The notes below the pieces were generated by a model, which searched no databases, had not been told where the DNA came from, and was given only the letters and a program-made list of their open reading frames with translations. This document shows, one piece after another, positions 1-64,000 of a stretch of 64,000 nucleotides of DNA (position 1 is the first letter of the stretch; every line of letters begins with the position of its first letter). Made by a program: the position numbers and the translations under genes. Origin of the DNA: an uncultured virus (IMG/VR IMGVR_UViG_3300032334_001252) (Duplodnaviria; Heunggongvirae; Uroviricota; Caudoviricetes); the IMG/VR virus record IMGVR_UViG_3300032334_001252. The stretch is one strand, 5' to 3'.

Positions 1-47
1 ACTAGATGCGGTAAGAGTAATTAATAACCCTAATATGATAATCCATT

Positions 48-584
48 TTAAAACGGTAGCCATAGCCAAATTCCTTGGCTCATTAATATGGCTCCAAGTA
101 TTCCCACTACAATACTAGATTTAAATAATCTATCATTAACTGCTAAAATACTTGCTGTTAATAGTACGATTGCAATTTGAAACAAACTTCCTGCATAAGT
201 ATAAAAAGGGCTACGTTGTTTTGCTACCTGACGATCGGCTTCTAAACTTCTAGCTTTAGTCATTAGTGCTTGTTTGCCTTCTTTAGGATCATTTTCATAT
301 CTATCAATTTTAGCAGTTAAAGCTACCACTTTTTTGTTATCGTGTGCACGATTAGCATCGTCTAATGCCATTTCTGCTAGTGTTTGTTTAATAGATTTTG
401 CCTGATAAAATGCCCAAATATTATTAGCATCAATAGTATTACTTAAAACTTTAGAACTATTACTACCACCCATAAGTGTATTAATGGCTAATAGTGCAGC
501 TAGTACAGTAATTACCCAACCTGCTTTGTCTTTAATTTGTGCTTCATGCTCACTACGTGTAAGTGGTTTAGTTGTTTCTGTCAT
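48..584 (-). CDS. DUF4337-like membrane protein at end of lysis cassette (possible holin/antiholin)
   Basis: Three hydrophobic segments; WAFYQAKSIKQ motif; downstream of endolysin. Confidence 0.6.
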   Translation of the reverse strand: MTETTKPLTRSEHEAQIKDKAGWVITVLAALLAINTLMGGSNSSKVLSNTIDANNIWAFYQAKSIKQTLAEMALDDANRAHDNKKVVALTAKIDRYENDPKEGKQALMTKARSLEADRQVAKQRSPFYTYAGSLFQIAIVLLTASILAVNDRLFKSSIVVGILGAILMSQGIWLWLPF

Positions 585-587
585 ATC

Positions 588-935
588 TTAATCCTTCATT
601 GGTCCAACTTTTTTCTGTATGCCTGCTCTATCTTCAAGAATAGCAATATGTGTTCTATTTTCCATGATAGCGTCACGATTCTTTTGAATTTCTTTTTCTA
701 AATCTTGACGTAGTTTTTCACGTGCCAATTCAGCACCACTGTTGCTGGCTTGTTTATTGTCCGTAGTTACTACTAAACTAACTTTTTGGTTTAAAATAGT
801 TACATCATGTTGAATAGAACCTAATGCTTGAATTAAATATCCAACCGAACCAACTAATAAAGGTAATAATGCAAATAGTAATTTCTCTATAAACGCACCT
901 TTTTCGTGTGCTTGTTCTACTGTTTTTTCTGCCAT
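588..935 (-). CDS. single-TM coiled-coil protein, holin candidate
   Basis: N-terminal TM (LLFALLPLLVGSVGYLI) followed by coiled coil; adjacent to endolysin. Confidence 0.45.
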   Translation of the reverse strand: MAEKTVEQAHEKGAFIEKLLFALLPLLVGSVGYLIQALGSIQHDVTILNQKVSLVVTTDNKQASNSGAELAREKLRQDLEKEIQKNRDAIMENRTHIAILEDRAGIQKKVGPMKD

Positions 936-936
936 A

Positions 937-1554
937 TTAAACTCCTAAAACGTGAAGTGCATGTTCATAGTGGCTAATACGATCTTCTAAACCAATGTAA
1001 CCACCGTTAATAGTTTTTGTCATGGCTTTAATATCGCCACGATCTGCTAGTGTGTTTAAATTAGCAGTTTCCCAGAACCAACAAGCTGATTGTGCCGCTC
1101 CTTCAAAAGTTTCCATATATTCGGAAGCTTCTTCAGGACTAACTAGTATAGATTCAGCAAACCAAGTATAGTTATCATGACCAGTTACTTGTATTAAACC
1201 ACGACCACAATACTTATAACCGTCACCCGACTCTTCACTACCATTACCCATACGATTAGCATATACTCTATTTGCTATGCGTTCAGGTTTGCCAGCATAT
1301 TGTGATGCCAGCGCCAAATCAGGAAAATATTTTGGAAATACTTTTAGTAAAGTAGCAGCACGATAGTTTAAGTTTTCTTTAATAAAAACAAACTCTCCAG
1401 ACTCGTGAGCACATTGTGCTAAAAAACTGGCAATACGTTGTGGAGTATTGATTTCGTAGTCTGGTAATAGTTGTTGTAATACATCAAACCAGTGCTGATG
1501 GTATTTATTTTTAGGAATTATTTGTTTTAATTGAGCTAGGGTTAGTTCAGTCAT
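937..1554 (-). CDS. glycoside hydrolase family 19 endolysin
   Basis: FLAQCAHES, ENLNY, YANRMGNG, GRGLIQVTG and TKTINGG motifs. Confidence 0.93.
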   Translation of the reverse strand: MTELTLAQLKQIIPKNKYHQHWFDVLQQLLPDYEINTPQRIASFLAQCAHESGEFVFIKENLNYRAATLLKVFPKYFPDLALASQYAGKPERIANRVYANRMGNGSEESGDGYKYCGRGLIQVTGHDNYTWFAESILVSPEEASEYMETFEGAAQSACWFWETANLNTLADRGDIKAMTKTINGGYIGLEDRISHYEHALHVLGV

Positions 1555-1814
1555 CGTAATTCCTCAAAAATTAATTTTTGTTCACGATACCATTGTTGCC
1601 AAGTATCTACTAGAACAGTACACTGATAATATTCAGTATAATTATTAACAACTACTTTAGTAGCATCAATAATAGAGCTATCTTTATCCATTAATTGTAG
1701 AGGCTTACAACTAGTTAATAGTTGCTCTGGCACTAATGGAAACTTTTGTTTAACTGGTACAGTTGTACTACAACCAGTTAATAATAAAATTAATACGATT
1801 AATAAGTATTTCAT
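1551..1814 (-). CDS. o-spanin (Rz1-like lipoprotein)
   Basis: Lipobox LLTGC, Pro/Cys-containing periplasmic part, overlaps i-spanin stop. Confidence 0.8.
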   Translation of the reverse strand: MKYLLIVLILLLTGCSTTVPVKQKFPLVPEQLLTSCKPLQLMDKDSSIIDATKVVVNNYTEYYQCTVLVDTWQQWYREQKLIFEELR

Positions 1815-2245
1815 GGTTTTGCTGCCTGATTAATTGTGTTAATTATTTCAGTTGGCAGTTTAGGGCAGTGCTCAATATATTTTACCACTTCATTATCTTT
1901 GACAACTTCACGGTCAATATACTTTACAATTTCATCGCCGCGCTCTTTAATAACTTGTTTTTTAACAAGTACTTTTTCTACTATTTTAGTATTGGTTTCT
2001 GCGCTTTTTGTTTCTAATTGTAATACTTTTTGCTGTAATTCTTGACTACGTTGAACCCAGGCATCATTGTCGTGTACTGCACCAACCATAAAAATACCAA
2101 ATACTATTGTGAATACGCTAGCGATTTTAATTACATCAGTATAAGGCAATAATTTTAATAATGTATTACTAAGTAAATAACCGACTATGCCTGTAAATAA
2201 TAATAAATAAAATAACCAATTAGGTAAAAATTGTAATATCCACAT
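1811..2245 (-). CDS. i-spanin (Rz-like)
   Basis: N-terminal TMs, coiled coil, C-terminal Cys; precedes the lipoprotein. Confidence 0.75.
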   Translation of the reverse strand: MWILQFLPNWLFYLLLFTGIVGYLLSNTLLKLLPYTDVIKIASVFTIVFGIFMVGAVHDNDAWVQRSQELQQKVLQLETKSAETNTKIVEKVLVKKQVIKERGDEIVKYIDREVVKDNEVVKYIEHCPKLPTEIINTINQAAKP

Positions 2246-2293
2246 TAACCATGTCCTTCAGCATATGTTGCTAAATACTGTAATATTTCCACT

Positions 2294-2980
2294 TCATATT
2301 TCTGGAAATAACTCTTTATGTATAAAATCATGTGCCATTTCCTCTGAAAAACCTAATCCTTTTAATACTCTAGGAGTATGTGGGTTTTGTTTTTGTTGTT
2401 GGCAATAATAATTCTGTTGATCAGTAAAATTATATTTAGCTACCTGATCATCATAGGTCATTGCAGGTCTGTGCGTTTTAATATTGTCTAAGTAGTATAT
2501 TAACGACTTTTTAGACAACTCCAATACAACGTCCAGCTCAAAATCTGTGTTAATATTTCCAGCTGCTACCATTTGTTTGCTAAAAATATTGCGTGCCCAT
2601 TCGGGCAATTCTCGTGGCTTAGACCACTGAGTAGGTTCTACTAGTTCTGCAAAGTATTTACATAATGGATGATCAGGATCGCCAATAGGACTAAAGTCTA
2701 AAAATGCTCCGGTTACCTTATTTGTGCCAGCTATAATATCAAAACCATATAGCGGTGCCGCATCATAAGTATGTGGAAATACACAAATGTGCATCATGTA
2801 CAATTTTTTAGTATCAATAGCGTCTATAATATCCATGTGTGCTCTGCGAAACCAAGCACACTGATATACTTTATTTATCCACGAATATTGATCACCACTA
2901 TCCAATAAAAAAGCACGCGTACTGATAATGCTTTCCATTTCTGTAGCGTGCTTTTTAAGTTTATTAAAGATTGTACTCAT
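2294..2980 (-). CDS. pcyX: ferredoxin-dependent bilin reductase (PcyX/PcyA-like)
   Basis: FRRAH, MHICVFP, PLYGFDIIAG, GAFLDFSP and RELPEWARNIFS motifs; coupled to heme oxygenase. Confidence 0.82.
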   Translation of the reverse strand: MSTIFNKLKKHATEMESIISTRAFLLDSGDQYSWINKVYQCAWFRRAHMDIIDAIDTKKLYMMHICVFPHTYDAAPLYGFDIIAGTNKVTGAFLDFSPIGDPDHPLCKYFAELVEPTQWSKPRELPEWARNIFSKQMVAAGNINTDFELDVVLELSKKSLIYYLDNIKTHRPAMTYDDQVAKYNFTDQQNYYCQQQKQNPHTPRVLKGLGFSEEMAHDFIHKELFPEI

Positions 2981-3485
2981 CTGCTATCCTGCTAAATAAT
3001 TTGATTGCAGATTCAAAAGCATAGTTTGCTTCTGGTGCCATTGAAATATCTAGTTTTGTTCTTAGTTTGTCTATCATTAATTTTCTGTTGTCAAATTGAT
3101 ACATTAAACCACTACCAGGTACTACTTTTTTAAGTATTTGACCGCCATATAGGTCGCCCATATGTTTGGTATATATGTGTGCCCATAAACCATTATCGTT
3201 CAACTGTTTAACATGATTACAGTATTCAGCCGTAGTATCAAAAAAGATTACAGGCTCATCCAGCTCTAATACGTCTTGCATAATCAACTCACTGCGAGCT
3301 AATCCTGGAATTTCACTCAATAAATGTTTAGCACAGTGTTCTAGTGTTTGATACTGTAGTAATTGATTTGCTAAAAAAGTAGTGTAGATACCACTAGTAA
3401 TATTACCACTTAGTAACAATTTAGTGAAACTATGTTGTTCGGCTAATACATGATTATGATTGGTCAGTTCTTTTAATGTAGTCAT
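2964..3485 (-). CDS. hemO: heme oxygenase
   Basis: LKELT..NH..AE proximal His helix; AHIYTKHMGDLYGGQIL distal helix. Confidence 0.88.
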   Translation of the reverse strand: MTTLKELTNHNHVLAEQHSFTKLLLSGNITSGIYTTFLANQLLQYQTLEHCAKHLLSEIPGLARSELIMQDVLELDEPVIFFDTTAEYCNHVKQLNDNGLWAHIYTKHMGDLYGGQILKKVVPGSGLMYQFDNRKLMIDKLRTKLDISMAPEANYAFESAIKLFSRIADEYNL

Positions 3486-4207
3486 TTTTCTAATACCATT
3501 ATTGGGCGAAATCTTTTTAAATCATTATTTGAGTTTACTATTTTATATTGATCGTATTCTGATTTATTAATCATATTAATATTAAAACCAATAATAATTC
3601 TGTCATCTTCACTATTATTAGGTAATGACTCATGTGGTAACCAACCAGGAAATATAATCATTTTTCCTGTTTCTGCTGACTCTACATACCTTGTTAATAC
3701 AGTAGGAAAATTAGTAAAATCATTAGCATACATGGTTTTTGCAATATATGCTGGATCTTGAAAACTTAAACCACCACAATTAGGTAATGCTTTAGCATAA
3801 AATACACCGCTTAATAATGTATTACTATGAACGTGTTGTGGAACAAATGCACCTTTTGGGTATATAGTTGTCCACATATTTTGTAGTGTAAGTAACTGAT
3901 CTTTATTGTTATTTTCAGGCTCTAGCATTTCCATTGCAAAATTTATAATAAATTTTGCAATATGATTCCACTCAGGACTATTAAATAAATCTTCAGTAGA
4001 ACAAAAACTAGTTATACCTTTTTCGTTAAAATCTTTTTGATCAGAACTCTTTTTACCAAAATTCCAGCTATCGGACACCAATCTGGCATCCTTAGCTGTA
4101 CTTTTATATTTATAGGCCAAATCACAAATAGATTGTGTAATTTGTATATTACTTACTACACCAGTAAATACTGGTGTAGCAAATAAATTTTTTATAAACT
4201 GTGACAA
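3482..4207 (-). CDS. TIGR02466-family putative 2OG-Fe(II) oxygenase
   Basis: LFATPV start, HVHSN..LSGVFY, IIFPGWLPH, RIIIGFN. Confidence 0.85.
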   Translation of the reverse strand: MSQFIKNLFATPVFTGVVSNIQITQSICDLAYKYKSTAKDARLVSDSWNFGKKSSDQKDFNEKGITSFCSTEDLFNSPEWNHIAKFIINFAMEMLEPENNNKDQLLTLQNMWTTIYPKGAFVPQHVHSNTLLSGVFYAKALPNCGGLSFQDPAYIAKTMYANDFTNFPTVLTRYVESAETGKMIIFPGWLPHESLPNNSEDDRIIIGFNINMINKSEYDQYKIVNSNNDLKRFRPIMVLEK

Positions 4208-4225
4208 TTATTTACCTTTGTGTTT

Positions 4226-4732
4226 TTATAAACTTGTGTTTGGAGAAGTACTATTAACTGTTGTAGGTGGTTGTGGCCACACAATTTGACTAGGATCAGT
4301 TACATCTTTAAAAGTTGTTGTCATAGCACGTAGTTGTTGTCTAAACGTAACCCATAATGCTTTTTCTGCAGCAGTTAATTTAGTGTCTGGAAGTTGTGTC
4401 CAATCACTTCTAATTAACATATCATCTCTACCTTTTCTAATCCACTCATTTATACGCTCTTCTTGCGTTAGTTGTACAACATCGAATTTACGGTGAACTA
4501 CACCACTAGGCTGCACTTCATATCCAGCTTCACCTACAATTCGTACAGTAGGTGGTTCAATATGAAATTCAAATAGTTTAAATCCGCTGTTTAAAATTAT
4601 TTCTTCTGTTATTTCATAGTCAAATTTATTTTGTCTAAAAGCTACTAAATTTTTAGCACTTTCTAAATTCATGGGGTGATCGGTGATCACCCCATTTTCG
4701 TCTACTTGTATATAAAATTTATCTTTATTCAT
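4226..4732 (-). CDS. tail fibre assembly chaperone
   Basis: C-terminal IR..RD..L..SDWTQLPD...W..FRQ.LR...WPQPP; directly after fibre gene. Confidence 0.85.
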   Translation of the reverse strand: MNKDKFYIQVDENGVITDHPMNLESAKNLVAFRQNKFDYEITEEIILNSGFKLFEFHIEPPTVRIVGEAGYEVQPSGVVHRKFDVVQLTQEERINEWIRKGRDDMLIRSDWTQLPDTKLTAAEKALWVTFRQQLRAMTTTFKDVTDPSQIVWPQPPTTVNSTSPNTSL

Positions 4733-4733
4733 A

Positions 4734-7700
4734 TTATCTATCGCCTGTATTTGTTGCTGGATAATTTCTACCGGGTCCCCAGATGATTCTTACACCACCT
4801 TGACCGCCGTTACCACCTGTACTACTATAGCTAAAACTCATGGTACCTGAACCGCCACCACCGCCACCATAGTTACCACCAGGAGAACTGCCAAAAGAAC
4901 CTTGTTCCATCATACCACTAAAAGGATTTTCACCATAGGTACCTCTTTCACCACCGCTACCGCCTTCGCCACCGCCATAACTAGAGTTACCACTATAAGG
5001 TGTATAGTTAAAATACCCGCTTGGTCCAGCTCCTAGTAAGCCTACACCGCCTCCGCCACTACTGCCAGCAAAACTAGAGTAATAGTCACCTGCTTGTCCA
5101 CCACCACCTGTTGGTGCAAAGTTACCAAATCTACTGCCTCCAGGAGCGTCGCCACCATTACCTGTATAGCCACCGGCTCCACCACCACCTTGATAGCTAT
5201 TAGAAAATCCGCCAGCACCACCACCATCACCTACATAACCACCACCAGCAAAACTGCGTTGATTAGGTCCACCAGTGTTACCTTGACCAGCTCCACCGCC
5301 ACCATAACCAGCTACTGTGCTAGAACTAATAAAGTAACTGGTGCCTCCATTAAATCCGCCAAAACTATATCTACTACCACCAGCACCTACTACTACAGTA
5401 TAGCCAGTACCAGGTGTAACAGGAATATTATTTTTCCAACCTAATCCAGCTCCACCGCCACCATTGTTAGACCAAATATAGGCACCAGCACCACCACCAC
5501 CAACAGCTACTGCACTTACAGTAGTAACTCTAGCTGGGGCAACCCAGGTAAATGTTCCACTACCAAAGTTTGTACCGTATAGTGTTTGACTAGTTGGTAC
5601 AGCTCCAATATCATACGTCCAAGTAAAAGCTCTAGTAACAGTTTGTCCAGCACTAACAGCTTGAATGGTAAAAGATACAGTACCTGCTGTTGTAGTACCA
5701 CCAATAGTTACTATACCATCACTACCTAGGCTACAACCGCTTGGTAAACTACCGCTAATTAAGCTATGTGTAGTACTAGCACCAGCTTTATTTACTGCTT
5801 GGAAATATGTTACTTGAGTATTAATATAGTTGCTAGTATTATACGTACTTCCAGTAAACTGAGGAAAATTACCGCTAGTAATAGTGCTTAATGGATACCA
5901 TGATTTTACTCCACTGCTAGTAATTTGTAGTAAACCTGTCTCACCTGGAGTAGCAGGTAGCCCGCTTGATCCAAATAAATCATCTACATATTTTTTAGTA
6001 GCTGCATGTAAGTCAATAGTAGGAGCACCACTTAATGTTAGTGCACCAGTCATTGTATCGCCAGCTTTATCTACTTTAGCAGCAACTGCAGTAGTATATG
6101 CACTTGTAATATTTGTAGTTGCTGTACTAATAGCTGTTGTAGTAGCAGTTGCGCGAGCACTGTCTTTACCATCTACATAAGTTTTTACTGCATACTCAGT
6201 TGGAATTGCAACATTACTAGCATCGGATAGTGTGGCATCACTTGAAAACTCATTAATAGTTTCACCAAGTTGAGCACCAATACTACCTAAACGCAAACTA
6301 CTTAAACCACTCAAATCAAATGCGCTAGCATTTAATGTAGCTTTACCAGTTGCTTGGTCAATTTTAAAATATTTACCTACTCTGTAGTTACCGTCTTGAT
6401 CAGTACTTACATAGAATACACGACCTGGGAATGTTTCAATAGTTTCATTACCTTGTGCAGCTGGTTGTGTTGGCGTATTTGGATAATTAGTTGTTGCAAC
6501 ACCACCAGTACCAATTGATAAGAAATCATGACCAGTTAAACGTGTTTGTGAATATTTAGTACGAATTGTTACTGCTGTACCATCAGCACTACCAGTTGGT
6601 TTTTCTTGTGATAATACTAATACAATTTCGCTATTTGTACTTGTCCACGTGCCGGTAGTACTTTGAATAACATAGCTGTATGTATCGCCGGTTAAACTAA
6701 TTGAACTACCAGGTTTTGGAAGACTGCTAAACCCTTTTGCAACTAAAACAAATCCACTTTGATTTGTTACAGCCGCTTTAGTATTACCAATTATATTTCC
6801 ACCAATTCGTAAGTTTTCACTAGTCTGAAAAGTACCACTAATATTTTTAACGTATAATTTATTAGCACTATACTGTACATTTAATACTGTGGCAGTTGCT
6901 CCACTTGTGTCTCCAGTAACAGTATCACCAACATTAATATTATTACCAGTATATGTAAATGGAATTACTCTACCAACAAGTGTACCTGTTATTGCAGTTT
7001 CTGTAACATCATATCCGCTTGAATATACACCATAAGTACCATAGCTATTATTACCGTTCAATGCACGAATATGTCCGCCGCCAGTAGTAGCATAACCAAA
7101 GTATGCATAGTAAGTAAAGCATGAAACAATTTCAGATTTACCGCCGTCTTTAACCCAGTATCCAACACCGTTATCTGTAATAATGGTATAACCATGAAAA
7201 ATCATAGTTTTAGCGCCAGTAGAGTGTATAGTACCATCTACTAATGCTCCAATACATCCTGCAGAAATTGCAGAACACTCTAAAACATATGGTGATTTTG
7301 TAGTTATAGGACTAGCAGGGTTAAATCCTACTACTACGCCTTTTGGTGTACTGGTTGATATATCGGCTGCAGTAGTTCCTACTTGCCAACCTGTCATACC
7401 AGTAAAAGTCATTTTATTTAAAATACTACCATTACTTAGTTGCCACATTGTAGCAGTAGTATTTGTAGTAACACCATCGTCACTTAAACCTGATTTAGGA
7501 GTAACAATTACAGTACGTTGATTATCTCCAACAACTGCTGTATTAGGAGGAACAACAATAGGTAATTGTTCTTGATAAGTTCCGGTTTTTACAAAAATTG
7601 TAGAAGTTTGACCTGCAGCAGCAGCTCGTTGGCAAGCATACTTAATACTAGCAAAAGGAGCAGCTAAATTTTTACCTTGATTAACATCGTCAACTCCATG

Positions 7701-9212
7701 TGGCGCTACATAGTATGTGTTAACACTTTGTGTTGCACCTAGCCAATCAATATTAATACCATTACTTGTAACTGTTAAACTTTGTCCAATATCTGCGGTT
7801 GTAACAACAGGTAGTACATCACTAGCACCAACTACAAATACAGTCCATTTAGTACCATTTAAATCGCTAGTAAAACTTGCTGTACTAGTATGGTCTATTA
7901 CTGCAATATATGCACTGCCTAAACTATCTTTAACAATATCGTCTTTTAGATAATCAGTACTTGCAGTCCAAGTGCCTCTCCAACGTATACCGCTGTTAAA
8001 CTTTTGCCAGTTACCAGCAGTTAAATTTGTTTCAAATACTGTACTAGCATGTGGAGTAATACAAATATAAGTATTACCACCATAAACAACTACTTCATCA
8101 ATACCGTACTGAGTACTAGTTGTCCAGTTGCCACGATTTTTAGTACCGTATACTAATTTATTCCAAGTAGCAGTTGTAGTAGGATTAACATTCTGATTGT
8201 CAGTAATAGCTTGAAATAACGATCCACCATAAGTAATTACATGACCAATTTTATAATTTGTGCTACTTGTCCAAACACCTTGATAACTGAATCCTTCAGT
8301 AAGTAAGTCCCAACTTGCTGTAGTAGTTGGTAATGTACCAGTTTGTGTTTGTTTACTACGATAACTATTTGAACCATAGCTAACAATATCATTTAAATAA
8401 TATGTAGTACCAGCACTATAAATACCTTGATAACCCACACCACCAATTAACAATTCCCAATTTGCAGTAACTGTTGGTAAGGTAGCGCTCTGTGTTTGTT
8501 TACTACGATAAAGGTTAGGGCCATAGGTAACTAAATCATTTAAATAGTATGTACTAGCACCATTATATGCACCTTGAAACTTACTACCGCCTATAAAAAT
8601 TTCCCATTTTGTAGTATCACTAGGTAAATTACCAGTAGTATTTGTTGTGGCACGATAAATATTTGGGCCATAGGCTACTAAATCATTAGGAACATAAGCA
8701 GTTGCATTATTGTAAATGCTTTTAGCACTTACACCTTCAACAAACTTATCCCAATATGTAGTAGCAGTAGGTAAATTACCTGTAGTATCCTGTTTAGCAA
8801 TATATGCACTACCACCATAAACAACTACGTCATTTTTTTGATATGCAGTAGCACTATTAAAAGTACCTTCATATTGAATACCGTCAGCAAATAAGGACCA
8901 ATATGTTGTATTAGGAGGAGTTTGTCCTGTACTGTCTAATACCGAAACATAAACTTTACCACCATAGGCAATACCGTCACCAACTTTATAAGCTGTAGTA
9001 GAACTAAATACACCTTTGAATTTAAAGCCTTCAATCATTAAGGCCCAGTAAGCTGTATTTGTTGGCAAATTACCGCTAGTTTTCAATGCATAAGTATAAA
9101 CATATACATTACCACCATACTTAACAATATCATTTGATTCGTAAGTTGTTGTGTTGCTCCAGTCACCAGCAAAACTGAAACGTAATTTTCCTAAATCAAT
9201 TAATTGGCTCAT
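4734..9212 (-). CDS. long tail fibre/spike (N-terminal aromatic repeats, central beta-helix-like region, Gly-rich tip)
   Basis: ~10 repeats of G.W/Y...T.Y..ND.V.YG...Y; YYVAP.G.D...G..LAAPFASI parallel beta-helix leader; Gly-rich C-terminus. Confidence 0.8.
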   Translation of the reverse strand: MSQLIDLGKLRFSFAGDWSNTTTYESNDIVKYGGNVYVYTYALKTSGNLPTNTAYWALMIEGFKFKGVFSSTTAYKVGDGIAYGGKVYVSVLDSTGQTPPNTTYWSLFADGIQYEGTFNSATAYQKNDVVVYGGSAYIAKQDTTGNLPTATTYWDKFVEGVSAKSIYNNATAYVPNDLVAYGPNIYRATTNTTGNLPSDTTKWEIFIGGSKFQGAYNGASTYYLNDLVTYGPNLYRSKQTQSATLPTVTANWELLIGGVGYQGIYSAGTTYYLNDIVSYGSNSYRSKQTQTGTLPTTTASWDLLTEGFSYQGVWTSSTNYKIGHVITYGGSLFQAITDNQNVNPTTTATWNKLVYGTKNRGNWTTSTQYGIDEVVVYGGNTYICITPHASTVFETNLTAGNWQKFNSGIRWRGTWTASTDYLKDDIVKDSLGSAYIAVIDHTSTASFTSDLNGTKWTVFVVGASDVLPVVTTADIGQSLTVTSNGINIDWLGATQSVNTYYVAPHGVDDVNQGKNLAAPFASIKYACQRAAAAGQTSTIFVKTGTYQEQLPIVVPPNTAVVGDNQRTVIVTPKSGLSDDGVTTNTTATMWQLSNGSILNKMTFTGMTGWQVGTTAADISTSTPKGVVVGFNPASPITTKSPYVLECSAISAGCIGALVDGTIHSTGAKTMIFHGYTIITDNGVGYWVKDGGKSEIVSCFTYYAYFGYATTGGGHIRALNGNNSYGTYGVYSSGYDVTETAITGTLVGRVIPFTYTGNNINVGDTVTGDTSGATATVLNVQYSANKLYVKNISGTFQTSENLRIGGNIIGNTKAAVTNQSGFVLVAKGFSSLPKPGSSISLTGDTYSYVIQSTTGTWTSTNSEIVLVLSQEKPTGSADGTAVTIRTKYSQTRLTGHDFLSIGTGGVATTNYPNTPTQPAAQGNETIETFPGRVFYVSTDQDGNYRVGKYFKIDQATGKATLNASAFDLSGLSSLRLGSIGAQLGETINEFSSDATLSDASNVAIPTEYAVKTYVDGKDSARATATTTAISTATTNITSAYTTAVAAKVDKAGDTMTGALTLSGAPTIDLHAATKKYVDDLFGSSGLPATPGETGLLQITSSGVKSWYPLSTITSGNFPQFTGSTYNTSNYINTQVTYFQAVNKAGASTTHSLISGSLPSGCSLGSDGIVTIGGTTTAGTVSFTIQAVSAGQTVTRAFTWTYDIGAVPTSQTLYGTNFGSGTFTWVAPARVTTVSAVAVGGGGAGAYIWSNNGGGGAGLGWKNNIPVTPGTGYTVVVGAGGSRYSFGGFNGGTSYFISSSTVAGYGGGGAGQGNTGGPNQRSFAGGGYVGDGGGAGGFSNSYQGGGGAGGYTGNGGDAPGGSRFGNFAPTGGGGQAGDYYSSFAGSSGGGGVGLLGAGPSGYFNYTPYSGNSSYGGGEGGSGGERGTYGENPFSGMMEQGSFGSSPGGNYGGGGGGSGTMSFSYSSTGGNGGQGGVRIIWGPGRNYPATNTGDR

Positions 9213-9446
9213 TTATACCATCCTCATTAATAAGTGTCCGTTGCTACCCCAATAAAACTGAATAGTATCTTTTGTCCACACCCATTGTTTGTAGTCGTAC
9301 TTATCAATAATATTATCTTGAGGCAAAGATATTGGGGTATCCCCGTCGTCTATAATTTCTATATTTAAATTTCCACTATCAGGATCTAAACGGAATCCAT
9401 AAAATACTTTATCAGCTAAATCCGTTCCTTCATAAAAGCCACCCAT
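9213..9446 (-). CDS. hypothetical virion-associated protein
   Basis: Tightly packed in fibre operon. Confidence 0.55.
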   Translation of the reverse strand: MGGFYEGTDLADKVFYGFRLDPDSGNLNIEIIDDGDTPISLPQDNIIDKYDYKQWVWTKDTIQFYWGSNGHLLMRMV

Positions 9447-9766
9447 TATGAAACTCCTTGTAGTATGGAAAAGACAACATCTATGCTACTATCTACTTTT
9501 GACGAAACGATTAATTTGTCGCTAGTTGCAAGTACAAGTTTGTTGCCTTTCATTAATTCGAATGGTTCACCACTCTCTATTCTTTTATCTTTGTGGATAT
9601 AGGTATCTACTCCACCTCTACGCATTTTAATTGTAATAGGAACTGTTGTAGATAACAAATTTGTAATACTACATCCAATCACAATTGATTTGTCTACTGC
9701 ACTAAAAGTCTCTACTTCAGTAGTACCTACAGCGCGCGAAATTGCATTTGTAAATGTTGTTGCCAT
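9446..9766 (-). CDS. hypothetical virion-associated protein
   Basis: Beta-rich, overlaps neighbour in fibre operon. Confidence 0.6.
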   Translation of the reverse strand: MATTFTNAISRAVGTTEVETFSAVDKSIVIGCSITNLLSTTVPITIKMRRGGVDTYIHKDKRIESGEPFELMKGNKLVLATSDKLIVSSKVDSSIDVVFSILQGVS

Positions 9767-9769
9767 ATG

Positions 9770-10210
9770 TTACCCCAGTGCAATTGCCATAACAATGGCT
9801 TTTTCTGTTGCTATTTGTTCGGTAAGTGCACTTCCGCCACCACCGCCACTTGACAATGAAGTTATAGCACCCTGACTATTTTTATAGTATAATACTCCGT
9901 CCGCAGTATTTAATGCTAGTTCACCGTCTTCTAAATCTGCAGGAGTAGGAATTTTTCCTGCTACGTTACTTCGTCTAACTTGTACTTTTAATTTTACGTC
10001 AACTGTAATTACAATTCTGGTGCCACCGCCAATGATTGCAATACCATTAGCATAGCTAGTACCAGGATTAGTGATAGTTATGATACCATTATTAATACTG
10101 ATCCTAGCATCGCCATTTCCACCGTTTACTACTATATCTGTTTGTCCATTAAAAGACGCAATAGTATCATATTGTACAGCGGAAGTAATTGGACCTGTCA
10201 ATGTTGTCAT
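9770..10210 (-). CDS. small fibre-associated protein
   Basis: RRS...GKIP...L..GELALNTADG.LYYK fibre-shoulder motif; ends MAIALG. Confidence 0.65.
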   Translation of the reverse strand: MTTLTGPITSAVQYDTIASFNGQTDIVVNGGNGDARISINNGIITITNPGTSYANGIAIIGGGTRIVITVDVKLKVQVRRSNVAGKIPTPADLEDGELALNTADGVLYYKNSQGAITSLSSGGGGGSALTEQIATEKAIVMAIALG

Positions 10211-10222
10211 AACTACCCTTTA

Positions 10223-11554
10223 TTAATAAGTACCAGCATCAACAGTACTTAAATACACTGCACCGTTAGTTACTGTAAACTGTGTACTATCAAAACTTGA
10301 TAAACCTTTAACTGTAGTGCTAGCATAAGGAATTGCTGTTTGTGTTACAGCAGTTACTAAACCTTTTGCATTAACTGTTACTGTAGGAACTGTTACACTA
10401 TCACCAAAATTACCAATATTTGCATTAACTGTAGCCAATGTTAGTGCTGCCGACACGGCTGCCGAACCATCAACACTAGTCAATGTAGCGGTAGCATCAC
10501 CAGTTAAACTTAAATTACGTGCTGTTTTCCACTTTGTAGCCGTACTAGCATTTCCCACTAATTCAGCATAAACATTTGCAACATTTAAGTCTTTGTTAAA
10601 GTTCCAGCGGTCATCACCACTTGAATAAGTTAATGTAGCTGCAGTAGCAGGACCTTTAATAGTCAAACCACCGCCGTCTGCCATTGCTGCACTAGTAGCG
10701 TCTTTGGCTAACTCAATGTTTTTATCGCCAATTGCAACTGTTGTACTATTTACTGTAGTAACAGTACCTAATACTGTTAAGTTACCAGTAATCGACGCAT
10801 TGCCATCAATATTAATATTTGTAGCAGTAATGTCATTGCTATTTAATGTACCATTTACTGTTACATCATTAAAAGTAACGTTACTTGTAGGTGCTAATGA
10901 TTGTGGTAAGTTAATGGTAATTGTATTATCTGTTACTGCTGTAGTAACTCCAACTCCACCTGTAACTGTTAGTGTATCTGTTAACAAACTAACTGTATCT
11001 GTACCTGTATTACCTGCAATTGATAAGTTTGTAGCAACATTTACTGTACCTGCTGCAGTTAATCTACCTTTACTATCAACTGTAAAAGTAGGAATATGAG
11101 TAGCATCTCCATAACTACCTGCAGTTACTGCCGTATTTGCTAATGTAATTGCTGTACTGACATTAGCCGAACCATCTACACCACTAAAAGTTGCAGTTGC
11201 GTCACCAGTTAACTGCAAGTTACGTGCGTTTAACCATTTTGTAGTAGTAGCTGCGTTACCAATTAAATCTGCTGTAATATAACGTGCATTAAAATCACCA
11301 TTTGAATCACGTTTAACTAATGTCGAAATTGTATTTAAATTAGTAGCAGCATCAACCATATCGGTATATCGCTTACCACCAATAATAATGTGGTTTACTG
11401 CATTTCCCGCAGTTTCAGTACCCATACCAATGTATAGTCTGTCACCACCATTCGAACCATTATCTGCTAACCCAGAGTACGCTAGTTCACCTGCACCTAA
11501 TACGGCTGGGTTTCCGCTAGTGTCACTGCGTTTAATCTTTAAAAACGATGCCAT
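10223..11554 (-). CDS. tail fibre protein
   Basis: KIKRS...P..L..GELAY N-terminus; duplicated GNA.TA.KW..ARNL.LTGDA repeat; [11 protein letters not shown] motifs. Confidence 0.8.
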
Positions 11555-11565
11555 ATTATTATCCT

Positions 11566-11832
11566 TTAAAATTGACCAGCTTCAATAGTCTGTTGATCTA
11601 AGAGCCTGGTAGCTACCCATTTATTTGTTGTGGTATTGTAAACCAACATACTGCCAGCCTGTAGGTTTGAGATGTCAATATCACCACTATTTGATATGCT
11701 ATTAACAGTTGGAGGTCCCATTATACCAGTAACAATTAGTGTTGTTCCTTTTTCTTCGGTAACAACTTGATTAACTGTTTGAGCCTGTATAACCGCAGTA
11801 TCATTAGATTGAACAACTACGGTATCTGTCAT
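11566..11832 (-). CDS. hypothetical structural protein
   Basis: LVYN....KW motif; ends EAGQF like neighbouring fibre proteins. Confidence 0.55.
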
Positions 11833-12419
11833 CTTGTCACCTCGGGTACTAATGTTAAGTTACCTACTAAGAAACTCAAAATATTATTAGCACTGTCAAA
11901 CAATTCTACAGAATATACAGCAGTACTAAAATTAAACGTTTGTGTAACATTGCCTAAAATAGTAATTGTAATAGTCTTGTATGTATTGTTTAACACAATC
12001 TGTCCAGCAGCACTAGTTGCTTCGTAAATTACAGTAGGGCTATCGACTGTTTCGCGAATTTGCATTCTAGCATTATAGTTTGCTAAATCAACAGGTTGAT
12101 TATATTCAATAACTCCACCACTAGTATATGCGGTATAAGCTAAACTATTAACTTGATTTATTGTTATACCGGTTGAAGTAGTGCTAGTTGCTATATGGTA
12201 TGTATCCGAAGTTGGGTATAATTCTTTCATACCACCACCGGCTACCTTAAATCGCCACCCTACAGGCAATGTGTGCGGCGAAGTAGTTGTAATTACGCAA
12301 GGAGCACTTTTAGCAATTGCTGAAATTGGGGCATAAACTTTGGTTTCTGATTCCCAGCGATATGTCTCTTGAAAGGTGCTGCCTTGATAAATTTTATAAT
12401 TAAGTTTTGCGGGTTGCAT
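11829..12419 (-). CDS. putative fibre adaptor/structural protein
   Basis: IYQGSTF...DL..Y.ARMQIR...PEVTR pattern; first gene after a strong promoter. Confidence 0.6.
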   Translation of the reverse strand: MQPAKLNYKIYQGSTFQETYRWESETKVYAPISAIAKSAPCVITTTSPHTLPVGWRFKVAGGGMKELYPTSDTYHIATSTTSTGITINQVNSLAYTAYTSGGVIEYNQPVDLANYNARMQIRETVDSPTVIYEATSAAGQIVLNNTYKTITITILGNVTQTFNFSTAVYSVELFDSANNILSFLVGNLTLVPEVTR

Positions 12420-12541
12420 TATATGATACCACCTTTTATTATAACTGTTATAATAACTTATTCTAAATAGGCAAAATCCCTTTAGAGCATAGTTAATTCC
12501 TTAAACGAAAAAATTCTGAACTTTTTCTCACATTTTGATAT

Positions 12542-12570
12542 ATTATACCATAAGGGCTGCTACTTGTCAA
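12542..12570 (-). promoter_or_regulatory. sigma70 promoter (TTGACA-17-TATAAT) for fibre/lysis operon
   Basis: Perfect consensus on minus strand. Confidence 0.85.
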
Positions 12571-12573
12571 TGC

Positions 12574-12608
12574 AAAAAAATACCCTGCCCATAGGTTGGA
12601 CAGGGTAT
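12574..12608 (-). terminator. intrinsic terminator
   Basis: ATACCCTG/CAGGGTAT stem followed by T7 on minus strand. Confidence 0.75.
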
Positions 12609-12640
12609 CAGTTTTTAGGATTAACTAGTTAATTGTTCAA

Positions 12641-15600
12641 TTAAGCGATAGAATATTCGCCTAAAACTAATCCGTAAGTTCCGTTTAAAGAGTAATCAGC
12701 CATATAGCGTACTTTAACCGTATGCCACCCAGCAGATAATGCCCTAGTCATTGCACCTGATGAAACATATCCACTTTCACCAATTCTATTAGTACTATAA
12801 CTACCACTTAGTCCGTGTGCTGGTACTAATCCTGTTGCTCCTCCGCTACCCTCTCCATTACCAGCAGTAGTTCCGTAATTAACTGTTGGCCACCAATTTT
12901 CATACATAGCAACATCATCTACAAAAATATAACCATAGTCATAATTAGATTCAGTACTTACTGTTAAGTAGCAAGTAATAGTACATGCTGCGCTTACATA
13001 AAATTGTCTGGTTACTGAATAGTCAAAATCGTATGTATTAAATGCATTAATACGAATACCATCATAAGTAGCATTAGGACTTGGAGTAGCGTAATAATAT
13101 GTACTATTAGGAACTCCAGTAGCAGATAAACTATAACTACTTACAGTTACACCTGCTGGAGCAGTATATCCGCATTTTCCTACAACTTGTCCTTGTGATA
13201 CATCATAGGTTCCACCACTACCATTAGCATAAGTATATATTAAAGTATTACCGCTGCAATATTCAGTTAATTTAGTTCCTGCGGATGGATAAACTCTATT
13301 AAAGTAAGTTTTTGTAGTATGTCCTGTATATGCAAATTTTGCAGCAAAATAGTGTGATCCTACACCAATGTCTGTACCTGCATTACTATTTGTCCAAGTA
13401 CCTGATCCGCCACCACCTGTTCCATCTATAGTAATAGCTGGCTGATGATAGGTTTCAGTATCAACACTCCAAGTAAAGGTATCACCTGGTTTAGCTCCAG
13501 TAATTGCTAAAACTACTCCGTCACCAACATAACTTTGATAAGGAGTAATAGTTACTTGTTCATTATATGTAACTACTGTAGGCGTTTGACTAGTATCATA
13601 TACTAAGAAAAATGCATAATTACTAGTTACATTATTATCATATACTTGTAAAAATAAATATCTAGGACTAGCTGTTTCTGTGCGTTGATTATTTGTTAAA
13701 TTAACAGTAATATAACCTTCGCCAGCACTATTTAAAGAAACAGTGCCTCCGCTTATACTAGAACCTGTAAAATCACTGCTAATAAAATCATATGGTGATC
13801 CAATATTTACAAACGGAAATCTATAATTAATAGTTGTATTTGCAGCATTAGTACTAGTTATATAAAAATATCCAGTTTCACCTTCATTCCTTGCATATGA
13901 GGTAGTAGTACTAACTGCAGGCGTATAATTAGCTGTTATACTATATGTTGGAGCTGCTGCACGTGGTGTCCAAGTTATACTTCTACTGTGTCCTGTAAAA
14001 TCAAATGTACAACTAAATGTATGAGTAGTTGTATTACCCGGTGCAGTAGTATAAGTAAATCCTCCAAGACTATTAATAGTACCCGTGCCAGAGCTATCAT
14101 AGTTATCTACATTCCATCGAATAGTATCGCCTGGTTTAGCACCACTAACATAAATTGTTACAGAGCTAGTAGTTGTATAAGGCTGACTATCACTAATAGA
14201 TATACTTTCATTTGGTGTTACACTACTATCTGTTACATAAACTGTAGATGCAGTACCTAAAGCTTGTAATAAACTTCCATTTCCACTAACATCTTTGTTA
14301 ATGGTCATTACAATAGTTTCTTGACTTTCAGTAGTATAGTCCTGTTTTAGTGTTCGGGTAAAAGTGCCTGTATTATTAACAATCTGTACTGTTCCATACG
14401 TATATGCGGTATAGCTATCACTAAAATCATTACTATCAACTGTACCTGTCATTGTCCAATATAAATTTGTATAATTGGGTACATTAGTACTATTTACAGT
14501 CCAAGTAACACTATCACCTTCATTAATGCTAGTAGTATTAGGTGTAATTGTTGCTGTTATGGTTGGTGCTTGACTAGTATCGGTAACTACTATGGACATT
14601 GATGCTTTTGTGGCGCCAGTATATCCGCCTGTTCTTAATTTAAACGTAATTGTTTCAGTGCCTTCGGTAGCAACGTCATTTTTAAGAAAAAACTGTAAGT
14701 GTTTTTCTAAACTATCTGGAAATGTAAATGTGCCTTGTAAACTTACAGTAATACTTTGATATGCTGGTAATCCAAAATCAATATCTTGTGTATTTGGATT
14801 ATAATAGCGCATATACTGAATATCATTAGTATCTATGCCTGTACCTTCTAAAGTCCAGAACATATTAGTACCATAACTATCCATTTCATACATAGCAATA
14901 TCTACCCACTGACCTTCACTATAAGTTTCAGTGGTTGAATTACCTAAATAATATGTAGCACCATTGGATGTATCATTAATATAAACTTTACCATTATAAT
15001 CAGCTACACGTGTACCAATTGGTTTATCTAGTGCTACTGAAAAATATTCTGTGCCTTCAAACAAATTATCTGCCGTCATGGTAACAGTAAAACTGCTAAT
15101 GCCATAATTAATTACTACACCACTATTAACACCATTAACAAAAAAATTATTACCACTAGCATCAGTTGCAACAATATCTGCTACACCTGCAGTAGCTGGA
15201 TTAACTAACGAAGGATATACACGTGTACCATCAGGTGCATTACTAGTTATATAAAAAGTTACTGAACTACCTTCGTCTACATAAACATCGCCTGTTTGTT
15301 GATTAGCTCTAGTAATAGAGTATGTATAAACTGGCGCTAAACTAGTGTCGTTAATTCTTCCGCTTAAATAAATAGTGCTAACACTTGGTATTGTAATTCT
15401 AAAATACTCATAACCTTCGGTTTTTTGATCCGCTGTTATTACCATTGTCAAATCTGCAGTACCAGTAGAAGTGCCACTAGTGTTAACTGTAAAGTTACCT
15501 GTTAAACCATATTGCGATCCAAAAATATCATCAGCATCTATCATTACACTTTCGTTACCTGGCTCTGCAACTATTTGAAAGGGTATTACTGTACCATTAG

Positions 15601-17065
15601 TCACATTTCTAGTAGTTAATCTGGCAACTGCTGTTATACCCTCATTATAAGCACCGCTTGAATTTGGCGATACCCAAGCTAAACTATAAGTTTTAAACTC
15701 TTTAATACTTACAGATATTGAAGCTTTTTGAGTATTATTTGAATCATATACTGTAAATGTAAAAGTTTCCGTACCTTCTAATATATTATCATTTGCTACA
15801 GTAAAATTAAATATGGCTGTACCATTATAGACTGTAATATATCCACTAAATGCTGGTGTAAAACTTTGACCACTACCACCTCTATAACCATCTATCATAT
15901 CACTAAAATCTGAAGTGGTAATATTAGTGCCACTAATAGTAAAAGGCACTATTGTACCACTAGTCACACCGCTAACATAAAGGTATATACTTTGATTATA
16001 CATAGGAGTAGTTGATGCAGATGGCTCCTGCTCATAAATATCATCAGTATTTCTTAATTGTAGTGTGTAAGTTGCTGGTAATGGTTGACTTTGATAACCT
16101 CTATCTAATGGGCCTGTATCTAGTATTAATATATCTGCTGAGTATGTGTCTAATCCATAGTTTGTATTGCTGCCACTAGTTACTTTTAAACCTTTGGTTA
16201 AATAAGTGCTTTGATAAATACCAAATGTACTAGCACTTAAATTTCCATAATAGTCTGTGTCTATATTTCTTGCTCTAAGAGTATTACTTTGACGTTGGAA
16301 AAATACTCTTGAACCATATAATTGAGCAGTATTAGTGCTACTGTTATATTGATAACGATCAAAAGTTGTTTTAGGTATTAAAAATCCTGTATTGTTTGGT
16401 GTTGGACTATTAATAGCTGTTTCATAAACATATGCACTAGCCAAATATGGTCCTACAAAATTTGGATCAATAATAGGTAACGATGGTGATTTAAAAGAAT
16501 AAGATTCTAATTCAATATGTTGATATGCTGAACTATATGTACACTGTCCATTAGGATCATAAACTTGTATTCCATAGCCACTATTAGCCGCCGTAGGATT
16601 ACCAGTAGCATAAAAGTATACTTTAGGAATAGCTGCACTAATATCACTACTATTAGCTGTAGCACTCCAACTTCTTGGAACCATTGCATATATACTAAAT
16701 ATTGGTCTACCATTTTCGTATTCGGCAATACCTTGTCCAGCACCTTGTGTTAAAGAATATGGACCAGTTTTAGTACTATACCAAATATGATTAGTACTAC
16801 CTTCTGGTAGTGTATATATTACAAAACAAGCTTGTCCGCTAGGTGCATAATATTTTAATTCATAAACATCCCAAGTTTCTGCAGGACTACCATACCCTAC
16901 ATCCAATCTAGGTTGATTTTGAAGAATTTGAGTAAATTGTGAAGTTACGTCAACATTACTGTAATTTAAACCAATTTGTGAATCAGTAATATACCAAGGT
17001 TTAACTTGTGTATCATCAATAACAAGATTATTGTTATCATTATAAAATTTAAATCCGTATGTCAT
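12641..17065 (-). CDS. large tail tip/receptor-binding protein with Calx-beta/Ig-like repeats
   Basis: YGF/YGIQ N-terminal motifs; ~6 repeats of EG...F......D...EG.E.F...I.DTS. Confidence 0.7.
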   Translation of the reverse strand: MTYGFKFYNDNNNLVIDDTQVKPWYITDSQIGLNYSNVDVTSQFTQILQNQPRLDVGYGSPAETWDVYELKYYAPSGQACFVIYTLPEGSTNHIWYSTKTGPYSLTQGAGQGIAEYENGRPIFSIYAMVPRSWSATANSSDISAAIPKVYFYATGNPTAANSGYGIQVYDPNGQCTYSSAYQHIELESYSFKSPSLPIIDPNFVGPYLASAYVYETAINSPTPNNTGFLIPKTTFDRYQYNSSTNTAQLYGSRVFFQRQSNTLRARNIDTDYYGNLSASTFGIYQSTYLTKGLKVTSGSNTNYGLDTYSADILILDTGPLDRGYQSQPLPATYTLQLRNTDDIYEQEPSASTTPMYNQSIYLYVSGVTSGTIVPFTISGTNITTSDFSDMIDGYRGGSGQSFTPAFSGYITVYNGTAIFNFTVANDNILEGTETFTFTVYDSNNTQKASISVSIKEFKTYSLAWVSPNSSGAYNEGITAVARLTTRNVTNGTVIPFQIVAEPGNESVMIDADDIFGSQYGLTGNFTVNTSGTSTGTADLTMVITADQKTEGYEYFRITIPSVSTIYLSGRINDTSLAPVYTYSITRANQQTGDVYVDEGSSVTFYITSNAPDGTRVYPSLVNPATAGVADIVATDASGNNFFVNGVNSGVVINYGISSFTVTMTADNLFEGTEYFSVALDKPIGTRVADYNGKVYINDTSNGATYYLGNSTTETYSEGQWVDIAMYEMDSYGTNMFWTLEGTGIDTNDIQYMRYYNPNTQDIDFGLPAYQSITVSLQGTFTFPDSLEKHLQFFLKNDVATEGTETITFKLRTGGYTGATKASMSIVVTDTSQAPTITATITPNTTSINEGDSVTWTVNSTNVPNYTNLYWTMTGTVDSNDFSDSYTAYTYGTVQIVNNTGTFTRTLKQDYTTESQETIVMTINKDVSGNGSLLQALGTASTVYVTDSSVTPNESISISDSQPYTTTSSVTIYVSGAKPGDTIRWNVDNYDSSGTGTINSLGGFTYTTAPGNTTTHTFSCTFDFTGHSRSITWTPRAAAPTYSITANYTPAVSTTTSYARNEGETGYFYITSTNAANTTINYRFPFVNIGSPYDFISSDFTGSSISGGTVSLNSAGEGYITVNLTNNQRTETASPRYLFLQVYDNNVTSNYAFFLVYDTSQTPTVVTYNEQVTITPYQSYVGDGVVLAITGAKPGDTFTWSVDTETYHQPAITIDGTGGGGSGTWTNSNAGTDIGVGSHYFAAKFAYTGHTTKTYFNRVYPSAGTKLTEYCSGNTLIYTYANGSGGTYDVSQGQVVGKCGYTAPAGVTVSSYSLSATGVPNSTYYYATPSPNATYDGIRINAFNTYDFDYSVTRQFYVSAACTITCYLTVSTESNYDYGYIFVDDVAMYENWWPTVNYGTTAGNGEGSGGATGLVPAHGLSGSYSTNRIGESGYVSSGAMTRALSAGWHTVKVRYMADYSLNGTYGLVLGEYSIA

Positions 17066-17385
17066 CTTGCCATTACCAATAAAGTTGTATTTACTCTATA
17101 ACTTACTGAACCTAATAGTGTTGAGTCTGCATATTGTATTTGAGGATAACCATTAGGATAAACTATTTTATATGCTACATCACCACTATAAATAATTACA
17201 GGTACTAATTCTAGACCATATAGATTTGGCTTACCACCAGTACCATTGTAAGTAATAGTATGTTGTGTTAAATCAGTACTACCAGTTACAAGTAGTGTTT
17301 CAAATCCTACAAAAACTCCGCCAGGACTGGCGGAGCTATATACTATTTGATTTGCACTATCTTTAATTTGCATTCCATATGCCAT
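17062..17385 (-). CDS. small tail-tip protein
   Basis: MAYGMQI motif; lies between fibre genes. Confidence 0.6.
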   Translation of the reverse strand: MAYGMQIKDSANQIVYSSASPGGVFVGFETLLVTGSTDLTQHTITYNGTGGKPNLYGLELVPVIIYSGDVAYKIVYPNGYPQIQYADSTLLGSVSYRVNTTLLVMAR

Positions 17386-17388
17386 AGC

Positions 17389-20300
17389 TTATCCTAGGTT
17401 ACCAATAACAACACGTCTAACATTACTAGCATCAAATACTTCTATTTTAGTTTGTGAAACAATAATACGCTCACCGCTAGTACGTGGACTGCCATCTGCA
17501 TTAGATGGACCTACTGTTAGTCTATTTACATCAATAGTACCAGTAGTAATTCTACCACCATCAATAGTAGTCGTATTAGTCGTATAAATATCACTACCAC
17601 TTAATTTTGCATCTAATGCACTTTTTATAGGACTGCCGCTAGTTGTAGCATTAGTAAAAGTAACTAATCCTTCAAAATTAATAGCATTAAACGCACTTGT
17701 AAATGTACTAGTTTGTGAGCTATCTAAGTTGTATGTAGTTTCAGATACACTGTATCTAATTGCCCATACTTTACTGTCAGTTCCGGTATAACTAGTACTA
17801 GCGCTGGGACTAGGTGCTGTAAATGACCATGAACCCAAACTAGCAAATGTATTAGTACTAAAATTATATAATCCTAATCCGTTAGTACCTGGTGCATTAG
17901 GCTGAGTAGATTGTGCTGTATTGTAGTATAAATATCCAGAAGCATTTCTAGGACCTGGATTACCAGGATTGCCCTTATCACCTGTTAATTTAGTCCATGT
18001 ATATGCACTTAGTAGCGTACTATCTGCTTCAGTATTATCACTATAAGTACCTATCCAACTACCTGTATTTTCACCGCTATTAGCAGTAAAACTAGCACCA
18101 CCGTCATCACTATACTTTATGTGTAAATATGCAGTTTTACCGTTAGTTACTGTATACTCTACACCTAGTGTAGGAATATATTTTTGACTAGGACCGTAAG
18201 TAACGCTACCATCTACACCACTTACCTTTTTAACACGAACATATACATTACCACTTACCCAGTTTGGATCAAAATTTACATTATTGCTAGAGTATTCAAA
18301 ACTTAATGTATCCGCATTAACACCATTAGTACCATTTTTCAAAATAGCTACTGGTTGTGACCATGTTCCTCCATTTACAAGAGTAGATGTTCCAGTACTA
18401 ATAAAAGTATAACTACTAGAATAAGTTGTTAGTGTAGCAGAAGATGTTGGTAGTGTTGGTGACCAAGTAAATCCACTACTACTAGGAACTGATAGAGTAG
18501 AATTACTAAAATCATAACTGCCACCAGTTGGTGCAACAGTAGGAATACTAGCAGACTGAGTATAAACTGTTGCAGTATAACTACTTTTTCCATTAGTACC
18601 ATTAATGCCGTTTTGTGCTACAATTACTGGTTGACTCCAAGTAGTAAGTGAAACCCCTGTATATGGTGTAGTAGTTGTAGCTAAACTCTTAGTCATCCAG
18701 ATAGGCGTAGTACTAGAGTTATCTCGTGTCATACTCCAACCACTAGTACCACCGCTAGTACTAATTGTATTATTATAAAAATAATATATAGCACTAGTTG
18801 GAGGTGTAGGAGTTGGCGTAGCTGCAGCAGTTACGTATAGTTCAATTATATCTCTATATTCACCATTAGTACCATTTTGTGCTTCTACGTAAACATCACT
18901 CCATTGAGTAGCAGTTATAGTAGCGGTTGGGGCGCCAACAAAGGTATAGTCACAAGCCCAAGTAGGTACAGTAGTAGTTGCAGGTTGAGTTGGGCTCCAA
19001 CCACTTGGTGCAGTAAGATAATTATTACTAAAATTATAACTACCGCCAGTTGGGCCAGTGGAGTCTGGACTACCGGGATTGGTTACACTTTGCTTGTACA
19101 CAGTAGCAACATAAATGGAATTACCAGTTGCACCATCACGAGTTTTATTAATTGTTAGTATTCTGCTAGCATCAATATTTGTACCAGTTACTCTATAAGT
19201 AATGGTAATTTGATTAACGCCACTACCTTGATCTAAGTATGAACTTGGTACAGTAATATCACCAGAACTATTTATAGTGCTAGTATAGTTAGCAATACCT
19301 GTGGCACTTAAACCTGAATAACTAATAGCTGAAAAGGTTAAGCCAGTAGTTATTCTATCTGTTCCTTTATATACAAGTAAAGTAGTAGTTATACTTGTAT
19401 TTGAAACAGGTACACCAGTAGCACTACTACTAATATTTTGACTTGGATTAGCCAATCCAATTGCTAATCCACCACTACCAGATTCTAATGAATATACTGT
19501 TTGTACATCATAAACTAGTTGTCCATTAACAGTAGCTTGTATTTTATAAGTTTTTGTACCGCTAGTAAATTGACTTACTGTGTATTGTTTAAGATCTACT
19601 CCACTTGTAATAGCTGTAAAAGCCCCCTCATTTACAGCTTCATACCAATAATATGTTGTATTTAAAGGTATGTTAAAAGTATCTGCATTTAAAGTAATAG
19701 TATTAGGCGACCATACATTGTCTGTAGATTTTACAAATGCAATTGTTTTAAGTCCAGTTAAATTAATATTGGGAGCACTTGCACCATCTTGAGATCTATT
19801 TAGTGTTAATACTTGCGTATATACTTGACCATCTACAGTAGCATTAAATGTTGCACTAGCAAACTCACTAGTTAATGTAGCTACGCTAATTACACCTGTG
19901 CTACTATTAATATCTGCTGTCATTCCAGATGCAGCTGCTAAACCAAATGTAACTGCACCTGTACCATTCAATGAATTAGTACCACGTTTAACTTGATATA
20001 CACATTTAAAATTTGCAGGTGTAGTAGTATTTAAAGTAACATCTAACTGTCCAGCTTTAATATTTCCAGTACTGTCATAATATATAGTCTGATTGCCGTT
20101 TGTTAGGTTGTAAGATATTCCGGGATCGCCTTCTTTTAATGAAGCAATAGAAAGCTCATCAAACTGTTCATAGGTAGTACCATTTACAGTTTCACTAACT
20201 GTAACTCTTATTAACTTGGCTGGTACTGGATTACCACTTGCGAATGATTTTAGTGTAAGTACATTATTAGAAACAGTTGCTACTGAACTAGCAAAAGTAG

Positions 20301-21966
20301 TACTACCATCTATTGTCCATTGATATTGTGGGTTAGTATATTGGCTAGTTGTTGCTGTTAATGCAATGGTTGAAGGCAATACTGTTGAGCTGCCACTAGC
20401 AGTTGTAAAATTAGCATAATTGCTAGTTAAATTAACACCGCGGCCTGTAGCACCAGCTTTTGATTTTGCAAAACTTTGACGTACTGTAGTATCTAAATAT
20501 TGAGTAGAATCATTGCCAGTACCTGCAATTTGTTGAACACGAATAGTATAGTCAATATAAGCAACATCAGCAATCATGCTGCTTGCTCTACTAAATGTTA
20601 CGTGATCACTGCCTTGAGTAGCTACATAACTAGCATCGTACGATATAGTATCAACATTACTAGTATTTTTTGAAGGTACAACACTAACTATTCTCCAAGT
20701 ATCTGCACTAAAAGTATCACTTGAAGTATTATCAATTAAAAGTGTTTTATTACCTTTTTTAACTGTAATAGTATTACCACTACCATCATAGTCATTATAG
20801 GTAGTATTACCTAGTGCATTAGCAGTAATTAAATGAGATCCATTAGTTTGTTCAACTGTTATCTGATTACTACCATCATTTATTCTATATAATGTAATAG
20901 TATCTGATACAGTAATATCAGCTTGGCTAGTTGCTGTAGCTAATACGTATCCTGTAGTTATTCCATAGTAACCGAATTGTGCTGCAGTGATTGTAAAAGT
21001 ATTATTTACTTGATCTTGTGTACCACTTATAGCACCTAAGAGTGAGCCGCTTCTAGTGTATGCGTATGCTAACCATGTAATTTGTCCAGTAATATTTGCT
21101 AATCTAGCTTTAATAACAGAGCTAGTAGTTACTGAAGTAGTATCAATTTCTTGTTTATAAACAAATTCTGTTGTGTTAGCACTTAACTGAATAAGTGGAG
21201 CAGTTTGTCCACCACGGCCTTTAGTTACTGTCCAGGTACGTTCAACAGTAACACCATTATACTTAGCCAAAAATATAACACTGTTATTATAATTAGTTAC
21301 ACCTACACCAGTGCTATAAAATGCACCAGTAATACTATCAATAAATGTATTACTACTAGTTAAATCACCTGTATAGCTGTTATCTTTAATACTGTATCTA
21401 GGTCCTACTACTGATCCGTCACTTGCAAGAACGTTAGTAGTGTTTGCACCAGTTACTTCTGAATTATCATTATAAACCTTAAACACACCTTGACTAGCAG
21501 TAGTCCAGGCAGCCTGCTGCTGAGCATTGCTTGGGCTAGCTACTAATACACCGTTTACAGTAACTAAAATAGTTCCTGCACTATCAGTACTAATATTAAC
21601 TGGATCATTGCTTAAATAACCATAGACGTGCACTCCAGCAGCTAAGGTTTTGGCACTTAGCTGACTAGAGACAGTAATTGCATCTGGGTCAATTTTACTG
21701 ATATATGCATATTTTACATAGTATGTAGTATCTTCTTCTAAACCATCAATAGTGGTAAGTAAACCACCATTATCACTATATAAAACCCAAGGATTATCTA
21801 CAGGATTATATGCTATAAGTGGATCAAAAGGCGTTACTTTACTATACCAAACCTTAACAGATACTAAATCATCTCTAGTATCTGTTGTGTTATTAGGTCT
21901 AGTATAAGTTGGGCGTGATAATACTAAATGTACGGCTTTTATACCAGAATTAATAGTTGCTGACAT
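17389..21966 (-). CDS. large straight tail fibre protein
   Basis: FN3-like N-terminus, internal repeats, YLHIKYSDDGG motif, C-terminal TTIDGGRITTG...RVVIGNL. Confidence 0.75.
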   Translation of the reverse strand: MSATINSGIKAVHLVLSRPTYTRPNNTTDTRDDLVSVKVWYSKVTPFDPLIAYNPVDNPWVLYSDNGGLLTTIDGLEEDTTYYVKYAYISKIDPDAITVSSQLSAKTLAAGVHVYGYLSNDPVNISTDSAGTILVTVNGVLVASPSNAQQQAAWTTASQGVFKVYNDNSEVTGANTTNVLASDGSVVGPRYSIKDNSYTGDLTSSNTFIDSITGAFYSTGVGVTNYNNSVIFLAKYNGVTVERTWTVTKGRGGQTAPLIQLSANTTEFVYKQEIDTTSVTTSSVIKARLANITGQITWLAYAYTRSGSLLGAISGTQDQVNNTFTITAAQFGYYGITTGYVLATATSQADITVSDTITLYRINDGSNQITVEQTNGSHLITANALGNTTYNDYDGSGNTITVKKGNKTLLIDNTSSDTFSADTWRIVSVVPSKNTSNVDTISYDASYVATQGSDHVTFSRASSMIADVAYIDYTIRVQQIAGTGNDSTQYLDTTVRQSFAKSKAGATGRGVNLTSNYANFTTASGSSTVLPSTIALTATTSQYTNPQYQWTIDGSTTFASSVATVSNNVLTLKSFASGNPVPAKLIRVTVSETVNGTTYEQFDELSIASLKEGDPGISYNLTNGNQTIYYDSTGNIKAGQLDVTLNTTTPANFKCVYQVKRGTNSLNGTGAVTFGLAAASGMTADINSSTGVISVATLTSEFASATFNATVDGQVYTQVLTLNRSQDGASAPNINLTGLKTIAFVKSTDNVWSPNTITLNADTFNIPLNTTYYWYEAVNEGAFTAITSGVDLKQYTVSQFTSGTKTYKIQATVNGQLVYDVQTVYSLESGSGGLAIGLANPSQNISSSATGVPVSNTSITTTLLVYKGTDRITTGLTFSAISYSGLSATGIANYTSTINSSGDITVPSSYLDQGSGVNQITITYRVTGTNIDASRILTINKTRDGATGNSIYVATVYKQSVTNPGSPDSTGPTGGSYNFSNNYLTAPSGWSPTQPATTTVPTWACDYTFVGAPTATITATQWSDVYVEAQNGTNGEYRDIIELYVTAAATPTPTPPTSAIYYFYNNTISTSGGTSGWSMTRDNSSTTPIWMTKSLATTTTPYTGVSLTTWSQPVIVAQNGINGTNGKSSYTATVYTQSASIPTVAPTGGSYDFSNSTLSVPSSSGFTWSPTLPTSSATLTTYSSSYTFISTGTSTLVNGGTWSQPVAILKNGTNGVNADTLSFEYSSNNVNFDPNWVSGNVYVRVKKVSGVDGSVTYGPSQKYIPTLGVEYTVTNGKTAYLHIKYSDDGGASFTANSGENTGSWIGTYSDNTEADSTLLSAYTWTKLTGDKGNPGNPGPRNASGYLYYNTAQSTQPNAPGTNGLGLYNFSTNTFASLGSWSFTAPSPSASTSYTGTDSKVWAIRYSVSETTYNLDSSQTSTFTSAFNAINFEGLVTFTNATTSGSPIKSALDAKLSGSDIYTTNTTTIDGGRITTGTIDVNRLTVGPSNADGSPRTSGERIIVSQTKIEVFDASNVRRVVIGNLG

Positions 21967-21975
21967 TCGTATTCC

Positions 21976-24900
21976 TTATTGAATAGTTTTTACAAGTATT
22001 GAATTAAGTGTACTTGTATCACTATAATTACCATTTCTATCTACAGCTCTGCAAGCTACTCTATACTCTACGCCACTAGTAGATATAATTGGTTTATGTT
22101 GGTTTCTTAAATCAAACCTACCTGAATCATAACCTGTAACAGTTTGAATATTTAAAATACCATCTGTTAAAGTTGTAGTTGTATCCCAAAAATCTGCAGA
22201 GCCAGTATCTTTGTAGATTTTAAACTCCCAGTGATCAAAGTCACTTGGTTTAGTTATATTTACTGGAGTTGCTACTAAATAAACATCATCTAAATCTAAA
22301 TACAGTCCTGTAGCACTAAAATAATTAGTGTCTTTACCAATATTAGTAAATGTATATACATCGCTCCAAGGTCCCGAAATAGTACCCATTTGGTTAGCGT
22401 ATCTAGCACGTACTTTATAAATTTTACCAGTAATTAAATCATTAATAATAATACTACCCTGTTCTTTATTAACATAGTATAAATTATTTAAACTAGTTGA
22501 ATCTATTGAAGCTGTACCATCTACAACTTGAAACTGTACTATTTCTGCATTTCTTGTTAATTCAGCAGGATTAGCAAAACTAATAATGGCTACATTTTTA
22601 TAAATACCATTACTAATTTGTTCACTAACTGCACTATCACTAGTTACATCAACAATAATTGGTGCACTATTAATAGTATTTTGTATAACTGGTGTACTTA
22701 TAGGTGTAATATTAGCATCATAGATTAATAACTGTGTTAGATCACTAGTATAAATTTGTGGTGAATAATCTACTAGTGTTAATTTAGCAGTTGCATTTTC
22801 ACCAGGTTCAATGGATATAACTACAAGTTGTTGACTTACTTTATTTAACTCACCAAATAAAAATAAATTATCATCTGCTAAACCGTCACTACTACTAATA
22901 GTTGCTGTAGTTGTTCCTCCCGATACAGTAACTATATTAACAGTATCATACCATCCTGTTGTTGTAATAGCTGCAATATTTTTAGTAATACCATCAGGCT
23001 GTGATTGATTGTTTGTTCTAATTAATATTTGATATTGCTTACCTGCAGTTAACCATAATCTTTCAGTAAGTACTAATGTATTAGAGCCTACTTGTGGATT
23101 TTTAATTCTACCGCTACCAACGCCCCACTGTGGAACATCATGTGTAACTTTAACTACATCACCACGCTGGCATACTAAATGTTCAAAATCTGTATTTAAT
23201 GAATATGTTTCTGGTCTTAGGGTTAGCTGTGCAAGATGCCATCTTGCCATAAATGTAGCTTGTTGTTGATTAGTTATGCCAGGTAGTTGTAGTTGTTCAA
23301 ATAATGTTGCTTTTATTTTTCCACCGCTACCATCAGCATTATAACCATAATTATATACATAAAACTCATTTGCCTGATATGCAATAGTTTCATCTGGTAT
23401 GGTTATACGAAATGCGTGTGGTAGTCTTGGTAATGCTTTAGTAGCACTAAAACCCCAGCTATTATATGTAGTAAAATACTGTGTAGTATGATCTCTAGGT
23501 TTATCAATAATAACTGTCCACTTACCATCACTGTATTGTGGGCTAGCCATACCTGCAGCACAAATATCACGCATAATATCCATAATACTTATAGTACTAG
23601 TTATAATACTATTATAAGATAATTTACCGCCTGACGGATTGCCGCTGGAACAAAATTCGTGCCATTCTTGTAGTTTAGCCCAATTGATTTTTGTGCCATG
23701 ACCTACACCACTACTATTAATACCTGCTTCAGTTTGGTTTAACTTATAGGCATTGGCAGGATGTGTTAGTACATATAGTAATAAACTTGCAGGGTTGTTT
23801 ATAGGTTTTCCAGCCACCCATTTTCCACCAATCCAGTCATATCCAATAGTTTGTACTATAGCATTTATACCATCAATTTGTCCATTAGCTTTATTTGTAC
23901 TTTGAACCCTAACAGCTGTTTTAGCTAAATAACAGTTTGGAGGATTAACTACAGGATTATTATTACTAAAACTTGATGCACTGGACAATATAACTTTATA
24001 ATAATAGTGTACAGTATTATCACCTTCAGTAATTTCTGCAGTATCTAAATTTACACGTTTGGCTCTAATTGCATATCTTTGTGGGTCTTTGTCTAAATCA
24101 GTAAAACGATAACTAAAATTAAACGGATCTTTACGTTTTTCATAAAATCCGCCTACCCCAAACTGAAATGTCGTAGACCAACTACTTTGTGGATTTAACC
24201 CGCCAGGAAAGTAATTAATTTTAAAACCTACCCCACGTACATCGCCACTTATATTTTGACCACTATTAACAGCAGTTACTGTTACTGTGTGTGTACCTCT
24301 TTCAAGGTATACCCAATTTTTTACACTACTACCACCGCCCGCATAAGGCATAGTTGCTACAACTGCACCGTCTATAGATATAGTGCCTTGATCATCCGCA
24401 GATGCTTCTATACTGTACCAACCACTCCATTGAAATTTATCGGCGCCAAATACTTTTGGCACAGACCATGTTGTAGTACTTGCCGAACTTTTCCAAATAC
24501 CGTAGTCATTAATAATTGAGCTCCAAAAATTATGACTGCCAGCACGAGCATAGTCACCAGTTACAAAATCTAGTGATGTACAGACTGTTTGTTCTGTAAT
24601 TGGTGTTAATGGATTATCTTGAGTACCAGGTCTAATACTGCCTGCAGTAATACTAACTCTAGTAGTACCTGTTGCTATTTCTTCTGATGTGGGTACATTA
24701 TCATAATACGTAATATTTGTTGCTGTAACTGAGTAAGGTGTGGGTGATAGTGCTAAACCCGTTACTTGTAATCCTTGACTGCTATATATTGATCTATGAT
24801 CTATGGTAGAACTAGCTAAATATGTTCCTCCATATATTACAATAGTATATAACTTATATGCTCCTGGGGGCACTTGTGGTAAATAATTATAATCAGTTGG

Positions 24901-26547
24901 TGTGTCTGGATTAACTAAAGTATTGTAACTACCTTCTTTATAGCGTGATTGTAATGCACTACTAGGATTTTGTCCTAATTGTTCTGTTGCTGCACCATGA
25001 TAAACTTGTATTCCATTACCAGGTACTAAAGCTATAGTATGATACTGATACAGTTCTTGTGCTGCAGTATCATAATATTGACTAGGTATTGCTGCTAATG
25101 GTAATTCTGTTGTCCAAGTGTTAGCCATGCTACCACTAGTTGTAGAATTAAATAATGATGTAGGACTATTATCAGACCAATCATAGCCTGTACCATTCCA
25201 TCTGCCAAGTTGAACATATATGTCAGCTTGTGCAATTCCCACATCACCATTTTTAGTATTTACAGAACGCATACCTTCTGGAAATGTAAAAGATATTTCT
25301 ACACTTGTACCTGTTTGTGTAAAAGGTACTTCTACCCAAGGATTATATCCTGTAAGAACATTATTTACAAGTTCAACACCTTTGTTTATTTGCTGAACAT
25401 CTGAAGGATATAATCTGTTAAATTGTTCGTCATTTTCCCCAGGAACACCATATAAAGTTTTATAAGTAGGAATGTCAGGACCAATATTATCTATATAATA
25501 ATCTTTAATGGGTGTTGAACCAATACATAAGTTATCAACTTGTAGTGGTCCAAATCCCCAAACTACTAATAGGTTTAATAAATTTGTATCTGGTGCAGTT
25601 TGTACATACGGTACTGCACCTAAAGGTCCTGTTGAACGCATTCTTCCTAACACAACAGGTATTGATCCAAATCTATTAGCTTGATTTTGCCCACCAGTAA
25701 ATAAATTCATCTGTCCTGGTGTACCAGGATTATTAACGGGATCTTCTCTAATAGGAAATATTGCATCTACTAGTGCCATGCCTGCTACACTAATAGCTAC
25801 TGTAAGTGCCCTAGTTGCCCATACCGGTACCCATTCGCCTGCTGGTAAAATAAATTCACTTAATTCTGGTGCAAAAATAATGACTGCAAACATTGCAATC
25901 AGTCTAAGCGTGTTACCACCTTCTGGTACTGACTTATATGCTAGTACTTGTCCTCTTTTTAGTACAGTGGTTTCCCATTCTGATTGTGGAACAGGAATAC
26001 CGTCAACTGCTACAATTAATTGGCTACCAAAAGCGGGACTGACTTTATACTTTTCTTTTGTAAAATTAACAAAATCTTGAACTGTTGTACCTTCAACAGT
26101 CCATTCATGAATTATTTGAGTTTTTAATGGGTGTGGTGCTCCCACCACTTGAATATTATTATGTTCAGAATACTTATAGGTACCCTCTATTCTACTAGCC
26201 CAACGAGGACTAGCAATAGAATCTATAACACTGTCACTACCTTCACGGCTGTGTATAAATCTATTATTACCTAGATATACACCTATATGGCGGGGTTCGC
26301 CATAAATATTAAATAAAACAACATCACCTTCACTAGGTGTGGTTGTTAGTTCCCAGCTGTCTTTGTAAAGACTAATAGCCCTGATAACATTAGGGTCATC
26401 AGGGCTATTATATTCTTCTTGATAACTAGGTAATTCTATGCCTAATTCATCACGATAGTATAGGCATACCAATCCCCAGCAATCTACGCCCGTAATGTCT
26501 CTACCTTTTTCTTTGTAGGGTAAACCTATATACTTATCATATTTCAT
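21976..26547 (-). CDS. NlpC/P60 + gpI-like + gpJ-like tail tip fusion
   Basis: GLPY..GRD..GVDCWGLV...HIGVYLG..FIH; IPVVLG; NPA.LL; GDVVKVTHD; FN3 repeats. Confidence 0.85.
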   Translation of the reverse strand: MKYDKYIGLPYKEKGRDITGVDCWGLVCLYYRDELGIELPSYQEEYNSPDDPNVIRAISLYKDSWELTTTPSEGDVVLFNIYGEPRHIGVYLGNNRFIHSREGSDSVIDSIASPRWASRIEGTYKYSEHNNIQVVGAPHPLKTQIIHEWTVEGTTVQDFVNFTKEKYKVSPAFGSQLIVAVDGIPVPQSEWETTVLKRGQVLAYKSVPEGGNTLRLIAMFAVIIFAPELSEFILPAGEWVPVWATRALTVAISVAGMALVDAIFPIREDPVNNPGTPGQMNLFTGGQNQANRFGSIPVVLGRMRSTGPLGAVPYVQTAPDTNLLNLLVVWGFGPLQVDNLCIGSTPIKDYYIDNIGPDIPTYKTLYGVPGENDEQFNRLYPSDVQQINKGVELVNNVLTGYNPWVEVPFTQTGTSVEISFTFPEGMRSVNTKNGDVGIAQADIYVQLGRWNGTGYDWSDNSPTSLFNSTTSGSMANTWTTELPLAAIPSQYYDTAAQELYQYHTIALVPGNGIQVYHGAATEQLGQNPSSALQSRYKEGSYNTLVNPDTPTDYNYLPQVPPGAYKLYTIVIYGGTYLASSTIDHRSIYSSQGLQVTGLALSPTPYSVTATNITYYDNVPTSEEIATGTTRVSITAGSIRPGTQDNPLTPITEQTVCTSLDFVTGDYARAGSHNFWSSIINDYGIWKSSASTTTWSVPKVFGADKFQWSGWYSIEASADDQGTISIDGAVVATMPYAGGGSSVKNWVYLERGTHTVTVTAVNSGQNISGDVRGVGFKINYFPGGLNPQSSWSTTFQFGVGGFYEKRKDPFNFSYRFTDLDKDPQRYAIRAKRVNLDTAEITEGDNTVHYYYKVILSSASSFSNNNPVVNPPNCYLAKTAVRVQSTNKANGQIDGINAIVQTIGYDWIGGKWVAGKPINNPASLLLYVLTHPANAYKLNQTEAGINSSGVGHGTKINWAKLQEWHEFCSSGNPSGGKLSYNSIITSTISIMDIMRDICAAGMASPQYSDGKWTVIIDKPRDHTTQYFTTYNSWGFSATKALPRLPHAFRITIPDETIAYQANEFYVYNYGYNADGSGGKIKATLFEQLQLPGITNQQQATFMARWHLAQLTLRPETYSLNTDFEHLVCQRGDVVKVTHDVPQWGVGSGRIKNPQVGSNTLVLTERLWLTAGKQYQILIRTNNQSQPDGITKNIAAITTTGWYDTVNIVTVSGGTTTATISSSDGLADDNLFLFGELNKVSQQLVVISIEPGENATAKLTLVDYSPQIYTSDLTQLLIYDANITPISTPVIQNTINSAPIIVDVTSDSAVSEQISNGIYKNVAIISFANPAELTRNAEIVQFQVVDGTASIDSTSLNNLYYVNKEQGSIIINDLITGKIYKVRARYANQMGTISGPWSDVYTFTNIGKDTNYFSATGLYLDLDDVYLVATPVNITKPSDFDHWEFKIYKDTGSADFWDTTTTLTDGILNIQTVTGYDSGRFDLRNQHKPIISTSGVEYRVACRAVDRNGNYSDTSTLNSILVKTIQ

Positions 26548-27086
26548 TAGAATAATCCCGGAAAATATCCTGGTGTAAAATTAAATGCAGGAAATGGCTC
26601 TCTACTTAAACTAATCATTTCTAAGCTAAGAGTTATTTGTTGCTGATTATAAGTTACACTAGTAATATAAAAATCTGAAAAACTAACTTCTACAGTATTT
26701 GGTGTAGCACCTAATACTAATTCTAATAATACCTTGGTAGGTTTAGTTAGTTGAGTACGTATTAATTGAACTATCTCTGGAGAAGTATAGTTCAAATTAA
26801 TATTATACCCTCCAGTACCGGTATCATTTTCAGTAGGTAGTGTAATTTGTAATGGTAAAAATATATAATCATTACTACGACTAGTTACACCATACACAAT
26901 TTCACTATCTGTAGTTAATGGTGGATCCAGCCTTTTGGTAAATGTATCTGCTAATCTAAGTGCAATAGCATTGCCTGTTAAATCAGCAGGATCATAAATT
27001 GTTACAAGCATTATTAGTTGTTGTTGTGTTTCTGTACTAAACATTGCCTGTACAGCATTTGCACTTAAACTAGTTAATCTACTCAT
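26547..27086 (-). CDS. minor tail protein (DUF1833/gpL-like)
   Basis: Y.FLP..ITLP...; ends EPFPA..FTP..FPGLF. Confidence 0.75.
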   Translation of the reverse strand: MSRLTSLSANAVQAMFSTETQQQLIMLVTIYDPADLTGNAIALRLADTFTKRLDPPLTTDSEIVYGVTSRSNDYIFLPLQITLPTENDTGTGGYNINLNYTSPEIVQLIRTQLTKPTKVLLELVLGATPNTVEVSFSDFYITSVTYNQQQITLSLEMISLSREPFPAFNFTPGYFPGLF

Positions 27087-27445
27087 GGCATTATTTCCAT
27101 TTTTAAACTAGTTGTCCAATAACCAGGAGCTAAATATTGTACAGTAAAAAACTCACCATTACTACCAGGTACAATTCTAACATCAATATTTGTACCCAGT
27201 AGTCGTGGATGTGGAAATGTAAAACGTGAGGTTCCCATTATAGTGTTTTTAATAAAATCATCTAGTATTTCAGTTTGTGCAGTCGTCATAATAAATGATA
27301 ATTGCATATCATTAGGACGACTAGCACGCAAACGCTGTTTGGCAGGACCACCATCAGTTTGGGTTCTAACAATATTAATACCTATGGTTTCTTGAAAACC
27401 TTTTTGTGGTACTTGTGGCAGTGTTGCTGGCCATGGTTGAACCAT
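27083..27445 (-). CDS. distal tail protein (gpM-like)
   Basis: WP.TLP...RTQTD.GPAKQR; immediately after tape measure. Confidence 0.75.
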   Translation of the reverse strand: MVQPWPATLPQVPQKGFQETIGINIVRTQTDGGPAKQRLRASRPNDMQLSFIMTTAQTEILDDFIKNTIMGTSRFTFPHPRLLGTNIDVRIVPGSNGEFFTVQYLAPGYWTTSLKMEIMP

Positions 27446-27448
27446 ATA

Positions 27449-30400
27449 TTATCTCCTTACCAATGCTGGACGATTACCATAATTTAAATTTAAAGCTTTC
27501 TGAGAACTAGAGCCAGTTGTACTGAGTTGATCAGCAACCATATCTCCAATAATAACTTCAATTTTACGGTTGCCTTTAGAATCTTTAGTTTCTGTAGTAG
27601 TTGCTTTATCATTGCCATAGTTATTAACTACAACATCAACATTGCCACCGCCGCCATTAATTACGCCTAAGTTACCTGCGCCGTCGCGACGTAATGGCAT
27701 AATAGCTTCAGGCCCTGCTTCGCCCATCATACCAGTACCTTGTGCAAATTTAAATAATGTTGGTTGCGTAACTATACCGCCCATAGCATATTTCATAACG
27801 CCCTGATCCCAGGCACTACCTTGTGCAGAAGCAAATAGTGATTTACCCCAACTAAATAAATCGCTAGCACCACTTTTAACTGCTGACATAATACCAGGTC
27901 CACCACCTAATCCATCAGGACCATTATATAACTTTAACATCTGTTGTTTTAATTCATATCGAATTAAATCAGCAATCATAGAATCTATCAAACCTTTGAA
28001 ACTAGTTTTACCAGTAGTAACAAATTCCGTAAATTTATCAGCAGCTGTATCAATTCCTTTTTCAATTACTTGAGAATATGCTTGTTCACGTTTACTTTTT
28101 TCATTTTGCGCTTCTAGTTCAAGATCAATGAGTTTTTTCTTAGCATAGTACTCATCATCAATTCCTTGTAAAGCTGCACTATGATTATCATCTTGACGTT
28201 TTCTTGCTATTTTAGCTTCCTCAGTTTCATAAATATTATTTTTCTTTTGTTCTAATATTAAATTTCTAGTGTCTGCTTCATACTTAGCGTTTTCTACTAC
28301 TTTAGCTTTTCTTCTTTCTATATCTGCATTAGTTAGTGCAAGAGCATTACTTTCAACTGAAAAAGTAAATTCACTAATTTTGCCATTATCTTTATCAATT
28401 TGAAGACCTTTTAATTTTGCATCATTATTTCTTAGTTGTGCATCAAGAGAAAGAACGTCTAAATTTTTATTATTTTCTGTTGATGCATTAAGTCTGTCAT
28501 TGGTTAAAGCTGTTTGATCTAATAGAGCTTTTCTTTTTGTTTCTGCATCTACAGTTTTTTCTATAATACCTTGTGTTTCCCGCATTTGTTGTAGATTTTT
28601 ATCTGCATTTACCATTGCTTCAGCACCTAATGCAGCTACACCACTAAATCCTTTTTGTCTAGAAAGATCCAATACTGCTGAACCTTGTGCTTTATTTTGT
28701 TCAAAAGGTAATTGTGCAATTTTATTTTGCTGAGCCACTTCTAGTGCAGTTCTTCTTGCAATTTCTACATCTCTGGCTTCTTGTGTAGGTAATTTTCTGA
28801 ACTCTTCTCCACCAAGATATTGTTTATTTTCAGCCTGTAGTTTTTGTAGTTTTTGGTCTTCTTCTTGTTTAATTTTATCAAATCTAGCAGCTATTGTATC
28901 AGTTACTCTTTTTACTTCAATTGCACCTGCTTCACCACCTAACTGTGCTAATTTTACTTTTACACCAATTCTTTCACTAATAATATTAGCTATAGTATCT
29001 GTTAAATTGCCTTCTTTATCAAATTCTTTAGCTGTTTTGTTACTAGTAGTAGCTTCTATCTCAGCAGGTATTTGTTTTAAACGTTTTTCAGCTGCTACAC
29101 GATCTTCGCCTGTAAGTTTAAATGCTCCGCCACCAGTTTCTTCTGCTAATTTAGCCTCTAAATTAATTCTTTCTGTATTTAAACGAGATAGTCTGGTTTC
29201 TTTTGATAATTCGTATAATGCTGTAATTTCACTTTTTCTAATAGCAATGGACTCTAACTCAAGTTTGGCAGTCATAGCAACAGTTGCTTCTGTACGTGGT
29301 AGTGTGCTTACTAAAGCTTTTTGATAGTTTATTGAAGCACTTTGAATTGCGCGTACTAATGGTCCTTCAATAAACTTAATAGCAGTTTCCATTGACCCAG
29401 ACATTTTAATAATAGTTTTATCAGAAAGATCTTTTTCTTTTGCTAAAATATCTTTTTGTTTATCTAATGCTGCATTTAGCTGTCTTTGGCCATCTGCTAT
29501 AATTGATGCACTTGATGCATAGTTTGCAGTATTGCCGCCGTTAAAAGCAATATCAATTGCTTTTTGTTTACCCTGTTGAATTAATTTTTCAGCAGCAGCT
29601 TGCTCATCTTTTGCCTGTCTTAGCTGTGTTTCTAGTTTTTGCATTTCGGCTGTAGCTGCTCGGAACTCAGTCTGTATATTAGCAGGCAATAAATCAAGTT
29701 TACTAGTATTATTAGCTAAATCTCTTAATTGTGCTAATTTAGCTATAGGATCGTCTACAGCTGTAGCTAGTGAATTCATTTGAGCTATAAGTGCAAGTGC
29801 ATATTTAGTACCAGCATCATTGCTAATAAATGTATTATTTAAATCTGTAAATGCTTTTTCTAGTTTTTTATATTTATCAGCAACATCCTCGCCAGGTGCT
29901 GCAATCTTTTTATTAGCTTTATTGATATCTTCAACTAAACCGGTTACACTTTCCATTGTAGCTCTGCTAGCATTTTCTAATTTAGCAGTTACCTTATCTT
30001 GTGTTAGTGGACCTTTTATCTCTAATAAATCTTTTAACTTTTCTTCTGCTTTTGATTTTAGCTCAGGAGTAGCTGCATCATTAATTGCTGCTATTACAGA
30101 TTTACCAAATCCTTCAATAGCATTTGATCTAGTTTGTCCACCTAGTGCAGTTGGTAAAACATTTTCCCAAAACTTTGACCAAGCCCCTTGAGCTTTTTGT
30201 TGTTCTTCTAGTTGCTTTGGCAACTCTTTTAGCGACTGTGCAATTCCATCAATTGCTTTAGATTTTGCAGATAAACCTGCTACTGTAGTTTCGTCACCAT
30301 AATTTTTAAATACATCAACTGCAGTTTTAGTAACTTCAGCTAAAATTTCTGTTTTACTAGCTAATGCTTCAGTTTCTTTTACAGCTGTACTTAAAAACAT

Positions 30401-32062
30401 ATCTAATATAGCTTTAGTACCTGCTAATATAGAAATTGCCATTCCTACATTGCCTAGTGCACCTACAAATTGCATTAATCTAGTAGCTGCAGCTGCAGCT
30501 GTTCCACTAATGCCAGTAAGTAATGCGCGTGGAATACTAAGATCTGCACGACTAATATTTGCAGTCATTTCATTCCAGGATGCTTTAAATCCTAGAATAC
30601 CAGCAGTTTCGCCTGCGGTAGCTACAATATTACCAGCCGCCGCTTTTTGTCTTGCTTTCTCCGCATCACGATTAATTGCGGCTTGTGGACTAAATACTCC
30701 AGCAGTAGCATTTAATTTTTTGTCTAATTGCGCTGTTTTTTCAGCTTCATCTCTATTATTTTTCTGATAGTCTTTGACTGCGGCAGACCAATCTCTATAT
30801 TGTTGCGCAACTTTAGTTTGTTTTGCACCTAATTCATCAATATAGGCTAACTCTGCTTTACTAATCTTTGAAATATCTCTATTAGGATCAGTGATAGTTT
30901 TAGCACGATCACTCATACCTTTTTTAGCAACTTTTAATGCACTATCTGCAGCACCAACCTGTGCAGCTTTTAATTGCTCAATATTTTCTACTTCTGCTTG
31001 AAAAGCCTGTCTACGTAAATCATTTTGAACTGCATTTGCTTTTTTAGCATAGTCTAATTTTGCTGCTGCTGCCACTGCTAATGCATCTGCTTCAGCTCTA
31101 GCACTTTGACGTAATTGTGAAATAGCAGGTAAAAATTTATCAAATATGCTTTTGGCTAATAGAATCATTACACCAGTTAATGCAGTAGGATTTTCACTTA
31201 AAAATCCAACTAAAGGTTTTAATACACTATTAATAAGTGTTAATCCTTGTAGTGATAAATTAGTAATACTTGCTAATAATTTATCATAGGGATTCGAATC
31301 TACTTTAATAGTGTTATATTTATCGCCGCCTTCTTTTAATACTGCAATAGCAAAGCCTTGGGCTCTTTCTAGTTCAGTAAGCGCATGTACTGGTTTGCCT
31401 AATGCTGCAGCATATTTTTCTACTGCAGGGCCTAATTTAGTATATATACCTAATTCATCTAATAATTCTGGTTCTAATTTAGAAATACCACGCGATAAAC
31501 GACTAACAGAATCATTTAAATCTCTGCCTAATGCCACACTAGCTTTTTTAGCTATATCTGCAATTTTTAATATTTGTTCTTGACTTAGTCCAGCACCACT
31601 AGCTTTTGATACTGCTTCCATGCTGTCTTTCATACTTACAGCAAATCCAGTAGCTGCCTGAAATTGTTTAGACATAGCACCTAATGAAACGCCACTTCTA
31701 GCGCTCATTTGTTCCATGCCTTTAGTCATATTTTCAAAGTCAGCAGCTTCTTTTAATTTACGAAATGCAGCTTCTACAGCAAATATTGTGGCTGCATATT
31801 GTGCATAAATTGCAACTAAACCACCAATACTTCTAGCTTCTTTTCCAAAATCGCGACCGGCCGCACCTGTTCCTCCGCCAATAGCACGAGCGGCATTATA
31901 GTCAGTATTCTCAGCTTTTGCAGCTGCAGCAGTTCTACGTTTGTTACTAGTTTCTAATTTGTCTAACTCTTGATTTAATCGCTGAGCTTCTTGGGTACGC
32001 TTTTGTGCCGTAGCCCCATCATCAGTAACTTGTAGATTTGCCTTAATGGTATAGTCTGCCAT
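27449..32062 (-). CDS. tail tape measure protein
   Basis: Long helical Ala/Lys-rich protein; KLEPELLDELGI; C-terminal GEAGPEAIMPL; GGAG RBS before ATG 32062. Confidence 0.93.
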   Translation of the reverse strand: MADYTIKANLQVTDDGATAQKRTQEAQRLNQELDKLETSNKRRTAAAAKAENTDYNAARAIGGGTGAAGRDFGKEARSIGGLVAIYAQYAATIFAVEAAFRKLKEAADFENMTKGMEQMSARSGVSLGAMSKQFQAATGFAVSMKDSMEAVSKASGAGLSQEQILKIADIAKKASVALGRDLNDSVSRLSRGISKLEPELLDELGIYTKLGPAVEKYAAALGKPVHALTELERAQGFAIAVLKEGGDKYNTIKVDSNPYDKLLASITNLSLQGLTLINSVLKPLVGFLSENPTALTGVMILLAKSIFDKFLPAISQLRQSARAEADALAVAAAAKLDYAKKANAVQNDLRRQAFQAEVENIEQLKAAQVGAADSALKVAKKGMSDRAKTITDPNRDISKISKAELAYIDELGAKQTKVAQQYRDWSAAVKDYQKNNRDEAEKTAQLDKKLNATAGVFSPQAAINRDAEKARQKAAAGNIVATAGETAGILGFKASWNEMTANISRADLSIPRALLTGISGTAAAAATRLMQFVGALGNVGMAISILAGTKAILDMFLSTAVKETEALASKTEILAEVTKTAVDVFKNYGDETTVAGLSAKSKAIDGIAQSLKELPKQLEEQQKAQGAWSKFWENVLPTALGGQTRSNAIEGFGKSVIAAINDAATPELKSKAEEKLKDLLEIKGPLTQDKVTAKLENASRATMESVTGLVEDINKANKKIAAPGEDVADKYKKLEKAFTDLNNTFISNDAGTKYALALIAQMNSLATAVDDPIAKLAQLRDLANNTSKLDLLPANIQTEFRAATAEMQKLETQLRQAKDEQAAAEKLIQQGKQKAIDIAFNGGNTANYASSASIIADGQRQLNAALDKQKDILAKEKDLSDKTIIKMSGSMETAIKFIEGPLVRAIQSASINYQKALVSTLPRTEATVAMTAKLELESIAIRKSEITALYELSKETRLSRLNTERINLEAKLAEETGGGAFKLTGEDRVAAEKRLKQIPAEIEATTSNKTAKEFDKEGNLTDTIANIISERIGVKVKLAQLGGEAGAIEVKRVTDTIAARFDKIKQEEDQKLQKLQAENKQYLGGEEFRKLPTQEARDVEIARRTALEVAQQNKIAQLPFEQNKAQGSAVLDLSRQKGFSGVAALGAEAMVNADKNLQQMRETQGIIEKTVDAETKRKALLDQTALTNDRLNASTENNKNLDVLSLDAQLRNNDAKLKGLQIDKDNGKISEFTFSVESNALALTNADIERRKAKVVENAKYEADTRNLILEQKKNNIYETEEAKIARKRQDDNHSAALQGIDDEYYAKKKLIDLELEAQNEKSKREQAYSQVIEKGIDTAADKFTEFVTTGKTSFKGLIDSMIADLIRYELKQQMLKLYNGPDGLGGGPGIMSAVKSGASDLFSWGKSLFASAQGSAWDQGVMKYAMGGIVTQPTLFKFAQGTGMMGEAGPEAIMPLRRDGAGNLGVINGGGGNVDVVVNNYGNDKATTTETKDSKGNRKIEVIIGDMVADQLSTTGSSSQKALNLNYGNRPALVRR

Positions 32063-32112
32063 AAACTCTCCAATTTTATTGTAAAAGTACAATAATATAA
32101 TTAATTTGATCC

Positions 32113-32141
32113 ATTATATCACTTGAGGACTTAGTTGTCAA
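32113..32141 (-). promoter_or_regulatory. sigma70 promoter (TTGACA-17-TATAAT)
   Basis: Perfect consensus upstream of tape measure. Confidence 0.85.
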
Positions 32142-32161
32142 ACCAAAAAATTTTAAGCAAT

Positions 32162-32194
32162 AAAAAAACCGCTAATTATTAGTTAGCGGTTTTT
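32162..32194. terminator. bidirectional intrinsic terminator
   Basis: AAAAAACCGCTAA...TTAGCGGTTTTT. Confidence 0.85.
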
Positions 32195-32197
32195 AGT

Positions 32198-32530
32198 TTA
32201 CTTATTTTTTCTAGTTTCTTGTATTCTAATAGCGTCTATAATATGTATTAATTCTAAATAATATCTTTTATCTAGCGGTGCAATATCATAGACTTCGAAC
32301 AGTTCAAAAATTCCGTTAAAGTTTTTACCAGTATAAGTGCCTCCCATATATTCCCACTCATCTCGCATCAGTCTGTATATACTAAGTGCGACTTGAATTT
32401 CGTCTGGAAAGTCATTATATTCTACGGGTATTTCTTCTTCTATTGGCTCTGATCCAAGTGCTTCACACATTTCAAAATATTGCTCTTTGGTCATACTAAC
32501 CGCACTATTTTGAAGATAACTCTCGATCAT
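32198..32530 (-). CDS. tail assembly chaperone, C-terminal (gpT-like) frame reached by -1 frameshift
   Basis: Open -1 frame continues from GGGAAAG at 32563-32569 into this ORF. Confidence 0.8.
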   Translation of the reverse strand: MIESYLQNSAVSMTKEQYFEMCEALGSEPIEEEIPVEYNDFPDEIQVALSIYRLMRDEWEYMGGTYTGKNFNGIFELFEVYDIAPLDKRYYLELIHIIDAIRIQETRKNK

Positions 32531-32544
32531 TTGCCTAATTTCTG

Positions 32545-32979
32545 TTAACTGTTCTTCGAAAACTTTCCCAAGTCACTTACAAATTCACTAATAAAGTTAT
32601 CAAAGTCACTGGAATTTTTCATAAGCATTAGCGCATTTTCTTTGCTAAATCCTAAGAAATCTTCAGGGTCATATTGTGATACGTCTACAGGTACTAGTTG
32701 TTCTACAAACTTAAATTTTAAACCAGTCCAACCTTTAACTGCTGTTTCAGCGTAAAGTTCTAGAAATAATTCTTCATTAAAATCATCACTAGTTTGACGG
32801 TTTTTAAATGTTGTTTTTGTAGATTTTTTACGTAGGTTAATTAAATTTTCACGACTCATAAAACCTAATGTAACTTTGAAACCAGGTAGCCCTGGGTATT
32901 CTACTTCAACTGTTTTAGAAGGTACTAGTAGTGATTTTAAACTAACTTGTTGTTGTGCTTGAGATGTTTCTGTTGCCAT
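32545..32979 (-). CDS. tail assembly chaperone (gpG-like)
   Basis: VKGW.G motif; between tail tube and tape measure; slippery site at 3' end. Confidence 0.85.
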   Translation of the reverse strand: MATETSQAQQQVSLKSLLVPSKTVEVEYPGLPGFKVTLGFMSRENLINLRKKSTKTTFKNRQTSDDFNEELFLELYAETAVKGWTGLKFKFVEQLVPVDVSQYDPEDFLGFSKENALMLMKNSSDFDNFISEFVSDLGKFSKNS

Positions 32980-33055
32980 TTGGCGTCCTATTATTATATA
33001 ATTAAGAAAAAGAAGTGCTGGAGATCAACCCAGCACTTGCCGATAAAGTTACGGC

Positions 33056-34609
33056 TTAATATGTAGCCGCTGCTCTGTATACAACTGTAGCTTCGTTTTG
33101 AGCTGTAATATCGTACGCAGAACTTGCAGAACCTTGAGCAGTAAAGTTAATTGTTGTAGAAATAACTTGTGCAGTATTGATTTGTGGAATCTGTAACATA
33201 GCTGCTGGCATTTTTAACTCTACACCTGTTGGGTTAGAACTAGGTCCACCCATTTGTACATTTACTGAAAACTTAGGATCTACTGTTGTAGCTGCTCCAG
33301 CTAGTAAATCTGACAATAGTTTTCCAGCTTCATTAGTACCTGTTTTTAAATAAGCAGTTAAGTTACCAGTAATAGCACGAGTACCTGTAAAATAAGTAAT
33401 CGGATTATTAACTTGTGCTAAGTTGGCAGGAATCAAATATGTCAAGTTATTGTTAAAACTAATTTGACCGCCTGTTAATGCAATAGTATACTTTGTACCA
33501 GCACCACTTCCAGTAAGATTATCAATACCCGCATTAAGTACTAGTGTACTTAGTTTATTGGTAATATATTGTGCAGTAGTATTTTTAGCTTTAGCAAAGT
33601 CACTAGGTTCTGTTGTACTACCGTTGTTAACTGTTCCAACAGTAGCAATACTAGAAAGAGCAGGACTTCCAGTACCACCTGAAGCTATAGTAATATTAGG
33701 ATTAATATCTGTATTTGCAGTAGCTCCAGCAACAACAATTGCATTACTACCATCTACAGTACTAGTAAAATAGTTTGTTAATGTACCACTATAAGCACCT
33801 GTTAGTGTACCACCACCAGTTGTAGCACCGTTACTTAAATTAGCAAAAGCATTAGCTAATTGTACTGCAGTTGTTCCGGCAGTAGAAGTGTAGGTTAATC
33901 CACCAATTGTAAATGTTTGACCAGCAGTTAAACTGTTATTAAATGTAACTGTAACGTTTTCAGTAGTACCACCACTTAAAACATCTGCACCACCTATTGC
34001 AACAGGACTACTTGTATCTGCTGTAATATCTAATGGACGAATTGCAGAGCCTTTACCTGCCCATTGAATAGTACCAATTGCATCAATACCAAAATCAATA
34101 GTAGCAGTATTTAGTGCACAGTTATCTAGAACATATGCGCTATTATCAAAAATGATAATTAAACCAAAACTCTGTAACTGGTGTTTATTAGAATTTGTAA
34201 AAGCCATAGTAGCTGCACTACTAGTTTCTGACCAAGCTGCTGTAGCAGAACCAATAGGATTTGCAGAACCAAAAGCATTCCATAATAAACGCTCTTCACA
34301 AGTGATCTTGCTATTAGTAGTATCATTGAAAGGGCGCATATAAGTACTAAATGAAAAATCTAGTGCTTGTAATTGTGTGTTAAAGCTACGTTGGCCACGG
34401 CTTGGAGCAGCGCCTGCTTCATTTAGTGTAACTGTATCTTGAGTTGTATTTTGACTGAAAGTTAAACCTTCCAGAACTTGAATTTCAAAAGTATTGGTTT
34501 CTTTAAATGGAAATGCACCATTTTTAAGCGTACCAGCTCTTACTCTTCCATTGCCGTCAACGTTTGTAGTAAAGAATACTCTACTATTACGAATTAAATT
34601 AACTGCCAT
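33056..34609 (-). CDS. major tail tube protein (T5 pb6-like) with internal insertion
   Basis: RNSRVF, EIQVL...FSQ, EAG..P.RG..SFN, FSTYMRP and TGTRAI motifs. Confidence 0.85.
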   Translation of the reverse strand: MAVNLIRNSRVFFTTNVDGNGRVRAGTLKNGAFPFKETNTFEIQVLEGLTFSQNTTQDTVTLNEAGAAPSRGQRSFNTQLQALDFSFSTYMRPFNDTTNSKITCEERLLWNAFGSANPIGSATAAWSETSSAATMAFTNSNKHQLQSFGLIIIFDNSAYVLDNCALNTATIDFGIDAIGTIQWAGKGSAIRPLDITADTSSPVAIGGADVLSGGTTENVTVTFNNSLTAGQTFTIGGLTYTSTAGTTAVQLANAFANLSNGATTGGGTLTGAYSGTLTNYFTSTVDGSNAIVVAGATANTDINPNITIASGGTGSPALSSIATVGTVNNGSTTEPSDFAKAKNTTAQYITNKLSTLVLNAGIDNLTGSGAGTKYTIALTGGQISFNNNLTYLIPANLAQVNNPITYFTGTRAITGNLTAYLKTGTNEAGKLLSDLLAGAATTVDPKFSVNVQMGGPSSNPTGVELKMPAAMLQIPQINTAQVISTTINFTAQGSASSAYDITAQNEATVVYRAAATY

Positions 34610-34679
34610 TTCTTTTCCTTTTTAATTAGTAATGCTAGGCATACCTACTAGATATTTATCTGTTTCGATACCGATCACA

Positions 34680-35120
34680 TTATTGTAGTGCATATCGCAC
34701 CTGTAAGTTTATTTCACCAACTCCATAAGGACGTAATAGGCCTTCGTCTGTAGTGATAGTTGTAATCAGTATTTCTGTTGTTTGAAGATTATTAGTAGTG
34801 TCATAAACAAGTTGACGATTTGCGTCAATGCACGTGCTTATATCTTCAAGAAGTACTTCTAGTTCTTCTTGTGCTCGTTCTTCACTATTAACATACAGTT
34901 TAATACTAACATTCAATAGGCCCCAAATAAAACCAGATAGTTGATAATCTCTGGCTCCCATTCCTGCAGTTATATACACACTTGGAAAATCTTGCACTTC
35001 ATCCCAAAATTTCATTTTTGGATAGGCATTTCCGAATAAGTTAGTTGTGTATTGAACCCCATCTAATTGTTCATTTAATTTATTTGCAAGTGCTTTTACT
35101 ATACTAGCTCGTTTACTCAT
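34680..35120 (-). CDS. tail terminator protein (T5 p142-like)
   Basis: KFWDEVQDFP, TTDEGLL.PYGVGEI; gene position. Confidence 0.8.
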   Translation of the reverse strand: MSKRASIVKALANKLNEQLDGVQYTTNLFGNAYPKMKFWDEVQDFPSVYITAGMGARDYQLSGFIWGLLNVSIKLYVNSEERAQEELEVLLEDISTCIDANRQLVYDTTNNLQTTEILITTITTDEGLLRPYGVGEINLQVRYALQ

Positions 35121-36520
35121 ACTACTACGGCCCTTAATCTAGCTGCAACATTTTCTGTTACAATTTCTCTAATTGATTTGGCTATTAACAGTTTAGGATC
35201 TCTACTAGTAGGTTTTGACTGCCTTCCACCTTCGCTAAATGTTGCATAAGGATATTTCATATAATTATAAAAAGCAGTTATCATACCTTGCTTACTCATA
35301 GTTAATCGTTCAACTTTTGCAGAGCCAGCAAATCTTCCTGTTCTATAATTTAATATATCTTTACGTTCGCCAGAACCCATATTAGCACTAATTACATCTT
35401 GTAAATGTAAGTCTATTAACATTTTTAAGTTTAATAAATCTACATTTTGTTCGTATGTAGAAATACTAGAACTAGTTTGTGGTTTTGCAAATTTAGCTTC
35501 AATAGGCACGCCTGTACCTACTTCACCTTTATTACCAATAGTTTTTTTATCTGTAGAAATATTTCTAGCAGGATGTTTGGTTAACTTAGCTTTACCTGTT
35601 TTTAATGTACTAATTAAGGCCTGCTCAATATCTTGAAATATAGTATTAGAACCTTCTAAATCTAAAAACTTTCTGACATATTTTGGATCAGCTAAAAGTA
35701 TTGCTATATTTCTTACAAAATCTGTATATATTTTTGCTTCTATGGGATTGAACTCTTTTTGGTTAACATCTACAGTATGAATAGTTACTGTAACAAACTG
35801 TTCCCCAAATAAATTACCTACACCTTGTAGTAATTCAGGAGTAGTATTTCTTACTGTATATTCAAAATCAGCTTGAATCTCATTTAATTTATTAAGTGCA
35901 TATTTTGCTGCATCTATTGCATCAGTTCTTGCCCCACTAGCGTCTAATACATCTATTACTGCTCCAACTTTTTGTTGTAGTGGTGATATTAGTGAAGCTG
36001 TTGGATCTAAATCTAAGTCACTAGCAATATGGCCTATATTAAGTCGACTTAATTCAGTAACATCAAATTCACCAGGTATTACACGTTTTTTAGCATCCAG
36101 TTTTTGTTTTTTTATTTGTTTTACACCAAATTCTGTATCTACTAATCTAGGGTCTCTAACTACTTCTTTTAATAGTGTAGAAATAGGTCCCGCTGATTTT
36201 GCTAATAGTAGTTCTTGTCCTGGATTATTAACAAATATTAAATATGGTTTAGATCCTTGGAAATAATTTTTACCAATTTTTTCAATTGATTCAACTGTTC
36301 TGCCAGCTTTACTTTTAATTACTTCAATAAAAGTATCGTACAACTCATCAAAATTAAAAATTTGACCATCACGGTCATTAACACGTAAACTGGTTTTTGA
36401 TATGTCTACAACGTGTGGACGTTTATTTAAATCTTCTTCACGAAAATCTTTGCTTAATAACGCTTTAATCTCTGGATCAATTGAATTGATCAAATCTTTG
36501 AGAGTTATTTTTAGTGCCAT
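35117..36520 (-). CDS. tail completion protein (T5 p143-like C-terminus, long N-terminal extension)
   Basis: LNYRTGRFA.S...Y.YMKYPY..F...RDP..LI.KSIRE. Confidence 0.7.
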   Translation of the reverse strand: MALKITLKDLINSIDPEIKALLSKDFREEDLNKRPHVVDISKTSLRVNDRDGQIFNFDELYDTFIEVIKSKAGRTVESIEKIGKNYFQGSKPYLIFVNNPGQELLLAKSAGPISTLLKEVVRDPRLVDTEFGVKQIKKQKLDAKKRVIPGEFDVTELSRLNIGHIASDLDLDPTASLISPLQQKVGAVIDVLDASGARTDAIDAAKYALNKLNEIQADFEYTVRNTTPELLQGVGNLFGEQFVTVTIHTVDVNQKEFNPIEAKIYTDFVRNIAILLADPKYVRKFLDLEGSNTIFQDIEQALISTLKTGKAKLTKHPARNISTDKKTIGNKGEVGTGVPIEAKFAKPQTSSSISTYEQNVDLLNLKMLIDLHLQDVISANMGSGERKDILNYRTGRFAGSAKVERLTMSKQGMITAFYNYMKYPYATFSEGGRQSKPTSRDPKLLIAKSIREIVTENVAARLRAVVV

Positions 36521-37092
36521 TAGGTATAGTCCGCTGCATACATATCTAACACGCGTCTAATATGTGCTGGTAAACTGGTAGTAGAAATATACTCAATTTG
36601 CACAGTATTTGAACCAGGATTTTTTTGTGAGTGAACACTAGAATCATGTCTGCGATAATAAGTTACTAAATCATAGACTGCTAGTGTTAAATCTTGTGGT
36701 ACTGTTTCGTATCCTGCAAAGTAGGTTACTTTGTAACCATTAATTTGTTTTGTAAAACCAGTTGGATTTAGTGATAGAATTGAGTCACCATCCTGAACCC
36801 AATCTGTAAATTTTGTTAATTTAGTAAAAGTCTGGCCGTAATCAGCACTATATTGAACACTAGTTACATTAACTACTGGAGTTTCTTTTAGTAATAGTGT
36901 TGTAAACCCACCATGAAAAGTTTCTGTTTTAGCCTCATCGTAGTAATCTACAAATGTTCTGCGGCAGTAAGTTTTTACAAAATCAGATACTTTAGGAATT
37001 AGTAAATCAATTTCGGCATCCATGTTATTACTTGAGATGCCTATGTAGGACTTATAATTAGTCCTTGTAATTAAATTTGTTGCCATATACAC
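36520..37092 (-). CDS. head completion / head-tail connector (T5 p144-like)
   Basis: V.Y.AGY..VP.DL.LA; LP.HI.RVLD.Y. Confidence 0.8.
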   Translation of the reverse strand: MYMATNLITRTNYKSYIGISSNNMDAEIDLLIPKVSDFVKTYCRRTFVDYYDEAKTETFHGGFTTLLLKETPVVNVTSVQYSADYGQTFTKLTKFTDWVQDGDSILSLNPTGFTKQINGYKVTYFAGYETVPQDLTLAVYDLVTYYRRHDSSVHSQKNPGSNTVQIEYISTTSLPAHIRRVLDMYAADYT

Positions 37093-37131
37093 CTCACTTG
37101 TTTTATAAAAGCACTTGTGATACCTTTATAA

Positions 37132-37155
37132 AACAAGACCCCATTGGGGTCTTGT
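37132..37155. terminator. hairpin/terminator after capsid gene
   Basis: AACAAGACCCC-ATT-GGGGTCTTGTT with T-run on minus strand. Confidence 0.75.
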
Positions 37156-37172
37156 TAATACTCATCAACTGA

Positions 37173-39137
37173 TTAGGTTGCTGTGTACTTGTGTGCTGTA
37201 ACTGCGTTACCGTAGTTACTTGTAACACGTGTCATACCTGTACGTAGGCTAGCTACCATAACACGACGTTGTGTCTCTACCAACTCTTGTGTGTCGATAC
37301 GTAGACCGCGTTGGTTACCAACAATGAAGTTACCTGGGTTCAAGCAGATTGCACCAGCAACACCTGTACCTGGAGTAGCAAATTCACCAGAAACTAATAC
37401 TGGGCTACCACCGATTTGGCCAATTTGACCAGTTAGTAATGTAGCTTGTGTACCAACTTGGTTCATTGTTTGGAACACTGTGTCTTCTAGCAATTGGTAG
37501 TATGTATCGGTATTAACGATATAAATTACTTCTTGTGGATCTAGACCCCAAGTACCTAGGCCTTGGCGTAGAGTACGCATTTTAGCAACTGTCATACCAG
37601 CAGCAACTGTATTACCAGTAGCAGTAGTGTTAGAAGCCCAGTTAGACAATCCCTTAACAGGAACTGTAGCATCGCCAGCACCTAACAAGAAAGCTGCATC
37701 AACAGCGCGAGCAACACGACGAATCATGCCGTCACGGATGATTGGCATTAAAGCCAATAGTGAGTCTTCTTCTTCTTCGTAAGCTGTGTACTCGTTAGTA
37801 GCAACTTTATATGCATTCAAAGTAATTTCTTTGATAGCGTGTGTAGAATTTCCACCAGCAGAAGCGCCAGCAGTAGATGTACCAGGTGTACCTGCAACAG
37901 CACCAAAGTTGCTGTTAGCAACCCAAGTAGCAGTACCTGCTTCTGGATTAACTGGAATTGTCATTACGTTAGTTTGCATAGCAATGTTGCGGAAAATAGG
38001 AGCAACAACTAAACGACGACGAACTTCAGCTTCTAGATTTAAAGAAACTTCTGTTTCCCATGTAGCGCTAGGAACGTGATTGCCATACTTTTCGGCATAT
38101 TCGCGACCTGTACGTGTACCTTCGATAGATTTACCAGCCATTTTGGCTAACAAAACTGCCTTCTCTTTTTCAGCATAAGTCATTTCACCAGACTTAGTGT
38201 CAGTGAAAGTCATTTTAGATTTTGTGATTGCTTCGATTTCAGCAGCTTTATCTTTTAGAGCAGCTTCTAAACCAGCTAAAGCTGATTTGCTTTGCTCTGT
38301 TTGAGCTTCTAAACGCTTTTCTACTTCGGCTAACAAACGCTCAGCGCCTGTGTCGACAGTAGATACTTGTGCAGCAACGGCTGCTTTAACTTTAGCTTCG
38401 AACTCAGCTTGTGCTTTTTCAGCAGCAGCTTTTTGATCAGCGGCTTTAGTTTGAGCTTCGATAACAGCCTTGGCTGTAGATTCTGCGGCTTTAGCAGCAG
38501 TGTCTGCTAGCAATTGTTCTAATTGTTTTGGATCCATGATGTCCCATTCCTTTTTGATTTCGCTATTTGCTTCCGTTGAGGATTCTAGCCCTTTAGCTGA
38601 CTCGCTGTTGGGTGCAAATTGCAGTTTGAAAGATTTCAATTCTTCGGCATTGTCAAATGCTTTAGAAAGACTAAATAGAGTATTTTGATTTGCTGGCACT
38701 GACACTACTGAAATTTCATGTAGTTCCAATTCTTTTACTACGAACAGCTCTTGAGCTGCATTGTATTCCGCGTCTACGATTCGGAATCCGATACTAAATG
38801 CGGTTAGTACACCGTCTTTTACAAGATTGTACACTTCTTCTGCTGCGCTAGAAATTCTGGCTTTAATCCATAATCCTTTTGCATCAACTTTGTGTTCTAC
38901 CATTCGGCCAACTGGTTCACTATGGTCATGATAAGCTAAAATTACTGGATTTTTCAAGTAATTGGCAATACCTTTTTCCCACACACTGGCCGGCACTACA
39001 TCCCCTTGGCGATCTGCATCATTGGTACTTGCGTAACCAGTAATATAAACACTACCTTCTGGATCTGTACTTGCTGGTAGAGTATCACTCTTTGTAAAAG
39101 AACTGTTTAAAAACAGAACTTTATTTTTATCTACCAT
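37173..39137 (-). CDS. HK97-type prohead protease fused to major capsid protein (T5 pb11+pb8-like)
   Basis: GYAST..DR.GD, HDH..PVG, FSIGF, EISVVSVPAN, then coiled-coil delta domain and HK97 fold (GQIGGSPV). Confidence 0.92.
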   Translation of the reverse strand: MVDKNKVLFLNSSFTKSDTLPASTDPEGSVYITGYASTNDADRQGDVVPASVWEKGIANYLKNPVILAYHDHSEPVGRMVEHKVDAKGLWIKARISSAAEEVYNLVKDGVLTAFSIGFRIVDAEYNAAQELFVVKELELHEISVVSVPANQNTLFSLSKAFDNAEELKSFKLQFAPNSESAKGLESSTEANSEIKKEWDIMDPKQLEQLLADTAAKAAESTAKAVIEAQTKAADQKAAAEKAQAEFEAKVKAAVAAQVSTVDTGAERLLAEVEKRLEAQTEQSKSALAGLEAALKDKAAEIEAITKSKMTFTDTKSGEMTYAEKEKAVLLAKMAGKSIEGTRTGREYAEKYGNHVPSATWETEVSLNLEAEVRRRLVVAPIFRNIAMQTNVMTIPVNPEAGTATWVANSNFGAVAGTPGTSTAGASAGGNSTHAIKEITLNAYKVATNEYTAYEEEEDSLLALMPIIRDGMIRRVARAVDAAFLLGAGDATVPVKGLSNWASNTTATGNTVAAGMTVAKMRTLRQGLGTWGLDPQEVIYIVNTDTYYQLLEDTVFQTMNQVGTQATLLTGQIGQIGGSPVLVSGEFATPGTGVAGAICLNPGNFIVGNQRGLRIDTQELVETQRRVMVASLRTGMTRVTSNYGNAVTAHKYTAT

Positions 39138-39146
39138 AATTTTCCT

Positions 39147-40346
39147 TTATTGCTGAGTGTCCTGTGGTTTTTTACCTTGCGGTCTTCCACCTTGTGACGG
39201 ATCAGCGGCCGAACCTGCAATATTTGCAGGGATTCTTATTTCGTCATGGCCTGTCATTTCAGGATAACGTAATTCTATTCTTGCTTCATTAGCAGTAATA
39301 ATTCCTGCATTAACTAGAGTGGAGTAATATGCAGCTTTGTCTTTTAGTTCTGGTTGTAGTGCTGAAACATTGCTTGTAACTGCTTCTATATCATATCCGT
39401 AATAACGTTCTAATGCAGATACAAATTTTCTTACAACTGGAAGTACTGTTTCTAGATAAAATAATCGTAAATTAGGCGAGATATTAGCATTGTTGCCACC
39501 TTGCAATAAGATGGGTGGAACACCAATAACTTGCATAATCATTTCATTATGTACTTTAATAGACTCGTTAAAGTCCATTTCTTTAAAATTAGTATCTGAA
39601 ACCGATGCTGGTTTAAGACCACTATCTAAAATTACTGGGCGCTTACCGCCTTGTTTAGAGCTGTATTTTTGTAACCAGTATTGTATTGTTTTTTCTTTAG
39701 CGACTTGTGATAGTGTATTGTCACTCGTTAGTACTAAACCAAACACAGCACCATTTTCAAAGTACTGTTCTTGAAATTGTAACATTGAGTAAAGTGTATT
39801 AATAGTTTTTTGTGCGGGTTCTAATCGTGAACTACCACGATAAATAGATTGACTATTGAGATCACGGAAGTGAAACACTTCCTGTTCAGGAAAAACGACT
39901 ATGCCGTTATATCTGTAACCTTGAATAAATGTCTTAACGTCTGTTAAGATTTCTACATTGATCGCAGGCAAGTGGTACATAAATGTACCATCAAAATGAA
40001 TAAATACGTTACCTTCTAAAATCAAGTCCTGAAAGATAGCTTGACGAAATTCTTGGATTGATTGGTAAGGGTTTGGTCTAAAATTTAATAAGTTGACCAG
40101 TGTTTTTTGACGTATGCCGCCAACGATACCTTCGTTGGTCTTATCTTTAACGTCATAGTCCATGCTACTGCATGCCGACACCAGCATGTTAACCGAACGA
40201 TTAACTGCTTCTAATTTTTTAAATGCTTGCTGATAGGTAATTGTACTAGTAGTAGTTACAAACGTACCTTCAGACTGTGCAATTCTGGCCTGTGCTGGAT
40301 TTAGTTTTGTTACTAACCAGTCACGCGAATCTGTAATCCAACTCAT
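39147..40346 (-). CDS. portal protein (T5 pb7-like)
   Basis: LLN.RPNPYQ, LEGN, GVPPILL, ITANEAR, RIPANIAGSA. Confidence 0.93.
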   Translation of the reverse strand: MSWITDSRDWLVTKLNPAQARIAQSEGTFVTTTSTITYQQAFKKLEAVNRSVNMLVSACSSMDYDVKDKTNEGIVGGIRQKTLVNLLNFRPNPYQSIQEFRQAIFQDLILEGNVFIHFDGTFMYHLPAINVEILTDVKTFIQGYRYNGIVVFPEQEVFHFRDLNSQSIYRGSSRLEPAQKTINTLYSMLQFQEQYFENGAVFGLVLTSDNTLSQVAKEKTIQYWLQKYSSKQGGKRPVILDSGLKPASVSDTNFKEMDFNESIKVHNEMIMQVIGVPPILLQGGNNANISPNLRLFYLETVLPVVRKFVSALERYYGYDIEAVTSNVSALQPELKDKAAYYSTLVNAGIITANEARIELRYPEMTGHDEIRIPANIAGSAADPSQGGRPQGKKPQDTQQ

Positions 40347-40354
40347 AATTTATC

Positions 40355-40789
40355 CTAAATAAATTGGCTAAAAAATGAACCACTACTCGTCTTAGGAATT
40401 TCACGACTACCACCATCCGCAATTTTTTGGCGTTGCAGTTCTATCCAACGAACTTGCTTTTGTTCACTACCAGTTTGGGGCGTCTTACCATAAACACCAT
40501 GAAGCTGAACATGATGGCGATTACATAGGGTGTAAACTTGATCATATAACTCCGATTTGTGCGTATCAATAAACTCGTCACGAACTGCCAGGATGCCATC
40601 ATCAGTTGAAATATCATAGTTCATCTTTGCTGCCCAAGTGTTTACCAGGGTAGTGATGGAGTGAGTATGATGTAATTCCAATTCTTGATTAGTATTGCAG
40701 ATATAGCAGTGATCTTGCTTTTCGTAAGCAGACTTGGCTCTATCTCTTATCCATTTAACTGCTATACGCTTATTGGTATTTGCAGCCAT
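40355..40789 (-). CDS. HNH nicking endonuclease (T5 SciA-like)
   Basis: CYIC...LELHH...TLC..HH..LH; located between terminase and portal as in T5. Confidence 0.75.
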   Translation of the reverse strand: MAANTNKRIAVKWIRDRAKSAYEKQDHCYICNTNQELELHHTHSITTLVNTWAAKMNYDISTDDGILAVRDEFIDTHKSELYDQVYTLCNRHHVQLHGVYGKTPQTGSEQKQVRWIELQRQKIADGGSREIPKTSSGSFFSQFI

Positions 40790-40790
40790 G

Positions 40791-41231
40791 TTACTTTAAT
40801 GTACTACGCAGCATCCAGCTGTGTTTTTTGTGAGCATCTTGGCGGTCAGCCAAAAAGTTTGAGAATCCGTGATCGCCAAACTGTTCGGCAATTACAAATG
40901 CTTGCTTAAATAATTCAGCTAAATCATCGCTATCTCCCAACAATTCTTGGGCCATAGCAGTAGGTTGTGGTACCTGATCTTGTCCCTGAACAGTACTCAA
41001 ACTATTCAAAATACCGAGCGAGGCAGGTGTGTAGCTGCGAAGGGCGCGAAGCTCTTCAGCAAAGGTGTCAATTGACTCGTAAACTTCAGTATAGATACGC
41101 TCAAAAATTAAGTGAAACTCGTAAAAGTCAGGACCTTCAACGTTCCAGTGAAAGTTAGCAGCTTTTAAATAGAAGGCAAACTCTGAAGCAAACAAAGTTT
41201 GCATTGTCTTTATGTACTGATCTTGATCCAT
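40791..41231 (-). CDS. dps: Dps / ferritin-like DNA protection protein
   Basis: FHWNVEG..F...H..FE..Y....D..AE; H.K..WML. Confidence 0.92.
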   Translation of the reverse strand: MDQDQYIKTMQTLFASEFAFYLKAANFHWNVEGPDFYEFHLIFERIYTEVYESIDTFAEELRALRSYTPASLGILNSLSTVQGQDQVPQPTAMAQELLGDSDDLAELFKQAFVIAEQFGDHGFSNFLADRQDAHKKHSWMLRSTLK

Positions 41232-41278
41232 TTTTTTATCCTGTGGTTTATTTTAAAACCTATATGTGCATTACAAGT

Positions 41279-41307
41279 ATTATACTACAAGAGGATAAAA
41301 TTGTCAA
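41279..41307 (-). promoter_or_regulatory. sigma70 promoter (TTGACA-17-TATAAT) upstream of dps/head operon
   Basis: Perfect consensus with A/T-rich UP element. Confidence 0.85.
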
Positions 41308-41325
41308 TGTAAAAATTTTATTACC

Positions 41326-42612
41326 CTAAATTGTATAAGTGTATAGTGCATAACGAACCGCATCAGCCATGTGACTGTAACGATCATGCAGTGGTCGTTC
41401 GCGCTGTAAGTTCTCGCGATCATCCCAACGGTACTGATCAAACATTGCACGCACGTTAGTACAGTGTGGTGCTACCTTTAAACGACCTTGTTGCACTAAG
41501 GTTTGTACGTATGCAATACCTGGTAATACATCTTTTTTGGCTTTGGTGGTTGAAATGTTGTATAGGTAGGCTAAATCACTGGCAAATTGTGCGGCAGCAC
41601 TATCTATAAACGTAACTTCAACTCCATGTTTATTATTAAACTCTGCGAACGCTTCAGCGTGCTGTTGTGTAGTTTGTTCTGCTTTTAGGTATTCGTCTAC
41701 TACATAGAATGTATCGCGACCCCAGTCGTATACAATTACCACAAATGCAGTTTCGTCACGATAGCCTGGATCACAGCCAGCAATAGCTTCACCTTTCAAG
41801 TCGTCAGGAGGTTCTACTACATCCGATTCGTTAAGGGCATAAATTTGACCCTCAAATGTAGTGAACGATGCCAAGTACTCTTGTTCAAATTCAGCTTTTG
41901 ACATAGATCTGCGTGCTTCAGCCACATCCGATTCTGCCATGCGGGTGTTTTCGGTGTAGTCTGCCTGCAATGAAATCCACTCAGGAAAGTTGGGATCAAA
42001 GCCGCGATTCCAAAACTGCGAAAACCAGTTGTTGCGGCCGCGGGGGGTACTGATGAATATGGCCTTGGCGTTTGGCTTGTCCAATGTAGGTCTGAGCGCA
42101 ACATTAAAGGCAGCTTCACCACCTTCACCCAATGCGGCCTCGTCAAATATAATTAAGTCGTAACTGCGTCCTACAGTAGAGTCCACTGTGCTTAGTGAGC
42201 CCATGCGGATGGTAGAACCATTTTCCAGTTCAATAATTTTGTCCTTTAAGTTGTCTCTGGCAACTTCCAAATCAAAATGCTTGATTAGCTTACGCTGCAG
42301 TTCAAACGAAATGCTGCTCAAATTGTAATTTGGAGAAATGATTAGTACATTCGAGCCAGGTACAAGTGTTACCAGCTGCCCAATAATATTAGCAATGTAA
42401 GTTTTGCCCAATCGTCTGGCGAGTGCAGCACAGATAAACCTGTATTTAGGATCATTAACTGCGTTGATCAATGCAACTTGTGGGCGATTAATGGTATCCC
42501 ATACATTGAGCAGTTTAAGATAGTTTGTGATGGGCAGCTTAATAAACCGCTGTTGAGGGTCGAAGTCAACTATAGTGTCTACATTGACGTCTGGTCTTGA
42601 TACTACTAGCAT
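41326..42612 (-). CDS. terL: terminase large subunit
   Basis: ARRLGKT Walker A, IIFDEAA Walker B, ISTPRG, DPG, H.ADA.RYA. Confidence 0.96.
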   Translation of the reverse strand: MLVVSRPDVNVDTIVDFDPQQRFIKLPITNYLKLLNVWDTINRPQVALINAVNDPKYRFICAALARRLGKTYIANIIGQLVTLVPGSNVLIISPNYNLSSISFELQRKLIKHFDLEVARDNLKDKIIELENGSTIRMGSLSTVDSTVGRSYDLIIFDEAALGEGGEAAFNVALRPTLDKPNAKAIFISTPRGRNNWFSQFWNRGFDPNFPEWISLQADYTENTRMAESDVAEARRSMSKAEFEQEYLASFTTFEGQIYALNESDVVEPPDDLKGEAIAGCDPGYRDETAFVVIVYDWGRDTFYVVDEYLKAEQTTQQHAEAFAEFNNKHGVEVTFIDSAAAQFASDLAYLYNISTTKAKKDVLPGIAYVQTLVQQGRLKVAPHCTNVRAMFDQYRWDDRENLQRERPLHDRYSHMADAVRYALYTYTI

Positions 42613-42893
42613 TATTTAGTACAGGTTCTTTCACGATAAATTTTACCGTCAGGTTGTTGGATTTCAGTCCAAGCTGTACACGTTTCTTGAGGCACTGTTT
42701 GCTGAATAACGATAGGTTGTGATGGTTTAGTAGCTTCATAAACTACTACACCTCCAACGATTGCTGGAACCATCCAATACCAACGATCACCTTGATAACG
42801 CCAGTGTGGTCCTTGAAATCCATGGTGGTGATAGTGTTGTGCAAAGGCTAGTGTGGGGAATAGTGCTAATACTAATAATAACTTTTTCATCAT
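42612..42893 (-). CDS. exported small protein with signal peptide
   Basis: MKKLLLVLAL..AFA signal, His-rich segment, Cys pair. Confidence 0.6.
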   Translation of the reverse strand: MMKKLLLVLALFPTLAFAQHYHHHGFQGPHWRYQGDRWYWMVPAIVGGVVVYEATKPSQPIVIQQTVPQETCTAWTEIQQPDGKIYRERTCTK

Positions 42894-43363
42894 ACGCCTT
42901 CTCCACTAATTAATTGTTGTACCAACTTACCATACTTGCTACCTTCTAATCCCTCATTGATCTGAACGTTAACTTGCTTTTGTGGTCCAGTTTGGGTGCG
43001 TGCTTTTTCTAGTTGGATTTCTCTATCCAACAAGTCCATAGACATTTTATGTGACATTTGCAGCAATTCTGCAATGTCTTTAGTAGAACCCATTTGTGAT
43101 TCTTCTAGTTCTTGAAATTTTTGTTTAATGAGAGCATCCATTGCTCTGCGCATAAGAAATCTGTTATTGTATCCCGAATCAAAAAATACACTATCAATGT
43201 ATCCTTTAACTTCGCGTTTAGCTAAAATGTTGGTAACAACTTCTGGGTCAATTCCCAGTTCGTCGGCAACTTGTCTAGCATCATTCAATTGTAGATAAGC
43301 ATTGGCTACTTCCAGTGCCTCGGGAGAAATACGTACAGTTTCGGCTGGTAGGTGTGTAGTCAT
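42890..43363 (-). CDS. terS: terminase small subunit (T5-like)
   Basis: ISPEALEVA.AYL HTH, REVK.YID.VF.D.GY; upstream of terL. Confidence 0.8.
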   Translation of the reverse strand: MTTHLPAETVRISPEALEVANAYLQLNDARQVADELGIDPEVVTNILAKREVKGYIDSVFFDSGYNNRFLMRRAMDALIKQKFQELEESQMGSTKDIAELLQMSHKMSMDLLDREIQLEKARTQTGPQKQVNVQINEGLEGSKYGKLVQQLISGEGV

Positions 43364-43521
43364 AAGTCCATCCTTTTTATAGAGTATATCAGGTTAGGGA
43401 AAGTTTTGCAAGTGTAGATTTTGGCACCTTTAGTGTTTGGGGATTTTTCTTATAGGCCACGTGACGGGGGGCCACCGTGACAGTTAGAAATCAGTAGTCT
43501 AATAACCGCCCTGGTGGTCCG

Positions 43522-43558
43522 TGTCAATAGGTACATACCCTAATGTTGTATTTGTGCA
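43522..43558. repeat. pre-early intergenic repeat copy 1 (partial)
   Basis: TGTCAATAGGTACATACCCTAATGTTGTATTT. Confidence 0.8.
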
Positions 43559-43649
43559 AATATAAAAATAAATGTTGACGCGTGAGGTGATCGCATATAT
43601 AATAGAGGCTTAGATTGATTGATTGACCTTTAACACTGGAGAATGTAAC

Positions 43650-43973
43650 ATGACTGCAAAGACTGTAAACTATACCCCTGAGCAAACTGCTAAGATGGTA
43701 GCTGACTATCAAGCTGGCGTTAGCGTTGATGCTCTCGCTCAAGAGCTGGGTAAGACTGTACGCTCTATCGTTGCGAAGCTATCGCGCGAAAAAGTATATC
43801 AGGCTAAGACCTATGTGTCTAAGACTGGTGAAACACCTATCAAGAAAGATGTTCACGCTGATTACATCGGCATGGCATTGGGCTTGACTGAGGCTGATAC
43901 AGAATCGCTCACTAAGGCTAACAAGACTGCGCTCGCTAAGATCGTAGATTTTATCAAGGCTGAAAAGACCTGA
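43650..43973 (+). CDS. T5 A2/D3-like HTH DNA-binding protein (paralog 1)
   Basis: NYT.EQT...Y....LA..LG..RSI.AKLS...Y; ESL.KAN; GGAG RBS. Confidence 0.8.
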   Translation: MTAKTVNYTPEQTAKMVADYQAGVSVDALAQELGKTVRSIVAKLSREKVYQAKTYVSKTGETPIKKDVHADYIGMALGLTEADTESLTKANKTALAKIVDFIKAEKT

Positions 43974-43979
43974 TAGATG

Positions 43980-44008
43980 GTAGGGGCTTTATGCCCCTAC
44001 TCTTTTTT
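43980..44008 (+). terminator. intrinsic terminator
   Basis: GTAGGGGC-TTTAT-GCCCCTAC followed by T-run. Confidence 0.8.
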
Positions 44009-44025
44009 GTGCTATAATATACACT

Positions 44026-44352
44026 ATGCAAAACCTTAACGATTACATTAAATTTTTGGGCTTAACAAAACCTGTTGTTGTGCGTATCAATTCACGCACA
44101 CACAAGGCATGGGATGGTTACTACATCGCACGCTATAACAACAAGGGTAAGCTAGCAGAACATCGCATTACTGTATACTTGCAAGATCAAAGCAGGGACT
44201 TTAACACTATACTTGCACATGAGCTAATTCACGCATGGCAAGAAGAAAATGGGCATACAGAATTTCACGGCAAAGAATTTAAACGAATTGCTCGCAAAAT
44301 GGAAAAGTCTTTTGGTCTGGTAAATATTTACATAAAAGGGACTGATGTCTAA
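44026..44352 (+). CDS. SprT-like zinc metalloprotease
   Basis: LAHELIHAWQ...HGKEF. Confidence 0.75.
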   Translation: MQNLNDYIKFLGLTKPVVVRINSRTHKAWDGYYIARYNNKGKLAEHRITVYLQDQSRDFNTILAHELIHAWQEENGHTEFHGKEFKRIARKMEKSFGLVNIYIKGTDV

Positions 44353-44379
44353 TTTGGCAACTGTTGCATTTTTGCAACA

Positions 44380-44449
44380 GGCGCCAATTATACCATGTAT
44401 AATTGGGCGTTGTCAATAGGTACTTTCCCTAATGTTGTATTTTTACACA
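44380..44449. repeat. pre-early intergenic repeat copy 2
   Basis: GGCGCCAATTATA-CCATG-TATAATTGG..TGTCAA TAGGTACTTTCCCTA ATGTTGTATTTTTACA. Confidence 0.9.
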
Positions 44450-44486
44450 CTTGACTTTTTTCCTGAAATTCTGTTATAATAAACCT

Positions 44487-44615
44487 ATGAAAACACAAAC
44501 TTACACCGAAAAACAAATTGCAGAATTTGCAAAATTTTGCTTGCGTCATGACTTAAAATTTGCTACAATGGCAGAATACAATGGCGCAATTGCTCAATAC
44601 TTTTTAGAGGATTAA
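44487..44615 (+). CDS. small hypothetical protein (42 aa, probably leaderless)
   Basis: MKTQTYTEKQIAEF...; ATG 6 nt after TATAAT. Confidence 0.6.
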   Translation: MKTQTYTEKQIAEFAKFCLRHDLKFATMAEYNGAIAQYFLED

Positions 44616-44616
44616 A

Positions 44617-44919
44617 ATGTTTACAGAATACACAACTATTGACCAAATGCAATCTACCATTTGGGATTTTTATAAAGATGTTCACGGATTCCGTCCTAGA
44701 CACTTTACACAACAAGAATGGGATTCAAGAGAATTCTTGCAAAAAGAATTTGACAATCTTTGCAAGATCGTAGACAATATGACACCTGAGCAAAAAATTG
44801 CTGAGGGTTGGGGTTCTGATATTGATTCAGAATTTGACAATGGTTGTGATGGTGATGCTTTAGCCTCTGCGGGTTATGGTACTGATGAAGATTATGGTTA
44901 TGCTGAGGATGTATTATGA
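44617..44919 (+). CDS. acidic hypothetical phage protein
   Basis: D.YKDVHGFRPR and ALASAGYGTDEDY motifs; GAGG RBS. Confidence 0.65.
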   Translation: MFTEYTTIDQMQSTIWDFYKDVHGFRPRHFTQQEWDSREFLQKEFDNLCKIVDNMTPEQKIAEGWGSDIDSEFDNGCDGDALASAGYGTDEDYGYAEDVL

Positions 44920-45008
44920 TTGAATTTAAGTTATACTTTTTAGCGTTTGTTGCGTTTCTTGCGTTTGTTGTGGTTATAATAGCACTTTTAGAATGGATTT
45001 CAAAATGA
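44916..45008 (+). CDS. 30-aa single-TM peptide
   Basis: MIEFKLYFLAFVAFLAFVVVIIALLEWISK; ATGA overlaps at both ends. Confidence 0.55.
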   Translation: MIEFKLYFLAFVAFLAFVVVIIALLEWISK

Positions 45009-45637
45009 TTAAATATACTGGAAACAATTTCGTTAAATTTAAAAAATCTGCCTTTGCTGAATTGATTACAGAATTGACAAAGGTCGAAGGCTACATGATT
45101 GGTCGATGCGACACATTAAATGGTTGCGACTATTGGGGCATTGTTGATGCTGAAGGCGAAGAAAATTGTTTTGTAAATTTAGCGCAAGGGTTATCGGGTG
45201 AAGCGCATGGTGTTACATGGGAACAACTAGCGACTGATTTTCCTCGTTTAATTGAATTGCTAGATGAGCACAATTTGCACTATTACATTGGTAAAAACTA
45301 TGTAGGCAATTGGGGCGTTCATCGTCATATTTATGATGAATCTAGCACAATGAATTTGTGCCTACTGGTAAATGGTAATAATGGCGGTACTGTTAACTTT
45401 CACGAATTTGATAACGAATCAGATTTTGAGGAAATGTCAGACACTCACATTTTTGACCTACACGACAAAGAATTTTCTAGAGATACCATTGTTGAATCGG
45501 TAGACATTAAAGATGGACAATGCTATTCTTTTAATACTGGTAAATGGCACTCGCACATTGTATATGGCAACAGAGCAGAATTATTTTTGCTACATTTTAA
45601 AGATGCGACAGATGTTATAGATTTGATAAATATGTAA
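45005..45637 (+). CDS. cupin/2OG-oxygenase-fold hypothetical protein
   Basis: H.H motif and FNTGKWHSH; start inferred from ATGA overlap. Confidence 0.55.
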   Translation: MIKYTGNNFVKFKKSAFAELITELTKVEGYMIGRCDTLNGCDYWGIVDAEGEENCFVNLAQGLSGEAHGVTWEQLATDFPRLIELLDEHNLHYYIGKNYVGNWGVHRHIYDESSTMNLCLLVNGNNGGTVNFHEFDNESDFEEMSDTHIFDLHDKEFSRDTIVESVDIKDGQCYSFNTGKWHSHIVYGNRAELFLLHFKDATDVIDLINM

Positions 45638-45672
45638 AAAGAAACAAAGGTTCTCGTTTTGAGAACCTTTGG

Positions 45673-45755
45673 GGCGCCAAAATTATATCATATAATTTTG
45701 GGGCGTGTCAAGCTTTTTTTGCTAGGTATTTTCCCTAATGTTGTATTTTTACAAA
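45673..45755. repeat. pre-early intergenic repeat copy 3
   Basis: GGCGCCAAAATTATA-TCA-TATAATTTTGG..TGTCAA..TAGGTATTTTCCCTAATGTTGTATTTTTACA. Confidence 0.9.
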
Positions 45756-45825
45756 TTTGCAAATTTTTTGTTGTGTGGGCGTTTTTCGTGCTATAATCTA
45801 CACATACAAACAAGGAATGATCTAA

Positions 45826-46302
45826 ATGGCTAAAATTACAAAGGTTTCAATATATGACATGGATGGCACAATCGTTGATTCACTGCATCGGTATCGTACT
45901 ATCGTTGATGCCAATGGCGAACGAATTGATCTCAATTATTGGAGAGAAAACGAATATCGGGCAATGGATGATTCACTATTGCCACTCGCAGAACAATACA
46001 AGCGAGATCTCGCAGATCAAAATTGTTATGTTATTATTGCTACTGCCCGTGTTCTTCGTTCCGCTGATAATCAATTTATTAGCGAGATTTTAGGCGAACC
46101 CGATTATATCATTAGTCGCAATGATGGATCGACAATATCAGGCGGTTTGCTAAAAATTAATGGTTTAGCAAAATTCTTCAATTTGATAACTTTCAAAGAT
46201 GCTGAATTTACTTTTTATGAGGATAATGTAGACTATCTCAAAGCGGTTTGCGATAGGTTTAATATTCGTGGCGTTTATGTTCCATCAAAACAAGGACACT
46301 AA
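45826..46302 (+). CDS. dmp: HAD-family deoxynucleoside-5'-monophosphatase (T5 Dmp-like)
   Basis: DMDGTIVDSLHR, LLPL, ATAR, FYED; pre-early context. Confidence 0.75.
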   Translation: MAKITKVSIYDMDGTIVDSLHRYRTIVDANGERIDLNYWRENEYRAMDDSLLPLAEQYKRDLADQNCYVIIATARVLRSADNQFISEILGEPDYIISRNDGSTISGGLLKINGLAKFFNLITFKDAEFTFYEDNVDYLKAVCDRFNIRGVYVPSKQGH

Positions 46303-46305
46303 AAA

Positions 46306-46383
46306 ATGATTACAACAATTTGCGTTATTGCATTTATTTTGGTAAAATTTGCATTGTTAGAATTTTTTGTGAAAGGACACTAA
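46306..46383 (+). CDS. 25-aa hydrophobic peptide
   Basis: AAGGA RBS; MITTICVIAFILVKFALLEFFVKGH. Confidence 0.45.
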   Translation: MITTICVIAFILVKFALLEFFVKGH

Positions 46384-46386
46384 AAA

Positions 46387-46536
46387 ATGATTCGTGTTAT
46401 ACTTGGCTTTTTGATAATCTTTGGTGCGGTTGGCGGTTTGGACAATGACCAAGATTTGCTCAATTGCATAATGGTTGCCATTTGTGGAATGTTCCTAATG
46501 GCATGGGGCGCATTTGATAAAAACGCAATGCGATAA
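46387..46536 (+). CDS. 49-aa two-TM peptide
   Basis: AAGGA RBS; MIRVILGFLIIFGAVGG... Confidence 0.55.
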   Translation: MIRVILGFLIIFGAVGGLDNDQDLLNCIMVAICGMFLMAWGAFDKNAMR

Positions 46537-46542
46537 TAATTA

Positions 46543-46569
46543 TCAAAATGAGAATGATTCTCATTTTGA
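46543..46569. promoter_or_regulatory. Fur box (perfect palindrome)
   Basis: AATGAGAATGATTCTCATT inside a 13-1-13 palindrome; extra GATAATAATTATC just upstream. Confidence 0.75.
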
Positions 46570-46641
46570 GGCGCCAAAATTATAGCATATAATTTTGGGG
46601 CGTGTCAATAGGGGTTTTCCCCTATGTTGTATTTTTACAAA
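46570..46641. repeat. pre-early intergenic repeat copy 4
   Basis: GGCGCCAAAATTATA-GCA-TATAATTTTGG..TGTCAATAGGGGTTTTCCCCTATGTTGTATTTTTACA. Confidence 0.9.
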
Positions 46642-46700
46642 TTGTGTGTCGGTCGCAATTTTTGTGATATAATTAAGCTCTTAACAACTGGAAAGCTCAA

Positions 46701-47396
46701 ATGGCTAAAAAACAATTCTTTGCAATTCTCGACACGGAAACTACCATTAATGATACTGTTGCCGATTTTGCAATTGTTATTTGTGATCGCACTGGTCGCA
46801 TTTATAATCAATGCGCGGTTTTAGTCGCTGGACATTATAACACAATGGAATTATTCCACGATAAAAATAATAATGATATTTGGGGTTATGAGGGTTTGAA
46901 TAAACGCAAAGCGGGTTATACTGCTATGCTTGATAATGGCGTTCGCATGATTGCTTCAGTTAATGCAATTAATAAATGGATTAATCAAGCCATTGGCAAA
47001 TATAATCCTACACTTACTGCATATAATCTTGCATTTGATTTGGCTAAATGCTCAAATACTGGTATTGATTTATCAGGTTTTAATGAGAAATTTTGCTTAT
47101 GGCAAGCAAGCATTGGCAATATTTGCAAAACTAAAAAATACAAACAATTTTGCTTAGATAATCACGGTTTTAATAATGTTACTAAGCATGGTAATATGAC
47201 ATTCAAAACTAATGCTGAGATGGTTTGCGGTTTTATTAATAATAATCTTATTACTGAGCCACATACTGCGCTCGAAGATGCTAGAGATTTTGAATTGCCT
47301 ATTTTGACAAATATTATTAAAAAACGTAATTGGCAAGATAATATTATTCCTTACGATTGGAATAAATTTCAAGTCAGAGATAATTTTAAGGCTTAA
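46701..47396 (+). CDS. DEDDh 3'-5' exonuclease
   Basis: ILDTETT, AYNLAFD, HTALEDA. Confidence 0.85.
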   Translation: MAKKQFFAILDTETTINDTVADFAIVICDRTGRIYNQCAVLVAGHYNTMELFHDKNNNDIWGYEGLNKRKAGYTAMLDNGVRMIASVNAINKWINQAIGKYNPTLTAYNLAFDLAKCSNTGIDLSGFNEKFCLWQASIGNICKTKKYKQFCLDNHGFNNVTKHGNMTFKTNAEMVCGFINNNLITEPHTALEDARDFELPILTNIIKKRNWQDNIIPYDWNKFQVRDNFKA

Positions 47397-47399
47397 TAA

Positions 47400-47648
47400 A
47401 TGGAAACTATCGGATATATTGGTTCTATTCTTTTGGCAATCTGTGGATTGCCACAAGCAATAGAATCATATAAAACAAAATCAAGCGAGGGATTAACTTG
47501 GGGTTTTATTTTATTATGGTTTTTTGGCGAAATATTTACATTCGCTTATATATTGCCAAAAATGGATTTGCCCCTATTAATTAATTATTCGGCAAACCTT
47601 ATATTTTTGATAATCATTCTTTATTTTAAAATATTCCCCAAAAAATAA
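47400..47648 (+). CDS. PQ-loop / SemiSWEET-like membrane protein
   Basis: GLPQA..Y.TKS..GL; three TMs. Confidence 0.8.
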   Translation: METIGYIGSILLAICGLPQAIESYKTKSSEGLTWGFILLWFFGEIFTFAYILPKMDLPLLINYSANLIFLIIILYFKIFPKK

Positions 47649-47671
47649 CCCTACGGGCAGTAGGGTTTTGG

Positions 47672-47740
47672 GGCGCCAATTTTATCACATAAAATTGGTC
47701 GCTGTCAATAGGTATTTTCCCTAATGTTGTATTTTTGCAC
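47672..47740. repeat. pre-early intergenic repeat copy 5
   Basis: GGCGCCAATTTTAT-CAC-ATAAAATTGG..TGTCAATAGGTATTTTCCCTAATGTTGTATTTTTGCA. Confidence 0.9.
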
Positions 47741-47780
47741 AGACTGGTTTTTTCGTGATTTTTCGGGTATAATTTCAGAC

Positions 47781-48158
47781 ATGGACAGACAGAAATTAGA
47801 ATTGAGATTAAATAGCAAATGTGAAAGCATTTGGGAAACCCTTGCCGAAATGCATGGTAGACTGGTGCGCTTCAATCCGCCAAAAATTGTGCTAGATGCT
47901 AGATTTTGGCGCACTGCGGGAATGTGTCACCAAGACGAAAATTTTATTCGACTAGGCTATAAATTTTTCTTGCACTCGCAAAATTATTGTGATACAATGG
48001 TAAAAATTATTTTACCGCATGAGATCATTCACCAAGCCGATTTTAATCTTTTTGGCGAGAGCGAAAAAAATTGTGGTCATGGCAAAAATTGGTGTAATCT
48101 TATGGTACAATATGGGCTTAAACCCGAAAAGCATCACTCAATGGACATTAAACGATGA
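47781..48158 (+). CDS. SprT-like zinc metalloprotease (second copy)
   Basis: TAG, PHEIIH, HGKNW...M...G; ATG 7 nt after TATAAT. Confidence 0.8.
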   Translation: MDRQKLELRLNSKCESIWETLAEMHGRLVRFNPPKIVLDARFWRTAGMCHQDENFIRLGYKFFLHSQNYCDTMVKIILPHEIIHQADFNLFGESEKNCGHGKNWCNLMVQYGLKPEKHHSMDIKR

Positions 48159-48370
48159 TAAACAAAATTTCATGGCTAGGAACAATTGCTTCAATTATTG
48201 GGGCTTTTGTAGTTGCTTCAAAATTATTTTTGGTAGGCTATTGCTTTTTTATTGTTGGTAGCGTATCATGGCTAATTGTCGGATTTGCTAGAAAAGATAA
48301 TTCGCTGATTGTTTTAAATGGTACTTTTTTTCTAGCGAATATTTTGGGTTTTTATAATTCTGTGGTATAA
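48155..48370 (+). CDS. small multi-TM membrane protein
   Basis: Three hydrophobic segments; ATGA overlap. Confidence 0.65.
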   Translation: MINKISWLGTIASIIGAFVVASKLFLVGYCFFIVGSVSWLIVGFARKDNSLIVLNGTFFLANILGFYNSVV

Positions 48371-48394
48371 TAAATTTTTGAAAGGAAAGTTAAA

Positions 48395-48715
48395 ATGAAA
48401 GCATTGAACTACACTCCAGAGCAAACGCTCGCAATGGTTGCCGATTATCAAAACGGCGTTTCTGTAGAACAAATTGCCGAAACACTTGGCAAAACTGTTC
48501 GTTCAGTTGTTGCAAAATTGAGCCGTGAAAAGGTTTATAAGGCTAAAGAATATATTTCTAAAACTGGCGAAAAACCAGTTAAAAAAGATGTTCATGCCGA
48601 TGCAATTGGCGCAATTTTGCGACTAAATGAAAATGATATTGAATCGCTTACTAAAGCAAATAAAAATGCTCTCAAAGCAATTTTTGATGCATTGGCAAAT
48701 TCAAAGCCAATTTAA
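48395..48715 (+). CDS. T5 A2/D3-like DNA-binding protein (paralog 2)
   Basis: Closely similar to 43650 ORF (NYTPEQT...KLSREKVY...KKDVHAD). Confidence 0.8.
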   Translation: MKALNYTPEQTLAMVADYQNGVSVEQIAETLGKTVRSVVAKLSREKVYKAKEYISKTGEKPVKKDVHADAIGAILRLNENDIESLTKANKNALKAIFDALANSKPI

Positions 48716-48798
48716 AATTATATAACATAATTTTAATAACCCTGCAAATTGCAGGGTTATTTTTTAGCTTAATAACCCTACAACCCGTAGGGTTATTT

Positions 48799-48870
48799 GC
48801 GCCAAAATTATAACATAATTTTGGGGCGCGTGTCAATAGGTACTTTCCCTAATGTTGGCAAAAAACAACA
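48799..48870. repeat. pre-early intergenic repeat copy 6
   Basis: GCGCCAAAATTAT-AAC-ATAATTTTGG..TGTCAATAGGTACTTTCCCTAATGTTG. Confidence 0.88.
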
Positions 48871-48877
48871 CCTAGTC

Positions 48878-48938
48878 TGGCACGATTCTTGCGCCGCGGC
48901 GGCTGGCACGATTATTGCTAATAGCAAGGTTCATGCCA
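48878..48938. promoter_or_regulatory. three sigma54 (-24/-12) consensus sites
   Basis: TGGCACGATTCTTGC (48878), TGGCACGATTATTGC (48904), minus-strand TGGCATGAACCTTGC (48924-48938). Confidence 0.8.
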
Positions 48939-48947
48939 GCAAATCCA

Positions 48948-48966
48948 AATGCGAATGATTATCATT
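48948..48966. promoter_or_regulatory. Fur box
   Basis: AATGCGAATGATTATCATT. Confidence 0.7.
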
Positions 48967-48976
48967 CAGCAAAAAG

Positions 48977-49028
48977 TTATCCACAGGTTATCCACAGAGG
49001 GCAAAAAGTTATCCACAGCTTATCCACA
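48977..49028 (+). promoter_or_regulatory. four perfect DnaA boxes
   Basis: TTATCCACA at 48977, 48988, 49009 and 49020. Confidence 0.9.
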
Positions 49029-49222
49029 GCAGCAGCGCTGCTGCGCCAGTGCAAAAGTGGGAAAGTGGGAAATTTTGAGGTACCGCGTGCGCCCATTATA
49101 TAGTGTAAAACCTAATTTGTCAAGTGTATTTTCGATTCAGGTTGCCTCAAGTGCAAAAATAATCTCTTGATCGATTTTGCAGAATTTTGTATAATTTATA
49201 TATTGATGGAAAGGAAACTGAG

Positions 49223-49354
49223 ATGACAGACAATGAATTTTTTAGGCTGGATCAGGAGCAGTGGTACCAAGATTTTGTGGATGCAGAAGTGTATGAAATT
49301 ATGGCAAGTACTATCCCACACGAAGAAAATTTCTTACTTGATGTTCCCTTCTGA
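49223..49354 (+). CDS. 43-aa acidic peptide ending DVPF
   Basis: AAGGA RBS and upstream TTGATC-17-TATAAT promoter; MTDNEFFRLD...FLLDVPF. Confidence 0.6.
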   Translation: MTDNEFFRLDQEQWYQDFVDAEVYEIMASTIPHEENFLLDVPF

Positions 49355-49406
49355 TCAGTGTATAATTTAATCTTTAACGGCGCAGAAACCAAAACACAAA
49401 GGACAT

Positions 49407-49715
49407 ATGATGACTGACAAAACTGTAAACTATACCCCTGAGCAAACTCAGCAACTCGTGCAAGCCTACCAAGACGGCCAAAGCGTAGAAACTTTGGCAA
49501 TGCAATTGGGTCGTAGCACTCGTAGCATTGTTGCTAAACTGTCACGCGAAGGCGTGTACAAAGCAAAGAGCAAAGCCAGTGGCGTTGCTCGTGTCAAGAA
49601 GGCTGACCTTGTTGACCAGATCGCTAACCGTTGCGGTGTAGCTCCAGAGATTTTCGAATCTCTCGAAAAAGCCAACCACGAAGTGTTGGAAGCAATTGTC
49701 GCTAACTTGCGTTGA
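49407..49715 (+). CDS. T5 A2/D3-like DNA-binding protein (paralog 3)
   Basis: VNYTPEQT...RSIVAKLSREGVY...ESLEKAN. Confidence 0.8.
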   Translation: MMTDKTVNYTPEQTQQLVQAYQDGQSVETLAMQLGRSTRSIVAKLSREGVYKAKSKASGVARVKKADLVDQIANRCGVAPEIFESLEKANHEVLEAIVANLR

Positions 49716-49781
49716 TTGTTACGGTTGGGGGTCAAAAAATATTAACTTGATCTCCAGCCCCTTTTCATGTATAATTATTCT

Positions 49782-49917
49782 ATAAACAGTCGGGAAGGGC
49801 TTAATGAATACCACAGCAATGTGGTGCCCGTCTGCACAAGAACACTTACTCAACCTTTGACAAAAACTATTAGTCTCTTACGTAAGGTAGTCTAGTTGCA
49901 ACGACTGTTATTTTTTA
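49782..49917 (+). ncRNA. candidate ~130-nt structured small RNA
   Basis: Promoter TTGATC-17-TATAAT (49747-49775); closing stem AACAGTCG/CGACTGTT followed by T-run; internal ACCACA-GCAA-TGTGGT hairpin. Confidence 0.55.
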
Positions 49918-50276
49918 CTTGAAAGTTTAAATCAATTAGCGTATAATTGATATATAGATTGGGTGGACAGCGGTCACTAAGCTAAACATAGTGATACGTC
50001 CTTAATTGTACAAAAGCTACTCACCGAGCTACAGCCCCAAGCTAAAATTATCTATAAATTAGTGTTATCAAGGTATCGTGTGCAGACGTGTACACTATTC
50101 GGGTCCCATCAGCCAGAGGCGGATCCTGATATAACTGCTTGGCGTAGGGAGGCTTAGCGGCTTGTCCCAAAATTGGCAAGATAACATTAATTTATGGGTA
50201 AATCGAGACCAGCTCTATGCGTAACTGGATAAATTTTTAATTGCGACTGAATGACTCTGGTTGCAGCCCGTTTAAA

Positions 50277-50378
50277 CACCTCTGATGAGTACCCTGGGAT
50301 GGGACGAAACTCTAAACCTTGAGGCAACTTTGCTGAGTATTCCCCATACACACGGTTGCATCGGTTTAGGGTCAGGTG
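50277..50378 (+). ncRNA. type I hammerhead ribozyme
   Basis: Stem I CACCU/AGGUG; CUGAUGA; stem II GU(A)CCC/GGGAC; GAAA; stem III ACUCUAAACC/GGUUUAGGGU; GUC cleavage triplet ending 50373. Confidence 0.85.
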
Positions 50379-50791
50379 AAAGAACACCATAAAATACAGC
50401 TATCTTCTAACCAAGAACTGGGTTCACCCAGCAATGTGAGTATGGAATCTTACTAGCGATTGAATAGTGTTGCGCAAACTATTCTATTAATAGCGCACCC
50501 CGACCCTAAACTGCAGAGGGGTCGCAAAAAATTGTCTGCAGGCGCTAAGCACTGAAACTGTAAGCCGACAAAGCCCAAAGTCGATAAAAATGTGGTGGGC
50601 AGTAGTGCCGAACCAATACTGTTAGTCACGGATATCCCGACGACCTTATATGGCAACTGTGGACTGAAACGTGCAGCTTACCTAAATTAGAGCAGACTCC
50701 AATTCACCACTGGCTAAGGCTTTTACCAATTTAGGGTCAGGTAGCTGTGGTGGCTTAAAAATCCTGTTGTGAGCAAAAAACTTCTAGAGTT

Positions 50792-50831
50792 CAAAACCCC
50801 GTACACGTAATGGTGACGGGGTTTTGTTTTT
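50792..50831 (+). terminator. intrinsic terminator
   Basis: CAAAACCCCGT...ACGGGGTTTTG followed by T5. Confidence 0.8.
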
Positions 50832-50955
50832 GGAGCTTGCTGCGCCATTATACCATAGTGCCAAAACTACTGTCAAGTGCGTTTTCAATAACTTGACCCT
50901 AAACCGCAACAATTTGACCGAATTCACGGCACCCGCGACCAATTGTGTGAAGACG

Positions 50956-50994
50956 CAAAAAAGCCTACTTAACTCACATTAAGTAGGCTTTTGT
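50956..50994. terminator. bidirectional terminator after D3-like gene
   Basis: AAAAGCCTACTTAA...TTAAGTAGGCTTTT. Confidence 0.8.
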
Positions 50995-51013
50995 GTTTTT
51001 GGGGCCAATTTGC

Positions 51014-51325
51014 TCAGTTTAGGGTCGATTCTTGCAGTTTAAGTTCAATTAACTTAAGCACCTGCTTATTAACCTTTTCCAAGCTCTCCAACATCTCTTC
51101 GTCGCACCCTAGCAGTGTGGCGATGGTGGCAATATGAGCTGACTTCTTAATTGGCACCTCACCACGCTTGTTGACATACTGCTTTTTGTGGTAGACGCCC
51201 AGAGAGCTCAATTTAGCAATCACACTGCGTTCTGGCACGTCTAAGGTGGTAGCTAGTGTGGCTACAGGAGTTCCACTTTTGTACTGTTCGATCAAATTGT
51301 CTGTAATTTCTTTTGTGTATTTCAT
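51014..51325 (-). CDS. T5 D3/A2-like DNA-binding protein (paralog 4)
   Basis: MKYTKEIT...RSVIAKLSSLGVY...ESLEKVN; follows D2-like gene. Confidence 0.75.
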   Translation of the reverse strand: MKYTKEITDNLIEQYKSGTPVATLATTLDVPERSVIAKLSSLGVYHKKQYVNKRGEVPIKKSAHIATIATLLGCDEEMLESLEKVNKQVLKLIELKLQESTLN

Positions 51326-52101
51326 AATAACCAAGGTAGTTCTGTTTCTAGTGTTTGACTTTTTGTAGCCAATTGTTGTACAGGTTCAGGCTTTTTAAAC
51401 ACATCATGCGGAATTATAGGTTCTGGCATTAAGTCCCAATTGTTGGGATCTAAGATCATGAGTTGATCTCTATGTTTGGGATGTGCTAACCAAATCTGAC
51501 ACAACATAGTTTGTGTTAGTTTAGGAAGATGACCAATCTCAGTATCTTGGATTCCTGTAAGACTCCAAGTACTTTCAGCAGGCTTTTGTTGGCCTGCCTT
51601 TGACCCACTTCTTTGAGTGAGCCCTTGCGTTCTAATTTCCAATAATCTTTCTGACCCTAAATCGCTATAAACCACATCCAATGCAGCCATCAATTCAGGT
51701 TCTAAAATCCACTCCAAATTATTTAGTCCACGCCACTCACTATAACTGATACCTTGATATAATTTTATACCAGCTAAAATTAGTGGAGTAAGACTACTAT
51801 ACTTAGGATTTGCAATTTGCTTTGCGACTAATAAACTTCTCTTGATTCTAGTCAATTTCCACAATTCCTGCTGTTTAGGGTCACTGCAGTTATGTTTTAG
51901 TGTAGCTAAAACATCAATACAACCACTAGGGCCATACATAACCGACCACCTGCCAAAGTTGCCAACAAGTTGGGGCAGCAGCCAAGATTCAAAGCGGTTT
52001 AACTTGTTGTCTTCAGCCCAAAAGTTTAGTTGTTTATCTTGTAGTTTAACAATCTCTTTTAAGTCCAAATATTCAATATCTTGTTTTTTAATTTGTATCA
52101 T
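51322..52101 (-). CDS. T5 D2-like protein
   Basis: C-terminal QIWLA...MILDPNNWD.MPE resembles T5 D2 (from memory); D2-D3 order conserved. Confidence 0.6.
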   Translation of the reverse strand: MIQIKKQDIEYLDLKEIVKLQDKQLNFWAEDNKLNRFESWLLPQLVGNFGRWSVMYGPSGCIDVLATLKHNCSDPKQQELWKLTRIKRSLLVAKQIANPKYSSLTPLILAGIKLYQGISYSEWRGLNNLEWILEPELMAALDVVYSDLGSERLLEIRTQGLTQRSGSKAGQQKPAESTWSLTGIQDTEIGHLPKLTQTMLCQIWLAHPKHRDQLMILDPNNWDLMPEPIIPHDVFKKPEPVQQLATKSQTLETELPWLL

Positions 52102-52130
52102 ATTTTTAAGCGTAGTATTCCTATTTATAG

Positions 52131-52260
52131 GGACTAGTGGATAATCCTAAACGACTTGACCCTAAATTGCAGAAACACACGCTTACGGGAACCCTCGTTG
52201 GAATCGTCCCATATCGAAATGTTTCTGCATTAGACTCTGTCTTTTGAATTCCACTAGTCC
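52131..52260 (-). ncRNA. rod-shaped structured RNA / 5' leader of D2-like gene
   Basis: GGACTAGTGGA/TCCACTAGTCC outer stem, TGCAGAAACA/TGTTTCTGCA inner stem; minus-strand promoter at ~52283-52312. Confidence 0.5.
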
Positions 52261-52437
52261 TTAACTTTTTAAGTTATACTAAATTATATCATAACGGGCA
52301 AATAGTTGGCAAGCTAATTTTTTAGTGAGCAGGTAATTCGTGATTTTTGTAAATCGTAGTTACAAATTTTGTGAATTATAATTATTATAACAGGTTGGGT
52401 GTTATTTAGCAAGTGTTTTAGTGCGGTAGCGGTGCAT

Positions 52438-52791
52438 TTACTTTAGTAATTGTTTTGCCTTGGTGGTAATGTTTTGCTGTGATTTTGTCAAGTCAATGTA
52501 ACCTAGGCTTTCAAGCACTGCTATGATAGCTAATGTATCTTCCAGTTCTGCTACTAAATCTTCCAAATTGGTGGTAGTTCTGTCTGGATGTTTATTGTTG
52601 GCCCCAAACCGCCTAATCTTGCTAACTGCCTGAATGCATTCAGCAGACTCTTCCTGCAATTTGTCTAGTAGGTAATTAGTTTGTGCTTCACGAATTGTGG
52701 TAGGTTGTAACAGTGGTTGTTCTTTAGGTATGTCTTTAATTTGTTCTGGTTTATAATTCATAAGGTCTTGCATTGGAGTAGTATGCATCAT
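52438..52791 (-). CDS. MazG-like NTP pyrophosphohydrolase
   Basis: QEESAE.IQAVSK..RFG...ELED. Confidence 0.7.
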   Translation of the reverse strand: MMHTTPMQDLMNYKPEQIKDIPKEQPLLQPTTIREAQTNYLLDKLQEESAECIQAVSKIRRFGANNKHPDRTTTNLEDLVAELEDTLAIIAVLESLGYIDLTKSQQNITTKAKQLLK

Positions 52792-52984
52792 AGGTGGTTT
52801 CCAATGATGACTAGTGTTAGTGAAATGAGTGTGATTAAGTTAATGGCAACAGCTACCACAAATATGGTTGCCGCTGCTACTATAAGTTGTTTGTAGTCTG
52901 GAGGCATTATAATTCCTTTTTTGTAAATTATATTATAGCACAAATACAAAAAGGATTCAAGTGCAGAGACTTGAATCCTTTTTA

Positions 52985-53140
52985 TTACTTAGGTTTCCGT
53001 TTAGGTCGATCAGGATTAGCTTCCACATCTTGCGGCAGTTTAGGGTCGAAAGTACCTGGCTTTGGTTTAGGTTGATTGTTAGGTACTGTTTCTGGTGGAT
53101 TAATGTGTTGAATAGGTTTATTAGGATCAGGTTTAGCCAT
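52985..53140 (-). CDS. 51-aa Pro-rich peptide
   Basis: GGAG RBS; MAKPDPNKPIQHINPP...KRKPK. Confidence 0.5.
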   Translation of the reverse strand: MAKPDPNKPIQHINPPETVPNNQPKPKPGTFDPKLPQDVEANPDRPKRKPK

Positions 53141-53340
53141 TATGGTTTATCTCCACTAGGAAAAGGCCAGCTAATATCTTCTTTAACTGGCTGTTGGTTG
53201 CCGAACCCAAAAGGGCATTTAGCAATGGGTTCTTGATAAGGTGGTAGCAGTTGATCTTGCGTACTAAAGTAAAACATCAATACTGCTAGTACAATAATAA
53301 AGGTAATTGCAGCAAATGCAATTGTAAGTTCTAGTCCCAT
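53140..53340 (-). CDS. small membrane protein
   Basis: N-terminal TM; WPFP motif. Confidence 0.55.
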   Translation of the reverse strand: MGLELTIAFAAITFIIVLAVLMFYFSTQDQLLPPYQEPIAKCPFGFGNQQPVKEDISWPFPSGDKP

Positions 53341-54029
53341 AATGCCTCGTAATATTTTCCAAATAATCTAAATCCGTTAGTAATGCGATCTTGCATTTGT
53401 TTACGGCCCTCCCAGTCACACTCACGATTACCTGTCAGCTCCATTGTGTAAGTAGCTTCTTCTTTTTGAGTGATAGGATTAAAGAATGTTTTGCCTGTAG
53501 GCACACTTTTAAAGTCACCATACTCACCAGTCCAAAACTGTGCATCCCAGTTGTCATTAGTTTTGCACTCAAATGCAAAGATCATCTCACCAATAGCCCA
53601 ATCCCAACGCTTAAAGTGGTTGTCGTCAATGTCCCACTCATTTTCTTTGGGTGGTGCGCTAGTGCTTTTAAAATTGTCAGGTACATCTTCGTCATCAACA
53701 CAAGGTGCACCCTGCTTAGTAGCCTGCAATTGACGCAGCATAGGCAGTGCAATAAGTGCTAGTGTAGCATCCATTGACCAAGTATCAAACTTATCAATGC
53801 GAACATAGATCTGACGTTTATTGTGACTGTCAATCCAGTTGCACAGTTTAGTTAACCAAGTATCTTTGCCATGTTTGTCTTCTGCAAGCCAAGTACCAAA
53901 TTTATGTACCCAATCAGGCTTGCGAGGAATACCGCACTCGTCTGGTGTTTCTTTTACCCAAAAGCAGAGTGCATTAGCAATTTGATAGGGCCCGATCCAA
54001 TTTGGATACTTTCCAATTTTAACTTTCAT
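53331..54029 (-). CDS. conserved hypothetical phage protein
   Basis: ID..DTWSMD.TLA...LPML; GFRLFGKYY..LWD. Confidence 0.75.
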   Translation of the reverse strand: MKVKIGKYPNWIGPYQIANALCFWVKETPDECGIPRKPDWVHKFGTWLAEDKHGKDTWLTKLCNWIDSHNKRQIYVRIDKFDTWSMDATLALIALPMLRQLQATKQGAPCVDDEDVPDNFKSTSAPPKENEWDIDDNHFKRWDWAIGEMIFAFECKTNDNWDAQFWTGEYGDFKSVPTGKTFFNPITQKEEATYTMELTGNRECDWEGRKQMQDRITNGFRLFGKYYEALWD

Positions 54030-54342
54030 CTAGTTCTCCAAATAATTTTTTATAGTGATAATCTAAATTTAGCTCAGCACGATCAAATACTTCGCTAGGA
54101 GTAGTTAATTCAGGATCTAGACCCTCAACCTCACAAGCCCAGTCACTCAGCACACAACGTGTTTCGTTTGCCATGCTGCGAGCACCTTGTTTATATGCTT
54201 GACGCATCCAAAAGTCCAATACATCAATATCAGTATTAAAACTACGCATAGCAACCATAGCACGATTGCTACCCATATCGGGATAAGGTTCTTCATAAAA
54301 CCATTTAATAAACTCACGATCAAGGTTGTACGGTTGTGTCAT
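54019..54342 (-). CDS. hypothetical protein
   Basis: Packed ORF in minus-strand early operon. Confidence 0.55.
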   Translation of the reverse strand: MTQPYNLDREFIKWFYEEPYPDMGSNRAMVAMRSFNTDIDVLDFWMRQAYKQGARSMANETRCVLSDWACEVEGLDPELTTPSEVFDRAELNLDYHYKKLFGELDES

Positions 54343-54610
54343 TTTCTGGCCTAATAAAATAATTAAAAAATTCTTTTGGTTCACTGTCACCATCTAACAA
54401 TATAGTATATATAGTAATTATTCGTTGACTAGGAGTATACTCTGGCTCTACAAAAACTTTACCTTCAGGCAGTGGTTTTTGTGTTGCTGCGGGCAATTCG
54501 CCTACAATATTACCAATAGTGTCATCACGATAGCTAATTATTACACCATGCAATTCGCCTTCTATGGTATTAATTACAACCCTGGTGTCAGGTTTAAAAT
54601 AAGTTATCAT
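54320..54610 (-). CDS. hypothetical protein
   Basis: Overlapping operon ORF. Confidence 0.55.
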   Translation of the reverse strand: MITYFKPDTRVVINTIEGELHGVIISYRDDTIGNIVGELPAATQKPLPEGKVFVEPEYTPSQRIITIYTILLDGDSEPKEFFNYFIRPENDTTVQP

Positions 54611-54843
54611 AGTAATTTTGCTAACATTCTTTTTTCATCTAGTACTACTTGCCAATAAGGTACTACAACAATATCTGCATCTACTGGTGTTGGCCACTTG
54701 GTGACATCATCTAATTTTACAGAATACATATAAACATCTGCTTGATAACCACCAGATATAATTGTACCTGTAGTAGTGGTCAATGAATTTACACTAACTA
54801 AAACGTAACTATCGTCAGGTATAATAGTATTAGGAGTTCGCAT
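54607..54843 (-). CDS. hypothetical protein
   Basis: AGGAG RBS; overlap with neighbour. Confidence 0.55.
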   Translation of the reverse strand: MRTPNTIIPDDSYVLVSVNSLTTTTGTIISGGYQADVYMYSVKLDDVTKWPTPVDADIVVVPYWQVVLDEKRMLAKLL

Positions 54844-55081
54844 TAAACACTCCTGGTTTAATATAACCAAATGTACTTAACAAGTGATTAGTAATCTTAG
54901 ATTCTACACAGCTAACAACACCTAAGTCGTAGGTAGTCAATGCACAGTGTTGTGTGTTAGCTGATTCAATTTCACTAATAACATCGCTAATAATTAAGTC
55001 TGCAAACTCTTGTAGTCTAGCATGGCTAACGCAGTGCTCTAGTTGTGCCTTAACAGCTAATTGTTTCATTCGTTCGTTCAT
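54830..55081 (-). CDS. hypothetical protein (MNERxKxLA family)
   Basis: MNERMKQLA...EFADLII. Confidence 0.6.
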   Translation of the reverse strand: MNERMKQLAVKAQLEHCVSHARLQEFADLIISDVISEIESANTQHCALTTYDLGVVSCVESKITNHLLSTFGYIKPGVFNANS

Positions 55082-55089
55082 TATTTATC

Positions 55090-55350
55090 CTATAAGATTA
55101 GTAGGGGTGTGCTATCCTTTGGATAGATATGCGATTGATGTAGAATACCTAAAGTAATACCATAAGTGGCTACGGTTATTTGAAGCCAAGTGTTGCCTCT
55201 CTGACTAGAGTCAAATAGAGCCATCAGAGGGTTCCTAAATTTTGGAAACTTTGTTAGCTTGAAAGGTTTTACTTTATTAGTTTTAAACTTTATGCTAATC
55301 TTCCACCACTTACTTTCTCGAAAGGGAGTATAGTAAATTACAGCAGTCAT
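55090..55350 (-). CDS. hypothetical protein
   Basis: Operon ORF. Confidence 0.45.
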   Translation of the reverse strand: MTAVIYYTPFRESKWWKISIKFKTNKVKPFKLTKFPKFRNPLMALFDSSQRGNTWLQITVATYGITLGILHQSHIYPKDSTPLLIL

Positions 55351-55556
55351 TTTAAGATCTCAGTAACAAATACTTCAAATTTCTTCTCATCAGACCACTC
55401 GGCAATTTCTTTAATTCGTTCGTTCATTTTGTTTTATCCATTTAAATAATCTATAATAGTACTTGAACTGAATCGGGTGGTGTTCTGGGTCTGGTAGTTT
55501 ATCACCAAACTGTTCCACCATACTACTGTAGACTTCTAATACTTCCGTATCTGTCA

Positions 55557-55745
55557 TCAATATGTTCCACTTGCGTGTTGCATTAAATAGTTATAAACTT
55601 TGCTTAAATCTTGTTTAGACATTTGTTCTGGTGTTATATTATCAAAAGCTAAGTTATTACCAGTCCACCATTTGCAAGCCATATGTTTACCTACTAGTGC
55701 AACAACTAATACTTGACAACGCTTTAACATAACGTCGTGGTTCAT
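55557..55745 (-). CDS. hypothetical protein
   Basis: WW...N.AFD..TP motif. Confidence 0.55.
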   Translation of the reverse strand: MNHDVMLKRCQVLVVALVGKHMACKWWTGNNLAFDNITPEQMSKQDLSKVYNYLMQHASGTY

Positions 55746-55963
55746 TAGTATGCTCCCATGCTGTTGTCTACTGCATGACTAATTTCAGGCAAAAACATCT
55801 CCAACACTTTATCCAAGTCGCCGTCGCCATGCTTTTGTGAACTACGCACAGCATTGTAAATGTCGTCTAGTAGTGCAAGATATTGAGGTCCGTTAAGATA
55901 AACGCGAGCATCTTCAGCACTTTCACATTTAATTGTAATATCAAACATATTTAACATCTCCAC
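55745..55963 (-). CDS. hypothetical protein
   Basis: Operon ORF, start uncertain. Confidence 0.5.
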   Translation of the reverse strand: MEMLNMFDITIKCESAEDARVYLNGPQYLALLDDIYNAVRSSQKHGDGDLDKVLEMFLPEISHAVDNSMGAY

Positions 55964-56147
55964 CTTTAGAATTAATACCGACTAAATCACGCATATTGTA
56001 AATAGGCACATAGTTGCTTTTGTGCATAGGTACAATGGTGTGTTTGTGAGCACGCGCACGCAACTCGCCACACTCCATGCAAAAATGATGACCCAAAGCC
56101 CAACGAGCTTTAGCTACTTCACGACCACAAGCTACACAGCAATACAT
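55941..56147 (-). CDS. zinc-finger small protein (DksA/TraR C4-like)
   Basis: C..CG.....R...G...C..C; PMHKSNY. Confidence 0.6.
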   Translation of the reverse strand: MYCCVACGREVAKARWALGHHFCMECGELRARAHKHTIVPMHKSNYVPIYNMRDLVGINSKGGDVKYV

Positions 56148-56205
56148 AAGGTTCTCCGATTAATTTATAAATATATTATAAATGATTTGACCCTAAGCCG
56201 CAAGA

Positions 56206-56568
56206 CTAAAGTTGTCGACCTAATCTGATTAGTTGTTCATGAAGCTGACGAATCACTTGTTTATAATGATTGACTGCTTGACGTTGACCTGGCAGCCAAT
56301 CTGGACGTAGACTTAGTGCCAACTCTTCATTTGGTGTAACCAATATGGTTTTGAGTGTATCATCACGCCAACGTAATTTTTCACAAAATATTAACACAGT
56401 TTCCAACTTAAATTTAGATACGTCAATATCATCACTATGCAACAACTCAGGCGGTAGTGATACAGCAATGCGTGCTCCGCCATTCTTTTCCATTTGTTCT
56501 AATAACCATACAGGTAGATCTAATATGGTTATTGGCTCAAACTCCGTTGTGTAAAGTACTACTTGCAT
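56206..56568 (-). CDS. hypothetical protein
   Basis: Operon ORF. Confidence 0.6.
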   Translation of the reverse strand: MQVVLYTTEFEPITILDLPVWLLEQMEKNGGARIAVSLPPELLHSDDIDVSKFKLETVLIFCEKLRWRDDTLKTILVTPNEELALSLRPDWLPGQRQAVNHYKQVIRQLHEQLIRLGRQL

Positions 56569-56722
56569 CTTTTTTCCTTAAAGTGTAGCTACCATCACCA
56601 TTGTCATCCCACATAATGGTATCGCCAATTTCCCAGCCTAAGGTATCCCACAACTCATCAGGAATCTGAAAGTATGCTTCACCACTAGGATCCATTTCAA
56701 TCTTGGTTGTGTAGGTTGTCAT
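56537..56722 (-). CDS. AbrB/MazE-like small DNA-binding protein
   Basis: IPDEL...LGW..GD...W pattern. Confidence 0.65.
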   Translation of the reverse strand: MTTYTTKIEMDPSGEAYFQIPDELWDTLGWEIGDTIMWDDNGDGSYTLRKKDASSTLHNGV

Positions 56723-56723
56723 A

Positions 56724-57314
56724 TTATTTATAGTTTAATGCTAATGAAATTCTAGGAACAGTATTTGTACCTTGCTCTACTAAATGTCGTAAATATGATC
56801 TAAAAATCAACAATAATCCTTGACGTGCAGGAAATTTAATTCTAGTAATATTTAGTTTATTTTTATATTTAATATCTTTTAGCGGAAACATATCAGGTTC
56901 CTTAGGATCTTCAAACATAATATTACCTGAATTTTCTGGCGCACTAATATAGTACACTGCACTAAATACATTTGCATTGTGTGCATGAAATTCTTGGTAA
57001 CTACCACTATCCGCTACATTAAACCAACCTGTATGTGGAGTATAGTTGCCTTCACAACCACTAATACGTGCAAATTCGTTAACGTGTTGAGTAATTAAAT
57101 TGACAAGTGGTTGAAACATTTTGTCTTGGTACAAGTCATGTGTGCCAAGAGTATTATAAGTATTGCCTAACCAACCTTCCCCACCTATAGCAGTATTTTG
57201 TTTTATTTGTAAACAATGTTTTGCTAATTCATAATTTTGTTCTAAACTAACTAAATCTTCTTTAACATAAAAAGCTACTGGAAACCATTCCTCAATTGCT
57301 GTTGGTTCAATCAT
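56724..57314 (-). CDS. TIGR02466-family putative 2OG-Fe(II) oxygenase
   Basis: QEFHAH..FSAVYY, LIFRSYLRH, RISLALN. Confidence 0.85.
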   Translation of the reverse strand: MIEPTAIEEWFPVAFYVKEDLVSLEQNYELAKHCLQIKQNTAIGGEGWLGNTYNTLGTHDLYQDKMFQPLVNLITQHVNEFARISGCEGNYTPHTGWFNVADSGSYQEFHAHNANVFSAVYYISAPENSGNIMFEDPKEPDMFPLKDIKYKNKLNITRIKFPARQGLLLIFRSYLRHLVEQGTNTVPRISLALNYK

Positions 57315-57982
57315 TGAAATATACTTTCAGGAAAGAAAGCTTCAATGGTTACAGGTGCAATAAAACGCAAATCATGTAAAATTTGTTGTGCAATATCTCT
57401 GTGTTCTCGCTGAGTGCTAGGGTCTAGTCGTTGTTTAAGGTAAAATATCCAACTACGCATATTGCCATTCATGTACATTCTGCTCATGGTCAAACCTTCG
57501 GGCAAAATGGCACGGGCTTGCTCTTTGGCAATGCCTAAACTAAGTGCATAATCATAGTTTTCTTGAGCCTTTTTCATAATATTGCTTTGCAATTGTTCCC
57601 ACTGATAAGCAATACGCCTATCATCATCATTTTCACGAAGGTTTAATTGCATGCTGTTTTGACGATTTTTAGCGTCTTGCAGTCTAGCCTCTCTATGCAC
57701 AAACTCGCCTAACTCACTCACATCTGCATAACGCTGTGAAAATTCTTGGAAACTAAACGATCTATGACGTAGTATTTGACGACCAATGTCACGTGTAGTA
57801 TTAATCTCTACACAAACATTAGCCATTTCAAAAGGACTAGTATGTCCCTCACGCATCATATATTTTAATAGTCCAGCAATTTGCTTATTAGTTTGATTAT
57901 CAGGATTTGATACTCTAGCCATGTATGCTATTTGTTTGTCAATGTCGGGTGTTGCCCAAATAATTTTTGTAGATTGTGTCAT
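57311..57982 (-). CDS. thyX: flavin-dependent thymidylate synthase
   Basis: H.SPFE, RHRSFSFQEFSQRY, EQAR.ILP, QREH. Confidence 0.96.
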   Translation of the reverse strand: MTQSTKIIWATPDIDKQIAYMARVSNPDNQTNKQIAGLLKYMMREGHTSPFEMANVCVEINTTRDIGRQILRHRSFSFQEFSQRYADVSELGEFVHREARLQDAKNRQNSMQLNLRENDDDRRIAYQWEQLQSNIMKKAQENYDYALSLGIAKEQARAILPEGLTMSRMYMNGNMRSWIFYLKQRLDPSTQREHRDIAQQILHDLRFIAPVTIEAFFPESIFQ

Positions 57983-58755
57983 ACTGTAATTTGTAAGTGT
58001 GGATTGAATTCGTCTCTGGTTTCATAACCGTAGTAACCATGTGGGTTGCATACTAATCTAGTGTCACCAATTATAATGTCTGAGGGATCATGAGTGTGAC
58101 CATACAACCAAGTAGTATTTGATAACCCACTAATATATTCACCAAGATCATTAGCAAAGTAGTTATTCAATAGGTCACTACCACGATAGCGTTCATGAAT
58201 ACACTCGATAGCTGGCAAAAAATGTGTAACAATTACTTTTTTGTATTCTGAGAATTCATTGTACACAAAGTCAATAGCATCTAAGTCCGCATAAAAACGC
58301 TTAGCGGCTTCGTTAGTGCTAAAGTCCCGAATAGTTTTAAAATCACTAATTCTGCTTTGACAAGCCATGTGTGCAATGTGGTCAGCACGAAAGTTAGTCC
58401 ACAATGTGCCACCACAAAATACTACACCATCAATAATAGTAAAGTTATCATTAGGATTAGTAAATGCGTACACACGATCCCAGTATTCACGATTACTAAG
58501 TATTGCGTCTAACTCATTATTAAATTCATTAATACTAGTGCCATAAAATTCATGGTTACCAGGAACGTACACAATTTTAGGAAAACCAGCTTCTAAGAAT
58601 TTGTCTATAGTATGCGCTACATTATTAGCACCCACGGCAATATCGCCAGCCAAAACCAATACATCTTCACCTTTATATTCCATAAAAGTTTCAGTGTACA
58701 TTGATTTTGAACGGAAAAATTCGTGGTGTAAATCACTTAGTAATCTGATCTTCAT
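57979..58755 (-). CDS. metallophosphoesterase
   Basis: SDLH, AGDI, PGNHE, VTH, GHTH. Confidence 0.92.
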   Translation of the reverse strand: MKIRLLSDLHHEFFRSKSMYTETFMEYKGEDVLVLAGDIAVGANNVAHTIDKFLEAGFPKIVYVPGNHEFYGTSINEFNNELDAILSNREYWDRVYAFTNPNDNFTIIDGVVFCGGTLWTNFRADHIAHMACQSRISDFKTIRDFSTNEAAKRFYADLDAIDFVYNEFSEYKKVIVTHFLPAIECIHERYRGSDLLNNYFANDLGEYISGLSNTTWLYGHTHDPSDIIIGDTRLVCNPHGYYGYETRDEFNPHLQITV

Positions 58756-58835
58756 TTTGGTTCTCTGTTAATTGTTTATAGTGTATATTATACTACAATA
58801 AGCTAGGGCTAGCAAGTGTAAAATTATTTTTGTTG

Positions 58836-59315
58836 TTAGCTATAAAATATATGATTGCCTATTTTAGCCACAATAGTTTTAGTTTTAGCCCATTTAGGCT
58901 TTATATCTTTAGCATGAAAGTAAAGGGCATTGGTAGTAGGTATTAGTATATATCCTTGTAATATACCTTTAGCTAAAAGCTGTGCTTCACGCCAAGCTAT
59001 TCCATCTTTTACTTTTAATTTTTGATCTGTCCAACTAAATTGTTTGTTGGCATATACCACTTTACAAACAGTTTTATCAAAAAGTGTATCGTGATTTGCA
59101 CGATTTAGGGTTACTTTAGCAACATGAAGTTTACCAGTCATAGGCTCACCGCGTGATTCAAAGTAAATGTTTTTAGCTAAGCATACAATATCTTGTTGAG
59201 TGTAATTTTTATTTTTATAGAATTCAAATCCGTCTATGTACGGTATAGTTAGTGTTGTAGTAAAAAATGTAGTACTCAATATTGCTATGCTTGCTAACTT
59301 TTTATAAGTTAGCAT
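58836..59315 (-). CDS. SleB-like cell wall hydrolase (Hydrolase_2)
   Basis: CLAKNIYFESRGE, V.LNR, QFSW, IGNHIFY; GAAAGG RBS. Confidence 0.9.
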   Translation of the reverse strand: MLTYKKLASIAILSTTFFTTTLTIPYIDGFEFYKNKNYTQQDIVCLAKNIYFESRGEPMTGKLHVAKVTLNRANHDTLFDKTVCKVVYANKQFSWTDQKLKVKDGIAWREAQLLAKGILQGYILIPTTNALYFHAKDIKPKWAKTKTIVAKIGNHIFYS

Positions 59316-59496
59316 ATAAACCTTTCTATATAATTTTAAGGTTATTTCCTTAATGTCATGAAAATGAACTTTCATTATAACAGTTAACCACAACATTGGC
59401 AAGTATAAATTTTGTATTTGCCTATAGCTTACACACAAATTTACTTGAAAATTGTTGCCCCAAGTGATATAATGTAGAGAATCACAGGATTAATTT

Positions 59497-59697
59497 ATGG
59501 CTCAACCAAACTATACAGAAGAACTAGAACGCATAGTAATAGAAGTACTACTGCCTGTTTTTGAACAACACGTTAAAGAACGAGGATATCCTATTATGCA
59601 AACGGAAATTCCTCCAGCTTATCTACAAAAGTTTAAAACTAAGAAAGTTCTACCTAGGCTGCTTATGCCTAAAGAAAAATTAGACTTGAACCAATAA
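59497..59697 (+). CDS. hypothetical protein
   Basis: Promoter and RBS upstream. Confidence 0.55.
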   Translation: MAQPNYTEELERIVIEVLLPVFEQHVKERGYPIMQTEIPPAYLQKFKTKKVLPRLLMPKEKLDLNQ

Positions 59698-59720
59698 TTA
59701 AATTATTGTATAATATAAAT

Positions 59721-60275
59721 ATGAAACCAAATTACTTTTACATTAATAACATCTTAACAAAAGAAGATTGTGAACTAATAGTTGCAAAACAATTAGAACA
59801 AAACTTTGAAAAAGGTACTACTAGTACAAAACAACAATCAATTTTTGAAAGAAATAGTTTTGTTAATTGGGTATTACCACAAACAATTTTAGACCCGTTA
59901 ATGTATAGAATAATGGACGCGGTTAGATTTCACACAATGAATGAGTTTGAATTTCCTGTTGGACAAGGAGAAATAATTCAATTTGGGGAATATGGATTTT
60001 TACAACATTATAGAGAACACATAGACTGTAACATAACTAAACCTTATAGATTTATAAGTGCTACAGTACAACTTACTGACCCTAAACAGTATTTAGGGGG
60101 TAATTTACAAATAAAAAGAGGACCATATGATTGGGAAACTACACCTAAACAACAAGGTATTTTAACAGTATTTCCAAGTATGTTACCTCACAGGGTTACC
60201 CCAGTTTTATGGGGTAAAAGGCACTCACTAGCACTATGGTTTGATATTGCTAGAGAGTATGAAGATGTTCAATAG
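59721..60275 (+). CDS. 2OG-Fe(II) oxygenase (PKHD-type), probably leaderless
   Basis: HID, Y.GG.L, FPS..PHRVTPV..G.R.SL..W. Confidence 0.88.
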   Translation: MKPNYFYINNILTKEDCELIVAKQLEQNFEKGTTSTKQQSIFERNSFVNWVLPQTILDPLMYRIMDAVRFHTMNEFEFPVGQGEIIQFGEYGFLQHYREHIDCNITKPYRFISATVQLTDPKQYLGGNLQIKRGPYDWETTPKQQGILTVFPSMLPHRVTPVLWGKRHSLALWFDIAREYEDVQ

Positions 60276-60315
60276 AAATCTTCAATTTTTCAATCTCGCT
60301 TAACAAGGAGAAAAA

Positions 60316-60732
60316 ATGACAAATCTTAGTTTGGGTCGTATTGACCAAGCATTACTTAGCCGTGCTTTAGTTGGTTTTGATAGAATGTTTGAGGACATTC
60401 AACATCTATCAGGAAACACTTACCCACCTCATAACATTATTAAAATTGATGAAACTAATTATGAGATTGAAGTAGCTGTTGCAGGTTTTAAACGTGATGA
60501 AATCACAGTAGAACTAAATGAAACTGAACTAAAAATTACTGGGGATAAAGTAGACAAAGAAACATCAATCTATCTATACAGAGGCCTAGCTTCTCGCAGT
60601 TTTGTAAAAACACTACACCTTGCTGAAAATATTAAAGTAAATGATGTAGAGTTAGCAGATGGTATTCTTAAAATTAGTTTGGAGAAAGTCATTCCAGAAG
60701 AACTTAAACCACGAAAATTAAAAATTAAATAA
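60316..60732 (+). CDS. small heat-shock protein Hsp20 (IbpA-like)
   Basis: GFD, YPPHNI, AVAGF, RGLA.R.F, DGIL.I.L. Confidence 0.93.
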   Translation: MTNLSLGRIDQALLSRALVGFDRMFEDIQHLSGNTYPPHNIIKIDETNYEIEVAVAGFKRDEITVELNETELKITGDKVDKETSIYLYRGLASRSFVKTLHLAENIKVNDVELADGILKISLEKVIPEELKPRKLKIK

Positions 60733-60735
60733 ACA

Positions 60736-60763
60736 AAAGGGCAGGGAAACCTGCCCTTTCTTA
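60736..60763 (+). terminator. intrinsic terminator
   Basis: AAAGGGCAGG-GAAA-CCTGCCCTTT. Confidence 0.75.
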
Positions 60764-60776
60764 TCTATATATTATT

Positions 60777-61157
60777 ATGCCAAAAGAAAATATTGAACAA
60801 TTAGAATTAGCAGCAGTAGTAGGTAACTATGTAACCACTCCTAAGCCCACAGGTACAGCATTAAAATTTGATGATGGTAAATTGCCATTTCACCTACTTA
60901 GTACCGAAGCAATGAATCAAACAGCAGCAGTACTAGCTTTTGGTGCAGAAAAATATGCTGAACATAATTGGCGTAAAGGTTTTGCATGGAGCAGACCTTT
61001 AAGCGCAGCAATGCGACACATCACCGCATTTAATGCAGGTGAAGATAAAGACCCTGAGTCAGGACTATCACATTTAGCTCATGCAGCTTGTTGTATCATG
61101 TTCTTGCTCGAATTTGAGAAAACTCATCAAGAGCTAGATGACAGATATAAGCCTTAA
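60777..61157 (+). CDS. dATP/dGTP diphosphohydrolase domain protein (DUF5664)
   Basis: KFD.GK, FGAEKY..NWRKG, RH, D.ESGL.HLAHA. Confidence 0.85.
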   Translation: MPKENIEQLELAAVVGNYVTTPKPTGTALKFDDGKLPFHLLSTEAMNQTAAVLAFGAEKYAEHNWRKGFAWSRPLSAAMRHITAFNAGEDKDPESGLSHLAHAACCIMFLLEFEKTHQELDDRYKP

Positions 61158-61371
61158 TTATAAAAGACTTGCTAAAACATTAAATAAAACACGCAAGTCT
61201 TTGACCCAAACCTGTTACGATTTGGGCATAGATATAGATGAAATAGAAGACCATGTACTAGTAAGCATAATAGATCAATGCTCACATTGTAATATATGGT
61301 CGCAACAATTAGTACAAGATTTAGACGACAACCCAATTTGCCCAACCTGTGTAAGACTAACAGGGCTTTAA
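61138..61371 (+). CDS. small Zn-ribbon protein
   Basis: CSHC...CPTC. Confidence 0.65.
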   Translation: MTDISLNYKRLAKTLNKTRKSLTQTCYDLGIDIDEIEDHVLVSIIDQCSHCNIWSQQLVQDLDDNPICPTCVRLTGL

Positions 61372-61380
61372 GAGAATAAA

Positions 61381-61803
61381 ATGACATACTTTCAAGAAGG
61401 CACAAAAAACGCTGCAATCTTTCGTACAAGCGCCCCTTACAACAATCCTTATCAAGGTAATCAAGAACGTTGGCTTTTTGTGTGCAGCGCTGGATTACTA
61501 CGTAGTCCAACAGGTGCCGCACTAGCCATTCAACGTGGTATTAATGCACGCAGTTGCGGATCAAACTTTAATTACGCACTAATTCCTTGTAGTGCCAATT
61601 TGATTGCTTGGGCTGATAAAATAATCTTTGTTAATTGGGAGAACTTACACCAATTAGAAGATAATTATATAGGTCATCCACATATACTAGAAGCAATTGA
61701 ACAAAAACAAGTTGTGTTAGATATTCCTGATAACTATGAGTACATGAGTCCTAAACTTCAACAACATTTTCAAGAACAATTGTTTGAACCATTAGAAAAG
61801 TAA
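61381..61803 (+). CDS. low-molecular-weight protein tyrosine phosphatase-like
   Basis: LFVCSAGLLRSPT (CX5R), WAD.I, LDIPD.Y. Confidence 0.85.
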   Translation: MTYFQEGTKNAAIFRTSAPYNNPYQGNQERWLFVCSAGLLRSPTGAALAIQRGINARSCGSNFNYALIPCSANLIAWADKIIFVNWENLHQLEDNYIGHPHILEAIEQKQVVLDIPDNYEYMSPKLQQHFQEQLFEPLEK

Positions 61804-61811
61804 CATAAAAT

Positions 61812-61888
61812 CTGTCCTTAGCTCAGTTGGATAGAGCATCGGTCTTCTACACCGTTGGTCGGGGGTTCGAATCCCTCAGGGCAGGCCA
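61812..61888 (+). tRNA. tRNA-Arg(TCT)
   Basis: Cloverleaf; anticodon loop CT-TCT-AC; TTCGAAT; CCA end. Confidence 0.93.
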
Positions 61889-61950
61889 ATAAATATTGAC
61901 TTGATTTCTTCAACAAATAATAGTATAATATATACTTATTGGAGAAAACT

Positions 61951-62148
61951 ATGGCAGGATATACTAAAGAATTTTTAATTGCAGCTTTTGTTAGCCGTTA
62001 TGAGTGTTTAGGTTTAGAAGCTGTAGAGCAACAATATCGATTAGCATCAAAAACATGGGATATGTACCCTGTAGAAAAGTTTAGACAATATTGCAGTTTA
62101 GATGCTAATGCAATTAAACTTTATAAAGAAAAGTTAACACAACAATAG
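61951..62148 (+). CDS. hypothetical protein
   Basis: GGAG RBS and promoter upstream. Confidence 0.6.
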   Translation: MAGYTKEFLIAAFVSRYECLGLEAVEQQYRLASKTWDMYPVEKFRQYCSLDANAIKLYKEKLTQQ

Positions 62149-62230
62149 CCCCGATGGTGGAATTGGTAGACACGCTGGTCTTAGAAGCCAGTGCGCAAGC
62201 ATCCGAGTTCGAGTCTCGGTTGGGGCACCA
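62148..62230 (+). tRNA. tRNA-Leu(TAG)
   Basis: GCCCCGA/TTGGGGC acceptor, anticodon TAG, variable arm, CCA. Confidence 0.93.
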
Positions 62231-62241
62231 AGGAATTTTAA

Positions 62242-62859
62242 ATGCAAACAATAGTAAATGACTATTTATATAGTTTTCAATTAGATAATATTGATAATAA
62301 TGCACTATTCAACAAGTGTTTAGTTATTGAAGATATTATTATTCAAACCACACCGGCTGCTGAAAAAGGTTGGTATGGTAATCTTACTAGTGCTAAAAAT
62401 CAAAGTTATAATTTATTTACTTTTCCAGTAAAAGAGTTACACGAACTTTATCAAGCAATGGTAAAAAATATTACACCACTACTAGATAAAGATACCAGCT
62501 ATGTATTAAAAAGCTGGATGAATGTATATCGTAATGGTGATAAAGTAAGTTGGCATCAACATTGGCCTCCTAAAGATAAAGTATGGCATGGTTTTTATTG
62601 TGTAAATGTTGGCAAAAATGAAAGTGCTACCAATTATAAAATACCAGGAATTAAAGAAATTATTAATGTTCCTAGTATTGATGGATTATTGGTAGTAGGC
62701 AAAAGCGATGACGATAAACACAGCAGTACAGAGTGGCAAGGTAATAAACCACGTATTACATTAGCATTTGATATTGTTCCTATGTGGGCAGTAAATCCTA
62801 ATGAAAATACAGATATGCATCATTTACAACTATACCACTATATACCATTTAAAGCATGA
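62242..62859 (+). CDS. putative 2OG-Fe(II) oxygenase-like protein
   Basis: W.N, WH.H, HGFY.V, H, RIT.AFD. Confidence 0.7.
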   Translation: MQTIVNDYLYSFQLDNIDNNALFNKCLVIEDIIIQTTPAAEKGWYGNLTSAKNQSYNLFTFPVKELHELYQAMVKNITPLLDKDTSYVLKSWMNVYRNGDKVSWHQHWPPKDKVWHGFYCVNVGKNESATNYKIPGIKEIINVPSIDGLLVVGKSDDDKHSSTEWQGNKPRITLAFDIVPMWAVNPNENTDMHHLQLYHYIPFKA

Positions 62860-63146
62860 CACAAAAAATAGCAATTAATACAGATTTTGGCGGATTCGGT
62901 CTTAGTGATGAAGCAATAGACCTTTACAAAATCTTAACGGGAATCCCTCCCGCTGAAGATGTATATTACTGGGAAATTGACAGAGATAACCCAGTACTTA
63001 TACAAATCATAGAACAACTAAATGAACGTGCTGGCGGAAAATACAGTAGTTTAAAAGTTGTAGAAATTCCTGATGGTGTCGAATGGCACATTCATGAGTA
63101 TGACGGCATGGAACACGTAGCAGAAAATCACAGAACATGGCACTAA
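62856..63146 (+). CDS. conserved hypothetical phage protein
   Basis: N..FGGFGLS, R.NP.L, LKVVEIP, EYDG.E. Confidence 0.75.
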   Translation: MTQKIAINTDFGGFGLSDEAIDLYKILTGIPPAEDVYYWEIDRDNPVLIQIIEQLNERAGGKYSSLKVVEIPDGVEWHIHEYDGMEHVAENHRTWH

Positions 63147-64000
63147 CACACACATTTAATCAAAACATTCAACGTATCGGTTTTGCTTGTAAAATCCAAG
63201 ATAGTACAGGCAAAGCTGACCCTAAACTGAACACAAAGACCACAACACTAACTTGGTTAAACAACCAACCACGCGATAAAAGTGTGCAAAAGCTAGAATT
63301 AATCATGGAAAGCAACTGCAATGCCATGAAACAGCAAATGCACTGGCTAGCGAAACAGCCTAACAATCAGCGTATGTTTCGCATTAGTAGTGATCTTTTT
63401 CCTGCGTATACCCATGACGACTGGACATGGTGGTATTACGAACAAAATCAAATCAAATATTTAGAAAAACACTTAGCAGAAGTTGGCGAGTTGGCTAGAC
63501 AGAATGACATTCGTCTTAGCTTCCATCCTGGTCAATTCTGCGTATTAGCATCGGAAAATGATGGAATTGTTGATAACAGTATCAGGGAGTTTGAGTATCA
63601 TACTGACGTGGCCAGGTATATGGGCTATGGCAAATCTTTTCAAGACTTTAAGTGCAATGTACACATCGGTGGTAAACGCGGACCTGCTGGCATTCAAAGT
63701 GCTCTAAAGAAACTTAGCACTGAAGCACGTAATATCTTAACTATCGAAAATGCCGAGTATACATGGGGTCTAGACGCTAGTCTAGAACTTATGCTTGACT
63801 GTGCCTTAGTCTTAGACATTCATCACCACTGGATTGCTAGTGGTGAATATATTACGCCAGAGGATGACCGTTTTAAAGCTGTTATCGAATCATGGCGTGG
63901 TGTACGTCCTGCCATGCACTATAGCGTTAGTCGCGAAGATGTAATCGTAGATCATGACCCTAACACAAAGCCTAATCTAATGGAACTGAAAGCTCAGGGT
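63137..64000 (+). CDS. uvsE: UV damage endonuclease UvsE (runs off window end)
   Basis: RIGFACK, RMFRISSDLFP, RLSFHPGQF, TIEN, LDIHHH. Confidence 0.92.
   Translation, partial: MALTHTFNQNIQRIGFACKIQDSTGKADPKLNTKTTTLTWLNNQPRDKSVQKLELIMESNCNAMKQQMHWLAKQPNNQRMFRISSDLFPAYTHDDWTWWYYEQNQIKYLEKHLAEVGELARQNDIRLSFHPGQFCVLASENDGIVDNSIREFEYHTDVARYMGYGKSFQDFKCNVHIGGKRGPAGIQSALKKLSTEARNILTIENAEYTWGLDASLELMLDCALVLDIHHHWIASGEYITPEDDRFKAVIESWRGVRPAMHYSVSREDVIVDHDPNTKPNLMELKAQG

Follow-up and report, generated by a model that had tools for sequence, protein, structure and literature searches.

A type I hammerhead ribozyme with a two-tier stem III as a probable processing site in a non-coding RNA operon of uncultured phages

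Hammerhead ribozymes in polycistronic transcripts of phages and prophages have been in print since 2011, and in the part of that paper drawn on here they are proposed to cut these transcripts into separate RNAs; in a halovirus example, a 5' end has been mapped no more than 3 nt from the cut site (Perreault et al. 2011, PMC3088659). Another small self-cleaving type, the theta (HDV-like) ribozymes, adjoins phage tRNAs, as described in the cited sections of Kienbeck et al. (2024, PMC10879173). The hammerhead considered here lies on the plus strand at 50277-50378 of a 64,000-nt stretch of DNA from an uncultured freshwater virus of the Caudoviricetes (IMG/VR record IMGVR_UViG_3300032334_001252; this whole stretch is called the window in the following). 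Like the hammerheads in the cited part of PMC3088659, it is phage-borne and proposed to split a long transcript, but whereas those flank protein genes, it sits inside a non-coding unit of about 0.9 kb with no ORF on either side. With the theta ribozymes, as portrayed in the cited sections of PMC10879173, it shares the small self-cleaving type, the phage stable-RNA setting and, in some relatives, the adjacent tRNA; the fold, however, is that of a hammerhead, and the cut would fall about 100 nt 3' of the tRNA end and not at that end. Membership among the theta ribozymes was rejected on account of the hammerhead fold, in place of an HDV-like nested double pseudoknot, and of the window having no tRNA within 11 kb. 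Phage hammerheads as such and the proposed splitting of transcripts by hammerheads are thus already known, and what is new is a hammerhead subfamily of which uncultured phages of about 100 kb contain 55 distinct sequences, its unusually long, conserved two-tier stem III with a C-rich loop, its non-coding setting from promoter to terminator with an occasional tRNA-Glu, and a cut-site strand that is frozen in sequence and is at the same time a genomic box. A literature search yielded no paper that places hammerheads in non-coding RNA operons of phages, which does not prove that there is none. The reading that we favour, and consider probable though by no means assured, is that of an active type I hammerhead that is built into a phage non-coding RNA operon as its processing site.

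The initial annotation had placed the element in a phage non-coding locus, and this is borne out by the structural genes of the window, by an ORF-poor stretch of 1.3 kb and by a promoter-to-terminator unit that is kept in relatives. PHROG matches in the window include a terminase, a portal, a capsid/protease protein, a major tail protein and tail-fibre-like giants, and the terminase is about 50% identical to the terminase of Vibrio phages of ~113-118 kb. The stretch 49716-51013 is devoid of credible ORFs over 1.3 kb and lies between convergent genes for paralogous HTH proteins of ~105 aa, which have PHROG matches to a 'D5-like' regulator and to DNA-binding families, as well as weak Pfam matches to GcrA and sigma-70 region 4. 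Within it, a conserved non-coding locus extends from ~49955 to 50831, from promoter to terminator, and is found in a clade of ~100-kb uncultured phages, whose ribozyme-bearing members have genomes of 97-104 kb that are rated as 92-100% complete and in three cases carry direct terminal repeats. The locus is preceded on the plus strand by the promoter-like element P2 (TTGAAA-17 nt-TATAAT, 49919-49947, with the -10 element at 49942-47), which reached 11/12 in a consensus scan and whose TTGA...TATAAT keeps its position in the locus alignment of the relatives. Judged by its sequence, P2 is the likely start, at ~49954, of the ribozyme-bearing transcript, and the same scan called no sigma-70-like promoter on the plus strand between 50000 and 50400. 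The non-coding 5' domain that follows (49955-50276, plus strand) has no long ORF but blocks that are conserved across a 10-locus alignment, and by eye the alignment reveals two 'UUAAU-hairpin-GCCC' modules in it, the second at ~50238-50270. On the other side of the ribozyme, the predicted 3' cleavage product (50374-50831, plus strand) contains conserved blocks and covarying hairpins: 50392-50465 forms one module, box hairpins follow at ~50498-50600, and 50615-50790 is a conserved domain. It ends at 50793-50831 (plus strand) with an intrinsic-terminator-like hairpin, AAAACCCCGU/ACGGGGUUUU, followed by UUUUGUUUUU, and this hairpin with its U-tract is present in 16/16 relatives.

The ribozyme itself had been annotated as a complete type I hammerhead, and all coordinates given for it agree with the sequence. 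Its catalytic core starts with C3-A9, CUGAUGA, at 50282-50288, which is invariant in the 16/16 aligned sequences, and continues after stem II with GAAA at 50306-50309 (G12, A13 and A14 plus A15.1), which is likewise invariant in the alignment (GAA at 50306-08 in 16/16). Stem I is formed by CACCU at 50277-50281, of which CCU is invariant in 55/55 distinct members, and by AGGUG at 50374-50378, of which AGG is invariant. Stem II and its loop, GU(A)CCC-UGGGAU-GGGAC at 50289-50305, comprise five pairs with A50291 bulged out. Stem III (50309-50372) is built in two tiers, with 10 proximal pairs that an internal loop separates from a distal helix, which is capped by a C-rich terminal loop: the proximal part is made of A50309-U50372 plus CUCUAAACC/GGUUUAGGG and reaches out to C50318-G50363, with one G.U among its 10 pairs, and the insert of 44 nt beyond it (50319-50362) contains the distal helix, GCAAC at 50324-28 with GUUGC at 50355-59, and the terminal loop with UCCCC at 50341-45. 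Hammerheads cleave 3' of H in N-U-H. With the triplet G50371 U50372 C50373, this rule predicts the scissile bond between C17 (C50373) and A1.1 (A50374). The pairs that close the core are kept throughout the family, A50309-U50372 being present in 55/55 members, G50289-C50305 being G-C in 55/55, and A50374-U50281 being U-A in 52/55 and G-C in the remaining 3. As stem I is open to the flanks and loops cap stems II and III, the topology is that of type I. Compared with the type I hammerhead of Rfam (RF00163, CL00010), the core CUGAUGA...GAAA, the pairs G10.1-C11.1 and A15.1-U16.1, the GUC triplet, the open stem I and the capped stems II and III are alike, whereas the family of the window differs by an insert of 26-44 nt in stem III that forms a second helix with a C-rich loop, by a very short stem I, by a sequence-invariant cut-site strand and by Rfam scores below the gathering threshold.

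In the minimum free energy fold of 50270-50385 (-31.6 kcal/mol), exactly the hammerhead three-way junction is formed, with 20/20 expected pairs at probabilities of 0.92-0.97 and with an additional extension of stem I, GUUU/GAAC, beyond an AAA/AAA internal loop. The folding energy is unremarkable (z-score -1.25; 26/200 shuffles fold equally well), and a loose core pattern arises in 21/100 shuffles. It is the homology, seen in an independent covariance model match, and not the energy, that excludes a chance origin of the hammerhead. This model, built from 15 homologues with the window excluded, matches 50268-50388 on the plus strand with 65.6 bits and an E value of 1.5e-16, which is its sole match on both strands of the 64-kb window.

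Relatives that carry the ribozyme come from metagenomes and uncultured viruses. Neither the stretch 49700-51400, compared by blastn with 50,697 phage records, nor the relative L019 and the compact locus L010 (see below), compared with named phage records, gave any match, the nearest viral record (G001) does not cover the locus, and the exact 29-nt core was absent from the viral contigs searched. Searching with conserved stretches of the RNA around the ribozyme yielded one ribozyme-bearing viral locus, L019, and the downstream RNA block led to 18 metagenome loci, 16 of which have a hammerhead at the homologous position, while the upstream sequence of the other 2 is just 169 nt long. A ribozyme-specific pattern added 41 further viral loci, many of them from contigs 97-104 kb long. 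The downstream RNA block had no match in bacterial and archaeal genomes, where the ribozyme pattern occurred on one 1-kb contig binned in a MAG, which is uninformative on the host. Over 70 sources, the family model yielded 65 matches with 55 distinct sequences. Discarded on the way were L017 and L018, which had been reached via a neighbouring 259-aa protein and whose contig end falls before the ribozyme position, and L020, a chance match within coding sequence.

The structure is well supported by these relatives. In a first alignment of 15 distinct homologous sequences and the window (n=16), 80.9% of the cells are paired, compared with 28-38% after sliding the 3' partner by 1-3 columns, and 13/25 pairs show changes on both sides, which was reached by 0/500 shuffles; stem II alone has 98.7% of its cells paired and compensatory changes in 4/5 pairs. 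With the 55 distinct sequences, 85.2% of the cells are paired (27-42% when slid), compensatory changes occur in 22/27 pairs, and 193 cells are changed on both sides as against at most 44 in the slid controls; this larger alignment was fitted to the model and hence leans to the structure, a bias of which the 16-sequence test is free. Invariant across the family are the core and the first pairs of every stem. The two-tier stem III is kept in the relatives, with an insert of 26-44 nt across the family, a distal helix that covaries in 7/7 pairs and, by eye, a C-rich loop as a cap in most members. A pairing of CUGAUG with GUCAGG that RNAalifold proposed from the raw alignment was rejected, as none of those pairs vary. 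The hammerhead in the window is genuine, not a chance product, and core identity, topology and covariation back the type I assignment of the initial annotation; the element is a hammerhead by every sequence and structure criterion that could be applied, the Rfam score excepted.

An Infernal search with the Rfam hammerhead models, which the initial annotation had proposed as a check, went the other way and gave no hammerhead match at the gathering score in the window. The best hammerhead match was to Hammerhead_3 (type III), with 21 bits against a gathering score of 48.5 and an E value of 0.12, and its alignment spans only the core and stem II, leaving the type III model's own stem III unpaired. 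At the gathering thresholds, Rfam recognizes just two tRNAs in the 64-kb window, at 61812 and 62148. Compact phage hammerheads provide a yardstick for this miss. A degenerate core pattern led to 16 viral loci with compact type I hammerheads, which lie between the stop codon of one gene and the gene that follows, and when 12 such loci were compared with Rfam (E <= 0.01), 3 were matched, all below the gathering score (Hammerhead_1 with 27.7 and 26.8 bits against 34; Hammerhead_3 with 29.3 against 48.5). Because compact phage hammerheads also score below the gathering threshold, the Rfam miss of the window is not informative; it reflects the models plus the long stem III insert, and real phage hammerheads with large stem III inserts are thus overlooked by the Rfam hammerhead models. 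Six of the compact loci (L002, L005, L010, L011, L014 and L016) share with the window a near-identical stem II (GUACCCUGNGAUGGGAC), a comparable stem I (AACCU/AGGUU) and the core, but their stem III is a short hairpin, a stop codon lies immediately before them and the next gene immediately after, and they are not homologous to the locus of the window, the family model giving 33-35 bits for them versus 65.6 for the window. In the RNA that surrounds the ribozyme, a permissive Rfam search proposed SNORA58, SmY, RefA9 and SpF66, which were dismissed as chance-level, no family being consistent across the relatives.

Some traits of the element speak against a fast ribozyme. Stem I is short, with only 3 invariant pairs; its outer two pairs covary and yet are unpaired in many members, the 4th in 20/53 and the 5th in 32/51 distinct members. 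In 17 sequences, in four of which stem II was clipped, the flanking positions to which loop II is complementary vary between members, and no consistent tertiary contact between stem I and loop II was found in this set.

The initial annotation had also stated that the ribozyme is not next to a tRNA, which holds for the window, where the nearest tRNA is at 61812, but not for the relatives. In four of these (L022, L042, L053 and L056), a tRNA-Glu(UUC) with encoded CCA ends right at the first base of stem I, in three others (L059, L067 and L075) a tRNA-Glu(UUC) is located ~95 nt upstream of the ribozyme, and L028 and L029 have inserts of ~90 nt at the tRNA slot, the one in L028 being tRNA-like by eye. 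These neighbours speak for a ribozyme that serves the upstream RNA, by giving a uniform cyclic-phosphate 3' end to the leader or to a tRNA-bearing precursor and so uncoupling an upstream stable RNA. Such a role seems unlikely to us, since the window itself has no tRNA there, ARAGORN and Rfam called no tRNA in the inserts of L028 and L029, the part that is missing from the RNA of run X4 (see below) is the upstream part, and a type I cut ~100 nt 3' of the tRNA end cannot therefore produce the mature 3' end.

For a ribozyme that primarily provides the downstream RNA, a hint comes from metatranscriptomes. Parts of the locus are found in 20 public runs, six of which are metatranscriptomes, and four runs were examined as assembled contigs, the ends of which reflect strain variation as much as RNA ends. 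In the RNA run X4, depth is 10-27 at 49735-50002, falls to 0-1.6 at 50003-50337 and rises to 51 at 50338-50404; it is 8-10 at 50472-50605 and 104-271 at 50606-50739, with the peak of 271 at 50673-50739, then 28 at 50740-50806 and 0 past 50807, with 0-5 in the flanking genes. This drop to 0 past 50807 is seen in X4, X10 and X12. The first contig of X4 downstream of the cut site, 86 nt in length, covers 50376-50459, a contig of X12 covers 50170-50358, and among the pieces listed (27/126) no RNA contig runs across 50373/50374. The DNA run X1, which possibly represents the sample of origin, is flat in depth (40-300), and one of its contigs (50052-50421) spans the cut site. The step in X4 fits cleavage followed by loss of the leader and is a weak hint only, in contigs that carry no strand assignment. 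Contig ends at 50735 and 50658-61 were not relied on as RNA ends, as contig breaks follow strain variation. The processing of a long transcript into separate RNAs, as the initial annotation had it, would fit the anatomy together with this weak hint. The depth step could instead stem from a transcription start at a repeated box that overlaps the cut site.

The cut-site strand UUAGGGUC with the AGG that follows the cut is invariant in all members and is one copy of this box of ~22 nt, which recurs throughout the genomes of these phages; the copy TTTAGGGTCAGG at 50365-50376 (plus strand) overlaps the 3' strand of stem III, the GUC and the start of stem I. The sequence TTTAGGGTC has 11 exact copies in the window, all within 50365-63226 and on both strands, and with at most one mismatch there are 28 matches, versus a mean of 12.4 in shuffles, none of which attains 28. 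The 8-nt box core TTAGGGTC has 6-12 copies per related locus (3-6 kb), and 340 distinct instances give an asymmetric consensus of ~22 nt, RnTTgCtrCRGT-TTAGGGTC-AG. In stem III, the strand opposite the box varies through changes on one side only, for instance C-G to U-G and A-U to G-U. Because the cut-site strand is invariant while this opposite strand varies, a second constraint must act on the former. On a rival reading, the downstream RNA would come mainly from fresh transcription at the box, with the hammerhead as a secondary or back-up device for the identical 5' end. It would agree with this that the cut-site strand is a copy of an asymmetric box, that the complete relatives have 12-14 exact copies of it, dispersed and clustering at the RNA locus, versus 0-2 for the reversed control, that its orientation is regionally consistent outside the RNA locus, and that the RNA depth rises exactly at the box. 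We nevertheless regard a start at the box as quite unlikely: no -10-like element at a fixed distance was found across the 340 instances, a search of 5 near-complete relatives for a T7-type RNA polymerase, which had no positive control, found none, within the RNA locus the copies point in either direction and in genes they lie antisense, the depth drops instead of rising at the second plus-strand copy (50730), and the stems of the ribozyme covary, which is not required of a mere promoter. By position only, the three HTH paralogues (48395-48715, 49407-49715 and 51014-51334) are candidate readers of the box. One may also imagine that one stretch of DNA has two jobs, as a genome-wide box of ~22 nt, probably read by a DNA-binding or transcription factor of the phage, and as the substrate strand of the hammerhead, and that in combination with the competing folds described below this makes a timed or factor-controlled gate on the release of a stable, partly tRNA-like phage RNA; we offer this idea tentatively, as it is rather unlikely to hold in full.

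With processing by an active hammerhead as the preferred reading, the folding of the nascent RNA is informative on when the cut would take place. In predicted folds of nascent transcripts starting at ~49955, a 3' end at 50378 keeps 20/20 hammerhead pairs, 3' ends at 50390-50460 keep 10/20, and at 50520 or further 5/20 remain; these are thermodynamic predictions that ignore tertiary contacts and kinetics. When the longer transcript is folded at equilibrium, the probability of stems I and III is ~0, which counts against a processing site. As longer nascent folds lose hammerhead pairs, a co-transcriptional cut within a short window is what we infer, and an RNA that misses this window would, according to the predictions, stay uncut. 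The 3' strand of stem I would be captured by a predicted hairpin, GGUG-AAAGAA-CACC at 50375-50388 (plus strand), and the competitor, as read from the sequence, is presumably the pairing of GGUG at 50375-78 with CACC at 50385-88. By eye, the cut-site strand can in addition pair with GACCCUAAAC at 50502-11, and in most relatives stem I is directly followed by CCCCUAG, which by eye is able to pair with the UUAGGG of the cut-site strand.

The proposed course of events would then be as follows. The RNA polymerase of the host would start at the sigma-70-type P2 and transcribe the structured leader of ~320 nt and then the ribozyme. At the emergence of 50378, the three-way junction would be the most stable nascent fold, and the 2'-OH of C50373 would attack its 3' phosphate, so that a 5' fragment (~49954-50373) ending in a 2',3'-cyclic phosphate, together with a 3' fragment of ~458 nt beginning with a 5'-OH at A50374 would be generated. 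The freed 3' strand of stem I would refold with the downstream bases (GGUG/CACC), and since in the full-length RNA the UUUAGGGUC strand would preferably pair elsewhere, cutting would be limited to the short co-transcriptional window. The 3' fragment would extend to the terminator at 50793-50831 and its structured modules would accumulate as stable RNA, whereas the leader with the spent ribozyme would get lost. Of this scheme, the motif with its conservation, its covariation and its position in a conserved transcription unit is established, whereas self-cleavage, the promoter, the kinetic window and a role of the 5'-OH in stabilising the downstream RNA are inferred.

The competing folds could also be part of a regulated switch, in which binding of a factor, or of a G-rich RNA segment farther away, to the long stem III and its conserved C-rich loop would choose between the hammerhead and the competing fold. 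An extended stem III and a YUCCCA-like loop are seen repeatedly in the family by eye, the distal helix covaries (7/7 pairs), the competing folds are predicted to prevail at equilibrium, and the CCCCUAG 3' of stem I in most relatives is able to pair with UUAGGG. A switch of this kind is nonetheless improbable, given that no ligand or partner has been identified, that the loop is CUUCAAU-like in some members and that the fold predictions leave tertiary structure and kinetics aside. For the question of what hammerheads do in phages and bacteria, the subfamily is a clean case: there is a single ribozyme in a short, well-bounded and highly conserved non-coding unit, the unit is found in dozens of ~100-kb uncultured phages, and a metatranscriptome signal is at hand. 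Features that can be tested are the 5'-OH on the abundant downstream RNA, the long stem III that possibly modulates cutting, and the cut-site strand that is frozen by the box.

Downstream of the ribozyme, the 13-mer of the cut site occurs a second time in identical form (TTTAGGGTCAGGT, 50730-50742, plus strand) and is conserved in 16/16 aligned relatives. It is there the 3' strand of a hairpin of its own, formed with CCUAAA at 50681-86, and both pattern and model search found no ribozyme core at this second site, just one core being present in the window. In principle, that core could dock also on the second UUUAGGGUC, which is again followed by AGGU (50730-42), and release a 365-nt RNA (50374-50738) with hammerhead-type ends, possibly ligated into a circle. 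The identity of the 13-mer and its conservation would agree with such a second cut, stem I at the first site likewise has only 3 invariant pairs in several relatives, and four contigs of X4 end at 50732-50735. On the other hand, in relatives of the L019 type the change in stem I is matched at the first site (UCCU/AGGA) but not at the second (AGGU), contigs of X10 (50625-50766 and 50661-50766) span the second site, no back-joined contig is found among the contigs listed, the site is engaged in the hairpin just described and has no A15.1, and there is only a single core in the window. We thus hold neither a second cut nor a circular RNA to be likely, and docking on the second site is the reading to which we give hardly any credit. 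A viroid-like or retrozyme-type circular unit was likewise rejected, as there is one core only, the second site is coreless and the contigs of X10 span it.

A few minor observations concern the surroundings. Across the ribozyme, a stop-free frame on either strand is found in 24/44 sequences, which is about the chance expectation for 100 nt. Beyond the terminator, the promoter scan called a perfect-consensus promoter on the opposite strand (50876..50847), and upstream of P2 a further promoter-like element on the plus strand, P1 (49747-49775), precedes a short conserved RNA.

In some relatives the hammerhead locus includes a tRNA-Glu(UUC) with encoded CCA, the 3' end of which abuts stem I of the homologous hammerhead, as in the related loci L022 (1991-2065), L042 (2101-2175), L053 (2101-2175) and L056 (1924-1998), and tRNA-Glu(UUC) is found also in L059, L067 and L075, there about 95 nt upstream of the hammerhead. 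In L028 the same slot is taken by an insert resembling a tRNA whose anticodon loop would be 9 nt long; scans of this insert with ARAGORN and Rfam called no tRNA. L059 and L075 come from opposite ends of a single viral contig of 100,412 nt. The hammerhead locus is thus present near either end, and in that phage it therefore lies inside or adjoining the terminal repeat.

Downstream of the cut site, the RNA is built of conserved modules, the first of which (50392-50465, +) begins 18 nt 3' of that site and was gathered in 18 distinct versions. Its single-stranded segment UCUUCUAACCAAGA is invariant, both of its hairpins show covariation, and the second of these has a T-loop-like loop, UAUGGAAU. 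The module is closed by a GCUA/URGC stem and, judged by eye, looks tRNA-like. The most conserved and also most abundant part of the RNA is at 50615-50790 (+), where a variable hairpin with the pairs CACG/CGUG and UCC/GGA is set between the invariant GUUAGUCACGGAUAUCC and GGACUGAAACGUGCA and is followed by a CCUAAA...UUUAGG hairpin. A comparison of this part with Rfam gave no match. Upstream of the cut site, the stretch 49747-49900 (+) holds the promoter-like P1 and, after it, a further short conserved RNA, CAGUCGGGAAGGGCUUAAUGAAUACC-hairpin-GGUGCCCGUCUGC, over which contig depth was 10-27 in the metatranscriptome run X4.

The window, the loci L017-L080 and the relatives' genomes G002, G004 and G005 share a repeated sequence box, asymmetric and about 22 nt long (core TTTAGGGTC), that occurs on both strands, with 12-14 copies per complete relative against 0-2 for the reversed control. 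In the complete relatives the copies are concentrated at the RNA locus; the window has 11 exact copies within 50365-63226, and over nine consecutive ones (50365-53047) the orientation alternates. A minus-strand sigma-70 promoter-like site (50876..50847, 12/12 consensus) is kept in relatives and is directed straight at the bidirectional terminator hairpin; its -35 element is preceded, at a distance of about 18 nt, by a copy of the box. Minus-strand sites of the same 12/12 quality are found at 49123..49095 and 48836..48807.

The non-coding loci in the window are flanked by three HTH paralogues of about 105 aa (48395-48715, +; 49407-49715, +; 51014-51334, -), with PHROG matches to 'D5-like' regulator and DNA-binding families; in Pfam they match GcrA and sigma-70 region 4 weakly. 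Two proteins with an SprT-like metalloprotease domain (44026-44352 and 47724-48158) are encoded in the block of + strand genes that lies upstream of this locus of non-coding RNA. Elsewhere, five ORFs of 1474-1547 aa each form a row on the minus strand (4734-32092); the first matches tail-fibre families, and the one at 12641-17065 (-) had no match in PHROG. Two 29-nt direct repeats at 48969-49029 hold four consensus DnaA-box sequences, TTATCCACA, and adjoin strong promoter-like sites as well as a pair of terminator-like hairpins (48735-48797); the region may serve in replication or in titrating DnaA.
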